From Phallusia mammillata (lineage: Eukaryota): DNA of 64,000 nucleotides. The notes under the pieces were generated by a model. The model did no database searches. It was given only the letters and a program-made list of their open reading frames with translations, and was not told the origin of the DNA. The translations under genes and the position numbers were made by a program. Shown one piece after another: positions 1 through 64,000 of the stretch (its first letter is position 1; the number at the start of each line of letters is the position of its first letter). Location: NCBI GenBank assembly GCA_965637545.1, contig OZ281496.1, forward strand, positions 18,352,001 to 18,416,000, in the 5' to 3' direction.

Positions 1-543
1 ATTCGTCTGCGCAAAACTATAGCCATATAAATATGACATATTTCAACATTTATTGGTCCTAATTCAAACAACTGCTTGATCTCTATTGTTTTTACCATAA
101 GTTTACACACGAAAATACATGTGAGACAACCTACCTTAAATATCACATTGCAAAAAAACTGTGTAATAACCATGTTAACTAGCTGAGATGAACTCAATCT
201 GAAGTAATAGGTTTAACGGAAAATAAAAATCCAAACAAACAGTTACAACAACCAAACAAGTTATTTGGGATTTTTTCGATATTTATCGAGCTTACAGTTT
301 TTTTAAGTTGAAGACTTCATATCTTTTGCAAAGACAATTTGTCTGCACGAAAACCATGGTTTTAGTAAAAATTTCGTTTTTTAAATTGTTCTAAAGTAAA
401 CAAATGCTTGATCTCTATCGTTTTTGTAGTTTGGACAAACAAGAAACGACAAAAACACAAAAACAATAAAAATATTCCAGCAACCCTATCGAAAATCAAA
501 TAGAAAATTTTAAACGATTTTCACAATTGTTATTCCTTTAGCT

Positions 544-778
544 CAGTGATCGGCAACCGCCGGTCCGCGGCCCAGTACCGGTCCGCGAGGAGTTCGTTAC
601 CGGTCCGTATAATTTTTCAGGTGAAATGCTATAAAACATTTTGCCCATGTATCCCGGGGATGACAAACTAATTTAAGCGTTTTTATTGCTAAATATTTGT
701 AGTTTTTTTAAGACCGGTCCGCGATAAAATTTCACTTTCAAAAACGGTCCGCAGTGCAATAAAGGTTGCCGACCCCTG
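544..778. mobile_element. Non-autonomous hAT (Buster/Charlie-type) MITE, 235 bp
   Basis: TIRs CAGTGATCGGCAACC / reverse complement CAGGGGTCGGCAACC; 8-bp TSD CTTTAGCT at 536-543 and 779-786; internal CGGTCCGC motifs. Confidence 0.92.
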
Positions 779-976
779 CTTTAGCTCAGCCATAAAAATA
801 GTATGTGGCAAATTCGTAATATAGATGTTAGCGGAATGACATTAACAAATAACTTTAACAACAACAAAACAACTTACATTTTGGAGGTACATAGGTAAAA
901 TTAATGTCGTGGTATTTTGCTACTGTAGGACATGGATCCACATACTCGTATTTTTGTGGAAGGTGGCAAGAAGGTT

Positions 977-1245
977 TGTTGTATTCTTCAAGTTGTTGTA
1001 TTTACGACACCAAGTAAACGGAAATAAAATAGAATGATTAAACTCAACATGCGCAGCATTATATAGGCAACGATTATCCATTTACATTCCACGGAAAACA
1101 CGCCAGATTAGGAATAGTGTGCTTGCGGACCATACTTGAAATGTAAGGAATGCTGCACTACGCTAAAGGCATACAAGGCTCGAAATGAGGTGCTAATTAA
1201 AACACAACGTTCGAAATTACAACGCAACAATAGAAATCCTTAACA
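977..1245 (-). repeat. 3' LTR of Gypsy element
   Basis: Matches 5486-5754 except at 1145, 1160, 1179 and 1209; preceded on the minus strand by polypurine tract GGGGAGG (1246-1252). Confidence 0.97.
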
Positions 1246-1273
1246 CCTCCCCAACAAGTATGAAAAACGATAA

Positions 1274-4200
1274 TTAGCAACACAATAATTGTCGGGGTTT
1301 ACGTTGTCGTTTTGAACGTCTCGGATTGCCGGGACCATATTCTAAATGTTCAGGGTCCGCGACCTTCGGTGGTGAGGATTGTGTCGTGTCAGGTATTTCC
1401 TCATTTATTCTCTCACTCACGGGGTTAGGATCATCCGCCGGATTTTCATCTTCTTCTGTTGCGTAACGAGGACGGAGTTGTTCAATATGACGTCTCCATA
1501 TAGGTCCTCGCGGAATAACACGTACTTCATGTCGCCTGATAACTTTTGCTGCCACCCAGCGTGGTTGTTGGTTGTGCCTAGGACCAAAGTAAAGGGCATA
1601 ACAAGGATCACCAACTTTGTATGAATAAACGTTTGCTCTTCGCACTAGAGACTGAGATTTGGTGGCGATCTTCGATTGGATCCCTTGTGTGGTGTGGGCT
1701 GGAGATGGAAGCAATGCATCAATCTTTGTACGCATCTGTCGGTGGTTTAAAAGCTCGCTTGGTGAATAACCACTTCCGGCCGGTGTTCGGCGGTGCTGCA
1801 TTAAAAACTCGAGCAGCGCTTCTTTAGGCGGACTTGACGACTTCCGAAGAGCCTGCTTAAAAGTTTGTACCAAGCGCTCAGCAGCGCCATTAGTGGCTGG
1901 ATGGTAAGGTGCTCCTGTAACGTGAACTATTCCTCGCTCTTTGCAATAATTCTGAAATTGTTCGGACATGAACGTGGGAGCATTATCTGTCACAAGCGTG
2001 TGAGGATAACCGAAATGAGAAAAGTCGTTCTCCAAAAGATCGATTGTAGTTTTTGCTGATATCGACTGCGTCGGATGAATACACGGGTATTTCGAATATG
2101 CGTCAATTAGCAGCAACCAGTTGTAACCCATGAAGTTAATTGCATGGTCAACATGTAACCGACTCCACGGCTTTTCTGGACTCATCCATGGATGCAGGGC
2201 AACTTTTGATGGAGCATTCTGATATACCGCACACGTATTACACTTTCGGCAGAGATCAACGATGTCCCTGTCGATGTTTGGCCAGTAGACTGCTGTACGA
2301 GCCAACTGCTTCATACGCTGCATACCGAAGTGTCCTTCGTGTAGTAGTTTAAGAACTTTTGGTCGAATACTTTCAGGAATCACCGCTCGTGAGCCGTATA
2401 ATAGACATCCGTAGCATGTGCTCAATGATTCTTTAATTTTTCGAAAACTCTCTGCTGGATCATTTATATCCTCTATGCGAAATTTCGCCGGCCATCCTTC
2501 TCGAGTATAACGCATCACCTTGGTCAATGTAGGATCTTTGGCAGTCTCTTTCTGCAAAGAATACGAATCTGATGGTTGAACTTGTAAACTCAAAGATCGA
2601 ATATTGCAAACGGTATCTACATCGTGAGCACTTTCTTTTCCGTCAAAAACTGGATCTTGACCCACAGGTAAGCGGCTTAGGACATCAGCATTTTGATGCT
2701 CTGACGTTTTGCGGTAAACTATGTCGTATGAAAATTGATTTAAGAATAATGCCCATCGAGCTAAACGATTGGCTGCAAGGGCTGGAGTAGCCTTGTTTGG
2801 CCCAAACAGCAACAGCAAAGGCTTGTGATCGGTCACAAGGATAAACTTCCTCCCAAACAAGTATTGATAGAACTTCTTTAGAGCGTAAACAATTGCTAAA
2901 GCTTCTTTTTGTATTTGACTGTAATTTCGTTGACTGTTGGTCAATGTCTTCGATGCATTGGCTATCGGCCGCTCGCTACCATCTGGATAACGGTGAAACA
3001 ATACAGCTCCGATACCAACGTTAGAGGCGTCACACGCAATTCCAACAGGCAACGTCTGGTCAAAATGCGTGAGCACGTTGTTGGATGACAACATACGTTT
3101 TAGTTGCTCAAATGCGTCTTGTTCTGTTTCTTGCCACTTCCACTCGACACCTTTTCTTGTAAGTCGGTGTAACGGTTCTGACACTGTTGAAAAATTCGGT
3201 GGCATGAACTTGCCGTAAAACTGCACAGAACTAAGAAACGAACGAAGTGTTGAGACGTTGTGCGGCGGAGGCATTTTAATGACGTCATCGACTTTTGTAC
3301 CTTTTTCTACTCCGTCCTTTGATAATATGTGGCCCAAATACTCCACCTTGTTTTGGGCAAATTTGCATTTTTCCATGCGACAACGAAGACCCTTCTTGTC
3401 TAATCTTTCAAAAAGACGTCGCAGATTTTTGAGATGATCATCGGCAGAAGAACCACTCACGAGGATATCATCTAAATATACAGCAACTCCTGGTAAATCA
3501 CAGGTAAGGTCATCCATGATTTTCTGAAAATAACTTGGAGCAGAAGATATACCAAACGGCAAAACGTTTTGCAGCAATACACCACGGTGCGTGCTAAGTG
3601 CCAACCTCTTTCTGCTTTCGGGGCCTAGCATGATTTGATTATACGCATCCGCAAGATCTATCTTTGTAAAACCATGTCCACCCCCAAGTCTTCGTATTAA
3701 TTCGTCTGGTAGAGGTAATGGATGACGATGCGTTTTAAGTTGAGGATTAACGGTAACGGAATAATCTCCACAAACTCTCAAATTAGCTTTGCATGTTCCA
3801 GGTAAAACTGCTTTTCGGACTGGTACAACTGGAGTTCCCCAGGAATTAAATTGAACTGGCGTCCAGATGCCCCTCGATATGCCAGCGTCGTAGGCCTGGT
3901 TGAGATCCTCTTGCAAAGCTATTGGGACGGCTCTAGGCTTGCAGAATATAGACTTTGTCTCGGGTTGAAAATTTATTTCAAGCTCGTAGCCTTTCAAACA
4001 ACCAAGTTCAGATTTAAACAAGTTTGGAAAACTTTCGCAAAGTTTTCGGCACTCTTGTGCGAGATTTTGTTCCTCAATTTTGTCGATAATGTTGACCGGA
4101 TTTTCTTTGTGAAGAATGTCGTCTAAAGAAATATGCATCTTCTTGATGGCGTCACGACCTAATAGATTCAGCTTAGGGATGCTTGAAACAAGTAACGTAA

Positions 4201-4489
4201 TGTTACAATCCTTGTTTGACCCAGCATGTCTCGCCATAGCTGTAAAAGAACCTAGGATTGGCATGGGATGATCTGTAGCAGATTGATATCGCGTATCTGG
4301 GTCTCGAAGCTTCGGCTTTCCAAGACTTTTCCAGGCCGCAATGGACAGAAAATTTCCACCTGCAGCGGTGTCGAGTTCCATGATGCAAGTTTTCTTGTTG
4401 ATAGAAATTGGAACCTCCAATTTTGGAACTTTAGCTACTTGGTTTGAAATATTTTTCACAGTAAACTTGTCGACACATTTTACTTTCAT
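1274..4489 (-). CDS. pol: Gypsy Pol polyprotein (protease, RT, RNase H, integrase), open for 1071 aa
   Basis: Protease LDTAA; RT KIDLADAYNQ, LPFGI and YLDDIL; RNase H CDASNVGIGAVL, TDHKPL and NADVLSR; integrase HX3GH..CX2C, HVDH, LVTDN and NGAAERLVQTFK. Confidence 0.96.
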   Translation of the reverse strand: MKVKCVDKFTVKNISNQVAKVPKLEVPISINKKTCIMELDTAAGGNFLSIAAWKSLGKPKLRDPDTRYQSATDHPMPILGSFTAMARHAGSNKDCNITLLVSSIPKLNLLGRDAIKKMHISLDDILHKENPVNIIDKIEEQNLAQECRKLCESFPNLFKSELGCLKGYELEINFQPETKSIFCKPRAVPIALQEDLNQAYDAGISRGIWTPVQFNSWGTPVVPVRKAVLPGTCKANLRVCGDYSVTVNPQLKTHRHPLPLPDELIRRLGGGHGFTKIDLADAYNQIMLGPESRKRLALSTHRGVLLQNVLPFGISSAPSYFQKIMDDLTCDLPGVAVYLDDILVSGSSADDHLKNLRRLFERLDKKGLRCRMEKCKFAQNKVEYLGHILSKDGVEKGTKVDDVIKMPPPHNVSTLRSFLSSVQFYGKFMPPNFSTVSEPLHRLTRKGVEWKWQETEQDAFEQLKRMLSSNNVLTHFDQTLPVGIACDASNVGIGAVLFHRYPDGSERPIANASKTLTNSQRNYSQIQKEALAIVYALKKFYQYLFGRKFILVTDHKPLLLLFGPNKATPALAANRLARWALFLNQFSYDIVYRKTSEHQNADVLSRLPVGQDPVFDGKESAHDVDTVCNIRSLSLQVQPSDSYSLQKETAKDPTLTKVMRYTREGWPAKFRIEDINDPAESFRKIKESLSTCYGCLLYGSRAVIPESIRPKVLKLLHEGHFGMQRMKQLARTAVYWPNIDRDIVDLCRKCNTCAVYQNAPSKVALHPWMSPEKPWSRLHVDHAINFMGYNWLLLIDAYSKYPCIHPTQSISAKTTIDLLENDFSHFGYPHTLVTDNAPTFMSEQFQNYCKERGIVHVTGAPYHPATNGAAERLVQTFKQALRKSSSPPKEALLEFLMQHRRTPAGSGYSPSELLNHRQMRTKIDALLPSPAHTTQGIQSKIATKSQSLVRRANVYSYKVGDPCYALYFGPRHNQQPRWVAAKVIRRHEVRVIPRGPIWRRHIEQLRPRYATEEDENPADDPNPVSERINEEIPDTTQSSPPKVADPEHLEYGPGNPRRSKRQRKPRQLLCC

Positions 4490-5418
4490 TGATTCGTGAT
4501 ACGCTTTCTTTCTGCAGACCGACTGTAAATGCCCACGTCGTTTGTTGAAGCCTTAAAACGACATTCACTTGCAAAATGGCCCTTCTTGCCACAACGATAA
4601 CAATTATATGAGCTTGAATTCTCGTTCTGGAGCTCTGCAGAAGGAACCTCCCGGTGTCGCTGATTCCTTGGACGAAACTTGCGCACCTTGTTTACCTCAC
4701 TTTGTTGCGTCCCGTAAACGGTTTCTTTAGCAACTCTAGCGGCGTCCTCGGTCTCCATGGCGACTTGAACTGCCCATGCGAAAGTCAACTCGTCACTTTT
4801 AATTTTAAATACGGCCTTTAGAACTGCTTCATTTTTTACGGAACAAATAAAGCGTGTACGAAGTGCCTCATCTAACGGATCCTTGATGGATGGAAAATCA
4901 CAGGTGCTGGCGTCTTGACGGATTCGTGCTGCCAGTTCCTGGATTGCTTCTCCTGGTTTGCGCTTCATCTCACTCCAGTAGCGAAATCGTTCCCGCACAA
5001 CAAAAAGTTTGGGATCAAACTGGTCTTTCATGAAACCTACGATTTCTTCCATCGTCAAATCGTTGACTTGCTTCGGCGGCGAACTTTGACCTGCTAAATT
5101 GGCCAACAACTTATATACCGTACTAGTCTGGTTGGTCAAAAACACTTGTGCTTTGCGGTCATCGGACACAGCATCTGCCTTGAAAAACGTGCGAAATCTC
5201 GACCAATAATCTTCCCACAATTCCATGGTTTGATCAAACGCTGGAAAATTGGGCGTGGCTGTGCTGGAACTGGGCGTGGCGGAACTTTCAGATGTCGACG
5301 ACTGCTTCAAGAAGTTCATCAAAGTTTCCATTTGGTCTTGATGTCGGCGTTCTTGCTCTTGGTGTCGGCGTTCTTGCAGTTCCATCTGTTTTTGCATGGC
5401 TTCTAAAAATTTCTCCAT
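4486..5418 (-). CDS. gag: Gypsy Gag, 310 aa
   Basis: Capsid-like region followed by zinc knuckle CYRCGKKGHFASEC; lies directly downstream of the PBS. Confidence 0.93.
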   Translation of the reverse strand: MEKFLEAMQKQMELQERRHQEQERRHQDQMETLMNFLKQSSTSESSATPSSSTATPNFPAFDQTMELWEDYWSRFRTFFKADAVSDDRKAQVFLTNQTSTVYKLLANLAGQSSPPKQVNDLTMEEIVGFMKDQFDPKLFVVRERFRYWSEMKRKPGEAIQELAARIRQDASTCDFPSIKDPLDEALRTRFICSVKNEAVLKAVFKIKSDELTFAWAVQVAMETEDAARVAKETVYGTQQSEVNKVRKFRPRNQRHREVPSAELQNENSSSYNCYRCGKKGHFASECRFKASTNDVGIYSRSAERKRITNQ

Positions 5419-5465
5419 TGTTAGAGATTTTCAAGGACCAGACTGCGTTTACCTCGTTTAGCTGG

Positions 5466-5483
5466 ATCCCATCCTCGTCGCCA
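5466..5483 (-). other. Primer-binding site complementary to the 3' end of tRNA-Ser(GCU)
   Basis: The plus strand reads ATCCCATCCTCGTCGCCA, matching the 3' end of metazoan tRNA-Ser(GCU) plus CCA as I recall it; 2 nt from the 5' LTR. Confidence 0.85.
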
Positions 5484-5485
5484 AT

Positions 5486-5754
5486 TGTTGTATTCTTCAA
5501 GTTGTTGTATTTACGACACCAAGTAAACGGAAATAAAATAGAATGATTAAACTCAACATGCGCAGCATTATATAGGCAACGATTATCCATTTACATTCCA
5601 CGGAAAACACGCCAGATTAGGAATAGTGTGCTTGCGGACCATACTTGAAATGTGAGGAATGCTGCACTGCGCTAAAGGCATACAAGGATCGAAATGAGGT
5701 GCTAATTAAAACACAACTTTCGAAATTACAACGCAACAATAGAAATCCTTAACA
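5486..5754 (-). repeat. 5' LTR of Gypsy element
   Basis: 269-bp direct repeat of 977-1245 with 4 substitutions. Confidence 0.97.
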
Positions 5755-8700
5755 GACACCAACTCATGATTTTTGTCACACCGTCCGAACCATCGCAAGG
5801 TCCTCGAAACCTTCTGGCTGACCAACATAAGCTTAAACAAGTGAAACATTGTGTTACATTTTAACATAAAAAAATCAAAACCAAAACGAGTAGAAATCGT
5901 GGAATATAGCCTATTGGTTTATTTTTTGTCAAACATTTCTTTTATTATGTCATTTATTTATTTTTAACTTTTGAACACGTAAGCGGAACACGTGCATTGT
6001 GCCATCACAGAAAGTTTGGGAATCAATGATTTATCGCATGATTGTGTCTCCATGCTGCAATGTTTAACAACATTCTAAAGAAATAATTTTCGATTAATTA
6101 TGTGTGTTCTATAATTGTCTGCCTTTAATCAACCATAAGCGATTTGAAATATATCCTTAAAGCCGAAACTATGATAGTAACATTATAGCAAATATAAAAA
6201 TGATATATTTACCTTAAATATATGAATGTAAAATTCAGATAAACGTATGAATTGTTTGCTAAAAATTTCTTACTTTTTTACGTTTCCGTGTCAGTTAATT
6301 GATCTTTTTTTCTTTTTTTGAATTTTTTTGAAAAACTATCATGTGTAAGTGAAAAGTGAGATATTGCGTACAGACATTTCAAATTTCATTATGTCTGCAA
6401 GCTGTGACGTTACAAACGACATTAAACGAATTACATTTCAATGAATTTGTGTGCTATAATCGACTGTGGTTTAATAAGCCATAAACGATCAAAACGGTCA
6501 TTTTGGTTTAAAAATGTGTAACTTCTCAAATAAAATTTGCTTACTCATCGTAGGGTTGTAGTCTTCCATAAACCACTGATATTATGCGAATAATTCTTCC
6601 TTTTTGACAACTGATGTCGAAGTTTAAAGGGTAACAAACTAAACCAAATGTATAACCGGGTTAGTCTTTGAAACCGCCTTGTCAATTTTGAGCAATTTCA
6701 AATCAATTTTAAGTTAAACACTTGGCGTTACCTACACATCGTATGTGTTCTGTTTCTTGTTGACATTGGTTTTCATAATAAACGGAGTGAGCTAAAAAAA
6801 CAAACGTCAATTTTTGTTCCGATAAAGTTATAATATGCTTCACGTTGACATTTTCCACAAACAAATAAATTGGGTTAAGATATTTTTTTTAAACAAACAG
6901 ACCTTTCTCTGCAAACAGTTTATGGCTCAAACAAAATTAGTAACGGTATCAGATATAAACCATGTTGCTTACCTTGGAACGATAAAAACACCAAAACTGC
7001 AGCACACATCTGTACGAATAAACAGTGTGAGCGATTCATATCTGTTCAAATCTTACAGTATCTATAAGTGTAACAAGTTTTCCTGTAATGCAGTAAAGCA
7101 CAAAATTCTACACCGAACAACAGAGCAACAATTGCTGCACTGGGTGCGTGCATTCCCACAGTACAAATGTTTTTAAAATTTAAACACAAAAGATCGTTGC
7201 CCTTTATTCGCTCTCCACACTAAAACATACGTACGGTGCATGTGAAGGTAACCACAGAAGTATCAGGAAGTTGATTGTTGGCATGTTGTGGTACACAAGA
7301 GGTGATCACCGAGTCGGTGCAGCTTGTGGCTATAACGTTCACCTCTTCTGCAATTTCAACTATTATTGATTTGTTAATTGCAAGTAGGATTTATAAAGCG
7401 TTTATGCTTTGAATTACTTTGAATAAACGTTTTTTCGATTAAGTTTAATGAAAGTCAAAACATTGATCAGAATTGCAAAAAAATCAGATGAATCACGAAA
7501 ATACCTTTAGTTTTGAACAGCGATTGTTATGGGGACCACGACTACATGTCCTTACTAGTGACTATCCTTACTACCCATCAATACACAATAACAACATACA
7601 CGTGCAAACATCAATATCCTCAAGTTCAAGTTATTGTGAAAAAAAACTGAACGATCCATTGTTTTTCTCAACGACGGCATAAAACTGAAACTGCGAGAAT
7701 TTTTATAAATTAAACTGAGATTAAACAAGCAAACTTGGGCTGTTATGAAACAAATTTTGCCATTTTTGGTTATTTGAAAATTTATCAACATTTTTTTTAC
7801 ACCATTTCAAATAATCAAATAATTTTTGGTATGCTGTATACCTCAATGTACGTGCAAAACTAATGTAAGTTAGTTAAACATATTGGTGATATTTTTATGA
7901 AATGGAGATCAAACAGAAGCATGCGTTTCCAGCATTAAATACACATTTCCCAAATAATATTGGCAAAAAAGCATGGTAATTTACTGTACATTTCAGTATC
8001 AATTTCACCCAGTAACAATTAAGATTATTCAAGTAAATTAAAGTGTTAAAGACCATAGTTTAATTAACCAAGTGCTTAATAGAATGCTGTTGAAAGAAGT
8101 GAATAATACACTTGGAAACACACTTGTTTTCTTACAGAGAATAACTGAAACATGATTCTACTTTTTTCACATTTTAAACAGAAAACATTTTTAGCACGGA
8201 TTTGATGACTAACAGCACAACCACATTACAGTATTTGTTCAATGACTTATCCTTATTTAACAATGTCTTTAGGCCTTACATTCCATGAATTTAAATTTAT
8301 ATTGGATTATTTGATTTGAAGCAAAAATCATTTAATTTAAGAAATTTGAAAACCTTCATTTGATAACAGCCCTGGACACCACAATAACAATAAGTAATCA
8401 TGTACTAAGTTTATTCTCATTAAAATTTGTACACATACATGTACATTTTCCAAACCAATATCTCCGAGTAAAACATTACGGCGTGTTTGCATTTGCAACT
8501 GTCTTGTTTAGTTAAATCAAACAAGCAGACTTAACACCCTCTTTTAGTTTCTTAACGTTTATTACTGTAGGATTCGTAAAATCTATAGGATTCCAATTTT
8601 ATTTAATATAACTTACCGTCCTTTGTAAACGCTAGACCTTGATGCTTCGATCAATAGGATCTCCTCTTCCCCATTTCATGTGACAGAAAAGGTGCCTCGA

Positions 8701-9211
8701 TTTTTCTTGGAATAACTTGTTGCGGTGTCCGTCATTATTCAAACAATGCAAAATTGTGTAAGCAGCACAAAAATTACTTAACACTCCAGAAAGCTATTGG
8801 TCAACAAACAATAAAATTGATCGTATAATAAGGGTAAAAAATCTTCCGTTAATAAGAAAAACTATTTGCATTGTTTGTTTTTCTCTACTGGGATTCATTC
8901 TCAATCGTTCACCTTACTATCACTTTTGTGCTTATTAAGATAAGCATAGTTTTGTTTTGCTTTTTTATTTGTATTTTATTGACAAAAAATGATTAAAGCG
9001 TCATTTCACCAAGGGGTGAATTAAGCTGTTCTACCGAAACTTGCACCTTGTTCTACTTTGTTTATTTGTTTTTTGTATTTTTTTCATTTTATTGTATGTT
9101 TTTCTTTTTTTGTTATTTGCGTTTTTGTTATTCATATTTAACGAATTCAACAGAGTTGTGGACTATTTTAAAGTGAGTTAATTGCATGGATAATTTAATA
9201 TTAGTCTAAAC

Positions 9212-9315
9212 CAGGGGCGGGCAACTTCTCCAGTCGGCGGGCCTGATATGGGAAAATGAAGTACTTGGCGGGCCGGATTCCTGAATCGCCGCGGGCCGTA
9301 TGTTGCCCGCCCCTG
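9212..9315. mobile_element. Minimal hAT MITE, 104 bp
   Basis: Perfect 14-bp TIR CAGGGGCGGGCAAC; TSD GTCTAAAC at 9204-9211 and 9316-9323. Confidence 0.93.
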
Positions 9316-12300
9316 GTCTAAACTGTACTAATAGCATGAACATGGACATTGCGTGTGCACTCTTTCGGCGTCGGAAACTACCTGGCAGGGTTTCTTTTTG
9401 GTATTCTAATTTCATGTAACCCCCACCCTCTTTTACTAACACGAGTGGTTAGTTTTTTGAGCAAATTTTTCACATGTCTTGGGTCGTAAACAAAAACGAT
9501 CAGGGACAGGCAAAAAAATGATCCAGCAAAACAGCATAACGCCGAGGGGGCGTGCCTTAACTTGTGGTAACCTAAGCAGGTTATACTCCCCTGCCTGACT
9601 GATCTCTGTTTGGTAAACCGCGCCCATCAATCCTGACAAAATACTAACGGCCATGCAAGCACGACGAATATCTGTATTGACAAAGTTTGTGTCTGTTGTT
9701 CAAAAAGCAACTTGTATGTGGACAAAACAAGTGTCTTTGACCCGATTCCTGGCGCGGGGCTTACCAGCTCCTGTCACACAGGTGTCCACCAAAACCCATT
9801 CGCTACAATGGCTGCAGAAAAGCGGTTTTACAAAAACACAAAACTTGGAAAATAAACCAATGCTGAATGCGTGAAGCTATGATGAACAACTTTGTATGTC
9901 TGTGCCATATAAATGTTTGCAGCTAGGCTTCTGTTTTCATTGTCAAGGGCGTGCACAACCGAAAACACAAAAAACCAATTGGTGCCGGAATTAAATTTAA
10001 AAAATTGTAACACTTTCCGATTGCCGATATATTTTTGTTACAATTTTTCAAGGCAAGAATCATCAGCTGGAGAAAAAACTTGTACTACTAGGGCAGTGCG
10101 AGCATAATTATTTTAACTGCAAGTTAAGAAATTTTACGTTCATCTATTTGAACCCTTTCATGACTTCTTCACAGTGTAATTAGGAGTCTTGCGATGCAAA
10201 CAAATCATTTGTTAGTGCTAACAGCCCGAACGAGCTGAAAATAGTATTTTTGTCCATAAACACGACGCCTTCCACCCTCTCGTGATAAAATAATATTTTT
10301 AAAAAACAACTGTCAGTGGGCGCTAAGGAGTCTATTATCTTAACCCAAAAATAGTATGCGAAAAACGGCTTGAAGTGACCATGATAAATTAAAAGCACAA
10401 TTTTGAAAGGTAACTTGACAACATTTAATACTATTGATGCGCGCCGTGTTTTTTTTATTGTCATGTTTCATGCGAATTTGCCTTTGAAGCAAATTTGCCT
10501 TTTATCGTTAAATAATCACAATACACTTGCATTTTTTTAGTAAATTTTGATTTTTTTCGATTGATTTGAAGCCGACCCACCGGATAGAAACGACCAATTT
10601 AAAGGGAGTAAAACCGCTCCCTTTGTCGTTTACTGCAAAGTTTTTGTTTTCAACCCAAATGGGCACCAAAAACAAACGACGTTGTCATGGAGATAGCGTC
10701 CTCCTAATTGAAGAATTTCTTTACCAGTAGTTACCAGTAGTTGATGAAACTAGCAACTTAGCATAGGTTACGGCAGTGTTTCAAATTTTCATCCGAAGAG
10801 CAAAGGTTTTGTGGGTTCACTTGTAAAGATAGCAACACCCCAAAAAGCGAATTTCATCGAAACTTTTAATTGAAATTTGTTTTAGGCTGATCCTCGAAGC
10901 AAACATTTCAAAATTCAAATGAAAACTTTTTATTTAAGTGTAAAGAATACGACACAGTAACGACCAACTTGTTGAATGATTGTGCTTTGGGATTGTTGAC
11001 TTGGGTTTTTGATGACACGCCACTTTGCTATGAGCATCAAACGAATTGAGCCAACAGCGAGGAGTTGGTAAATGCGCACTTCAGATTGAGACTCGTACGC
11101 TAATAATAACCATGTATGATTATTTTGATAACGCATATCTGTTTGTTAACGGCGTGGTGTTTGAACACACTCAAACCCTACGACCGAATTCGGCGAATCG
11201 TGCAGTGACAGAGATAAATACGGTCGAGAAACTGGTATCGACTGTCTTAGTTGGTTATTAACAACAGTTTCGCTAACCGCTGTAGTCATTTCTCTAACAA
11301 AATAATGTGAACTGTCTAATTATCGAGGTACATTAGTTTAATTTAATTTTCATGGCCAGACAAGATGAACCAGATGGAGTTGATTTATTTAATATTTAAC
11401 GAGTTTATAGGGAACTGATGTTAGCATTGGTTATAGTTAGGGCAAATATGTTTTGATTTTTAGAAATAGGTCAAAAATTGTTTACAAAGTCAAATTTTTT
11501 TACAAAGTTAAAATTGTTTACAAACTGCATTGTCGTGGTGTTGTAGAGGTTGCACTGCCAGCAAACTATTGGTTTTACACCTTGTAGCCTACTTTATACT
11601 GCTGTAATTGGCCCATTGCCTCAATTATTGCGAATCATAAACCATCAAGTGAATGAAACAATTAGGATGATATGGCGTGATGCTCAACACACCTCAAAAC
11701 GTGCAAAATTTTGGTATAGGTCCCAAGTCATTTTACGGCAGCTGCAGGTTAGGTGCAGCTCTTGCTTCGGTTTTGCTTCAGATACTTCATGTATCTTTCG
11801 TTTATACAAATGTATTGAATAATTTTCGTTGTGTCTTAGCTGCAGTTTTTTGGCAGTGATTTTTAATTAGCTCATTCCCTTTTCATTCCCTTAGAATAGG
11901 TTAGGTCTATGTTCAGATTTTTGCCCTTCTGTTAGACTTTTGCACATTCTTTCGCTCTAGTTAGATTAGCCTAGCCATATTTTAACTTTTTGAACGATAA
12001 TGCGTAATTTAACTACTTGAATTCTTCATAGGTCAAAATTTTGTCAAAAAAAGTTTTTTAAGGTCAAAATTTGTAGGTCAAAATTTTTCGTTTTTTTACG
12101 TCAAAAAATAATTGCCCTAGTTATAGTCAAACAAGTTGATCCACAAAAGAGTGCCGTTTGCGTTTTTTCAAGGTTGCTGTTAAATTGTTTGGCGATACTA
12201 AAAAATGGAAAAGCGGCGATTTCAAAATTAGTGATTGCGTATGTAAGTAAAAAATCTCATGAGCAGCGATTTTTAACCGGTTCCCTAGAAACGGGGGAAT

Positions 12301-12447
12301 TTTTCAAATAAAAATTTAAAGACTACTGTTTTAGACTATATGATACGTTTATCGTATGCAAAAAAATAATTACTGCTTCGGTCATAAAAGCATTGGCCGT
12401 TGTACAACTTTCTTTTATATTTTACAGGTTTGAGCACATTGAGCAAA

Positions 12448-15144
12448 ATGGAAAATAAAATTGTCTTAACCGTTGAAAAGCTGAAAGCGGTGTGCATAGA
12501 AAATGAACATGGCAAGATGGTTGAAGCTGATATAGCTGCATCCGCGGCAATATTACTTCAGTTGGGGGACATTCTTGTCGAAGATGTGCATAAACATCCT
12601 TACAACTATATACATAGCTTGGGTTTGTTTGTAGCTTCGGGGATAAGGCGACCACACAAAACAGTCGATAAACGTATATCTGACTTGTGGGAAGAATTTC
12701 TTCAACACTCACCAGCAGTTAACAAAACTTGTAACTTATCTCAAGTTACTGCAAGTATTAAAGAGCGCATTGCTAGGATGAGACAGGATGCTGAAAAATG
12801 TTGTAAAAACTTATTTAGTTTAAAGTGCAAAAGCCAACGAGATGAAGAAGACAAAATATATACGGCCAAACAGATTTCTTCCGCTGTTTCCAAAAACTAT
12901 GTCAATGCAGTGAAGGTGGTTTCAGATATCTGTTCGGATATACTCTTTGGCGATGACAAACAACCTCCATTGTTCGCGCTCTGTGCATTGGGTTCGGTAG
13001 CCAGAGGTGAGGCGACTCCTTATTCCGACTTTGAACACATGATTTTACTTGACGATGGTTTAAGCAACAAAGAATTAGAAAAACAGAAGCACGATATGCG
13101 ATGGTTTACACGGATGTTTCAGTTTCTGATTGTGAATCTTGGGGAAACACCGATTCGCCTGTTGGGCATTCCATGTCTTAACGACTTCTACGCCGAAGAC
13201 AAAAGAAAGGATTGGTTTTATGATGATATTACACCATGTGGAATACGCTTCGATAGCAATATGCCGTTTTCTAGCATTCATCCACTTTCACGTCAAGAAA
13301 CAAAAGCAAAACCATTTCAAACCGAGCTCATTCAAAACGTAACCGCGATGTTGGAATATCTGGACATCCAGTCCATTCAAAGAAATGCATACCACCTCGA
13401 TACGGTTCTGGCTAAATCCGAATATGTATCTGGATGTCAGCGTTTGCATAGTAAGTACAGAGTACTAGTTACCGAAAAACTTGGTAGTCAAACAGATGTC
13501 ATTTTATCCAACATTCAAACATACATGGATAATGAAAATGTTCTTTTTGAAATGAAAAACAAAGTTACACGTTCCAATATTAAAAAGATTTGCTACCGTG
13601 GACCGAGCATTATTATTGGTCACCTCGCCAGTCTTTTTAAAGTGTGAGATTCTAACTCATATGTTATTATTGAACGGCTTGTAGATGGTCGTTACCTAAA
13701 TCCGAATGCCGGACACAATCTTAAGTTCATTGTTGCTCTTTCGTGGGAGTTAAGGATGTCGTTTTGCCTTCGTACCAAGGAACAAATGGCTGAAATGCAA
13801 ACAAACTATACAGATCCCGTTAAAGAACTTGCCAATATTGTTGGAAAGGACACCCTTTTTGCATTTTTCACCATTTGGTACAATTTCTGGAATATCCTGC
13901 AACAAATTGTCTTGGAAATTAAAGACCTGGCTTTATTCTGCCACAGTGATATGAGAGTAACAGATAGGGTAACTAATGAACTTTGGATTTCATATTTGTG
14001 TCCGGAAAACCTCAACCCCAACAGGAAAGTTTGTATCATGCCAAACAACAAACAAAATCTAAGTTCTGCGCTCTTTCTTCAAATCCTGGCTCTTCGTACA
14101 GACGACTTGATTTGTGCTCTGGTGCAATTGTATGATGAGTTTGATCAGTTGTACTTAGAACCATCTTCGGATTTAACTGCTATTCAGCTACGACAAGCAT
14201 CCGATTCGTTCAGAAATCTTTGTATAGCTGTTGATAACCCAAATCAAGACTCAAATGTTAAAATGTCAACTTTGGAAGAATTCTCGAGTAGACTTCTTGG
14301 TCAACATCATGTTAGCCACAACATGACACGCTGCTACGAGGCCATGCACAAACTATACTGTGTTTCAGCACCATACCTACCAAAAACATTTCCCGCACCA
14401 GAAGCTTTTGCCTTCCTTGACCGTGTCACACACTTGTTTGAAAGTGTGACGAAACTGCAGGATTTATGCCTTGCAGATACTGATAAGTTCCTGAAATTGA
14501 CTGAGATCACAAATACGGTTTATGCAACATGCCAAGGACTCGGAAACTTAAAAATGGAAATGCTGTCGGTTTTACGTAATTACAAAAAATCTTCCACTTG
14601 GTTTGTTTGGATTTTAGATCGTTTATTCCGACCTGACCATGGTGCGTTTAACCTCACCGATATCCAAAAGTTTACGCGCCGTGCGTTTGAAAAAAGGCTA
14701 AAAGGTTTTCACAAAGAGATTGTAAACATGAAAAACTCAAATGATCTTGCCATCATTAATATTTCATTGTTGCCACATGTGCCTGCTCGCCAAATAATGA
14801 TTGCCGTTTTAAGCAGACTATCCCGTGGTACTTGCTTTGTGCAAGCGGAATTACTCTATGGTCTGGCTTATTTACTTTACCAGAGAAGCGATTACAACGG
14901 ATGCGTAAATTCATGTTATAAAGCACTGAGTTTTATCACAGATATTTGTGAACAAGTCGATCGTTGCAAGTTTTTTCCCCTTTGGGAAATATTTCGATTG
15001 ATGGGTCTTTCTGCTTTCCGAATGAAAAGATACAAACTGGCAAACGAAGCGTTTTGCTGTGAGATGACAGTAAAGCAAACTCCAACTGACGTATTTTCTG
15101 TTCTTTGTTCGTTTAAGCAAAACTCCATTCCACAAAGCAATTAA
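12448..15144 (+). pseudogene. Intronless GlnD/DUF294-like nucleotidyltransferase + DUF294_C-like helical domain + C-terminal TPR protein (~898 codons), with one in-frame TGA at 13645-13647
   Basis: Track ORFs 12400-13647 and 13756-15144 share one frame and the 36 codons between them are open. Pol-beta-superfamily motif LGSVARGEATPYSDFEHMILL at about 12988-13050. IKKICYRG..FKV*DSNSYVIIERL..NLKFIVALSWELR resembles the DUF294_C/GlnE substrate-binding region. TPR-like helices ELLYGLAYLLYQRSDYNGCVNSCYKAL and FRLMGLSAFRMKRYKLANEAF. Splice acceptor at 12427 precedes the ATG at 12448. Confidence 0.82.
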
Positions 15145-16853
15145 GCTTTAATCGCACATGTTTATTGATCCATCACATAAGTTTAATGATCTTGCGCAAT
15201 TTATTCCTCCTCACCTGTTTGTGGACGTTTTGTCTTTGACAATTTCGCTCTTTATCATCTTTGTTTGTTGATATGTTACAACTGCGCTTAAAATGTCGAC
15301 CTTTGATCGTGTTTTTCTTTCAGTCAGTTCTTGGAACTTGCATGAAAGGCTCTACCCATTGAACACACATATTCGTACGCACAAAGGATACATCGTCATA
15401 TGTTTTCTCTAACGTATTATCGTTTGTAAATATTGACCAACGCAATCAGTCCCAGTTGTTCTCACACTGACAGGTGATTTATGTCGAGATTTGCTTGATG
15501 TTAGTCTTATAATATTGTGTTTTTTTGCGCGTACATAATACTTTTTCATAATTCTGAAACCCAATTACTCCAGCGGAGCAATATTATGAGCGCCGCCTTC
15601 ATTACATATCATGTGTGATTTTTTTTCGATCATTGACCTAGATATATGTAGAAAGGCAAGTACACAGATTTCTGAGGATTCGTAACAGTAAAGAGCGTAA
15701 CATGATCGTTTTGCAGCAAATTGTGTGTTGTGATTTGCTTTCCGTCTGACATATTATGTTAAACAAGACAGAAGACCGATTTCTTGCTTTCGAAAATTCC
15801 TTTTACGTTTAATGTGGTCGAATGAAGTACTAATTCAATTGGAGTCTAGTTTAAATAAAAACGCAAGCATCGAAAGAAAAATATACATTTCCCCAGATCG
15901 CGTAATCACAGGCAAACATCGATTTGCGACAAAGACATTAAAAATGGGATGTTGCACTGTTACTGAGTGACAACTTGCACAAATAATTTCCGATGTTAAC
16001 TTTTAATGCAACAACGTATCAAACATAATACTCTGCGATCTTGGATTGCGTGCTATACAAGTACGACCGTAAATAAACCATGAAGAGTTTGTCATCATGA
16101 TTACTTTTAATTTTATGTGCATTTATCACTTTAAGTTTAATAAAGTGCGTTGTATAATGGATTTTTGCAAGACACTGTGAATCAAATATTAGCATTGATT
16201 TTTGTAATTCTGATTACCGATGTAGTTTAGCGAGCTCAGTTTTGAGGCAAGACCTCATCAAGTTTAAGGCATTGTGTAGAAACACCCGTCCCGCTAACCA
16301 GGCCTTGCACACGAACTAACGAGGACTTCAGGCCACTCGCTTGCGCCGAATTCTTGTCGACGAAGCAATAATGCAGATATGTCGGCAATCAATGGCAGGT
16401 GCATATTTTATATGTGAAAGTTCGGACAAACGAAGAAGAATCATCGCTTCACGGAAACTTACAACTTTTCCAATTGAAATATGCGAATGAAAACACACCG
16501 TTGCCTGCCTCGTATGCTGCACATGTCAGCTTCTGACCGGCTGATTCGGTATAACGCCTTCAATAGGCCTGGCGTACTATGATAACATCAAACTCATTTT
16601 CTTTTGCAAAGGAAAATTGTAGCTTTATAATAAACAAAAAAAGTCGAGAGAAATATCGCATCAATTTAAACCAGGACACTCTTTTGTTATAGGGAATTTG
16701 CCGTATAGCATCATATTTACTTTGGTGGTTGTATTAAAATCTAAAGCATAATCAAATGCAAGCAATACTGTGGCCATTAATAGGGACGTGCTTCAATATC
16801 TAAAAGTATATAAAGTAGTCAAGCAGCAAAAAGACCTGTGAATTTGGATGTTA

Positions 16854-19796
16854 GGCGTGTAATTCTATTTCTTGCAATAATGTTGGTCTTTTCTAATGAG
16901 TGTTGTTTACAAAGTGCCAGAAAAACAATGGTAGGTAGACGTTAAGTTATTATCTCCGCGACCCAAAAGTAATCTTAGCACATTAGACTTTCAATGTAGA
17001 CAAAAGCCTCGAGACACAATACAATGATTATGAGACGCAACATCGACTTATCGCCATAACGAGGTGGACGTGAAAGAAAAAAAGGTTACAGTCTCAAGTT
17101 TAGAATGTGGGTAAGAGTATAAGTGCCCAAGTTGTTTTAATCACTGAAATACAATTTGATTTGGATCAAGTGTCGATAATCGAAAATGGCAGAGCGAGAA
17201 AATGCAACATTGGTCGATGGTCGGCGGAAGCACGTGCGATTCACGAAGCTGTGTGTGGTAATCCTGCCATATGTAGGTTTTGCGGCGAAAAGTAGGTTTT
17301 ACGTTCACTAATGTTGTTAAAGAGGTCTTTGAGAAACATCATAGACACATAGTACTTACTTTTAGATTTTCAGACAAGTATGGGATGAAACGTCATGTTG
17401 AGAACTCTTGTCGTAAAAATACAAATCGGGCCAAACCTTTCTATTGTAAAGACTGAGGTAGGAAGTAAGTGGCTTGCTTCATTGTGTTTGATAACTATAG
17501 TGACATTAATAAAATTGGTTAAAACCTTTCTTTTTAAGGTGTCTAAAAAACAATCTAAAACGACACAAAGCAGTTTGTAAGAAGGTTTGGGGAACGGGGA
17601 AAGGGTTTTGTTCAGAAAACATGCAGAATTCCACACTGACTGGGGTTCACCTGGAAGAAGTTAACCGTGAAAGTAAAAGTGAAAATTCGACTGAAAATGC
17701 GCGAGTGGCAACAACTGGTGGTTGGTGAGTATGTTGTGTCAAATGCTTGAAGCTGTATTTCAACATGACTAATTTTCCTGCAGCGAGGACCAGCACATAT
17801 TTATTGAGAATCCTGTATCCATGGAACGTGATATGTGTAATGATAAACACATTGACGAACTCATAACTTCTACCAGCACTTTGTAAGTATGACTAGTGAT
17901 TAACTTTGTGTAGTTTAAGTAGCAAAGACCTAAATAAGTTCACAAACATAATCAGGAAATATTATTGATAAACACACTTTATAGACTATTGAATTGTAAT
18001 TAAATCGCAATGCAACCCTATAAGCAAATGAACATGGTACAGTGATCGATCCAAATCATTTCTTACAATGTGAAATTTTGCATTCATTGTGCTGCATAAT
18101 ATATTGCAAACATACCAATCCACTAGTTTCAGACTGACGCACTTATATTAACTGATTTTTATGCATAATGAAGTACTGAAAATTCCGTGCCCATAATGCC
18201 TGAATCACTACTATACTCTTCAAAGAAAGAAGCACTGACAGATGACACCAATAGCAAAAGCATTCAAAGTGAAGGTAAAAACCGATTTTTCCTATTTAAT
18301 TTCGGTTGCACACTTCCATTGAGCTAACAGCCTTATATATTGATTATACTCTTATAGAGTTATTAACACCTGCAAAGACAACGGGATCTAACATTAGGAT
18401 TGGTGAGGTTTACTCCTGTCAGGTTGATCCAGAAAAACGAGGAAAAAAGCGGAAGCTAGCGTATCAGCCCGATATTAAGGTAGAGAGCAACGTTTGTTTA
18501 TCTGACTATGGATAAATGCATGATTGTTGTTTAATATTTGTTTAAAATACATTGGTTTAAATTTAAACGTTCCTCAATTGACTGCCTTTTTTCTAGATAA
18601 ATTCTTCTGAGCTGAAGAAAAGTCAAAACACCATCGACACTTTTCTGTGCAAATCAAGAACTCAAACTGATAAATACGAAAATTTTGGTCAACTTGTTTC
18701 CTGCAAACTTCGGAAAATGGACCCTGCCATTGCTGACCAGTCGATGAGCGTCATATTGCAGTATCTGTATGATCAGTGTTCTGGACAAAATATTTAACAT
18801 GACTAAACGATGTATCATGTGATCAAATAATTATTGATTTTCTCTTTTTTTATTCCTTAAACTCTAAACTTCAAGTGACAAATTATACAAGGTCTCAAAA
18901 CATTGACAAAACTACGGTTTCTTGCCGCGTTTTGCTTCTGATCTAAACGTAATCAACGGTTTCTTTTTCACAATTTTTACTTTGTTTGAATGAGAATTAT
19001 GTACGGAGTTGCTTGCTATGTACTAGATGTTGGTCCGTACTAAATCTAATTATGACTTATGATATGTGCATTGCGTGAGCCAGTTATTTTGTTATGTTTA
19101 ATAAAATAAAGTATAAATATTAATAACGTTATGCGTTTTAATTGAAATATCGCTACACACTAGACATAACGGCAAAATTAGTGAGTTAAGTTTTCCCGCA
19201 GAGGAATATTATTTCATAAATACAATGCTTGTTTTTTCGGAACTATGACTTTTGTACGTGAATTTGTGCGGACTAATTGATTTTTGCCAAGCAGATTTAA
19301 CAACGGCTAAATTTGTATGTAACTCTTGCAATGCTACTACGAAACAAATAACAAAAAAATACACAACAAATTTTCATCAGTTTTGCTACATTGGGCTGCT
19401 CTGCTAAATTCTACACCTTTTTAATTTCATACCGATTCATTTTTTTCTGCTAAAAGATCACTTTTTTATGGTAACTGCATGTCAAATCGGTTTATTTGTG
19501 AAACTAAAAGTTATTTTTATCTATGTTTCCTGCGCAGAAGTCTTTTAAATCTAGTTACTACTACTTAAAATATCATTAAAATGTAATTTTAATAATTACA
19601 TTTGCGACTTGTTATTTCAAGCGTGACAATCGTTAAGTTCCGATGCGCTGGACTGATTTTCGTGAACTGTTTGCAAAATCAAGCTTGTGACGAAATAAAA
19701 TGCTGTATATAAAATTCTAGACAAAATTTGCAGGAGTTGCCTAAGGGAGCAGTGCGAGATTGTACCAACAAATTTTCTGTGCGCGGATTACACGCC
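16854..19796. mobile_element. Non-autonomous TIR DNA transposon (Harbinger/Zator-like GG termini, TA or TWA target) carrying a zinc-finger gene
   Basis: Inverted match TTAGGCGTGTAAT at 16851-16863 and ATTACACGCCTAA at 19787-19799; TA on both flanks; no transposase seen inside. Superfamily is uncertain. Confidence 0.55.
17186..18797 (+). pseudogene. 7-exon gene: tandem C2HC zinc fingers, basic NLS-like stretch, C-terminal BESS-like motif; TGA at a finger Cys codon
   Basis: Exons 17186-17291, 17366-17464, 17539-17724, 17784-17882, 18174-18274, 18358-18479 and 18597-18797 splice in phase at GT-AG sites. Fingers CRFCGEKFSDKYGMKRHVENSC and CKD*GRKCLKNNLKRHKAVC; KRGKKRK; DKYENFGQLVSCKLRKMDP. AATAAA at 19100. 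The ATG at 17186 is one base out of frame with finger 1. Confidence 0.75.
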
Positions 19797-20938
19797 TAAA
19801 ATAAATAAAAAATTGCTGGTGAATTAATGGAAAATTAAAAATACTGTTCCGTCATCTTTTCTAATCTGGCATGTCGGTACCTAACTTAATCTGTACCTAA
19901 AATGGTTACGTAAAATGTTTTCAACCTCACATGTCAATTGTGTTAGCATCGTTTTCACAGTCACAGTAATTCTTTTAGAATAAAGTGACCGGTTCTATAT
20001 TCGTGGGTTGGTAAACCGCTGTGTACTTCACAGTATCCTAATGGTAAATTAATCCTATGGGCCATTGACCAGAAATATTATGCACAAAGCTTAGAGCGTT
20101 CTTCACTTCATTGGAAGTTTAAGCGTATCAGGGGGATAAAACGAAAAAAAATACAAAGGCGTTTTGATTGGTGTTAAGCGGTGCAACCTATAGCACGTAA
20201 AGGAACATTCCATCGCACTTTGTTTGGTTCCTGGAAGGTTACTTAAAATAAAGTTCAAAGTTTTTTAGCTGCCCAGCTAACAAGACAATTTGTAGTAATC
20301 GCAGGTACTGGTAAAGAATACAAAATACAGCACTTTGTAATGCTAAAAAAATGGGTTCGCAACTGGCATGTGAAAGTTTGAATAACATGCCATCTCGCGT
20401 GTTTACTTACCTAACATCCTCGCAGTGCTTAAAACAGCAGGGGCGGCTCGTGCTAGGGTGCTGCGGAGCTGCAGCACCCCCTAGATATTTTTATAAACCT
20501 ACCATAATATTACAAATAACTTTCATTATTTTTATTTTTTTATTCCTTATCAATATATAATAAGCATAATTTCCGCCCTAATCACCTTTTTTTTCATTAA
20601 AAAAAAATTTTTTTTTTTTTTTGAAACACTAATTTATATCTATGCTGGAACTGCAGCTCCAGTTTTCTGACGTTTCGTGACGTTTCATGACGTTTTGCGG
20701 TTCTGCGCATGCGCACTTTGAAAAGCTACATGCTGGGCGAAATAGGAGCCAGGGTGCTGCGGCTCGCGCAGCTCCACCAATCACGTAGCGTGTGACCAGG
20801 GCACCCGGAAGTAGTTGTTTGTTCCGCGTTTATTGTGTGCCAAAGCAAATCACGTGTACCATCAGGTTCGACAATGAGTACAGTACGACAGTTATTCTTT
20901 TTTAATCATTTTTACAGTTTTTGATTGAAAGGTTAATC

Positions 20939-21480
20939 ATGGCTTTTCAAGATTCTAATTCGGTGACTGTAAGTGAGCTTCAGCAACTTAAGATTTCGCA
21001 GTTATCAAGTGCTGAAAAGGTAAGTATAAAGAAAAAAGGGCGTCCAACGCCTGATATTCAACTTTGTCAGCCAGGAATGAGCCACAACAAGAAATATATA
21101 CGCAGTTTTAATTCTGAATGGTATCAAAAGAAAAAATGGCTTCGTGGTTGTGAAGTTAAAAATGCACTGTTCTGTTTTCCATTTTTGCTGTTTGGAGGTG
21201 ATGAAAAATGCTGGACAAAAGATGGTTTTACAAATGTAGCCAAAATAGGTGAGAAAGCAGAAAAACATGAGAAGTCAAAGAAGCATGTGGACAATGATGT
21301 TTCACTTTCACTTTTGGGAACTGTAAATATTAATGAAAAACTTAGTGAGGCGTATATAGACTTTCAATTATTGAACACAACAAAAAAGTGGAAAAAAATC
21401 GTGAAATTTTGTCCAAAATAATAGACTGCATTTTATTCTGTGGAAACTTTGAAACTCCCTTACGTGGACATGATGAAAAA
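20939..21480 (+). pseudogene. hAT transposase N-terminal remnant (TTF-type zinc finger and start of DUF4371-like region)
   Basis: RSFNSEWYQKKKWL..KNALFCFPFLLF..WTKDGF..KHEKSKKH; after a frameshift, IDCILFCGNFETPLRGHDE. The catalytic core is missing. Confidence 0.88.
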
Positions 21481-21991
21481 GATGAGTATTGATGTAATGG
21501 ACATGTACTGTTTGTCTAAACAGTAGCTGCTAAATTGCTTCACAGGAAGTGTGTCTTAAGAATGTACATTCTACAGACAAGATAGTAGTGACCACCAAGC
21601 ACATCCTATTGTTGACAAAGAAATACTAGTTACTGAAATGAAAATGTTTCTGTAGATCTGATGTTCATGATTACTTTGAAAATAATCCAGATGGTGTTTT
21701 AACAAGTGAAATTACTAGGATAAAAAATCCTTTTTGCTGTTTCCATGAGTCTTTCAAAGGCAAAACAGTTTGGATGCAAACCTTTGTTAGGAACACCATT
21801 ATTTCCAAAAGACTTGCACCTGCAGTGCTAGTACTACTAAATAGAAAAACAGTTTCTCAGTTGTCATTTGGAATCAAGGAAGAAGCTATCAATCCTCATG
21901 CCCAAACTATAACTTTATGATTCATATTGGTTGTAAAAAGGAAGCACAAGGTTTAATAATATGGTTTAAATTTAAGTGAGAGTGTTGTAAA

Positions 21992-22415
21992 CAGGGCTAG
22001 AAAAAACGCAAATTTCCCGGGAAGCCACCAAAATTTCCCGCCATTTTTCGGTAAATCCCCCAAGTTGTTATACGCAACTGGAATACTAAAGTAACGCAGC
22101 TTATCGCGCCATTGCTGTACTTGTCGTGAAATAAATGCGTATTGTTGTGCTCGTGCACACACACACACGCGCGCGTGCAATGCGAACAAAGACACTCAGC
22201 ACCTTGTGTGTTGACCTATGTGTTGCAGCGTTTTAGTTGCGTCACGTTTCGTTGCATCGCCGGTTGTAACCAGTAATAAAAACTGGCGCTGTTGCGTTAT
22301 TACACCGCAAAACCTATTTTCGACTTGTGTTCGCACAAAGAGCTAAAAATTTCCCGCGAGTGTGACCGATTTCCCGGGATGGAGCATCCCCATTTCCCCA
22401 CTTTTTCCCGCCATG
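21992..22415. mobile_element. hAT-type MITE nested in the hAT remnant, 424 bp
   Basis: TSD GTTGTAAA at 21984-21991 and 22416-22423; imperfect TIR CAGGGCTAGAAAAA / CATGGCGGGAAAAA; TTTCCCG subterminal motifs. Confidence 0.8.
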
Positions 22416-25400
22416 GTTGTAAATTTTAAAGCTTCAAGGAGTTTTGCACTTAAAAAAGCAATTATAAGCTATTTGCCAGCAAATAAAGCAGCAATTATAG
22501 CAGTTAAAAATCTGAAAGACAAATAATAGTCTGTACACAAAAATTCCAAAAAAAGATGTTAAAATAAACAAGTTCTGACACAAATGTAAAGTGGTTGTTA
22601 AATTTGTCAGTTATGGTACCAATAAACAGCTGTATGGCTAGTTTTTTTGTGACAATTATAATCTGTGAAGGTCATATAATATGTTGAAAACGCTGACTGT
22701 GGCCATAAGGTAACTTAAATGAAATATGACCATTTTTTTGAATGTTGTCGAACTGAAATACTTCGACCTTTTTTGAATCATTACTTTTTTTTCTATATTC
22801 TTGTTGTGTTTTACCGTATTTACAACCGCTTAGTTTCGAGTCTGTGTCACGTGTGTTATTGTTCCACATTATTACTGCATGTTATAGTGTTTAGGCTAAA
22901 CAGTTTAGCCGTCGCTGTGCAAGTAAACAAAATACACAAATGATGCCGTCTGCTATTTACACTCGTGTACATTATTGCGTAACAAAAATTACGTCACAAT
23001 GGAGTTTCTAATTAAGATTTGTATTACTTGTTTTTCTACACAAAACAATGGCTAGAAAACTATAAATGTAGGTTTTCTATATATTGCCAACTTATATATG
23101 TTCAATAAAGGCTAAAATTTTGAGCAGCACCCCCACAAATTTTAGGCACGAGCCGCCACTGTAAAACAGTAAGAATGTTGTGTACTTATTCCTGCCAAGA
23201 TTTTATCATGTCTTGCTTGGAATACTTGAAACATATTTGGCTGAAAAGATGATTACCTCGCTATCATCTTCAATATCTCTAGCTGATGAAGAATCGTCCT
23301 CTGTACAGATTTTTGTTGACATAAGAATATAGCAATATTCTTGCGAAAAAAACGTTAACCACTCCTTTCCTATTTATCAATTTAGCTTACATTATGTTAT
23401 CGTTGTGCTGTATGTATCGTACTAGCCTATAATAATCCAAACAATACAGCAGTCTAACGCATACAAGACGCTACATTTTCCGATTACTTCCAAAGAACCT
23501 TATTGAAACGAGTTGAAGTTAAAGTGGTCAACGATATACCTAAAAGACTAAATAAGCAATCAATTGTGCAGAAGGACAAAGTGATCAGAAATATACACAA
23601 AGGCAAAAATAAGCGATCACTTATGCCACCGAATGGTCTACAATAAGTGAAACGGGGCGCAAGCACAAAAATACTGGTTCGAAAAGTAGTCCACATGCAA
23701 AGAATTGGTTTTTGATAAAATAAAATTGCTGTAAATTGAGCAATTATTTGGTGTCCATTATTTTGTGTTAATTTCGCCACTGGTTTAATAGGTAGGGTTG
23801 CCATCGATCTGGAAACAGAAAGGTAACATATCGCGAATTTCCTCACCAAATATTTTACGAAAGATGTTTAGGGGAAATACTGACAGTTTTGCAAAAAAGT
23901 GCATGCCAAGTAAAATGTTTGACAATTTCCAGTGTTGCCAGACAAAATTTTCACTCGTCATTTTATGCGACATTGCGCTCAAGAACCTTTCTACAAAATA
24001 GCTAAAAGTGGGTCATTTATTTAAATTTCTGTTGTTAAACGAAATTCAGGAAATTTATTTTAGTTTTTTACTGATACGTTTAAATTTTAACGAATTTGGT
24101 CTCAATATACCCGAGAATCAAAAAAGTTTGGTTGTTGGGTACAAATTACAGGATCTTGACTAATTTTAGGGGCAGATTAAGTCTCTTGACTTTCTGTCGT
24201 CCCTTTTAACATTGTCCGACCCTCTGCGATAGCCTTTGCTTTGCACGTAGAGATATGAACCTAAGGCATTGTTGTGAAATCACATGAGAAGTCTCACAAA
24301 ACACAACATTTTGCAACACCTCATATTTAACGATGAAGTTTGTTTTACAGTTATAACTATGGCAAAAAGCAGCAGCCCACTTTTGATATTTGCTGCAAAA
24401 TTTTCAAGCCCACCTATCAACACTGAATTTAAATGCAACCAATCAGGAAAATTGTTGCCGTTAAAAAATCAATTTTATGTTTTTTTATTATTAAATTGAT
24501 TTTTTGCTCGACAAATTTTGCCAAAAACTGAATAGCATACACTTGCAGAATCAAAACGACTGTGATTTCTCGCGATTATACAATTTATTATTTGCGAAGC
24601 AAAACGATAAAACATCGGTAAAGCGCACCTTTGTCATATTATAGCGATACAATGTTATACAATGTGCTTAGATACAACGTTATGCTGATAATGGTTGTTT
24701 CCGTTGAAGACAGGTGTCTAAACAAATTCCAAAGATGTTCTTCTGGACAAATATAATGTAAATATTTAACGTTGTTGTTGCAATTTTTACAAACCTTATT
24801 CAGCCACAAAATGCCATGTGACCAATTAACCCTAAGTTTTTGAACTTATAATGGAGCAGTTTAAAGATTAGTCGGTCACTGGAGCCACTGGGCAAGACGA
24901 CGGAATGACGTAACCAGCTTGACCAAAAATTTCAACTCGGTCAATCGTCATAGTAATGACATCATCAATAGGACAAATGCATCTGCTGTATATGTCGTTG
25001 ATTTCACGGGAAGTCAGAACTCGTGGCCACATCATATAGTTGCTAATTGTTCCACTGAAAAAATAAAAATTGTTTCGCATGAAACGAAACCATTAATATT
25101 GCTTTTCTTTGAAATTATTCGATTAAACAAACTATGCTGAAAAAAAAATCTGACATAATTTGACTTCGAAATAAATGAAATAAGTGATGAATATTGTATT
25201 GTTTCAGTTGGATTACTGAGAAAGGAAACACGTTTTTAATAATGGCAATCCGATGTGTTTTGGAGTATAATTTTGCACCAATTGGAGCCAGGTGGTCCGC
25301 AAAATCAAAATGGAATTTTACGTGGCCATAAAATGAGTATACACCATGATCTACCTACTTAATACCTGAATGACTGAGAAGGACTCAGTCCGCCAGCATT

Positions 25401-26406
25401 TATCGCGTCTTGATCCTGGGCCAAAATTAAACTTCCGCCTCCAGTGGTTGGAAGAAAATTGCCATATATGTTGCCAGTTTGAAATCCATCCACGTACGCC
25501 ACTGCGGTTAGTTTATCGAACGTGACGCACAAGTGAGCCTGGAAAATGTACCACATAACAAACTGAGATGATTATTAAATATAAAATCTGGCCGTTGAAA
25601 GTTCCCTATTCTGTAACTATTTTCGTCGTTAAACCCGACAAAAGACCCAGATTTTTGTGTCCTAGCGCGCTATATGACTTGTAAGTTGTTTTAGGCCCCT
25701 TTTTAGACGATTATGGTCTGATAGCATTACAGAACACTTACCCGGGTATTAGCTGACAATGTCACAGGGATGTTGTATACTGCCATATTAATATGAAGTT
25801 GTAGGTTGGTGGGGGAAGTAAGGAAAATAAGAAAATCATTTTATGCAGCACTTGTAGCATAGCTGGCCACAGAAACATGGTGAGAAAAATCTGTGACGTT
25901 TACCCAGAAACAAGCGGTGGCTGCTTTGAGGCTACATTGTAAATGCTAAAGGTGGATTCGTGTTGGGTGGATTTTTTTCCACCCTTTTACATGGGTTCAA
26001 TCTTGTACATGTACCTTTAAGGGCATATTTCACTCTTTTTGCCTTCACATAAAAGGTGGAATATGGGTTTTCCCCCCGTTGTACCAGTTTCGTGGTCAAC
26101 AATGTTTCTTACCGAGCGTAGTCCGTTTAAATTACATTTTGTGCAAAAACCACCTGGTTTATTTTTTGGTTACTGTTTTTTATTCAGTAGTTTTTTCAAG
26201 GTGTTGGAAAAACTGCCACCACCCCAGTGGTCAATTACTGCGCATGCGCGTTTATTTAGTCCACGTTGTTGCGAAAAACACGCGTTTGAGTTTGTCGCTT
26301 GTGTTTATCTGTGCTAATCGTGTAATGCTGTAAAGTTGAGCTGTAAGCAGTTTTATCATAAGTTTCTTGAAGGCAAAACAGTTTGCATAGTGTTTAAATT
26401 GTCTTT

Positions 26407-28755
26407 ATGGAAACGTTTAAATGCCCAGTGCAGCTATGCAGTGTTACTGCTGAAGATTTCAAAAGTTTTCTGAACCATTTACGATACTTTCACAACGACA
26501 ATGAATTAAAAAATGTGAACTGCACTTTGTCTGACTGCTCCAAAACGTGCAGCTCGTACAACTCTCTAAGGATGCATATTTACAGATACCATAAAAGTGT
26601 AACAGAGGTAAGAAGAAATAACAGGATTATTGAAATAAATGATCAACCCACTGAAAACGATTTTCTAGAGCCGATACAAGGTACTTTAAACTCAACACAA
26701 TTTGAAATGAAGTTTGGCCTAATGTATTTAAAGCTCCGTGAAAAGTATGTTTTGCCTGTGTCTGTGTCCAAACAAATTATGAATGACATTGTCGGCCTTT
26801 TTTCTGACTGTCGAATACCTAATGGAGAAGCATGTTCAAATGAAACAGTTTCAGATCATAACTTATTGCTTCCTAAAACTCTGTGGAATCAACTACAAAG
26901 TGAATTTACATTCAAACGTTTTTGTATTTCGCTTGGTTATGTTCAGCCTCAGCAAATACAACTGAATCCCACAACTCAGTTTCATTATGTACCTGTAACA
27001 AAAACACTAGAGAACTACTTGTCACATTGTGATGTTGCTGACAGCATTGGAAGAAACATACAAAATAACAATCTTATTTGTAACTATATTGATGGCAGTG
27101 TATTTTTGACAAACAAATTTTTCCAAGGCAAACAGGAGGTTCTTCGCCTGCACTTATATGTTGATGATTTGGAGGTATGTAATCCACTTGGCACCTCGCG
27201 TGGCATACACAAACTGACTTGCTTCTATTTTACAGTGGGCAATATTGAACAAAAATACTTATCTACCCTAAGCAACATACATCTTCTTGCTGTTGTTTCT
27301 TCTTCTATTGTTAAAAAATTTGGATATGATGTTGTTCTTAAACCGTTTTGCACTGAAATGAAAACATTGGAAGAGAGTGGTCTTGAAGTAAGTGTTAAAG
27401 ATGGAAGAAACTTACACCTTGTCTGTGGAGTTGCTACTATATCTGGTGACAATCTTGGTATACATGACATTGCTGGTTTTCGCAGATGTTTTTCGAGTGG
27501 CCGCATATGTAGATATTGCATGTGCTCTTATGCAGACTTATCTATTAAGATCCATGAAAATATGTTTACATTAAGAAGTCCACAATCACATAAGGAACAT
27601 GTAAACAGTGTACTTAAAGATGCATCACTGATTCCGGTGTATGGTGTTAGATGTGCACCGGCACTTTCATCACTTTCCTCTTTTGAACCATTGCTGGGCT
27701 TACCTCCAGACATAATGCATGATGTTTTGGAGGGGGTTATGCCACTAACGATAAACCTGGTGATCAGTGAGTTTCATGCTTGTAACTTTATGTCAAAATC
27801 CTTGCTTATCGATAAAGTAATGTCATTCGCATTTGGAAAAAATGACAGACGAAACAAACCTGTTTCATGGATTAATGGAAATTCAATGTCATTAAATGCA
27901 CATGAATCTTGGTGCTTATTCACTCTTTTGCCATTCATTATTAATGAAGATATTCCTGTGAGTTGCAAAGTATGGGAACTATACATACTTTTGTGTAAAA
28001 TCTGTGAAATTATTTTTGCTCCAAGAATAATGCCAGTTTGGATAGACATTTTGGATGTGTTGATTCATGATTTTTATAAACTGTTGTGTGAAATAAGCCC
28101 ATCAAAGGTTAAACCGAAAGTTCACTACATGCTTCACTATCCAAGGTTAATTTTGCAATATGGACCATTGCGACACATGTGGTCGATGAGATTTGAATCA
28201 TTTCATCAAAGAATAAAAAAAGTAGTCCGACAATCTTGCAATTTTAAAAATTTAACACTGACCATTGCACAGCGTATTCAAGGTCTAAAGTGCTGGGAGC
28301 ATCACAATATTTGTTGTTTACAAGATGAAAATATGATGTATGGAAAAACACTTAATTGTCATAAGTTGGACATTACTATGTTACCTACTGCATTAGTTAC
28401 TGTTGCTTCTTCCATTTTTGGAGATGTAACAGATGTGTTTTCTTATGGTGGCATGGATTTGTATTTTGATTGCTGCCACTACAAAATTAGTGACATTTTT
28501 GTGATTGATGTTGTTGATGAGGATCCTGTTTTTTTTAAAGTGAAAATTATTTGGTCATTCAAACAGGCTTGGTTTTTAGTAGGCAACATTTATGACCTTG
28601 TAAAATTTAACAAACAGCTTCATGCATATTGTGTTCAGTTATTATGCAATTTTTGGCATGTGATAAAAGTTGGCAGTGAGCTTGCTGGTCCCTTTGATGC
28701 TTATACTTTTAAGAAAAACAGTTACATCAAATTAAAGTACCTGCCTTGTTTGTAG
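26407..28755 (+). CDS. EnSpm-type DDE transposase with two N-terminal C2H2 fingers, 782 aa, uninterrupted
   Basis: Fingers CPVQLC..HLRYFH and CTLSDC..HIYRYH; core motifs LYVDDLEVCNPLG, SGDNLGIHDIAGF..CRYC, PPDIMHDVLEGV, KPKVHYMLHYP..GPL..W.MRFESFH. Likely triad D (YVDD), D (GDN), E (RFES). Confidence 0.9.
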   Translation: METFKCPVQLCSVTAEDFKSFLNHLRYFHNDNELKNVNCTLSDCSKTCSSYNSLRMHIYRYHKSVTEVRRNNRIIEINDQPTENDFLEPIQGTLNSTQFEMKFGLMYLKLREKYVLPVSVSKQIMNDIVGLFSDCRIPNGEACSNETVSDHNLLLPKTLWNQLQSEFTFKRFCISLGYVQPQQIQLNPTTQFHYVPVTKTLENYLSHCDVADSIGRNIQNNNLICNYIDGSVFLTNKFFQGKQEVLRLHLYVDDLEVCNPLGTSRGIHKLTCFYFTVGNIEQKYLSTLSNIHLLAVVSSSIVKKFGYDVVLKPFCTEMKTLEESGLEVSVKDGRNLHLVCGVATISGDNLGIHDIAGFRRCFSSGRICRYCMCSYADLSIKIHENMFTLRSPQSHKEHVNSVLKDASLIPVYGVRCAPALSSLSSFEPLLGLPPDIMHDVLEGVMPLTINLVISEFHACNFMSKSLLIDKVMSFAFGKNDRRNKPVSWINGNSMSLNAHESWCLFTLLPFIINEDIPVSCKVWELYILLCKICEIIFAPRIMPVWIDILDVLIHDFYKLLCEISPSKVKPKVHYMLHYPRLILQYGPLRHMWSMRFESFHQRIKKVVRQSCNFKNLTLTIAQRIQGLKCWEHHNICCLQDENMMYGKTLNCHKLDITMLPTALVTVASSIFGDVTDVFSYGGMDLYFDCCHYKISDIFVIDVVDEDPVFFKVKIIWSFKQAWFLVGNIYDLVKFNKQLHAYCVQLLCNFWHVIKVGSELAGPFDAYTFKKNSYIKLKYLPCL

Positions 28756-28790
28756 GTTTACCATATTGTGTTTTTCAGATATTCAGCAAA

Positions 28791-31419
28791 ATGTCACATA
28801 CATTTCATGTGACACATAACCAAACAAAGCAACTTGTCACTGTAAAATGTCTAAATGGCCTTTATGAGGAGATTGCCAATGTGTTTGGTATAAGTGATTT
28901 TAAACTTCAGTCTTATGTCGAACAGTTTAGTGACTGGGTTGATTTCGACACGCTTCAAGAAGCTCCTACCACAGGCAAACTTAAAGTAATAATTAAAGAT
29001 GTGGAACAGTTTGAACATATGGAACAGGAGAATAGCTTCTCTTCAACCATATCAGAATCAGACACAGTTGAGTTAAACGAGGAGTTGCCTTCTACCTCAT
29101 CAAGTGAAGACACCAGAAGTTGGCCGATGATATATAAAGTTCCGAAGCTCCCGCCACACATTTTTTCAGAAATCAGAAGTGTTGAGGAGGGAGTCACAGC
29201 ACACATTGGGGGAAAACTTAGGAGAAGGATTGTGGCCATAATTTTTGCAGACATGATCAAGTACACTTTGTAAGTATAAGTTTAATGCTGTATTTTTTGT
29301 TGAGTTTAAACAAATATCATTGACAGATATCCAATGCCTAATCAATATAGAGAAGTTTGTCAATCCCTAATTGCTGAATACCCGATACTGAGGGATCGAT
29401 TCTCAAACACTGGCTGTTACTTTGTATGTAAAATTTAATGTTTTTACTTTCTGAAATATTTTTTTCTGGAAAAGGATTTGTGCAAAGCTGTTTTACATTT
29501 ACTGTATTTGCAGACAACATGGCTAAAAATGTTGAGAACTAAGTATAAAGATTGGCGCAGACAGCTAACCAATAACAGTTATCGAGAGGTTATGAAGCAA
29601 AAGTACGGCCATGTGAAGAGCAGCAAATGTGTCAGTGGAAATGAGGACTGTAGCAAAAAAAGAAAAACTAATGTAAATATTTGATTTGTAAGAGTAGTGT
29701 GGATAGCTGAAATATGACCTCTAAATTGCAGGAAAATATGACACAGCCTGACGATTTTGGCACAAAGATGCTTATAGATCAGCTTCAAAAAGAGATGAGC
29801 AAGCGAGAACCTTGCGAGGATACAATTAGGGACAGACTAAAAAGAACTTATGAGTTTCGTCGTAATTTCGGAGGTTCAGCTAAAGATCTACTTGAGGTTT
29901 ACCACCCTTTAAAATCATCAAAATGGGTGCGCATATTTAGTTCTTGGTACAAACTTTAATCAGTGATATTGGCTTTGTATAAACAACAGTGGTGATTTAA
30001 AATACTTTTTATTCTAGATTTTAGAGGAGATGGAACAGGTATCAGGGATTAACATGAAAAAGTTGCATGCAGATGAGTTTAAAAAAATTAAAGCAAAAAT
30101 TAAGTGGGAAGGAACACAAGTCAATGATGCTATTTTAGGTTAGTTTAAAAATGCATGTAGTATGTGTCACATGTTAGCAAAAGAACATAGGTTTAGTCAG
30201 ACTTGGACAACTAGATAATTCTAGTTGTCTAGTTGGGCAAATTAGAGCAAAATGGCGGTAATTCTAATTCTAATCTAATTTAGAATTATCGAGTAAGCTC
30301 TAATTCTAATTCTAATCTAATTCACAGTTTTCCCAAAATCGCTACTTTGTCCAACGGCACTTTTAGTCATGTGATCTGAGCATGCATTTTGTAACCAAAG
30401 CGCACAAAACCATGCAATTAACAAGACCAAACTACATCACTGAAACACGTTTTTTAGTGAAATTTGGCACTCAGCTCTGTTTAAACACGTTTCAAATGCA
30501 CCGAATCGTATTGTCTAAAATGTACAAATCTACAAGTTCAAATGTGAAACGAACTAAAGTTGGTTGGCTTAAATCTAATTCTAGTTTGAATTCTAGTTTA
30601 ATTTCTAGATTTTGAGAAAATTCTAATTCTAATCTAGTTTGCAAAAAAGGAGATGCTCTAATTTTAATTCTAATCTAATTTGAAAAACCGAAAAAAAATC
30701 TAGTTGTCCAAGTCTGGGTTTAGTGCAGTGGTCTTCAACCTTTTCCACAGGCGACCCCAATTTAAAAGAAAATTAAATTAGCTGGACAACTTGTGTTTTA
30801 TATAGATTATTGCATCACTATGATTAGATTGTGACACAAGGTACCAAGCTGTACTTTAGCAAAGGTTGCGAACTAGAAAAAGTCCATTATTTTTTGGTGA
30901 TAATTTAACGCCAGTAAATTAAATTTATAGCGACCCCACTTGGGGTCGCGACCCACAGGTTAAAGACCACTGGTTTAGTGGGTATTATGTCAGAAAATAA
31001 ATATTTAGCATCATTTTTTTATGTATAGAAATGAAGAATTCATGGATCTTGTTTTTACCAGCAGTTTTCAAAGAGAAAATGAGCAGTTTTTTTGTTTTTG
31101 ATGAGGTAAGGTATTGTAAATTGACATGGTCACTTAAATCTGCAACCTGAAAAAAATATGTTTTTAGAATGTCCATTGGCCATATCCACTTGTTACTGTA
31201 TCAGCTTCATCAACTCTTGTCCACATTGATGGAACAGAAATAATTGTTGAGGGTGACCTTATTACAGCATTTGCAACTTTGATTGCAGCATATTGGGTAT
31301 TTGATGTTGTCATACCTCCTCAATGCTGTAAAACCATGGCATTTGTGTGTGGCTATATTCTAAATTTAACTGGAGTAAAAATACCTTTACCTGTACTGCG
31401 CATTATTAACTCATTGTAA
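28791..31419 (+). CDS. EnSpm second (accessory) ORF, 7 exons, SAMD3-like family with ubiquitin/PB1-like N-terminus
   Basis: Exons from 28791-29269, 29327-29423 and 29514 onward to the stop at 31417-31419 splice in frame with no internal stop. Motifs WPMIYKVP, YPMPNQYREVCQSLIAEYP, WLKMLRTKYKDWRR and AFATLIAAYWVFDV. Confidence 0.75.
30198..30716. mobile_element. hAT-type MITE in intron of EnSpm ORF2, 519 bp
   Basis: Perfect 19-bp TIR CAGACTTGGACAACTAGAT; TSD GGTTTAGT at 30190-30197 and 30717-30724; (TCTAAT)n subterminal repeats. Confidence 0.93.
30726..30972. mobile_element. hAT (Buster-type) MITE, 247 bp
   Basis: TIR CAGTGGTCTT(C/T)AACC; TSD GTTTAGTG at 30718-30725 and 30973-30980. Confidence 0.92.
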
Positions 31420-33199
31420 TGCTGCAAAGACTTTGATTTTGTCTGCCATCAAAATGTGTGTATTTTTCTTTGCTGAAAAAGTTTTGTAACTTAATAACTG
31501 GGTTTACAGTGCTACATTTGAATTGTTGAAGTATCCACGGTGCATTATTTTAACTGGCTTATTAAGGTAATACAATATGTGTTCGTTAATAATTTGAAGT
31601 GTTGTTTTAGGGTGAGAACATTGTATTGACAATGGTGGAATTAGGGTTTTCCTCCCAAAAGATATGGCATGTTAGGGTGGAAAGGTGTAGATACACCCAG
31701 ATTACGAGGCCGTTTTTATTACATAAGGGTGGAATTTTCGCAATTCCACCTAGGAAAATCCAGTATAAAATTGGGTGAAAATGTATAAAAACACCCGTTA
31801 GGAAAGATCAGTTTGTTTCTACCCTTGGGATATTAAGAAAACTTTCCACCTTATGGTGGAAATTTTGAACCACCTGTATGGGTGGTCGTTTACACCTTTA
31901 CGATTTACAGTGTAGGTACGTAACGACGATACCAGACGAAGTCCTGGTTTTGAAGTTTCCTTGGAAAGCTGTATGTCACTGCGGGGCAAGCTGAAATGTT
32001 CAAATTCTGTATTTCACATCAAATACATGTGGTTGCACGGTGGAAGTGCTTTCGTCTTTTCATTAGTAAATTATTAATGGTTTGGACATATCATTTTTTA
32101 CCAAATTATTGACAACAACAAACCTCTGGTTTTTGTATTTGTCAGGCCTTCAACCTTGACTTTCAAGTCATCAACCTCCATTTGCAACTTTGGCGAAGCC
32201 GAACCTAAAATCAAGTAAATCAACATTATTTAGGTGGATTGTAAAATATGCGTGGCAATAAAATGTATTCTTATACTTCCAGGGGGTCCAACGGGTCCAG
32301 GGGGACCTTGTTCTCCTTGTTTGCCTCGTAAACCTATCAGTTAAAAATAGATTGTTTAAGAAGTCAAACTTATGCGTTAATTGACAATCACTTACCTTCA
32401 AGATATGGCTCTTGACCCGGCAAAATCGCTACCGGAGCACACAACTGTAGTTTGTTGCATTGATCCTGAGAACGAACAACATCGACCAACAGAACAGCAA
32501 AAACAATGCGAAGAAATTCCATCATGAGTTGAATAGAAAGTCAAGCTAAAAGTACATTTGATGATAACATAAAACTTAGCAAATCTTCAAAAAGCAACAA
32601 TTGTTACCTTGTAGGTTGACGTTTGTAGAAAGTATGTATCACCGTTTCATTTTCCATGCTTATATGTAGGCTCCACGTAATTTTTTTAGCACATGTTGCA
32701 GTAAGTGGAATAATCCTTTAGCCTTTACCTTCAAAGTAAACTTGATACGCGACTGCAGATGAAAACGTGTAATTACAACAAGAAGCTTTGCAAAGTTTGT
32801 GGTATATTAAATTTTGGGACATCATAAAGCAGAAAACGTTTAAAACGAGTCACGTTTGATGTCAAGCATTTGGCCTGGGGGTATTTTCAGTCTTAACTCA
32901 ACAGAATCGACATGTACATCGGTCTTGCACAACTGAAAACACCAGTTTATTTTCTAAATCATTTATTTATTTTTCTATAATATAACTCGCTTCCCAGGGA
33001 CGGTAATAATGCTGCATAAATAAAAATTTAAAAAAGGTTTTTACCAAAACTTCACTTCAACTGTCTTGTTGAAGACGGATTTTTAGGGTAAACTTTATTT
33101 GTTAAAAATCAATGATTTAACACAAGGGGTTAACCAACAAAACACAACGTTTGTAAAACAAATGCTGTAGCATACCGTAACTATATTTTTTTCAAAAGT

Positions 33200-33253
33200 G
33201 ATATTGTATACTATTATAGTATACAATATCTAGTACTATATATATAGTACTAG
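33200..33253. repeat. Two abutting perfect AT-rich palindromes
   Basis: GATATTGTATACTAT-T-ATAGTATACAATATC (33200-33230) shares one base with CTAGTACTATATATATAGTACTAG (33230-33253). Confidence 0.9.
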
Positions 33254-33719
33254 GGCTCGAGAAGCACACAATGAAATTCGCTGACGCTAACCAGTTGAGC
33301 AGCTTGTAGAACGGCTTTATGTAATACGGATATGCCTGTAATTTAGAGAATATGAATGGTAATTCAATGACGGCAAGTGACGTTTTTTAAAGAAACCAAA
33401 CAGTCTAGGCAAGAAATTTGGACATGCTGCTATGCTGAATAAAAATGAATCAAAAATTAGAAAATTTGCAAGAAAGGCGACAAAAACAAAATTGCAGCTT
33501 GTCTGGTCAAAATATTAAAACTGTAAACTAAATAAAAAGTCTTGTGAAAAAAAACAGCTTATACAATATTAAAATTACATACATCTGAAACAAACAGGCG
33601 TTTTGTGTCTGGCCTTCCGAGTTGTATGTTTATGAAACAAAACTACTTGGGGCTGAAATCATCGATTAAACTTAAATTGTACGTCAACGCATGCCGCATG
33701 CAACTCTCGTTTGACACGC

Positions 33720-34604
33720 ATGGTGGCCTATGAGTGCCACCTAAAAAACATGACATTAAAATAGAAAATTAACTTCAAATAGCGAAGTAATTTGAAAACT
33801 CAAATGAAAATTCAAATAAAATTGATTTGTGAATTAAAAGTGATTTTAAAACGAAAAGTGATTTGAAAATAAAAAATGATTTTCAAACGAAAAGTGAAAT
33901 GAAAACGAAAAGTGATTTGAAAACGAAAAGTGTTTTCAAATCACTTTTCGTTTTCATTTCAATTTTCGTTTTCAAATCACTTTTCGTTTTCATTTCACTT
34001 TTCGTTTGCAAATCACTTTTCGTTTTCAAATCACTTTTCGTTTTCATTTCAATTTTCGTTTTCATTTCACTTTTCGTTTTCAAATCACTTTTCGTTTTCA
34101 TTTCAATTTTCGTTTTCAAATCACTTTTCGTTTTCATTTCACTTTTCGTTTGCAAATCACTTTTCGTTTTCAAATCACTTTTCGTTTTCATTTCAATTTT
34201 CGTTTTCATTTCAATTTTCGTTTTCAAATCACTTTTCGTTTTCATTTCACTTTTCGTTTGAAAATCATTTTTTATTTTCAAATCACTTTTCGTTTTCAAA
34301 TCACTTTTCGTTTTCATTTCACTTTTCGTTTGCAAATCACTTTTCGTTTTCAAATCACTTTTCGTTTTCATTTCAATTTTCGTTTTCATTTCAATTTTCG
34401 TTTTCAAATCACTTTTCGTTTTCATTTCACTTTTCGTTTGAAAATCATTTTTTATTTTCAAATCACTTTTCGTTTTAAAATCACTTTTAATTCACAAATC
34501 AATTTTATTTGAATTTTCATTTGAGTTTTCAAATTACTTCGCTATTTTAAGTTAATTTTCTATTTTAATGTCATGTTTTTTAGGTGGCACTCATAGGCCA
34601 CCAT
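33720..34604. mobile_element. Foldback-type element: long inverted repeat with internal 18-bp minisatellite
   Basis: Outer ~120 bp are near-perfect inverted repeats starting ATGGTGGCCTATGAGTGCCAC. Inner parts are 18-bp units (AATCAC/TTTCAC/TTTCAA + TTTTCGTTTTCA) that switch strand at 33932/33933. No clear TSD. Confidence 0.85.
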
Positions 34605-36998
34605 ACATATGTATTTGAATATAAACTCACCTAAACAATTTAAAATAACCAGTAACTTTTTTGTTCACTGCATGTGTTTTTGATGCATCTTTTAGCCTTT
34701 GGGTTTTGTAATGAAAACAAAAACTAGTTGCATCGCGAATCTTAAGTAGTTTCATTGTTGGGGTTACCATCACGGATAGCACTACGGTGCGGTACGCAGA
34801 AAAGGTAATCAAAAACTACGGTACCCAAAGAAAGCAGATTTTTATGCACGGTACGCTCATCTACCAGAGCGTACAACCAAAAGCGTACCGTACCATCTTA
34901 TTGGTACCCAAAATAAATGTCAGGCAAATGGTCCTTTTTAGTATCGTTTCCATTTGTAAAGTACATTGATTAACCGCAATTAAAGTTATTCAACGAAATA
35001 ACAAATCTGCTCTAAGACCCTGATCTTGCCAATTGTATCATCAGAGAAGCGCACATGACAAAAATAAAGATTGAATCAACACTTGTGAATGATTCTTAAA
35101 TTAGTTAAATAAAGTTGGTTCAACTTGTAACTTTATTTGTACCAAGGATTTGACATTAAAAACATATGCGATAGGTACCGTACCATACTGCCACCATTGC
35201 CTGTGATTTTAGCATCTACATGGTTTTAACAATTTTAAAATACCACTCCAATGTTAATGATAGTCGAAAGTCTAAAAGGCAAGATTACAGAATTATTTTT
35301 TGCAGAAACACTCTTTGCAAATAATGGTGTCGATTTCACGTTATTTTTAGTGGTTTCGTAACCAATGGACTGAAGTTATAAGAATCTTATCTTACAGATT
35401 ATTGCAGCGAAGTGCTTGTCTATAATTGTGACCTGTCACATATTACAAGACATTTTGTGGCATATAAACCAAAAGCAACAATTATTTATATCTTTCCACT
35501 TTGGATACCAAATATTCACTATTTCCACACTCTCGACCTTACTTGTAATAATTGCTTTTTTTGTTCATGAGACTACAAAATGCATTGAATTCCTCGAGCC
35601 GGTATATCAATTGTTCAATCTTTGTGGGGTTTATTTGATGAAAAGGTTTGAAGTAAAAAAGTATGGCCACTTACGAGCTTTTTTGCACCTATAAAACAGA
35701 GTTTGCAAAAAAGTCAGGGTTTGCAAAAAATAGTTCTGAGAAATGTGTTGAACCCCAATGCCCTACTACACCAGGGTGTCTTATACTTTCTAGTTCCGTC
35801 GCAACGAACTGAAAAAAGCCTTTGTCCGCATGCAACGTATTTAGTAGAGTTTATTTCTCTTGGTGAAAGTTATCATTGCGACATAACTGCATTAAAGCAA
35901 TCACCAAGCCGAAAATAGCTGCACAAGCGAAGTTCAATTTCAAGCGTGACGTTTGTTAAGTTTCGATGCGCTTGACCGATTTTTTTTTCATTCTTCGCGA
36001 ATTGAAGAGCGTGTTGATATACAACTTTTTTGTACTACGTAAATAATAATGTTTTGGAGCAAATTTTTAGGAGATATGGAGGGTAGCTGACTTTTTAGGG
36101 CTCAGTAGACGACTAAATTTTACATTTTTTGGAATTTTAAGGGCAATTCATAATATTGTGCTGAGGATCAATCCTTTCCAATCTGACACGAATTCAGCGA
36201 GAATGGCTAGTTTGCCAGTTCGTTATGGGATCGTCTTGTCTTCTGATACCCTGGACAGTCCAGTGCATAAAGGTATGCGCGAGAGTTCCATGTTTTTGAA
36301 GTAAGTAGTATAAATGCTAAAATAACAAGGTATATCAGAGAACGCATAATATAAAGCGTTGTAAAGACATAAAACAACAGTAACAAAATCCATTCTAGCA
36401 CACATTTTTACCCAAGACAACTTTTGCAAGCTTTTCAAAATACCTAATTTGTTTTTAATTTTATTCTGAAAGTCCTTTTCTTTTTTTCTGTTTTTTTGTA
36501 TGATATTTCCTCATGCGAGAAAAAAAACATACGATAGTTAAAATATATTCTCTCATTCTGATATATATCTACACACTTTAATTCTTTCCATTTTAACTTT
36601 TTCAAAAGCATTTATAAATTCCTATATTTTTCGAAGAGAAATGTTTAGTTAAAAATGCTATGTACGATTTTTCAATTTCCGACAAAAGCCTGAGAAAGTA
36701 AATTTTGATGACGCATGATTTGTTTCCACCTTTCACGATCTAATTTTTTTCGGTAAGTGAGCTGCATCCATTGCACAAATTTGCACCATGTTCTTTTTAG
36801 CAAACAAGGGTTCAATTGCCACATATAAATGACATTAACACACATATGATGAAATAAATTAGTGAACGGAAATTAATTAGAAAAAAAGAAACATCACATT
36901 GTAAAGAATATGTCCCCATATGTAATATCTGTTGTTGGTAAAATTGTATTGAAATATACATCCCAGGGTTAATTGGAGTCAAACAACTTCTACTAGAT

Positions 36999-37347
36999 CA
37001 GGGGTTCTTAACCAGGGGTACATGTACCCCTTGGGGGTACGAAGCACCAAAGTAGGGGGTACGACAGTCAATGCGAAATTATACATTATTTAGGCATATT
37101 TGTGAAGAATGCGTAACAAGCTACTTTGTTATGTGTAGTTGATTTTAATTACCTGATTGTTGGTGTTCTGTAAATTTTGTTGAACTTACAAGACTGTTTT
37201 AATGCATGCATTCAACATGTAAGTTATAAATACACTGAGATTAATTCCCATTATTGTTTGCTTCTGTCGGCCATTGTAGAGAGGGGGTACGAGAAAATAT
37301 CATGAAAGCTCAAGGGGTACAAGCGCTAAAAAGGTTAAGAAACACTG
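36999..37347. mobile_element. hAT (Buster-type) MITE, 349 bp
   Basis: TIR CAGGGGTTCTTAACC / CAGTGTTTCTTAACC; TSD TACTAGAT at 36991-36998 and 37348-37355; GGGGTAC subterminal motifs. Confidence 0.92.
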
Positions 37348-38277
37348 TACTAGATGGTAGGTACCTGTGGTAATTTAGACTGTTCTCATTAGATTGGCAT
37401 TTGTCTAAATCTGGACTTGTCTTAGATTTTAAATTGTGTCAAAGGCCACAACAATGTTTACATGCATTCTGCTGCCACATTCCACTGTAAGGTTTTTTCA
37501 CATGTTGGAGGTTTTTGCAACTGTTAACAATTACAAAAGTATGTTGCCTCAACTGACAAACATCCAAACTCAATGTTAACTGTTTGTTTTCCACAACAAG
37601 TGAAATATTTCAGAATTACATGGATGTATTTGTTTTAATAACTGAATCTTTTTTAATGGTTTATATTCTTTTCACGGACCTTTGTTACACAAAACTCATA
37701 TTTAACTACTTTTCTAGTTGATAGAAATCAGCCTTGGAATTGATTATGTACTAAATTTCACAACATAACAATCAACAGAACAGGATAATGAATAAAAAAT
37801 CATTACAACAAATACAATGAGTACATGGGTGGAAATACCTACGCGCTTTATCTATATTCAACACACGTTCATATAACAATTCAAACAATTTGTGTGTTGT
37901 TGAATACTGTTTTTTGAAACAAAAAGAAATATAATGGGAGCATTTAACCTACATTGGTTTCACCCAGGTACTGTTCATTGAATGTGTTTTTTCTTCTTCT
38001 GAATTTCCAATCTCATCTTAAGACATGAGTCACAAATTGGTATTTGGTCACTTATTTTCTGTATGTATTGGTAATCCTTCTTCGTTGTGAAGTAGGTGGT
38101 AATTAAAATCCCAAGCACTTTCTCAGTGATCAATGCAACAGCTTTGATTTTTTAAAATTTTACTGTCTGATCACAGTTAATTTACAAGTTGCTCCGCTGT
38201 TTTTAATTTAGTGATTTATTGAATGTCGTTACGGAGCTTCAAGTACATGGAGATTTTCACAGACTTAAACTTTTCCT

Positions 38278-38776
38278 CAGTGTTTCATACCGGAACGGAA
38301 CGAAACCAAATAACGTTATTCGTTAAGAGCAATTTTTTTTATTTCGTTATTTGGTTCTGGACCGATATTTTCATTCCGTTCCGCTCTGACCGAAATAAAT
38401 TTATAACGGTATTTTTCGGTATTTCGGTTTTAAAAAAGGAACATTTATTTGTGGTCTTAACAACTATTCAGCGAAAAAAGAAAGAAAGTTGCAATATTGC
38501 CGGTAGTTGTTACGTGACATAACATTTGTCAATGATGGTAAAACGGATGTAAATTGTAGGACCTTCAATTTTTATTATAGCTTAAAGACGCGAAATTTTA
38601 AGCAATTGTTTCGTGTCAAATGTCCCGAACGAAATACCGGAATAAAAAATATCGTATTTCGTTCCGTTCTGGTATTTTGAATATTTTTATTGCGGTATTT
38701 CGTTCCTGTATTTGAGCCAAAAATTATTTATTTTGTTCCGGTATAACGCTCCGTTCCGTTCCTGTACGAAACACTG
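38278..38776. mobile_element. hAT-type MITE, 499 bp
   Basis: TIR CAGTGTTTC(A/G)TAC(C/A)GGAACGGAACG; TSD CTTTTCCT at 38270-38277 and 38777-38784. Confidence 0.92.
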
Positions 38777-39140
38777 CTTTTCCTAAACCTGGATGTTTAT
38801 GTACGTATTGTTGCCAAGTTTTTCTAACAAAATTTTTTTATTGGTGCCTTGAAAGGCAAAACATTTTTTCTATGCTTTTTTTAAATGTAATCATTAACCC
38901 CTTAACTGTGTTTGCTAGTGTGTATGTAACTTTCCTTTGCAACATAGCACTAATTCCGAAACATAATCTATTCAACATTACTAATACATCACACTTTGCT
39001 TTAAAGTTTTAAAAGTAACATATATTTACAAAATCATATGTACATGATGACAGATCAAATATGTAATGATTTACATGATGAAAAACAGATCAAATATATA
39101 CAAACTTCCAAAGCTGCAACAAATATTTGAGGAATTTTTG

Positions 39141-39880
39141 CTATCGTTTAAGTTGATTTTTGTTTTTGTCTTCTTCATCCGCACGAGCATTGTGTCTCAC
39201 AGCTAAACTCGAAAAGCGATTCATAGATTCTTGTAGAGAAGCCAACTTCACCACCATCCATTTTTTTGCCCTGGAAAGTTGATCTTCTAATGCTTTTGAG
39301 TAAAGCAAAGGATTAAGGGCGCTGTTGATTGGAAGCAACAGACAAACGCTCAATACATAAGCATCAGGTGGCATCTTGATTCCTCCAATGCTCAAATATC
39401 CCATGACACAAATTGGAATCCAGCAAAAGAAGTCGGTCAAAATCAACCTCAAGATTCGTTTCTGCATCTTGGAACTAACATCATTGCTTCTGGATCCTTT
39501 CATACGGTTGCTCTGCTTGAAGATCAGAATATATGCAATCACCATATGGATGAACATAACAAAATTGATTGTAATGCGAAAAGCTAAAAATTCCCAAGCA
39601 AATTCACTGGTTGTGGAAAACAAACGCGGCATACAGACCCTTGTTTCTCCATAATATCCAAACTCCCCTTTGATTGGGTTACGAGAAAACGTTTCCTTAA
39701 TAGTTTTTTTCACATCGTTCCAACTTTTTGGTTTCATACCGTTAACCTTTTCTGCAAAAAGTGACATGTTTTTACTGGAAACAAAGTCATTTCCAAAAAT
39801 GTTGTTTGGAAACCAAACATCAGTTGAAAAATCCTTGGGGCTAAAGGGGAGCATTAAAATAAAGAAAAAAAACTTGTAAG
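39141..39880 (-). pseudogene. Class A GPCR fragment (end of TM4 to TM7 and C-tail), RXFP/LGR/GRL101-like
   Basis: ECL2 FGYYGETRVCMP; TM5 TINFVMFIHMVIAYILIF; TM6 LILTDFFCWIPIC; TM7 LLPINSALNPLLYS. No intact TM1-TM3 found upstream. Confidence 0.8.
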
Positions 39881-40066
39881 TGGAAATGGTGTGTGACTGT
39901 TGACGTGAGGTGGTCGGTGCTCAATTAAACAGAACAATTGAAAGGAGTAGTATTCTTTCCTCTCGTCTGTGACGTAACAAAACCGATATTGGATCATACT
40001 TGCGCGTTGTAATCCTGTTGAACCAGATAACAGAATCTATTCTGCAGATTTGCGCAGTCTTTAACG

Positions 40067-41015
40067 CAGTGGTTCTTAACCGGGGTTTGATCGAACCCCA
40101 GGGGTTCGGTGACGCCGATTTAGGGGTTCGACGAAGGTATTTTTGAAGTACAAGACAAATACTCGTTTTCGTCAAACTTTAAGGTCTATATTCGTATAAA
40201 ATGGCAATTTGTATTTGTCAAATATCGAAACGCTGGAAGGTTACACTAAGGCAGGGGTACACAACCTGCGGCCGGACGGCGCCGCAGAGTCGATTTTGTG
40301 CGGCAGTGAACATGTTTATTAAAATATATATGTACTGGCGGCCGTGACGTAAATAAAACTCTTTTGCTAAATATTTTCTTTTTTAAACTGCTCTAAACAG
40401 TTCTTAACCATACGCGTCAGACTTTTTGTACACCATTGTGTGCCAACAATGCGAACAAACAGGTACCACAAGCATCACAATATAGATCATGACATCATAA
40501 ACACTTAGGACTGATCTCTACGCTGTGCAGCTCAATCTGTGCACAAATTAAAACAAAAATAAACAGGTAAATGGCGGTCGTTTGTGAAATAAGAATCTGC
40601 GATACGGCCGTCCTAGCAAAAAGGTTGTGCACCCCAGCACTAAGGTTTTATTTTCTTTTTTTGACGTAACAAAGAACATTGTGCGCGTTGTTCGGAAGCA
40701 GAAAAACAACGAAATTTTGTTGGCAGCAAAAAAAAACTTTTTCTTGTTTGTGCACAGATGCTAAAATACAATACTTCATTTTGATAAAAACTAAAAATTG
40801 CCGGAATTAAAGCAATCCTGAAACAAGTTGCTTGTATTATTATGTCAGAATTTAACAACATGACAAACATTAAATGTTGTCACTACGTTGGAAAAAACTA
40901 GTTATGACTCACCAAACAAAATGGGTTAAAAACCTAGGATGTAACTTTGGGCTTCGACCAAATGCTGAAGATTATCGTAGGGGTTCGGCCGTTATAAAAA
41001 GGTTAAGAACCACTG
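40067..41015. mobile_element. hAT (Buster-type) MITE with a nested MITE
   Basis: Perfect 15-bp TIR CAGTGGTTCTTAACC; TSD CTTTAACG at 40059-40066 and 41016-41023; GGGTTCG subterminal motifs. Confidence 0.93.
40252..40637. mobile_element. Nested hAT MITE, 386 bp
   Basis: TIR CAGGGGTACACAACC / CTGGGGTGCACAACC; TSD CACTAAGG at 40244-40251 and 40638-40645. Confidence 0.9.
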
Positions 41016-43715
41016 CTTTAACGCATTACGGATGATACGGCCCACAGGTTGTAATTTTGTTACTCCTGGTTTGAACAATGTCTAACCGACACCCGTACAA
41101 ACATAACACAAGTGTTAAAGAACATAACAGTAAACATATTTTGCGGTATGATTTATGTCGTACGTTGGCACCCATAGAAATTGTTTTGAACTTGATTTGT
41201 TGAATTTTTTATTAAGTTGTTCCGTCCCGACCTTTAGTTCATTTTACTACAAAGTTTTTCTACCACGGCGCGCATCGGACACACAGCTTTGAAGAGTGTC
41301 AGAGGATGGCAGTCTTTATCTGTACTGATAAAATGTTATTACAACACTTCTCCGTTTTCACCTCAGTTGGTATTTTTCCATTTTCAAATATAATAACATT
41401 TCATCTGTACAGACATAATAAAGTCTGTCAAAAAAATTGATAGGCAAAACCTAAATCGTACGGTTGGAGTGAAACACCATTATACAGATAAACAGTGCTC
41501 AACAAAAATATATGGACGGAGTTTAAGTCAAGATGTTTTTGGGTGCTACTTGTAATTTTCTGATATTTAACTCTCTGTTAAATGCACTCTGACACCCCTG
41601 ACTACAAAATATAAATTACATGTTCAACATTGTGGGGCGTTTAATTGACTATCTATACCACAGCGACATGCTTTTCGCAATACAGTGCAGACAAGTGAAG
41701 GTATACACGGTGTGAGTCGCACAATGGAACCTGGCAGAAGTTTTATGTCACGCTCGTTTTTTTAGTAGTAGAGTAAAAGGGATAGGATAAAAAAAAACGG
41801 AAGAGACAATCTATACCTGCTTGTAAATCGGGTCTCACGAGAGTGAGGTGCATCATGTACGCCACACCAGGGCCAAACACAATGTCGACGCAGACAGATA
41901 AATTCTTTTACACAAAGGAGTCTCCAAAATTTTATAAACGTGTGGTTATGTTTATACTTCTACGGTCGATTAGTTTGCCAGATTTTTGTGCAGCTGGGAC
42001 TAGACGAATGCTCTTTGATCGCTTTTAATATGCATGATGTGCGTGTTACGTTATTTTATAACATAACACGGTATATAAGACAAAGTAACATTTGAAATAA
42101 GCAACAAGAACTTCGTCACACAAATAGCCACAAACGTCATAAACACTCGGAACCCCCATACCTTTATATTAGGTTATGTAGGTAAAGCGTATTTGTCCAA
42201 TCAGCATCCATAGGTGAATGGTCTCTTGTTTTTAAAGTGAACGTCTTTAACACGCTATTTCGTAGTATTTGGTTTGTACGCAATGTTTTATGCTTCACAA
42301 AAACTGTTAACCGCATTAACGGTGCCAAGTCAAGTGTAACTGACCACTTCTTCTTTCGAGTAAATGCCTTTCTCTCTCCTTTTTCAAACATTGCTCTCTC
42401 GTTTTCAGTATATATGAAGAGTTTAGAGTTGGAGTAAAAGACTCCACTGTGCATTTTGTGTTTACGTTGTAGTTCGCTGTATTTCGTGTCTCTATGTGTT
42501 TGTTTAACTAATTATTTGCTAAATATATTTCTAACCATACTAAATGCAGTGGCGTTGTTCTTTACTTTAGGATAGGCAACTCGATATATAACCAAATAGA
42601 ACTCACGTGCGTCCTTATGGCTATCGTGTGAAAAAATGAGACTTATTTACTAGCTGATAAACATTAGGTTTATCACGGCAGCATAAGGCGCAACAGCGCG
42701 TAAAGGCCAATGTTCTTACACTGTTTTAATGCCACACCAGTATCATGATGATTAAAATCCATGTTTACTTTTAAATTGTCCAATATTTTTTTTGTGTCTT
42801 TTAGGCCTGAGCTTGTTTATTATATATCAGCACTATAAAAGATATAAAATAAAAGTTTAACTGTTTGCGTTGGATTTATGTTGTGTTGTTGCAATTGAAA
42901 GTACCGAAACATTTAAACACAAAACAAATCCTAAATAAGATTACTCTACTGTAGACAACCAGAAACAGCATCATGTAAATGGGTGCCCAAATACTTTTAA
43001 TAGATAAATTGCCTTGTTACACTAACATATGATGACTAAATCCTCTACCGCCATGCAGAAAACTGCTGGTCGTGCTGTCGAAGGGCAAAAGGTTTTACCT
43101 TTTAGGTTTTAAATGTTTTGTTTAAGTATGATAATAAAAGTCTCAAAGAAACCGAATCGTCGCTAAGTTTATCATCGAGTTTCGAACGTGTGGTACGCGT
43201 TCCTGGCCAATACAAACACATGGCTAACGTTTTAACGATGCAAGCAATTGTGATGCAATGATAATTAATCAAGTAAGTCAAAAATGTGTGCTAAGTGCAT
43301 TTTCTGATTGAAACGGAATTATAATGTATAAAAGTTTCGTTATTTGGTTCTATGTCGGCACATTATGCGAGGAGTACCTATTCCGCGCGTAGCATCGGAT
43401 GTCGGTGCCAATACATTACTATCGGATCATCCCTGTTTAAAACCAAAACGGGTTTAGTGTCTCACATATTTAGTTATCTAAGCTAAAAGCCGTCGAAGAT
43501 TTTTGCTCTATTAAAGATAAGGCCAAACGTATTAAATATAGACTTCTTTTTGGTGCTACCAAAATTTAAATACAAATGTTCATTTGTGATCACCCTTTAA
43601 TAATATGACTTTCCGTTTAAATAACATGGTGATTAAATGAGCAACAGCAAAACACAACCAATAATTATGCATTGGAAGAATACAGCAAGCACTTTTTGAC
43701 TTTTATCTCTCAGGT

Positions 43716-46700
43716 TCATTTTTTAAGCATCATGGCACAAATAAGAATCAGGATCATCATCATTGTAGTCACAAAAAGACACATGTTGAAAGATGTCCAA
43801 ATTCCGTCCATTGTATTGCTCACTTCTGTTAAAATACCTTTGTTTAATCATGTGACAAGCGGAGGTTTATCTATTGACAGGGGATACACTTACCAACACA
43901 AGTCTTTCCATCACTACCAAGAAAATATCCTACAGGGCAAATGCATATCGGTTTTCCTCTTCCATCGATCATGCACTTATAAGAACAACCTATTTCATTC
44001 TTTAAAAAAATGGACGTCATTAATTTTTGCCCCAAACTTTGCAAAACCATACAAAAGACAATTACTTTGTCACAGGATGGATTGACTGTCTCCTTTTCGT
44101 CTCCAACAATGTTAAAAGGTCCAAGCACAATATTTCTCACACCTCTTTCAGCCCCAGCTTCATTTTCAACTGATCGTTTGACAATTATATCGTTTTCACA
44201 GTTCTGAAAAAATAATCATGTGTAAATTAAAAGTAAATTGAAAGAATGTGAATAGAAGTATTTTCCTACTATTTGACAGTTTTCATCCATATTTTTCTGG
44301 CAGATGTTCATGTTGCATGACATCCACAACTCCTGCTCTCTATCCTGTCTATGAGACCAACTGAAACCGAGAAAGGAAATTCCAAACACTCTTGGATCTG
44401 TCAGGTTGTAGATGATGTTTCCGTTTATAGTAAGAGGATCTTCAACTGCACATCTATAATTTTGTTCGTAAAATAACCACCTAACAATAATATTTTGTCT
44501 CAACCAGTTCTTTACCCGTTATCGACAAGTGGATAGATGAGAATCGCTTCGTTTTGGGATGGCTTGACGTCGCAGGTAATACCCTAAAATAAATGATTGT
44601 CTGTACAGTGGCAATAATAATGAATAAAACAACATGCAACATTTCGCACCTGTAAAACCAAATCGGTTTCGGTGTCAACATTAATTTTAACACCAATGTA
44701 AACAGGAGATCCAATTGTTATTGTCCGTTCATTTTCGATTGTCATAAAAGTATCTGATGCGTAACGAGCCATTTCCATGACAAAGGATGTTGAAGATTTG
44801 CCCAAATGAACGACAACTTGACTGTATAAAATAAAATTTCAGGCAAATTTAATTATTTCACAAAATATTTTCTTTTCCCTTCGCCAGTGTCTGAAAACAA
44901 AAAAATGTTTAAGCGGGTTGAAACCAGTAACACATGCAAAAATACACACGCACAAACACAAAAAATAAATTCTTTTGCTATGAGTGACTGCAACTGCAGA
45001 CCGGGAAACAAGGTGCATAAACTCAACTAAAAGCACGCAAACTGGCAGAAATTGAGATAAAACGCAGAGGAAAAAACTTGAAAGGGGTGTAAAATATCGA
45101 AGCGATTGTAGGCAACGTACTGTATGAATCGCCATCTCTTTAATATTGTATGTCAAAAAAGCTTGGCGCACGATACACAAGATTATAAAAAAGCAATTGG
45201 TAATTTTGATTTGTGAGGTATACATCGATAAAGCAATAAAATTTGGTTTTCACCCAATGAAACTCTCATCGAGTTGTTTGGCTGACGCCGGCTGAAAGTG
45301 TGGGGCTGACTTTACGGCCTATACTCAGCATTACCACAGAAAACCTGTCCGACTTTTTCAAACAAAGCAAGATATTGCTCTGAGCTACAATGTAATTTTA
45401 GCAGGGTAACCGCACATAAAAAGGTTTGATATATAAGGACATTCATGGGCAAATTTAACTAACACCACTATCGATGTTCCAGCGATAGTGTTTCCGGTAA
45501 AAAGTTGGCCGCAATTGCCTTGACCATTAGTCACGTTTCTGCCTTTGCCGTTTGCGGTTTTATGTTTATGTTGTGCAATTGTCTTTTGAAATAATAAAAT
45601 ACAGTGTTTTTTTATACTTTAATTTCTTGCAGTAGTAATGATCCAGAATCATTGCAGTCCTTTGGTTTATTTACGTAGAGATTTATTTAATAAGGCAATA
45701 TTTATTAGGATTATAAAGTATTCATATGCTTTACTTAAAGTAATTGCATTTTAGTCTTACCTTATCATAACTGTCAGAGGCTGAGAAAGTGACACAACTT
45801 CGGTGCGATTGAACGCACATTGAAACTCAATAATTGGTTGTTGGTCGCTGCGAGAAATGATGTGTTCACTTGATGTTTGAAGAAGCAACAATTTGTAGGT
45901 CACAACAATCTCACTGTCGGTCTCCTGCATTTAACTTTTCAGTTAGGAGTAATTCCCAAACGAGTGAAATCGGACTACCATATTGACAAACCGAATGCAT
46001 ATTTACATTAATATTTGCTGAGCATTGCTCATGTCCACCAGTGAATTCCACCTCATATGTGTCAGAATCATTGTTTTTAAGAGCAAAACAATTGACCAGA
46101 GGCTGCAGACCGTCATCGACCAGTTGAAGTTGGTGACCCGCTGTAGGCAACAAATTTCGCACGTAAGGCCCCGACAAGCTGCAACATAGAACGAATATTG
46201 TTTCCAAATCGATGCAATGCGTATTTTTGAAAAAACAGGATTTTATAGAAAATATTATGTCTTGTTAAAGTGCAAGAATTACTCTGTTTCAGTTTTATTT
46301 GTTTGAACCCAAAAATTATTTTCTAATTTTATTCAACACGATTCATACATTTGTGCTTTAGAAGAATGAGACCTTTGCAACTTACCTCGTTTTGACACCA
46401 GTAGATGAGCAATTAACAGTAAAATCTGAAAAAAAGGATTAAATTAAGACATGAAAAACTTAATAACAACTATTAAAGTTGACTAATATTTTAAAGAAAT
46501 GCTTGACTTGTGTACCTTCGCTATTCGTGTCTTCACTTTTACTGATTGTGACCCTGAATCCTTGGCGACCTCGTGACACGTCAGAGGTCATAAACATTCG
46601 AAAACTTGACCCATACGTTTCAAACAGGAACTGGTTGTGATTTCCCGTAATTTTTAAGTTTGGTGACGAGGGATCATCAGAAATCACCTTTATTCATCAA

Positions 46701-48121
46701 AAAGTCTAATTACAAGGTTTTCTTTCTTCCTGTGTGTTTAGAAAAGTAAAAGGTTTTAATTACAAACTTACGTAGACGAAATCATAAGATTCTTCCATAT
46801 GAAGACTTTCGAAGTTGAACACGAATGAAACCGGCCCATCGGCTGCAAACTCCCAGATACAAACAGAATGGATGTCGTAGTCTGAAGGATAGTTTGGTGA
46901 CGAGATGGTAATAGGTAGACTGGTGATAGTTGTTACTCCACATTCACTGGAATCAACTGAATCGTAGAACAGCGATTGTAGAAATTTCGACACATTTGGA
47001 AATAAACAGGCGAATTACGAGTGCATAATATCATAATCTATCGCATACCCGTTAATAATGTTTACTTATTAGCTGTGTGGAAGAAAAGTGTTTTTAACCG
47101 CCGTGTCAAATAAAATTGTTACTCTTTACAAAAAATCGTATTATACTTTAGTTAGAGCACAACTTTGCGAACAAGGGCAAACACCTGGTAATGATGTTTT
47201 CTATGTTGTATTCTGGTAAACTGTGTCTGTTGATAATCCCCCCCTCTTTAGTAGAAAAGTTGATGTGTAGCGGCGCGATATAATTTATTCGGGTTTGTAT
47301 ATTTTTATGATAAAGTTTTGACTGCGCAATATTTTTGGTTAGTTGGAATGTGAAACAGTTGGTCAGTTGATTAGTAATGTTGTTTTGGTGAAGCCAAAGC
47401 ACCATAAAGTAAAATGCTGAAATATGCATCTGAACGATATTAACTCTTGTTAATGACAACGCCAGGGAAGTACTGGGCAATTTTCTGAAGCTAACGCCTG
47501 ACCGAATAGTGTGAACCTTAACCTATAGAACACTCTAATCATTGCAACAAACCCTTTTGTGTAGTTTGTAGTGCTCGACCCATATAGAGAGACACTATTA
47601 GAAAATCTCGACTTGAAAGAAATCGATCTCCAATTTAACCTTATTAGGAAGTATTTTGATGCTTTTGTTTGCAATACTGTTTCATCACACAAAATTAGAT
47701 CACAATAAACTTCGATATAAAATAAAACGAAAATTTTTTTAACCAAGTTGTTTGGAAATAGAACGAAACCATTGCAAACATACTTTCAAGTAGGATGTTA
47801 AACAACCGAACAATTTTGCATCACAATTTACCGCCTTTTACTGATAGGGTAATATTCTTCGTAGTTTCGCTGGTCTTACAGTCGAAGAAAATGCTTCTAG
47901 AATTGTAGGCAACCACAAGACCAGATGCGTTACCAGTTAGTTCTCCAATATACAAGCCGTTTGTGTCGTTTCCTGCATATGCCTGGTGGTAATAAATGCA
48001 ATAAAATTTAATGAAACGGAACACATGACATTTGCCCATAACTTAATGCTAAAATCATAAACGTGTGAAGACGTTTCATTAAAAGATGCTGGGTTAAATA
48101 TAAATAATTTCCCGTTTTTGT
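43716..48121 (-). CDS. Multi-exon CUB-ZP-EGF-transmembrane protein (CUZD1-like); 5' end not resolved
   Basis: CUB exons 46956-46772 (CG..ISSPNYPSDY..CIWEF..SYDFV) and about 46690-46510 (FMTSDVSRGRQGFRV), plus weaker CUB pieces to 48121. ZP-N exon about 46170-45915. ZP-C exons about 44800-44270 (PVYIGV, CDVKPS..YPLVDNG, WMSCNMNIC). IVKRSV site and IVLGPFNIV patch at about 44200-44070. EGF CDKNEIGCSYKC..CICPVGYFLGSDGKTC. TM exon ending in TGA at 43718-43716. Intactness of the 5' exons is not established. Confidence 0.8.
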
Positions 48122-48435
48122 CTTCCATTAAAAAGTTTAAATTGTTTAAATATCGAACTATATTTACTATCAACAATTAAGCTACCCGAATTTTTTTTCT
48201 TAGTGCAGTATTATGAGCGTTAATATGTTGCAAAGACGATCAGCTTAAACTACTCCTTTTAGCTTGAACATAATTTGTAGCTGACCCTAACTATTTAAGA
48301 GTGGCGAATTTTATGTATAAAACTTGGAATGTCTTTGGGGATCACCCATCAAATTCCATCGACTGGCTCTGAAACAATGAGGGTTCACTATTTTATGTTT
48401 GGTGAAGGGTACGCAAGGAATATTTAATAAATTTG

Positions 48436-48797
48436 TGTTACAGCAAAAATTTGCCTTTATGTGCTTTCTTTCGCTGCTTCTAGTTCATGTCAGTGATCAG
48501 ATTTCATTAACTGTGACGTAACGAAGCGTCTGACATGATTGGTGCAGAAATCTCTATCGTAACAATACGTATGATGGCATTAGTGGTGTAATTTTGTGTT
48601 GACCACGTTTTGTAGTTTCTTTCTGTGCTGCAAGCAGCCTTTTTACTAGTCGCAGTTGTAATAGATCTAATTTAGTTTCGGAAGTATTTACGCGCTGACA
48701 TTATAGTGTATTATGTGCAGCTAATTAAGCTAAAGTTATTAAATTGCTGAAACCTCTTAGTCCGTCAAAGTGCCTGTTATTCGGTCCTGGACTCCTA
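48436..48797 (+). repeat. BEL/Pao 5' LTR, last 3 nt replaced by a later insertion
   Basis: Aligns end to end with 63425-63782, with many substitutions and small indels. Confidence 0.88.
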
Positions 48798-51700
48798 GGG
48801 CCGAATGCAGAAACCTGGATTATCTTTATTCACGGCTTAGCGCCAATCGAGGCTCAGCCGATCCCCGGATCATAGGCCCGGCTCAGCGGTATGCAGAAAT
48901 TCGGATCAGGCTCGGCTCAGCCAAGCCGAGGATTTCGTCTGTCACTCATCACTGACGCCAAATTTTCTGTTGTGACTCAGCGTTTGTTTTTGGCGCGAAT
49001 GGGTTTGGACGGCAAATTGCAGGAAGCCGCTAACATTTTGCAGTGGACAGAAATTAGGCGGACGGCGGCGAAAAAGGTTTAGACAGTACGGAAACCGTTT
49101 TTTGTGGTCTTTGTATAAGATTGTTTCTCAATTTTGACAAAGAGTAGTTGTGTTCTCTTGAGAACACTTTGCTGGTATTAAGTTCAGTGTAAATAGCTTT
49201 ATTACTAGGCACTATAACTCATTTATGATTTCAGGCACTATAACTCATTTATGATTATAGAACTATGTCTTCAATAGAAGTCTACAGCAAAAAGGCACGC
49301 CACAGCTTTGTTGATGCTGATAAAGAATGGTTGGCAGCTTTGCTCACTGATGCGATAATTGCATGTAAATACTGCCCAAATGGTCACGTGCTATTTTGCC
49401 ACCATTTTGTATTCGTTATCATTGTGAAATATACAGCCCATGCGGTCCGGACGTTACATGGTGTCAGAAGATTTGAATCGTATATTTTGAGATGGATCAG
49501 TTCAGGCCACCCACGTCAATGCGCTTTACATCAGGAAATACACCTGATATCTGGTGAAAATGGGATGTGCTTTCGAACATATTATACCGCCGCGGAATTA
49601 AGTTCCAAACCGGGCAAGACGCAGGTCGCAATCTTCTACATTGCGCAGAGCAGGAGGCTCAAGATATATTTTCTAATTTTGTTTTCACCAATAAAGATAA
49701 TGACGAAGATAATAACTATGAGAATGTCTTGCGGAAGTTCCGACAGTACTGTGAACCTCGAAGAAACTGTGTATTTGAGACATACAAGTTTGGGCAAAGA
49801 GACCAACATGACGGTGAGTCTTTTGATCAATGGATCACTGATCTCAGAATATTGTTAAATGGTTGTGAATATGGTGAACACAAAGGCCGACACCTTAAAG
49901 ACAAGATTGTGTATGGCATCCATGATGGTTGTGTTAGAGAAAGATTGCTGCGAGAAGCTGATCGGACACTGGTCAAAGCTTTACACATTTGTCAAGCTGC
50001 AGAAGCCAGCAGGGCACAAATAAAGTTGATGAAGAACAAGTCAAAACCGGAAGTCAACACCATTCACACCAAAAAGACTCACAATAGGTTCACCAGAAAG
50101 CCACAGAAACCAGTACAATACAATGCTCCAGTGTGCAGGTATTGTGGAAAGTGTGACCTAGCAGGAAAATGTCCAGCATATGGCAAAACCTGTCATAATT
50201 GTGGTGTTCGTAATCATTTTGCAACTGTATGCAAGAAAGTGTCCACAAGTGCAGTGCATGGCATTGCTGCGAGCTCTGCTAAAGAGCAAGTGAACATTTT
50301 GAGGGCAAGCAAACAAAGATGAAAGTAACTTTGTCTGTTGTAAACCAGAAGTGGCAACATTCTACAGTGCAGTTCAAATTGGACACAGGTTTTCAAGCCA
50401 ATGTGTTGCCATTGCATGTTTTCAAGAAAGTAGGTCAAGCACCACTTGGAAAATGCACTACTGTTCTTCGTCCGTTCGCTAGCAGAGCCATAAAACCGCT
50501 TGGCACTACCAAGCTTGTAGTCCGTAGCAAAAGCCGTTCATCGAGTCTTTTGTTCTATGTGACAGATGCTGCTGAAATGCCAATTTTAGGAGAGAGTGGT
50601 GTGATGAACTGAATTTGGTAAAAATATTTTTTTTTACATCAGAGCCGTTGACACTGGCAACAGTTTAATTATCATGATATATTTAATGGAACAGGTGTAT
50701 ACAAGAAAGAGTACCATATTCAAGCCAGATGCTGTTGGAGTTATACAACATCCTAGCAAAATTCCATTTGCAATTAGAGACAAATTGAAAGACTGTCTAA
50801 ACAAGCTGTCGAAGCAGAGGGTTGTTGCTGATGGGGATGGACATCCTACCTAACCACTTTTCACACGCCATGGGGAAGGAAAAGGTTTCTACGAATGTCA
50901 CTTGGTATCTCATCTGCCAGTGAAGTAATGCAGAAGCGTAATGAAGAAGCTTTCGGAGGAATGCAGGGAGTGTTTGTCATTGAAAGGTTTTGGAGCGTGC
51001 ACGACACAAAGGAGTAAAATGTAATGCAGAAAAGATTCAACTTAAGGTAAAGAATGTTGAATACATGGGACATATTGTTTCAGAGAATGGTTTGAAGCCA
51101 GACAACCGGAAAATTGATGTAATTGTCAACAAGCCAAAGCCTAGTGATGTTCCACCACTGCAGCGTTTACCTGGGATGACGAAGTATTTATCACAATACA
51201 TACCAAATGAATCAAGTATATCACACCATTAAGAGAATGGCTGAAGAACAGGTGATCCACACTCTCATTGCAAGCCTACCTGTAGCCTCTTCAAAGTATG
51301 AGGAAATCCAGCGTGCTACAGAAGCAGATAAATCTTTGCAAAAAGTGCAATACTATTGTCAAAATGGATGGCCACGTTCAATGCAGAATGTTGAGATTAG
51401 TGCTCGCAGTTACTGGAATATTCGAGATGTTCTACACACAGCTGATGGAATTGTATTTGCAGATGACAGAGTAGTCATTCCTGAAATACTTCGACCGTAC
51501 ATGCTGAAACTCATTCATGATAGTCACCTTGGCATGACCAAATGCTAAACACGAGCAAGAGAAATTCTGTATTGACCACGAATGTCCCAAGACATAGAGG
51601 ACATGGTTTCAAAATGTACCACATGTTGTCAGTACAGAGAAATCAACAGAAGTGGTGCTATCGCAAAAAGCTATTTAGTTATTGTTGACTACCATTCTAA

Positions 51701-53375
51701 GCACCCGGAAATGGTTCCACTTGTTGACAAAACTGCAAAGACTGTTGTTGAAGAAACAAAATGCATTTGTGCAAAACATGATATACCCAGAGAAATTGTA
51801 AGTGACAACATGCCTTTTCGTAGCAAGGAGTTTCTACAATTCACAAAGGATTAGGAAATCACAGCTACAACATCAAGTCCTACTTATCCGCAATCAGATG
51901 GTCAAGCAGAGAGAACTGTGCAAACTCTAAAGAATCTGGTAAATAAAGGCCAGCAGTGAAGGAAATAATCCTTACTTAGCACTTCTAAAGTATCGCAATA
52001 CTCCACTTACCGGTCTAAAATACTCACCTGCACAGATCTTGATGAGCAGAAGACTAAGAAGCAAGATTCCAGTTGCCAAACATTTGCTTCAACCTTATGT
52101 TGTTGATGTTTCCAGAGATTTGGCTCGTCGTCAAGAGCTTCAGAAGAGATACTATGACAGAGGTACCAAACCCTTACCTCATTTGAAAAAGGGGGATGTG
52201 GTCCGATACCGGAAAGGAAAACAATTGAATAAATTGAACTATCGTTGGAAGCCAAAGCTATTATTCATACTCTTATTTTGTTCGCAATGTGCACGGTAAT
52301 TTGCGTCGCAATCGTAGGCAACTCAACAAAACCCGTGAAAAGCCCCACTATGTATTATGATCATTACACAGATTACATACCAAGCACGACATACACAAAC
52401 AAAACCAATACCAATGATCGTTGTGTTTCGTCACAGAGTAATTCAACTGTAGATGCCAATTGTGGAACTAGCAACACAACGCGTACTACACGCTCTGGCC
52501 GTAGAGTCGTGATGCCTGCAAAGTTTCGTGATTTTGTTTGTGTCTCCTTGATTTTCTTGCTGGTTGATTTGGTGTGAATAAGGGTCGCAATGTTTTCTTT
52601 AGAAGAAAGGAAGAATAGTTGGATGTAAATACTGCCCCAAGTGGTCACGTGCTATGTTTGCCACCATTTTGTATTCGTTATTATTGTGAAATATACAACC
52701 CATGCGGTCCGGGAGTTACAACTGATCCGAAGTAACACTTCAGTGACGTGATTGAATATAAAGCTACAGACAAGGCTTCTGCACGGCTCAAGAAATTGGC
52801 TTGGGAGCAGGTGACGGAAGCTTGTAATAGCTGTGTCCAAAACCCTTGGGACACTAGCCATTTGAAGCGACTGTTGAAAAACCAGAAAGTCAGAGCCAAG
52901 AAATTACATGCCGACAACAGGCGAGAGATGTTCAAGACAGGTGGTGGGCAACCAATACTTGTTGATGACCCTCTTGGCGAGTTGGTCACAGGTACAGTGA
53001 GATCAGTTGTAAACTTATCTTCGTAGAAGCCAAGTTTAACAAGAGTGTTTTTTATGTGCAGCAGCCCTTCCATCGCAGTTGTTTCCTTACAACTATGACT
53101 GTGACGCAGTGGCCACCCCCAAGGATGAGAGCAGAAAGGTTGTTGTTGAGTTAACAACTGCAGCGCCAGGCACATCAACAACTGTGTCTCAGCCACAGAG
53201 CAGCAATTTCCGCTCGATGCGCAAGGAAGAAATGGTGACAAGGCAGATATTGTTAGAAAGAGAGCTAGCTCTTAAAGAAGAGAAACTGAATGAAGTGAGA
53301 GAAAGGCGAGTCTTAGTTGCACAAAAGTGTCACAAATGCAAGAGGCTATTTGCGCTGAGCAATTGGCCGAAATAA
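48798..53375 (+). mobile_element. PIF/Harbinger-like remnant: left terminus plus Myb/SANT accessory gene
   Basis: Terminus GGGCCGAATGCAGAA with GGCTCAG subterminal motifs. The Myb/SANT frame KARHSFVDADKEWLAALL (from 49265) resumes after the Gypsy insertion as VIEYKATD..KKLAWEQV..LKRLLKNQKVRAKK..FKTGGG, with a coiled-coil exon to 53375. Right terminus and DDE gene not found. Confidence 0.7.
49351..52720 (+). mobile_element. Degenerate Ty3/Gypsy element with ~108-bp LTRs
   Basis: LTRs 49351-49458 and about 52614-52720; PBS TGGTGTCAGAAG (tRNA-Leu type) at 49459; TSD ACTGA at 49346-49350 and 52721-52725; gag knuckle CHNCGVRNHFATVC; protease FKLDTG; fragmented RT, RNase H and integrase with stops and deletions. 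Confidence 0.88.
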
Positions 53376-54399
53376 GAGAGAGAAGGGCGCTGAATCGGGA
53401 AAGGAATGCGCTGTAATGTGGTTGCAAGAGCTGTCGGCCGATGCCCAACTGTAATCAGAGAAGGCTTCTTATGGTACAAACTGGTGATCCCAAGGACGGG
53501 CCTCCGTTTCAAAAAAAAAACTTGGTAAAGGATCCAGTGTGAAGAGAAAAGCAGGACGGATTGAGCACTTAATTAATTGCCCTTCGTATTGCTCAAGGCA
53601 AAAGGCTAATATGAAGAGCACCTATTTTATTAATAAATTTTTAAAATTAAATTGTAGGCATTGAACTATCACAGAATATATTTTGACTGTTTCCACTAGT
53701 TTGCTTTCACATATGTTTATATATTTTATCATATGCATTGTTTATTTGCAATCAATGAAGTCTTCGCTGACTTTTGCTTGCCTGAACCACAAAGAGTTAA
53801 CATTGTTTTGGGTTATATTTTGAACTCAATCAGCGCCAATCAATCAGCATTACATCAGAAGTGGCAAATAATAAACACATGGATGTGTGGTGCTATCGCA
53901 AAAACGTTACCATGCAAGCCTTTAAAGTCAAATGGATTTTTATGTAAATCAGATTTTGTAAGACGTTTTGACCAGAAAACTCTGCCTAGTATGTCGTCCA
54001 ATGTAAAAATGATTATTTGTAAATAAAGAAAATGTGGCTGCTGCAATAATTTTATCTACTTTTATTAAACATGCTGCAGTAAAGCTAACACCTTGAAATT
54101 ACCAAAATTTACAGTAAATGGTCATATATTATAACTATAAAAGTACACTGGCAAAATGTGAATAGACCTTTGGTTCCAAGAAAAGTATATATGAAACAAA
54201 AGCTGTCCAACCTATTCTTACATCAGCCGTCTATACCATTTTGTGTCCGAAAACTAGAGGGTATAGGAAACAATACATAAATTGTCTGATTTTTCCAAAC
54301 TGGAGCTTTGCCATGAATTTGATTGATCAAATTAAAAAACAAACATTTTGGCAAATCAAATTCGCGATAAAGCTCTCCAGTTTTTGAAAATCGGGCGAT

Positions 54400-57300
54400 C
54401 TGAAGTTTTGATTGAAGACGTTTCTAGATATTACAACATGGTTGTAACAAAGACATCGCTAAAAGTCTTTTTACCGAGAAGCAGAAGAATTGATGATCGG
54501 TGCACAGAATGGTAAAATGCTGAAGTAGAAACAGAAGCAATTCTTTTTAGTATTTGAAGAATACGCCGAAAAGCATTTTGAGTACGGCAATGCTATCAAA
54601 CAGATCAATACCAAGACTGAGGCCAAGAAAGAGCTTTGCAGTTTGCAAAAGGGCAAAGAAGAATTCGAAAATCGTATCGACGAGTGGCTGTCTGGCGTCG
54701 AAGAGAATCACGATGATAATGTCAGCGTGAACTCAAAGCGAAGTCATAGTTCACATGCGTCAAGGTCAGCTACTGTGCGATCATCGATTGCCAGTTCCCC
54801 TTCGAGTACTAAACGCACCGAAGCTGGTAAGGAAAGAACCGGCTGTTCTCAAGAAAAAAAAAACAGCTTCATGAAAAACAGCGAACGAAGTTGCAACCTG
54901 AAAATTTTGAACGTCGCAGGCGTGAGCAGCTGGACGAATTTGAACTTTTGGAATCGGAACACGAAGTACAAGCTGCAGCAGTCGAAGCTGATATCTTGGA
55001 GCGTCGGCCGAAGCTGATATCTAGGAGCGTCGGTCGTTCAATGGAACACGCGACGTGCAGATTTTGGATGACGTTTCTACGACATCAGTACCTTGTCGCC
55101 AACTGTGCAAGAACCGTTATCGGTCAAAAGTGCATTAGATTTGTCTAATGGCGACGCTCCGAAGATTGTGATTTAATGCACGTCTAATGGCGACGCACTA
55201 AAGGTCAGTGATTTAATGCACGTCGCTTTACTATTGAAAGATGGCCTCGATTTGCCCAAGCCCGAGTTACTGTACTTCGATGACAACCCTTTATAATAAA
55301 AAACCTAATATTCGACAGTTTTGCCGAATAAATTCGGCCGAATCAACCGAATCTTTTATGACGTAGCGCGAAGGCGTAAACTACGCATTTGACATGAAAA
55401 CACAAATTTTTCTACCAGGCAAACAGTGGTGCTACACAACAGGATAGTTGCGTTTCATTAACATTTTGATCCAGTAGGGTTTAAGGTTGCCTCCGGCCTG
55501 ATTGCCAGCCTGCCAATGAATTACTGACTTTTTGTCTGGGTCCCGGACTCTGGGATGGTTAAAACGAAACTTATGGCGTAGTTTGAAAGATGGTACGGTA
55601 CCTCATTAAGCAGAAAAGACACGTTTTGCACTTTAAATTTGTGTTTATGAAAGATTCGGTTTCGGTCGAATCGCAACAAATTACTCGGCCGAAACCGAAT
55701 CTTTGTAAAAATAGCCGATTCGGCCGATTAAATTCGGCAAACCAAATATTCGGCACATCACTAATTGCTAGCCGTGTGCAAAGTGACAAGTCCAAACTTA
55801 ACTATCTTATTCAGTATTGTGCTGGTGAAGGGGAAAAAATGGTATTGTTTTGTTCTTGTATGGACGATGACGGATACCGCAAAACTCGGAAAGTGTTATA
55901 TGACCATTATGGTCGCCCATTAATTATTGGTAGATCCAATGTTCAAAGACTAACCCAGGGTCCGTATTCGACAGCCGATGGCAGCGAAGGGCTGCGGGAG
56001 CTTGCAGATCACTTGGACGAGTGTTATGTCAGTTTGTTTCATTTGGGTTATTTTGCTTATATAAATAACTTTGAACATCTCCTAAGTATCGCTCGACGTT
56101 TCCACTAAACATGCAACACAGGTGGAAACGACATGCTGGCGAGATCGAGCTGCGTGGAAGCGAACCGCAGTTTTCGCATTTGGTGGAGTTCGTACAGAAT
56201 GAAGCGCTGATTGCGAACACACTGCTTGGAAAAACGATGACGTCTAAGGTGGAGAGCGCACCACCGAAACCGGTCAAGCCTGCACCAAGGATGATCAGAG
56301 CCTCGTCACATGCTGCTTCCGTGTAAAAGTTACGACGGAAGGCAAGCATTGACGAGCCAAGCGAAAGGTCACGATTATCCATGCTGTAATTTGCCTCACG
56401 CTTTAACGCAATGTAAAATGTTCAAAGAAAAGCAGTTCGGAGAACGGCTGCGTATAGTGCGGAGAGTCAGGCTCTGTGATAACTGTTGCTAAAGGTCACA
56501 TCGCTAGGAACTGTACATTGCAGAGTTCTTGCTCAGTCGTGTCGCTGCAGACATCACATACTATTACCTCACGATTTACATGAAACCGAGTCCGACAACT
56601 TTTTACAGCGAAGAGAGCAAAGACCAGGTGCAGCAAAAAATTGAAGTGCCTCAAAGACCGTGGTAACCACAACTTCGTGTGCAGCTAAGTCGTCTGTACC
56701 TCTGGTTGGCCAAAACGTTTATATGAATATTGTCCCAGTAAGGATCAGTGGTAAAAACGGAAAAGAATTTACGCTTTCAACGATTATTAGGAAAACACAG
56801 AACAACAATGGTTCTGTCGTTAGTCTATCTGCAAGACCGCTAGATGGCGCAGGATTTGTTGACTTGCCACATGTGATTACGGTAGATAATTTACCTGTTG
56901 TTCCGAATAGATGCGTGAAAAAATGTTCACATCTCCGTGACATTGAATTTACGACGCCACTAAACAATGAAGTTTTACTGCTTATCGGACTGGAAGTGCC
57001 TGAAGCATTTTGGATCGAAGATGAGAGAATAGGGCGACGCGGAGAGCTGAGCGCGGTTAAGACAGTTCTCAGTTGGTCTCTGTCCACTACTGCTTTGTCT
57101 CGTTCTAGTAGATGCAGTGTACATTACGTCCAAGTGAATCACGTTAACTGGTTTAATGATTTGTTGCATCAACAAGTAAAGAAGATATGGGAGACTGAGT
57201 TCACAGATTCAAGTCTAGGTTCCAGTGTTGGAATATCAAAGGAAGACAAATACGTGATGAAGCTAATAAACGACTCTCTGAAATTAGAAGATAACCATTA

Positions 57301-58914
57301 CTGTTTGCGATTGCCGTAGCGTGCAGGATCGCCTAATCTGCCAAACAACCGCGATTTGACGGCTACCTGAAGAGTGGGTACGCCCAGAGTTTTAAAACAG
57401 GTGATCAAAAGGAAGAAATTGGGTAAATTTGGTATTTGCCTCATCACCCGGCTCTGCACCCGCAGAAGCCATGCAAGGTCAGAGTAGTGTTTGACAGTGC
57501 AGCAAAATTTCGGGACACAACCTTGAACCAGCAGCTGTTGCTAGGTCCCGACCTAATGAATAGCCTGGTAGGCGTTCCATTACGATTGCGGCAAGATGCT
57601 ATTGCCATGGTTGCCGATGTGGAGGCAATGTTCCACCAAGTGAGAGTGGTTTCCAGGGATATTGACTTTCTGAGATTCGTCTTGTGGTCGGGCGGAGACA
57701 TGTCGAGGGAGCCTGTACATTTCCAAATGCTGGTCCATTTGTTCGGAGCGACGTCGCCGAGTGTGCAAGTATTAGTTTGCGACGTACCGCAGACGACAAT
57801 TGTCAAGAATTTTCAAAAGAAACCATTCGCCACAGTGCGACGCAATTTTTATGTAGACAACGGTTTAGTCTGTCGCTACTTTACAATTGGTACATGAGAT
57901 CCGCGCGCTTTTGCAGCGTGGAGGTTTTTACTTGAGGAAGTGGTTGAGAAACGGCGAATAAGTCTTAGATGATGTACCTACCAGCGACTCAGCGAAGTCT
58001 TTGTTTTCTTTGAAAGATGACATCGACCAAGTAGAACGTGTTCTAGGGGTGAGCTGGAATTATCGTACCGCTACGTTTCAATGTGAGTAAAAGCAAAAGC
58101 CGATTACCAGACGAGGCATATTGTCTGTAGTAGAAGTTCTGTTTTTGATCCTTTGGGGTTTGTTGCTCTTGCAGGAGCGAATGTTGCTGCAAGAGTTGTG
58201 CAGACAGGGTCTTGGATGGGACGAGGAAGTTACAGAAGATATTGCCACAGCGTGGCGCCGTTGCCAGAACATTCCTCTGCTGAAATACCCAGATGTCTGA
58301 AGGCAAGCCAATTGGGAAAGATCAAGGTATGCGAGTTGCACTATTCTGCCAATGCATCGTCGCATGAATACGGTACGGTGTCATATCTGAAGGTTGAAGA
58401 TCTAAATAGACGGTTGTGTTGTACTCTTTTGTTGACAAAAGCTAGGCTAGCGGCTAGCCTACTAGCCCCACTGAAAGTCGTTTCACTTGCAAAAAAAAAG
58501 AAGATTGAAAAATCAACTTTCTGGACAAATTCTATGTCTGTACTGCGATGCATCAACAACACGGCCAAGCGCTTTCCTGTCTTTGTGTCAAATCAACTGA
58601 CGAAGATAGATAAATGGTCTGATGCTTCAAAGTGGAAACAAGTCCCAACGGCGCTCAATCCGGCTGACGACGCGTCGTCGGGTTTGCTGCGTTGGTAAAA
58701 TGCGAGAGACGATTTGCTGGGCCGTATTTGTGCAACTCGAAGGATCAATGGACGACGAGTCCTTTGATTCCAGACGTTCTACCGGAAGAGTTTGTGCTAA
58801 AAGAGCGAATAGAAATCGCAGATGGGTCAACGAATACCCGCCGGATTACAAGTTCGGCAAAAATGGACTATTCCAGAGCGTAATCTGGCGCATGCTGATC
58901 TAGTTCTTCTAGCG
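54400..58914 (+). pseudogene. BEL/Pao gag-pol remnants
   Basis: Gag YFDDNPL, KLNYLIQYC and Cys/His knuckles; [46 protein letters not shown]; Pao RNase H ANAS..YGTVSYL..KARLA..NPADDASSG; integrase tail WTIPERNL..DLVLL. The tail resumes at 63171-63290 (VVDTYPAEDGSVR..RPIAKLCL). Confidence 0.9.
55280..55763. mobile_element. One-ended hAT-like insertion in BEL gag
   Basis: Clustered CCGAAT/ATTCGG motifs at both ends and a right terminus ATTCGGCACATCACTA; left TIR and TSD not identifiable. Confidence 0.5.
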
Positions 58915-60255
58915 CAGGGCTTCCCAAACTGGGGGTCGCGACCCCTTCCGGGGTCAAACTTGAGGGGTCGCAGAGAGCTGCACCAATTTTGCACAAACTA
59001 CTCCATACACCGGTGTAGAGTCAGAGTGCCGCACACTCCCGGCCTTGACGTTTGTACAATGTCACAATAGCAGCTTTGTGCAAGTTACGTCGGTTTCAAA
59101 ACGTTTCCAGCTAAACACAAACGCGCTTGTAATGACGCCCTTGATCGAGTAGACGTCGGTTGAAACACAACAATTGCAATTGTTTTGTAATGCACAGGCA
59201 TTTTAGTGCAACATAAACATGACCTATAGACTAACGTTTAAGTCAGGGTTCTTCAACGAGGGCGATTTCGTGAATCGAGGTGGCGGTGGTGACCATTTTT
59301 GGAGCCGGGGGGCGATTTTCTTATAGAGGCGATTTCAACATTATTAATTGTATAAATATATACAAGAACTATGAGACTCATCTAACTTTAACTAACTAAT
59401 AGATTTTGTTCGTCTTGCAAACAAACACCAGGGGCACATCAGCATAAACATGCCGCGATTTGAATCAATTGTATTGGGTGACAAAAAACAAACAAACAAA
59501 CAAAAATTGTTGGGTGGCGATTCTCTTTTTTTGTGACCAAGGTTGGCATATAATTTGCCACAAGAGACACTTTATTGAGGCTTTATATGGTGACGGCTGA
59601 CGGACCACACTTTTTAAATACAACGGTAACGAGCTTCTCCCAAATTGGTTTTGCTTTCACACTTTGTACATTTAATAGCAAAATATTTAGTAATTTCACA
59701 CCTTGTACATTTATAATAAGTAACATTTAATTTGGTAAATGTAGTGAAATTTGATGTAGAATGTATAAGATCCTCCTCTACCAAGTAATCTCCCCCTTGT
59801 TTTCAACAAAAGAAGGCGATTGTTAATTGTAGGATTATCTTGTCTACCAATTTTTACCAGCTGCGTTGGAATTGCGTGCAATATACCCCATACATACACC
59901 TTCTTGTTGCCAGATATGCTCCATCCTGAAGTTTTCATACCCAACTGAGTTGGTAATGACATGCTGCTTTCACCCACGTGCTAACGTAAACATGCCTTGC
60001 ATTGTTTTTCAATCAACTGATCTCGCCCCAATTCAACAATCGACCAATGGGGCAGTTAATTAAAATATTAAATGACCACACGATGTCGCCACGCAACAGT
60101 TATTGTCAGCGGCGGATTTGTATTGCGGGGCTACTGTTGTCTGATAAAGTCGAACGTTTGAAAGAAAAGTTTAGGAAATTAATTAGATTGCTGACTATGT
60201 CAAGTAATAGAAAATTACTATACTGTACTATTTTTTTAACCCAAAGACAGCATAA

Positions 60256-62030
60256 TGGAAGATAGAGGAATCAGAGTGCAAGATTTGTTTACATTCTTTG
60301 ATGTATTTGTTAACATCCCTAACAATGCTAAAAGGAAAAAGCCAGCTTGAAAATATTTCAGTTGTAACTAAAGGATAGGCATACTGCATCAGAAAGGATC
60401 CATGTTGAGAGAGTCATAGGACTCGCTAAAATATACAAGATATTAAAACAATCCATGCCTCATTATGCTGCGCCTGTCAAATAAACTTATTTTTGTTTGT
60501 TAATTTGTTTTATGTTGACAAATGTTATCCAATGTATTGTTAGAGATAAGTGTTAATTTTTTTTGTGTATGTCAGTTAGGTTATGGCAGTTCTGTCCAGG
60601 ACAATGTGTTTTGTTTGTGGGTTGTCTATAGGATTATCTGGCTGTTGCATTAAAACATCCATGCTTTTATTTTATTTAGGTGTGTGTATTTTTGACAGTA
60701 ATTATGATTACCAACGAACTTGGACTCTGTGAATACTTTTTTGTGGTTTGTTTCTTACATTATTTTACCAAATGGCAACAAAACAATAAAGGTGGGTAAA
60801 AAAGATTTAAACATAAATCAAGAGCCCAAAAAGTACATGATAATGTATTCTTATGTTATCAACAAAACATTTAGTGTATAATTACTTAAACCAATAACCC
60901 ATTTGCAATTTTTCTGCTGCATATGGTAGCCATACTTTGACAAAAAGTGTTGCAATTTGGGCAATATAGGATTAGTAAAAACACGCTTATCAATAGGTAT
61001 TTTTTGCACAAATATATCTTTAAATGTATACACCACAAAGTAGCAGTACTGTTTATTAGCAATGCCCATTTGTCCTTGAATCTGAAATCTTTAAATTCAT
61101 ACACCACAAAGTAGCAGTACTGCTTATTAGCAATGCCCATTTGTCCTTGAATCTGAAAACTTAAAAATCTTCGAATTCATACACCACAAAGTAGCAGTAC
61201 TGCCTATTAGCAATGCCCATTTGTCCTTGAATCTGAAATCTTTAAATGTATACACCACAAAGTAGCAGTACTGCTTATTAGCAATGCCCATTTGTCCTTG
61301 AATCTGAAAACTTAAAAATCTTCGATTTCATACACCACAAAGTAGCAGTACTGCTTATACAGGTAATAAATAAAGTGAGTAATTACTTTTCAATTGATTT
61401 ACAAGGTGGTGAAACGTTTGAAGCTGATCCGGACAACTTTTCTTAACAGATAGCTCTCCTGTGATGTGAAATTTGGAAACCATAAGAGTTATGGCTGCTA
61501 GATGTTTGCATGTAGCAACAGGCCCTCTTCCTGCTGCACATTCACATTCTGAATTTACAATTTCTCCACTGTTTTTAAGTTTCATTTTGACATTATATAC
61601 AACATTTTTTCAGTGAAGCATGTACAATGCCACTTAAATAAAACTCAGATAAACATTTCAGACTAGGCATCCTTTCACAATAGCCTTCACATCACTGTTG
61701 GAAATTTTGTTACATGTGGACTTGAAATGAAAATAAACTTTCACTTGTTTCTCAGTTGTGTGTGGTATTTGATCCAAGCTGGTTATTTAAGTATCTATTT
61801 TGGGCCACTGTAACTCAGAGCTGCTAGCCTGCTACCTACATTCTCTCTCAAGCTCACAGCACAAGTGAAGTTGTCATTTCTATCATAAGCCTGAAGTCTG
61901 TGCACATGTAGTTATGCACAGAAAAAAACAAGAAGCTATTGCAAAAAAACACAGAAATAAATTAAATCCTCTTTCTTGCCGGTTGTTTTGGCACATCTTC
62001 TATTTAACTCGGATTTTAATTTGTATGTTG
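60256..62030. mobile_element. ISL2EU-type transposon remnant: DDE transposase C-terminus (+) converging on a SAP-SWIM-YqaJ gene (-)
   Basis: Plus strand: MEDRGIRVQDLF..NIP..RIHVERVIGLAKIYKIL. Minus strand: SAP WTTYKLKSELNRR..TGKKEDLI, SWIM CECAAGRGPVATCKHLAA, and YqaJ-type GQMGIANKQYCYFVVYT. Confidence 0.8.
61020..61358. repeat. Tandem array of alternating 71- and 80-bp units within the YqaJ exon
   Basis: TACACCACAAAGTAGCAGTACTG starts at 61029, 61100, 61180, 61251 and 61331 (spacings 71, 80, 71, 80). Confidence 0.93.
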
Positions 62031-62449
62031 TCCATTTAGAATATTCCATTTTTACTTGATTTATGTTGTCAAATAGTAGTGTTTTTTGGTAAAAATATGA
62101 CGGAGTGGAGTTGTGTTAATAGAGTAATGCGAAATTTAGGCCTCTAAATTTGAGCGCGTTTGTGCCGTTATGACAACTATAACTGTTGCGTGGCGACACC
62201 ATGCGGAAATGTCGATCCTTAACTGCCCCATTACGCGCATTTGCCCTCCAGCCTCATGCTGTCAGTTTCTCTCACAACCGCATTTACAACGATTCGTGCT
62301 TTCGTTTTCTACAGTTGTATTACTCTGCTGCTTTCGTCTTCTGTAATTTTTCTATGTTCGCTTCTCGTAATATCTATGTTCGTTATTGCATTTTGTGTTT
62401 TGCCTTATTGCTTGATGCATTTGTATTTTGTTTGCCGCTCCAACACCAA

Positions 62450-62651
62450 CATTCCACTTATCCATTCATTACCCTCCGCCCCTTCCCCTTTTAATTATTA
62501 AGTGAATAGTAACAGGTCAAGTGACTCGATGGCCAATGTTTGGCTCTCACTGACCCGATCGCGCAGTTACTACGTTCGTTTTAGTTTGGTTATGCAATTG
62601 TTTAAATTTCAAAGCGTGACAAATAAAACATTGAATTGAATTGAATTGAAT
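62450..62651 (+). mobile_element. Probable 3' end of a 5'-truncated LINE (CR1/L2-like)
   Basis: Small hairpin GCCAATGTTTGGC region, then AATAAA and a (TTGAA)4 tail at about 62631-62650. No RT motif seen. Confidence 0.45.
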
Positions 62652-63424
62652 AGGTTTTAACTGTTGAAGCTTTCGTGTTGCTGGTTGAATCTAACTGCCC
62701 ACATCTGCTCAAGAACTTTTGTACAAAATAACAATCTCAGTAACTTCCTCCGATAAAAAATAAAAATAGGTAATAAAATTACGATTTCCATCATACATTT
62801 TTCTTTTAATATTTTACTTTTATTTTAACAATATATTTTACTTTTATTTTCCGCCGTAACAAATTACCTAAAACCTAAATCGTTGTTAAAATTGCTCATT
62901 CGGCAAATGATCCTTTACGTATGTGCGTATGTTCTCGACGCACAGCAAACGTCTAAATCACACGAAGAAGTTGTGTCAAGTGCCTATTTGCAAATCAATG
63001 TGACAGAAATTAAAGGCTAAAGCGCGTAAAATGCATCGGTATTTGCTCCCATAAGGGCACAGATACTGCACACGGTATAGCCGCCGATGATCAAAATTAT
63101 TTTTTAAAGGGTCGCGGACAATTTAAAGAGATTAAAAGGGGTCGCGATCAAAAAAGTTTGGGAAGCCCTGTTCTAGCGGACAACTCCGTCCCGCGAGTCG
63201 TGGATACCTACCCTGCAGAGGATGGATCGGTACGCACGGCACTGGTCAAACCTAAAAAGCTTTGAAAAGGCCAATTGCCAAATTGTGCCTGATTCGCAAG
63301 GCAGACGAAAACTCGCGTCGCGTTGTTTCCGATTGCATATAGTGTATGTGTTTTGTTATGTGCTTGCTGTAGTGTTGTGTTTTTATTGGATGTGACGAAC
63401 GGATTCGCACATCGGGGCCGGGAA

Positions 63425-63785
63425 TGTTACAGCGAAATTTCGCCTTTATGTGCTTTCTTTCCCTGTTTCTAGTTCATGATCTGATTTCATTACCTGTGAC
63501 GTAACAAAGCGTCTGCCATGATTGGTGGAGAAATATCTAAAGTAACAATGCGTGTGATATCATTAGTGGTGCAATCTTGTGCTGATCACGTTTTACAGTT
63601 TCTTTCTGTGCTGTAAGCAGCCTTTTTAGTGGTCGCAGTTTGTGGTTGATCCAATTGAGTTTTGGAAATATTTATGTGCTAACATTATAGTGCATTATGT
63701 GCAGCTAATTAAGCAAAAGTTATGAAAATGCTGAAACGTCTTAGTCCGTCAAAGTGCCTGTATTTTCGGTCCTGGACTCCTAACA
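63425..63785 (+). repeat. BEL/Pao 3' LTR, 361 bp
   Basis: TGTTAC...CCTAACA, directly after the PPT; homologous to 48436-48797. Confidence 0.92.
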
Positions 63786-64000
63786 AGTTGGTACGTAATT
63801 GAATGTATAAATGTATTAGTTAAATGTAGTGATAATGTTTGTGGATGAGTTAGAGTTCTTGACTTTCTTAACGTGATATATGCTTTTAGTGTAAGTTTAT
63901 CGGCCATATTGAATGTGCGTATTATTGCCGATTGTGACACGTTTCAGTTCGTTTAACAGAGAACCAATGCTGTTGTGCAACAGAGAAGAATTGGCATCTG

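Follow-up and report, generated by a model that had tools for sequence, protein, structure and literature searches.

The open reading frame at 12448-15144 (+) of the 64-kb window (the whole stretch of DNA that was analysed) belongs to a large gene family of invertebrates, of which it is a solitary and strongly diverged member. According to a structure model, the enzyme core of its product is a Pol-beta nucleotidyltransferase of the GlnE/DrrA/DUF294 type, and an in-frame TGA cuts the helical domain that follows this core. On balance, we favor the reading that this lone, diverged copy is a recently inactivated gene or a null allele, and that its ancestor probably AMPylated proteins.

Coding sequence of the gene

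Direct translation of the window gives a single frame at 12448-15144 (+), consisting of 898 codons and a TAA. Its own frame contains two stops, a TGA inside the frame (13645-13647) and the TAA at its end (15142-15144), whereas the other five frames have 38-69 stops each. When the segment was shuffled 1000 times, the mean number of stops was 58 and the minimum 37. Since the shuffles never fell below 37 stops versus the two observed, the open frame is far beyond chance, and the frame of about 898 codons that had been proposed in a first-pass annotation of the letters is real. The start ATG at 12448 aligns with the first methionine of the relatives. The coding sequence is also free of introns, as claimed in that annotation, with homology in the same frame resuming within ~10 bases past the TGA.

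The TGA divides the gene into two parts. Coding part 1 (12448-13644, +; codons 1-399) comprises a TPR-like cap, long helices, the nucleotidyltransferase core and the first portion of the helical domain, and coding part 2 (13648-15144, +; 498 codons and the TAA) carries the remaining helical domain and an all-helical tail. Upstream, a pyrimidine tract with an AG, 20 bases before the ATG (12420-12427, +), is a candidate 3' splice or trans-splice acceptor as far as the sequence goes; one RNA run gave no coverage of this site. No polyadenylation signal (AATAAA or ATTAAA) occurs within 556 bases past the stop, and no contig of RNA from the gene was obtained in the one small RNA run, though the same run covers the repeat just upstream. 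According to tblastn searches with the relatives, the gene is the only family copy within the window.

The nucleotidyltransferase core resembles GlnE and DrrA

Pfam DUF294 (PF03445) matches residues 168-232 of the gene product (E 1.4e-6; 28.7 bits, cut-off 21). The metal-binding motif G-X11-D-X-E, GSVARGEATPYSDFE, is located at 12991-13035 (+) and covers residues 182-196, i.e., G182, 11 residues and D194-F-E196; the coordinates given for it in the first-pass annotation were exact. G182...D194-F-E196 conforms to the catalytic motif of GlnE/DrrA-type adenylyltransferases, G-X11-[D/E]-X-[D/E]. The form G-X11-D-X-D has been described for SidM/DrrA, whose domain is structurally similar to GS-ATase (PMC12409994). 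Among 52 aligned family members, the residues S193, D194, E196, E233, D259 and D269 are all invariant. D269 is the last residue of the GIRFD stretch (13240-13254, +; residues 265-269), the position of which (~13252) had likewise been placed correctly, and the conservation of this aspartate makes it a candidate for the third acid. The third metal ligand could be D269, E233 or D259, which are all candidates by conservation.

An AlphaFold model of codons 1-399 was built from the 52-sequence family alignment and reached a mean pLDDT of 86.7 and a pTM of 0.87. In VIA-align comparisons, this model matched DrrA with Z 16.3 and 13.1 and GlnE with Z 13.9 and 12.9, followed by the next match at Z 9.3. 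Foldseek searches of the PDB gave the same two proteins, with entries of GlnE (3k7d, 1v4a) and DrrA (6yx5, 3nku) filling the top five chains. Among the 30 best reviewed UniProt structural matches, 29 were GlnE and one was GlnD, while animal proteins were absent. Based on this model, the enzyme core is a Pol-beta nucleotidyltransferase of the GlnE/DrrA/DUF294 type, and the initial view of a bacterial-type core that is none of the standard animal nucleotidyltransferases was upheld by these reviewed matches. By sequence, a search of the PDB gave no significant match to codons 1-399 (DrrA, E 0.19-0.2).

The gene product differs in domain content from both GlnD and GlnE. NCBIfam GlnD models scored 13-19 bits over ~40-75 residues versus cut-offs of 631-1299, and neither an HD nor an ACT domain, by which a GlnD orthologue would be recognized, was matched by Pfam. 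Pfam GlnE (PF03710) gave no match either, and the protein has a single nucleotidyltransferase core, not two tandem domains. An F-box was not matched by Pfam; the N-terminus is TPR-like instead. VIA-align places TPR-like helical hairpins at residues 1-90 (12448-12717, +), which match the TPRs of Hop, kinesin light chain and P58IPK with Z ~9 and an rmsd of 1.4-2.2 over ~70-75 residues, a likeness that is to be read as resemblance only, as Z ~9 is common among helical repeats. The matches with Z ≤9.3 were mainly TPR or other helical-repeat proteins aligned to residues 1-90, and we therefore refer to the N-terminus as a TPR-like cap.

Because the nearest structural relatives, DrrA and GlnE, transfer a nucleotide monophosphate to protein, the ancestral enzyme would by analogy have transferred AMP from ATP to a protein hydroxyl. 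The alternative that the enzyme does not tag proteins but modifies RNA ends or, similar to cGAS and the CD-NTases, makes a nucleotide second messenger, appears very unlikely to us. The Pol-beta core is common to all these enzymes, and layouts that join a sensor repeat to a nucleotidyltransferase are known in signalling systems. However, DrrA and GlnE, which AMPylate proteins, are the nearest structures, with TPR proteins coming next, and the helical domain behind the core is GlnE/DUF294_C-like. Furthermore, neither Pfam nor PADLOC gave a match to CD-NTase, OAS, Mab21 or cGAS, and none of these was found among the structural matches; PADLOC returned short matches at the level of motifs only, to a small MNT-like model.

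A premature stop interrupts the helical domain

The core is followed by a DUF294_C-like helical region (13579-13884, +), which aligns to the DUF294_C segment of the relatives and is cut by the in-frame TGA at codon 400 (13645-13647, +). The structural match to GlnE extends to model residue 399, and tail residues 5-78 align to residues 421-492 of one relative (P0007), directly after the end of part 1 (E 1e-5). An hhalign comparison against a 12-member family profile led to the same placement, matching tail residues 4-79 only. In addition, five relatives aligned by tblastn continue past the TGA without a change of frame. Since the homology of the relatives runs straight across it in one frame, the TGA interrupts the helical domain. 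The first-pass annotation had described a DUF294_C/GlnE-like helical region here and had named Pfam searches together with AlphaFold and Foldseek as a check. The region is homologous to the segment of the relatives that matches Pfam DUF294_C, and both a DUF294 match above the cut-off and a GlnE/DrrA-like fold were found; a match of the gene's own sequence to DUF294_C (PF10335) was absent. The TGA itself had been recognized there, but little weight was given to the fact that it cuts a conserved domain, which makes the gene a probable pseudogene or null allele.

Two mechanisms by which the TGA could be bypassed were considered and rejected. Donor-like GT dinucleotides are found at 13642 and 13644, yet homology in the same frame is back by 13657, leaving no room for an intron across the TGA. 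Decoding as selenocysteine is disfavored as no SECIS element or other Rfam match was found in 10500-17500, and as the position aligned to the TGA is variable among the relatives.

Contigs of two further read sets span 12069-15776 and 12138-15719 and show zero differences to the assembly, including the TGA. Identity over 3.7 kb may mean that the read sets are not independent and perhaps derive from the same individual as the assembly, and the TGA may for this reason not be fixed in the species. No contig with an alternative allele at the TGA was found, though heterozygous sites are visible ~2 kb downstream.

Across the 898 codons the defects amount to one stop and no frameshift. About 4.7% of the point changes in this frame create a stop, and neutral drift over the long end branch of this gene in the family tree (1.74 changes/site) should have left dozens of stops, of which one is present. 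With one stop despite such a branch, the frame was probably under selection for nearly the whole divergence, and the break would be recent.

The same observations bear on a possible, if somewhat unlikely, alternative, in which the gene is functional and encodes the full 898-residue protein, the TGA being a private allele, a sequencing error or a codon that is read through. In line with this, a single defect is present in 898 codons, the catalytic residues are intact and the three read sets may be non-independent. On the other side, the TGA is found without differences in all contigs, and an alternative contig is missing despite the heterozygous sites downstream. The lack of a SECIS in 10500-17500 and of RNA coverage in one run also speaks against a functional gene. 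We thus retain a recently inactivated gene or null allele as the preferred reading.

The tail is all-helical and largely without detectable relatives

A word-index search retrieved no relatives of the tail (13648-15141), and a phmmer comparison with 283 family proteins yielded no match with E<0.1. Taking the word-index search, hhalign and phmmer together, the tail beyond the first 80 of its 498 residues has no detectable relative. AlphaFold predicts helices throughout the tail, but the model is poor overall (pLDDT 53). Better modelled are residues 1-45 (pLDDT 74-80) and residues 400-480, which form two helix pairs. These TPR-like pairs (14824-15078, +; tail residues 393-477; local pLDDT 70-87) sit in TPR columns of the relatives in the family alignment. 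Pfam TPR_1 aligns to tail residues 400-428 below its threshold (E 0.084; 13.2 bits versus 27.8), and a protein language model puts the tail close to TPR-type solenoids, which we treat as a lead only. The fusion to TPRs claimed at first is therefore true of the family; in this copy, the TPR_1 match at E 0.084 gives it weak support, and the tail consists mostly of helices that could not be classified.

The gene belongs to a large family in invertebrate chordates

When 1.84 billion cluster representatives were searched with a profile, 2407 proteins were recovered with E<0.001, 796 of them with E<1e-30. The family size of 796 refers to clusters at 50% identity with E<1e-30 and is a lower bound. 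Family members are mostly 800-1300 residues long, and the relatives of the gene were matched with E-values of 3e-45 to 1e-35 over 56-98% of the query. In Pfam searches with nine relatives, DUF294 and TPR were detected in all nine and DUF294_C in five; TPR_12 was matched in most of the nine with E-values of 1e-14 to 1e-64. All named family members that were looked up are from Branchiostoma (amphioxus). The best AlphaFold DB clusters (TM up to 0.81, E 6e-18) apparently belong to Branchiostoma, too, judging by name and accession series. In a structural atlas, the clusters of the family are assigned to Eukaryota, mostly Chordata, plus one Chlamydiota cluster with DUF294 and TPR and one cluster from a ciliate. 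Similar architectures in marine invertebrates and intracellular bacteria, as mentioned in the first-pass annotation, do exist, in the form of the amphioxus proteins on the one hand and of Neochlamydia NEX2 (PMC4209131) and the Chlamydiota cluster on the other. A literature search found no study of an animal nucleotidyltransferase-TPR family; many text matches to 'DUF294' were longer DUF numbers, e.g., DUF2946.

Other members are located on long ENA contigs, one of which bears a Pao-type retrotransposon and is thus eukaryotic. Contig L001 from this set has no repeats in common with the window. The genes called in two inspected loci of relatives are single uninterrupted ORFs, and one of these two loci has a gene apparently split into two ORFs. 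An intron-free coding ORF looks like a habit of the family and not like the mark of a recent transfer. On an unrelated ENA contig (L002, 10001-13420), a 247-residue DUF294 ORF and then an 861-residue ORF lie on one strand, 90 bases apart. The two ORFs probably make up a further family member that is interrupted by a stop, a frameshift or a short intron.

Within the family, the gene shows full-length similarity in the cap, the core and the helical domain and keeps all 12 invariant columns. Identity to the relatives is 36-38% at best. A quick maximum-likelihood tree gives the gene an end branch of 1.74 changes/site versus a median of 0.37, and its place is an unresolved join at the base of the non-amphioxus group. 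Of the columns conserved at ≥90%, 72% are kept here versus a family median of 96%, and conserved glycines are replaced (G170D, G180A, G270S, G281S and G314A). These losses may indicate that the activity was changed or lost before the stop arose. Three amphioxus proteins keep 70-74% of the ≥90%-conserved columns, about the same as this copy, and these scores fit an old separate lineage for this copy as well. The most conserved part of the enzyme (13062-13409) has a slightly raised read depth (73 versus 58 and 191 versus 148), a hint that short contigs of paralogs with ≥85% identity are included here.

The gene is host DNA

Read depth over the gene was close to that of its flanks in two read sets (58 versus 55 and 148 versus 138), and a single contig joins the gene to the flanking repeats. 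As the depth equals that of the flanks and contigs reach the repeats, the segment is single-copy host DNA, which rules out contamination or a chimeric join. In G+C content, the gene agrees with its flanks. Relatives were also sought in 185,579 bacterial and archaeal genomes by two motif scans, which detected none; these scans used the family's own motifs, so that distant DUF294 proteins could be missed.

It is extremely improbable that the segment is contaminating bacterial DNA or was acquired horizontally only very recently. Such an origin would agree with the intron-free coding sequence and with an enzyme type that is best known from bacteria. However, single contigs link the gene to host repeats at a depth and a G+C content like those of the flanks, and the best relatives lie on eukaryotic, retrotransposon-bearing contigs, the named ones being from amphioxus. 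In addition, no motif match was found in the 185,579 bacterial and archaeal genomes, and the inspected loci of two relatives likewise have an uninterrupted coding ORF. The recent horizontal acquisition that had been proposed for this gene must hence be given up in favor of a diverged member of a eukaryotic family of at least 796 clusters. An ancient bacterial origin of the family as a whole is possible.

In a run labelled as another organism (X4), two 151-base contigs with a depth of 2 were identical to 14990-15140 and 15182-15332. This run contained nothing for the remaining gene and may reflect sample carry-over or a very close relative.

Genomic surroundings

A very high-copy repeat is located at 11495-12190, 0.25 kb upstream of the gene, with a summed contig depth of 3e4-3e5 versus 55-148 in the single-copy flanks. 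It occurs in many variants with internal joints, is also found in contigs of the RNA run and of the run of a second organism, and has no match in Rfam. Further away, 7 kb upstream, an LTR retrotransposon (1274-5418, -) carries an open gag-like ORF of 310 aa with a zinc knuckle and a pol ORF of 1071 aa with RT, RNase H and integrase. A 166-residue ORF at 20921-21421 (+) has no Pfam match; by eye, we take it to resemble the zinc-finger N-terminus of hAT-type transposase-derived proteins. At 24868-25080 (-), ~9.7 kb downstream, a short ORF resembles a pentraxin-like exon by eye and looks like the end of a pentraxin domain. The position between two lectin-like genes, taken at first as a hint to innate immunity, was not confirmed, as none was found upstream and this pentraxin-like exon is located downstream only. 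A loose neighbourhood of this kind in an animal genome says little about function.

Discussion

In the reading that we prefer, a family member would be encoded by a single coding exon and would consist of a TPR-like cap, a GlnE/DrrA-type nucleotidyltransferase, a helical substrate-binding domain and a helical-repeat tail. The ancestor of this copy would have modified a hydroxyl of a target protein with a nucleotide monophosphate (probably AMP), and the repeat arms may have chosen this target or held the enzyme in check. The TGA at codon 400, cutting the helical domain, would have turned the gene into a recently inactivated gene or a null allele, presumably with loss of function. At most, a 399-residue enzyme would be made, which would be devoid of most of the substrate-binding and repeat parts.

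A recent review of AMPylation from 2025 names FICD and SelO as the eukaryotic enzymes and covers the GlnE/DrrA type only via bacterial GlnE and Legionella SidM (PMC12409994). If the reading proposed here holds true, the family would join FICD and SelO as a third class of AMPylase in animals and could constitute a new type of sensor-enzyme, present as a very large family in invertebrate chordates. The gene or its family may have an immune role. A more far-reaching version, which we regard as speculative and unlikely, would see in the family animal GlnE/DrrA-type AMPylases that form a diversifying sensor-effector repertoire, with this copy as an old lineage that has its own target-binding tail and with the TGA as a segregating null allele. 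Segregating null alleles are common in immune gene families.

The locus itself demonstrates that isolated, deeply diverged copies of the family exist and that a single stop can knock such copies out. It also demonstrates that the gene belongs to the host genome and did not come in recently from bacteria. For experimental tests, this broken copy is less suitable than intact members of the family.

Comparison with known systems

Among the closest known proteins are uncharacterised amphioxus sequences named 'Protein-PII uridylyltransferase N-terminal domain-containing protein' (e.g. XP_019620734.1), which belong to the same family with profile E-values down to 1e-233. They are 26-28% identical to this copy and contain clear TPR_12 arrays, which are absent here. 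Outside of animals, Neochlamydia NEX2 was described as a protein with F-box, DUF294 and TPR that has undergone a lineage-specific expansion (Domman et al. 2014, PMC4209131). NEX2 and the animal family have DUF294 and C-terminal TPRs in common; NEX2, however, carries an N-terminal F-box and sometimes an OTU domain, whereas the gene described here has no F-box.

Bacterial DUF294 proteins, in which a cNMP-binding domain or CBS is combined with DUF294 and DUF294_C, share PF03445 and are structural neighbours of the family's best cluster. Their partners are CBS, Cache or exonuclease domains, and the TPR arms are missing. No assignment of a function to these bacterial proteins was found in the literature that was searched.

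E. coli GlnE (3k7d, 1v4a) has both the core and the next helical domain in common with the gene product, with Z 13.9 and 12.9 over 231-240 residues. In contrast to GlnE, which contains two tandem nucleotidyltransferase domains and Pfam GlnE, the protein described here has one such domain and lacks PF03710. Nor does the gene described here have a link to nitrogen control.

The best structural match is the N-terminal domain of DrrA/SidM from Legionella pneumophila (6yx5, 3nku), with Z 16.3 and an rmsd of 3.7 over 184 residues. Some relatives in the animal family even show weak matches to Pfam SidM_N. DrrA is a secreted bacterial effector equipped with GEF and PI4P-binding domains, whereas the gene described here is a host gene with TPR-like arms; what the two have in common is the motif G-X11-acid-X-acid.

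Follow-up and report, generated by a model that had tools for sequence, protein, structure and literature searches.

In vertebrates, complement activation by pentraxins is indirect and goes through C1q, a collagen-stalked molecule that binds them; collectins and ficolins have a stalk of their own and dock MASPs directly. Collectins (MBL, SP-A and SP-D), ficolins and C1q are laid out as signal peptide, short Cys-bearing N-terminus, collagen-like run, alpha-helical neck and globular head, the stalks of such defence collagens comprising roughly 11–60 triplets, and in collectins GPP-type triplets directly before the neck are the arrangement that nucleates the triple helix. In the known long pentraxins (NPTX1, NPTX2 and PTX3) a Cys-bearing coiled-coil N-terminal region precedes the C-terminal pentraxin domain and drives covalent oligomerisation, whereas the short pentraxins (CRP, SAP and the Limulus pentraxins) lack an N-terminal extension and form rings via the head alone. 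Among ascidians, which are the sister group of the vertebrates, a 'Ptx-like' family and its induction by LPS were reportedly described in Ciona robusta (Vizzini et al. 2021, Fish Shellfish Immunol 111:94, PMID 33513439).

The locus described here lies on the minus strand (32525–24868) of a 64-kb window of Phallusia mammillata DNA, the window being the whole stretch that was analysed (64,000 nucleotides). Six GT-AG exons, with every intron in phase 1, give 298 codons in total. The encoded protein opens with a signal peptide and a two-Cys segment; six to seven Gly-X-Y triplets follow, then a neck of two heptads, and the chain closes with a complete pentraxin domain. A first-pass annotation had proposed six in-phase exons with signal, Cys, collagen, neck and pentraxin parts, and every one of these elements is present over that span. 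The features are:

32396..32525, minus strand: exon 1; start codon, signal peptide, Cys23 and Cys29; donor GTAAGT, phase 1
32277..32333, minus strand: exon 2; collagen-like GLR GKQ GEQ GPP GPV GPP; 57 bp, phase 1-1
32124..32204, minus strand: exon 3; neck of about two heptads, L-x3-V-x2-L-x3-V-x2-L (L/V spacing 4-3-4-3)
31913..31990, minus strand: first part of exon 4 (4a); start of the pentraxin domain, A-C-P ... Y-R-R-Y-V-P; ends at the TA target site
25933..31912, plus strand: DNA transposon, 5,980 bp counting one TA; splits exon 4, with TA target-site duplication
30198..30716, strand unspecified: small nested element inside the transposon, with perfect 19-bp inverted ends
26407..28755, plus strand: transposon ORF, intact, 782 aa
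25742..25932, minus strand: second part of exon 4 (4b); pentraxin strands, first Cys of the pair (A-C-F-W), S-Y-A-T motif
25841..25843, minus strand: in-frame TAA stop in exon 4b, at the position aligned with CRP Asp60
25366..25538, minus strand: exon 5; H-L-C-V-T (second Cys of the pair), GGGSL, Q-D-Q-D calcium-site motif, Q-S-F
24868..25054, minus strand: exon 6; end of the pentraxin domain, family-specific C-I-C-P, C-terminal Cys, stop codon

The hydrophobic core of the signal peptide occupies residues 4–12, and the two-Cys segment, also in exon 1, carries a conserved Q-x-C-A-P motif and aligns with the N-termini of the Ciona proteins P0009 and P0010. A seventh Gly opens a GSS triplet spanning the exon 2 junction, and exon 4a is homologous to the start of exon 4 in Ciona and Clavelina. 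About 90 residues stand before the pentraxin domain, the N-terminal region being ~65 residues long after signal cleavage.

As the first-pass annotation had recognised, this copy is broken, both by the 5,980-bp transposon in exon 4 and by the TAA stop at 25843–25841. The terminal inverted repeats at the transposon termini (CAYTGTAAATSSTAAAGGTG) match at 17 of 20 positions; they were found by direct alignment of the transposon ends, a default-seed repeat scan having missed them because of the mismatches. The 782-aa product is likely a Plavaka/CACTA-type transposase, an assignment that serves as a lead only: language-model features give 0.95 to Plavaka clusters, and Pfam shows only a weak zinc finger.

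An uninterrupted form nevertheless exists in the species, since contigs from other individuals carry CAA (Gln) at 25843–25841, where the window has TAA, and pass directly from exon 4b into exon 4a sequence with no transposon between. The A>G change at 25843 makes up all of the depth in runs X1 and X4. One X1 contig equals the window over 25749–25934 save for this change (TAA to CAA), and beyond 25934, where the uninterrupted form was read from the contigs' loose ends, the X1 contigs continue into exon-4a-type sequence whose 30-letter consensus has three differences from the window, none of which changes an amino acid. The earlier pointer to intact alleles or paralogs was well placed: an uninterrupted form of the locus, or a near-identical paralog, is present in other individuals, and the source of these contigs could be a very recent paralog instead of an allele of the window locus. 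A tblastn search with the joined protein found no second copy of the gene in the 64-kb window. Read depth in exon bins is 5–17x that in intron bins, and a single run can have as many as 8 variant contigs over the exons, from which we deduce many paralogs at 90% identity or above.

The best explanation as a whole, to which we give a probability of roughly 60%, is that the window locus is a null allele of one gene in an ascidian-wide, multi-copy family: secreted long pentraxins with an N-terminal oligomerisation region constructed in the manner of a collectin stalk. The window copy itself would be of lesser weight: as a null allele, it documents that a transposon insertion and a nonsense variant segregate in a multi-copy, polymorphic family of recognition genes.

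Chance is excluded as the cause of the layout, since two further ascidian genera have their segments in this order, with introns at identical positions. The proteins concerned are F6Z4Q2 and a 310-aa 'serum amyloid P-component-like' protein of Ciona intestinalis, and a 310-aa protein of Clavelina lepadiformis. The collectin-like layout was rightly taken to be that of one gene: it is conserved in Ciona, where the gene has six exons as in the window, including a homologous separate collagen exon, and in Clavelina, where a single exon spans everything from the signal peptide through the Cys residues and collagen run to the beginning of the neck. Identity of the window protein to these relatives is 37–39% over the full length, and the joined protein can be aligned over its entire length with P0009 and P0010 (Ciona) and P0012 (Clavelina), at E-values of 1e-56 to 1e-59. 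All three have Cys-rich N-termini, a helical neck and 6–8 GXY triplets by regex count, together with a Pentaxin domain of 67–81 bits (Pfam cut-off 25). An exhaustive phmmer search that took the 57 aa of exon 5 as query returned eight proteins, P0006 among them and all at most 59% identical. In the tunicate-like ENA contig L002, a homologous pentraxin exon is preceded, ~700 bp upstream, by two Cys and 14 triplets, and contig L001 has pentraxin exons 4–6 with no GXY run found within 6 kb upstream, its stalk being either absent or further away. None of 20 non-ascidian pentraxins from a length- and word-limited search has a GXY run of at least four triplets, from which a wider absence outside ascidians does not follow.

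The first-pass annotation had left it in doubt whether the architecture was already catalogued. The family does stand in public proteomes, under the names 'neuronal pentraxin-2', 'serum amyloid P-component-like' and 'neuronal pentraxin-1-like', and in Pfam the collagen run falls short, at 13–19 bits, of the Collagen cut-off of 27.2. Domain-architecture databases are therefore unlikely to list the combination, and we point out this blind spot, in which a stalk too short for the threshold makes such proteins appear as plain pentraxins. The layout is filed as that of an ordinary pentraxin and we found no paper describing it, the searchable literature containing no mention that we could find of a collagen–pentraxin fusion, or of pentraxin, Ciona and collagen-like together.

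The protein shares with collectins, ficolins and C1q the whole order of segments from signal peptide to globular head, but its head is a pentraxin jelly roll and not a C-type lectin, fibrinogen-like or gC1q domain, and its stalk has only 6–7 triplets. Collectin identity was considered and rejected, the protein being only laid out like a collectin. To our knowledge, six triplets is far below any collectin, ficolin or C1q chain, and a stable triple helix is not assured at this length. It is possible, if in our view doubtful, that these are ordinary long pentraxins in which the Gly-X-Y run is a flexible spacer, and in which the coiled coil and disulfides oligomerise the protein as in PTX3 and the neuronal pentraxins, with no trimer required and no link to MASPs or complement. 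The shortness of the stalk (5–8 triplets, with the sub-threshold Collagen scores), the nearness of the head to NPTX1/2, and the MASP motif, incomplete in the window and absent in L002, would all fit a spacer, as would the assembly of PTX3 via N-terminal coiled coils, to go by the titles of structure entries 8s50 and 7zl1. A mere spacer does not, however, readily account for Gly being kept at every third position in all five sequences compared, despite 37–39% overall identity, nor for a run lengthened to 14 triplets in L002 against 6–7 uninterrupted ones in the window; moreover, the GPP-type triplets adjoin the neck, as where collectin triple helices nucleate. We thus favor a stalk of collectin-like construction over a spacer.

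If so, the intact mature chain of ~275 residues (after signal cleavage) would assemble via the two-heptad coiled-coil neck, which would nucleate a very short triple helix of 6–7 triplets ending in GPP-GPV-GPP. The two N-terminal cysteines could lock trimers covalently, and may also join trimers into larger bundles. The clustered pentraxin heads would then bind microbial or damaged-self ligands in a putatively calcium-dependent manner, making the intact protein a putative humoral pattern-recognition molecule, either an agglutinin or an opsonin, a role in keeping with the LPS induction published for Ciona 'Ptx-like' genes. More speculatively, MASP-type proteases may dock on the stalk at its conserved G-K-x-G: an early triplet of the window protein has Lys as its X residue, in the place where MBL and ficolins have their MASP-binding Lys. 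Both trimer formation and MASP docking are steps that we infer. By the motif as defined in PMC2856262 and PMC2592599, the window stalk (R-G-K-Q-G-E) keeps the Lys and neither of the Pro positions nor the aliphatic Xaa, Clavelina is nearly complete (P-G-K-Q-G-P, exact save that Xaa is Gln and not aliphatic), as is Ciona (R-G-K-A-G-P), and the 14-triplet stalk of L002 contains no such motif. MASPs are widely described in ascidians (PMC5465252). That complement-activating defence collagens include, in ascidians, a fourth class besides collectins, ficolins and C1q, with a calcium-dependent pentraxin head and a minimal collagen stalk docking MASP-type proteases, is on this evidence a rather improbable extension of the main reading. 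If true, one molecule would do what vertebrates split between pentraxins for recognition and C1q as collagen-stalked activator. A pentraxin head on its own collagen-like stalk, conserved across ascidians, lets both the direct wiring of pentraxin recognition to MASP-type proteases and an exon-shuffling origin of head and stalk be tested, all junctions being in phase 1.

The window exon pieces match Pfam Pentaxin (PF00354) weakly but collinearly (profile positions 24–49, 87–144 and 146–171; E 0.13–0.15, the pieces being short), and we therefore rely on collinearity and on the full-length homologs. Against solved pentraxins, the family profile scores 109 bits for NPTX2 (E 2e-30), 98 for NPTX1 and 70 for CRP, with short pentraxins at 66–73. 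An AF2 monomer model of P0010 has a head with pLDDT of ~90, a helix at neck residues 88–103 and disorder over residues 22–70, and its best Foldseek matches are NPTX2, SAP and NPTX1 (TM 0.82–0.84). The head thus has a pentraxin fold and is nearest to the neuronal (long) pentraxins (TM 0.82–0.83), which makes a long pentraxin with a mini-collagen in its N-terminal oligomerisation region the closest known kind. Consistent with this, an unrelated N-terminal extension, two Cys and a heptad neck precede the C-terminal pentraxin domain. Unlike the vertebrate proteins, which have a coiled coil of 150–200 residues, the window protein has ~65 residues with Gly-X-Y and two heptads, and its head bears four extra cysteines (at the domain start, in the C-I-C-P pair and at the C-terminus).

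The earlier framing around CRP holds for single residues, and less well for overall affinity. The intradomain disulfide pair (CRP Cys36–Cys97) is kept, A-C-F-W and H-L-C-V-T aligning with CRP-like and neuronal pentraxins, and fold, Q-D/E-Q-D and the Asn61 and Gln150 equivalents are likewise shared with short pentraxins, as had been claimed for the Cys pair, QDQD and Q150; the head is nonetheless nearer NPTX2 than CRP. Of the calcium-site residues of CRP, which we take to be D60, N61, E138, Q139, D140, E147 and Q150, the window has equivalents of N61, E138 (as Asp), Q139, D140 and Q150. The D60-aligned position is the stop codon in the window, Gln in other individuals and A/D/T in relatives, and that of E147 is S in the window and Q/E/N in relatives. 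The classical pentraxin signature is H-x-C-x-[ST]-W-x-[ST]; in the window it reads H-L-C-V-T-F-D-K, where Phe replaces Trp and Lys replaces Ser/Thr, in Ciona H-L-C-V-W-F-S-T and in Clavelina H-F-C-A-F-Y-S-Q. The family is a divergent pentraxin branch, whose membership rests on profile and fold and not on the signature motif. Since solved pentraxin domains vary in oligomer size (pentamers, heptamers, tetramers, hexamers and octamers, by the titles of structure entries), an assembly other than a pentamer is possible.

The same structure matches, with NPTX2 and NPTX1 the best, and the NCBI name of neuronal pentraxin-like given to relatives could suggest an ascidian counterpart of the neuronal pentraxins, acting at synapses or in the extracellular matrix and not in immunity. 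We regard this as very unlikely, as the N-terminal region does not resemble the long coiled coil of those proteins, and a multi-copy, highly polymorphic family with a segregating null allele is more typical of immune recognition genes. In addition, an LPS-induction study already exists for Ciona robusta: its 'Ptx-like' genes are given as LPS-induced in hemocytes, specifically pharynx granulocytes, in PMC9960688, which cites Vizzini et al. 2021. These genes are probably the same family as the Ciona pentraxin-domain proteins P0006, P0009, P0010 and P0033; the window protein comes from another ascidian lineage and is 37–39% identical to the Ciona proteins.

That the collagen and pentraxin exons belong to two neighbouring genes is scarcely credible, even though none of the sequencing runs listed is an RNA run with sequence of the Phallusia locus and L001 has no nearby collagen run, as all junctions are compatible in phase 1 with no stop or alternative start between the parts, the same order and intron positions appear in Ciona gene models of both NCBI and UniProt origin, and the single Clavelina exon joins signal peptide, Cys, collagen run and neck start. 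As a separate observation, FACIT collagens with TSPN/LamG heads came up as language-model look-alikes of Clavelina P0012 (0.91–0.92); few features are shared, and we consider this a 'jelly roll plus collagen' likeness, not homology.

We find that the locus at 32525-24868 on the minus strand is a null allele of a member of an ascidian family of long pentraxins with a collagen stalk, with the caveat that the intact copies seen in other individuals may belong to a recent paralog. The animal DNA of the window is rich in AT (GC content about 0.36). Joined, the six rebuilt exons give 298 codons, and all introns start with GT, end with AG and are in phase 1. The first-pass annotation had described six in-phase exons encoding a signal peptide, two cysteines, Gly-X-Y triplets, a neck and a pentraxin domain, and every item proved accurate on rebuilding.

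Exons of the collagen-pentraxin gene
32525-32396, minus strand: exon 1, signal peptide with hydrophobic core and a segment bearing Cys23 and Cys29
32333-32277, minus strand: exon 2, 57 bp, collagen-like throughout (GLR GKQ GEQ GPP GPV GPP)
32204-32124, minus strand: exon 3, neck with 4-3-4-3 spacing of Leu/Val, about two heptads
31990-31913 and 25932-25742, minus strand: exon 4, pentraxin domain
25538-25366, minus strand: exon 5, pentraxin domain
25054-24868, minus strand: exon 6, pentraxin domain

No second pentraxin copy was found within the 64-kb window by tblastn with the joined protein.

That the collagen and pentraxin exons might belong to different genes, which the first-pass annotation had named as fatal to its proposal, is contradicted by the homologs. 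A phmmer search with exon 5 against 1.84 billion representatives retrieved a Ciona pentraxin-domain protein of 240 aa (P0006), and word searches that started from P0006 and went on to a family alignment led to P0009 (UniProt F6Z4Q2, 334 aa), P0010 (310 aa) and P0033 of Ciona intestinalis and to P0012 (310 aa) of Clavelina lepadiformis. In P0009, P0010 and P0012 alike, a signal peptide is followed by an N-terminal segment with cysteines and the Q-x-C-A-P motif of the window protein, then by 6-8 Gly-X-Y triplets, a neck that is helical and the pentraxin domain. Their alignment with the window protein starts in the N-terminal Cys region and reaches the C-terminus, at 37-39% identity (E 1e-56 to 1e-59). 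Mapped to its locus, P0010 is encoded by the same six exons (signal and Cys, collagen, neck, three pentraxin), and its introns coincide with those of the window gene in the alignment. The Clavelina gene has signal, Cys, collagen and the start of the neck all in its first exon; the boundaries of its three pentraxin exons match those of the window gene. This conservation of order and introns shows that the architecture belongs to a single gene, which is old within ascidians and under constraint.

The glycine periodicity of the stalk has been kept while the X and Y residues diverged. Members of the family evidently differ a good deal in stalk length: an ENA contig (ERZ25067582, here L002) holds an ORF with two Cys and then 14 triplets, against 6-8 elsewhere, and a homologous pentraxin exon follows about 700 bp downstream (5149-5340, 6010-6384). 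Exons 5-6 of this family member were not found within 6 kb downstream. In P0009, the neck segment E-E-L-E-x-L-R-N-E-I-R-Q occurs twice in tandem (residues ~85-135), giving a longer coiled coil than that of P0010; the repeat may reflect a duplicated exon or an error of annotation.

On Pfam Pentaxin (cut-off 25) the intact relatives reach 67-81 bits, and against solved domains the family profile matched neuronal pentraxin 2 best (109 bits, E 2e-30), followed by neuronal pentraxin 1 (98 bits), a Limulus SAP-like pentraxin (73 bits), PTX3 (72 bits), CRP (70 bits) and SAP (66 bits). The AlphaFold2 monomer of P0010 is a confident jelly roll (pLDDT ~90), with a helix at 88-103 corresponding to the neck and with residues 22-70 disordered, as expected of a lone collagen chain; its best Foldseek matches were NPTX2, SAP and NPTX1 (TM 0.82-0.84). 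Alignments bear out the canonical Cys pair, Q-D-Q-D and the Gln150 equivalent claimed earlier and add the Asn61 equivalent of the calcium site; positions matching CRP D60 and E147 vary across the family. The classical pentraxin signature is H-x-C-x-[ST]-W-x-[ST], from which the window protein departs by an F in place of W. Four extra cysteines are found in the head of the family.

The collectin architecture proposed at first stands as a layout. The order of parts is like that of collectins, but their head differs, and because the head here is a pentraxin domain the protein is not a collectin. The relatives are publicly annotated as 'neuronal pentraxin-2', 'serum amyloid P-component-like' and 'neuronal pentraxin-1-like'. 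As the collagen run scores 13-19 bits on Pfam Collagen (cut-off 27.2), the domain-architecture search proposed at first is most likely to come up empty. A search restricted by length and words retrieved 20 non-ascidian pentraxins, none of which carried a Gly-X-Y run, and neither a tunicate pentraxin with a collagen-like stalk nor any collagen-pentraxin phrase was found in a searchable literature of 8.4 million papers (without the paper dedicated to the Ciona family). The family is real, conserved and already catalogued, yet apparently undescribed. The original observation as a whole is confirmed by the gene model and the conserved homologs, and its interpretation is supported in part.

The copy in the window is, as first reported, broken, and it carries two lesions. 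Exon 4 is interrupted by a 5,980-bp insert (25933-31912) flanked by a duplicated TA, and once the insert and one TA are taken out its reading frame is unbroken. The other lesion, at 25843-25841, is a TAA directly ahead of the conserved N-D/E-x-L-I motif. The insert ends in 20-bp inverted repeats (CAYTGTAAATSSTAAAGGTG; 17 of 20 positions match with the ends aligned) and holds an intact plus-strand ORF of 782 aa, with more ORF pieces on the same strand at 28746-31420. The closest look-alikes of this ORF are Plavaka/Transposase_21 (CACTA-type) transposases, a lead from language-model features only, and Pfam gave only a weak zinc finger. The insert is a seemingly autonomous DNA transposon. Nested within it is a 519-bp element (30198-30716) whose 19-bp ends are perfect inverted repeats (CAGACTTGGACAACTAGAT) and whose interior contains aattctaattctaatctaat repeats; it looks like a MITE.

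Neither break is fixed in Phallusia mammillata. We aligned Logan contigs from four DNA runs of other individuals (X1, X3, X4 and X5, from three studies) to 24700-26500. A 210-nt contig of X1 equals 25749-25934 except for A>G at 25843, which turns the TAA into CAA (Gln); X4 likewise has G. The X1 contig runs on for 24 letters past 25934, where the consensus of loose ends reads as the first part of exon 4 (31990-31913), so X1 holds an uninterrupted exon 4; contigs of X3, X4 and X5 also pass from 25934 into sequence of this type. Over a 30-letter continuation, X1 and X4 carry three differences from the window, none of which changes an amino acid, and X3 is identical. The transposon interior (26266-26500) has about single-copy depth in the four individuals, and in X1 its end adjoins unrelated sequence, which places the element elsewhere in that individual; it may therefore be mobile.

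Depth over exon bins is 5-17 times that over intron bins, and as many as eight variant contigs occur, which points to many paralogs of at least 90% identity in the genome. An intact allele and a very recent intact paralog are therefore not fully separable, and under either reading the intact alleles or paralogs expected by the first-pass annotation do occur. Contigs of X3 and X4, and of X1 and X5 by the joint alone, depart from the window at 25777 or jump over 25779-25849. Such contigs, in the most variable stretch of exon 4 (25777-25850), indicate strongly divergent alleles or paralogs.

The predicted product is a secreted chain that shows the order of parts of a defence collagen, with a pentraxin head carrying calcium-site residues. 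We suggest that the coiled-coil neck would nucleate a minimal triple helix, that the N-terminal cysteines could fix trimers and bundle them, and that clustering of heads would give avidity for repetitive ligands, through which the protein might act as an opsonin or agglutinin. Structure entry titles list solved pentraxin domains as pentamers, heptamers, tetramers, hexamers and octamers, so a pentamer is not imposed by the head. Indirect support for an immune role comes from a pentraxin (Ptx-like) induced by LPS in Ciona robusta granulocytes, as PMC9960688 reports in citing Vizzini et al. (2021), and from a multi-copy, polymorphic family with a segregating null allele.

MASPs are present in ascidians (PMC5465252). 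Near the stalk start, the residues at one aligned position are P-G-K-Q-G-P in Clavelina, R-G-K-A-G-P in both Ciona proteins and R-G-K-Q-G-E in the window protein. The stalk Lys is common to the three genera; the full MASP-binding motif is absent from the window copy, and no MASP-type motif occurs in the 14-triplet stalk of L002. MASP docking is possible but unlikely, and the stronger reading of a pentraxin-headed complement activator is likewise improbable.

At the Ciona locus (L004), a 407-aa trypsin-domain gene (1689-5533, minus strand) lies on the opposite strand, 2.5 kb upstream of the collagen-pentraxin gene. The window itself is repeat-rich.

Other features of the window
1274-5418, minus strand: Ty3/gypsy-type gag-pol remains (RVT_1, RNase H, integrase, zinc knuckle)
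39141-39854, minus strand: rhodopsin-type receptor fragment, a 237-aa ORF that matches rhodopsin-family receptors over their C-terminal half (7tm_1, 33.9 bits)
55590-58698, plus strand: Pao/BEL-type retroelement remains with a peptidase ORF (Pao-type peptidase at 58153-58698)

The receptor fragment may represent a GPCR exon.
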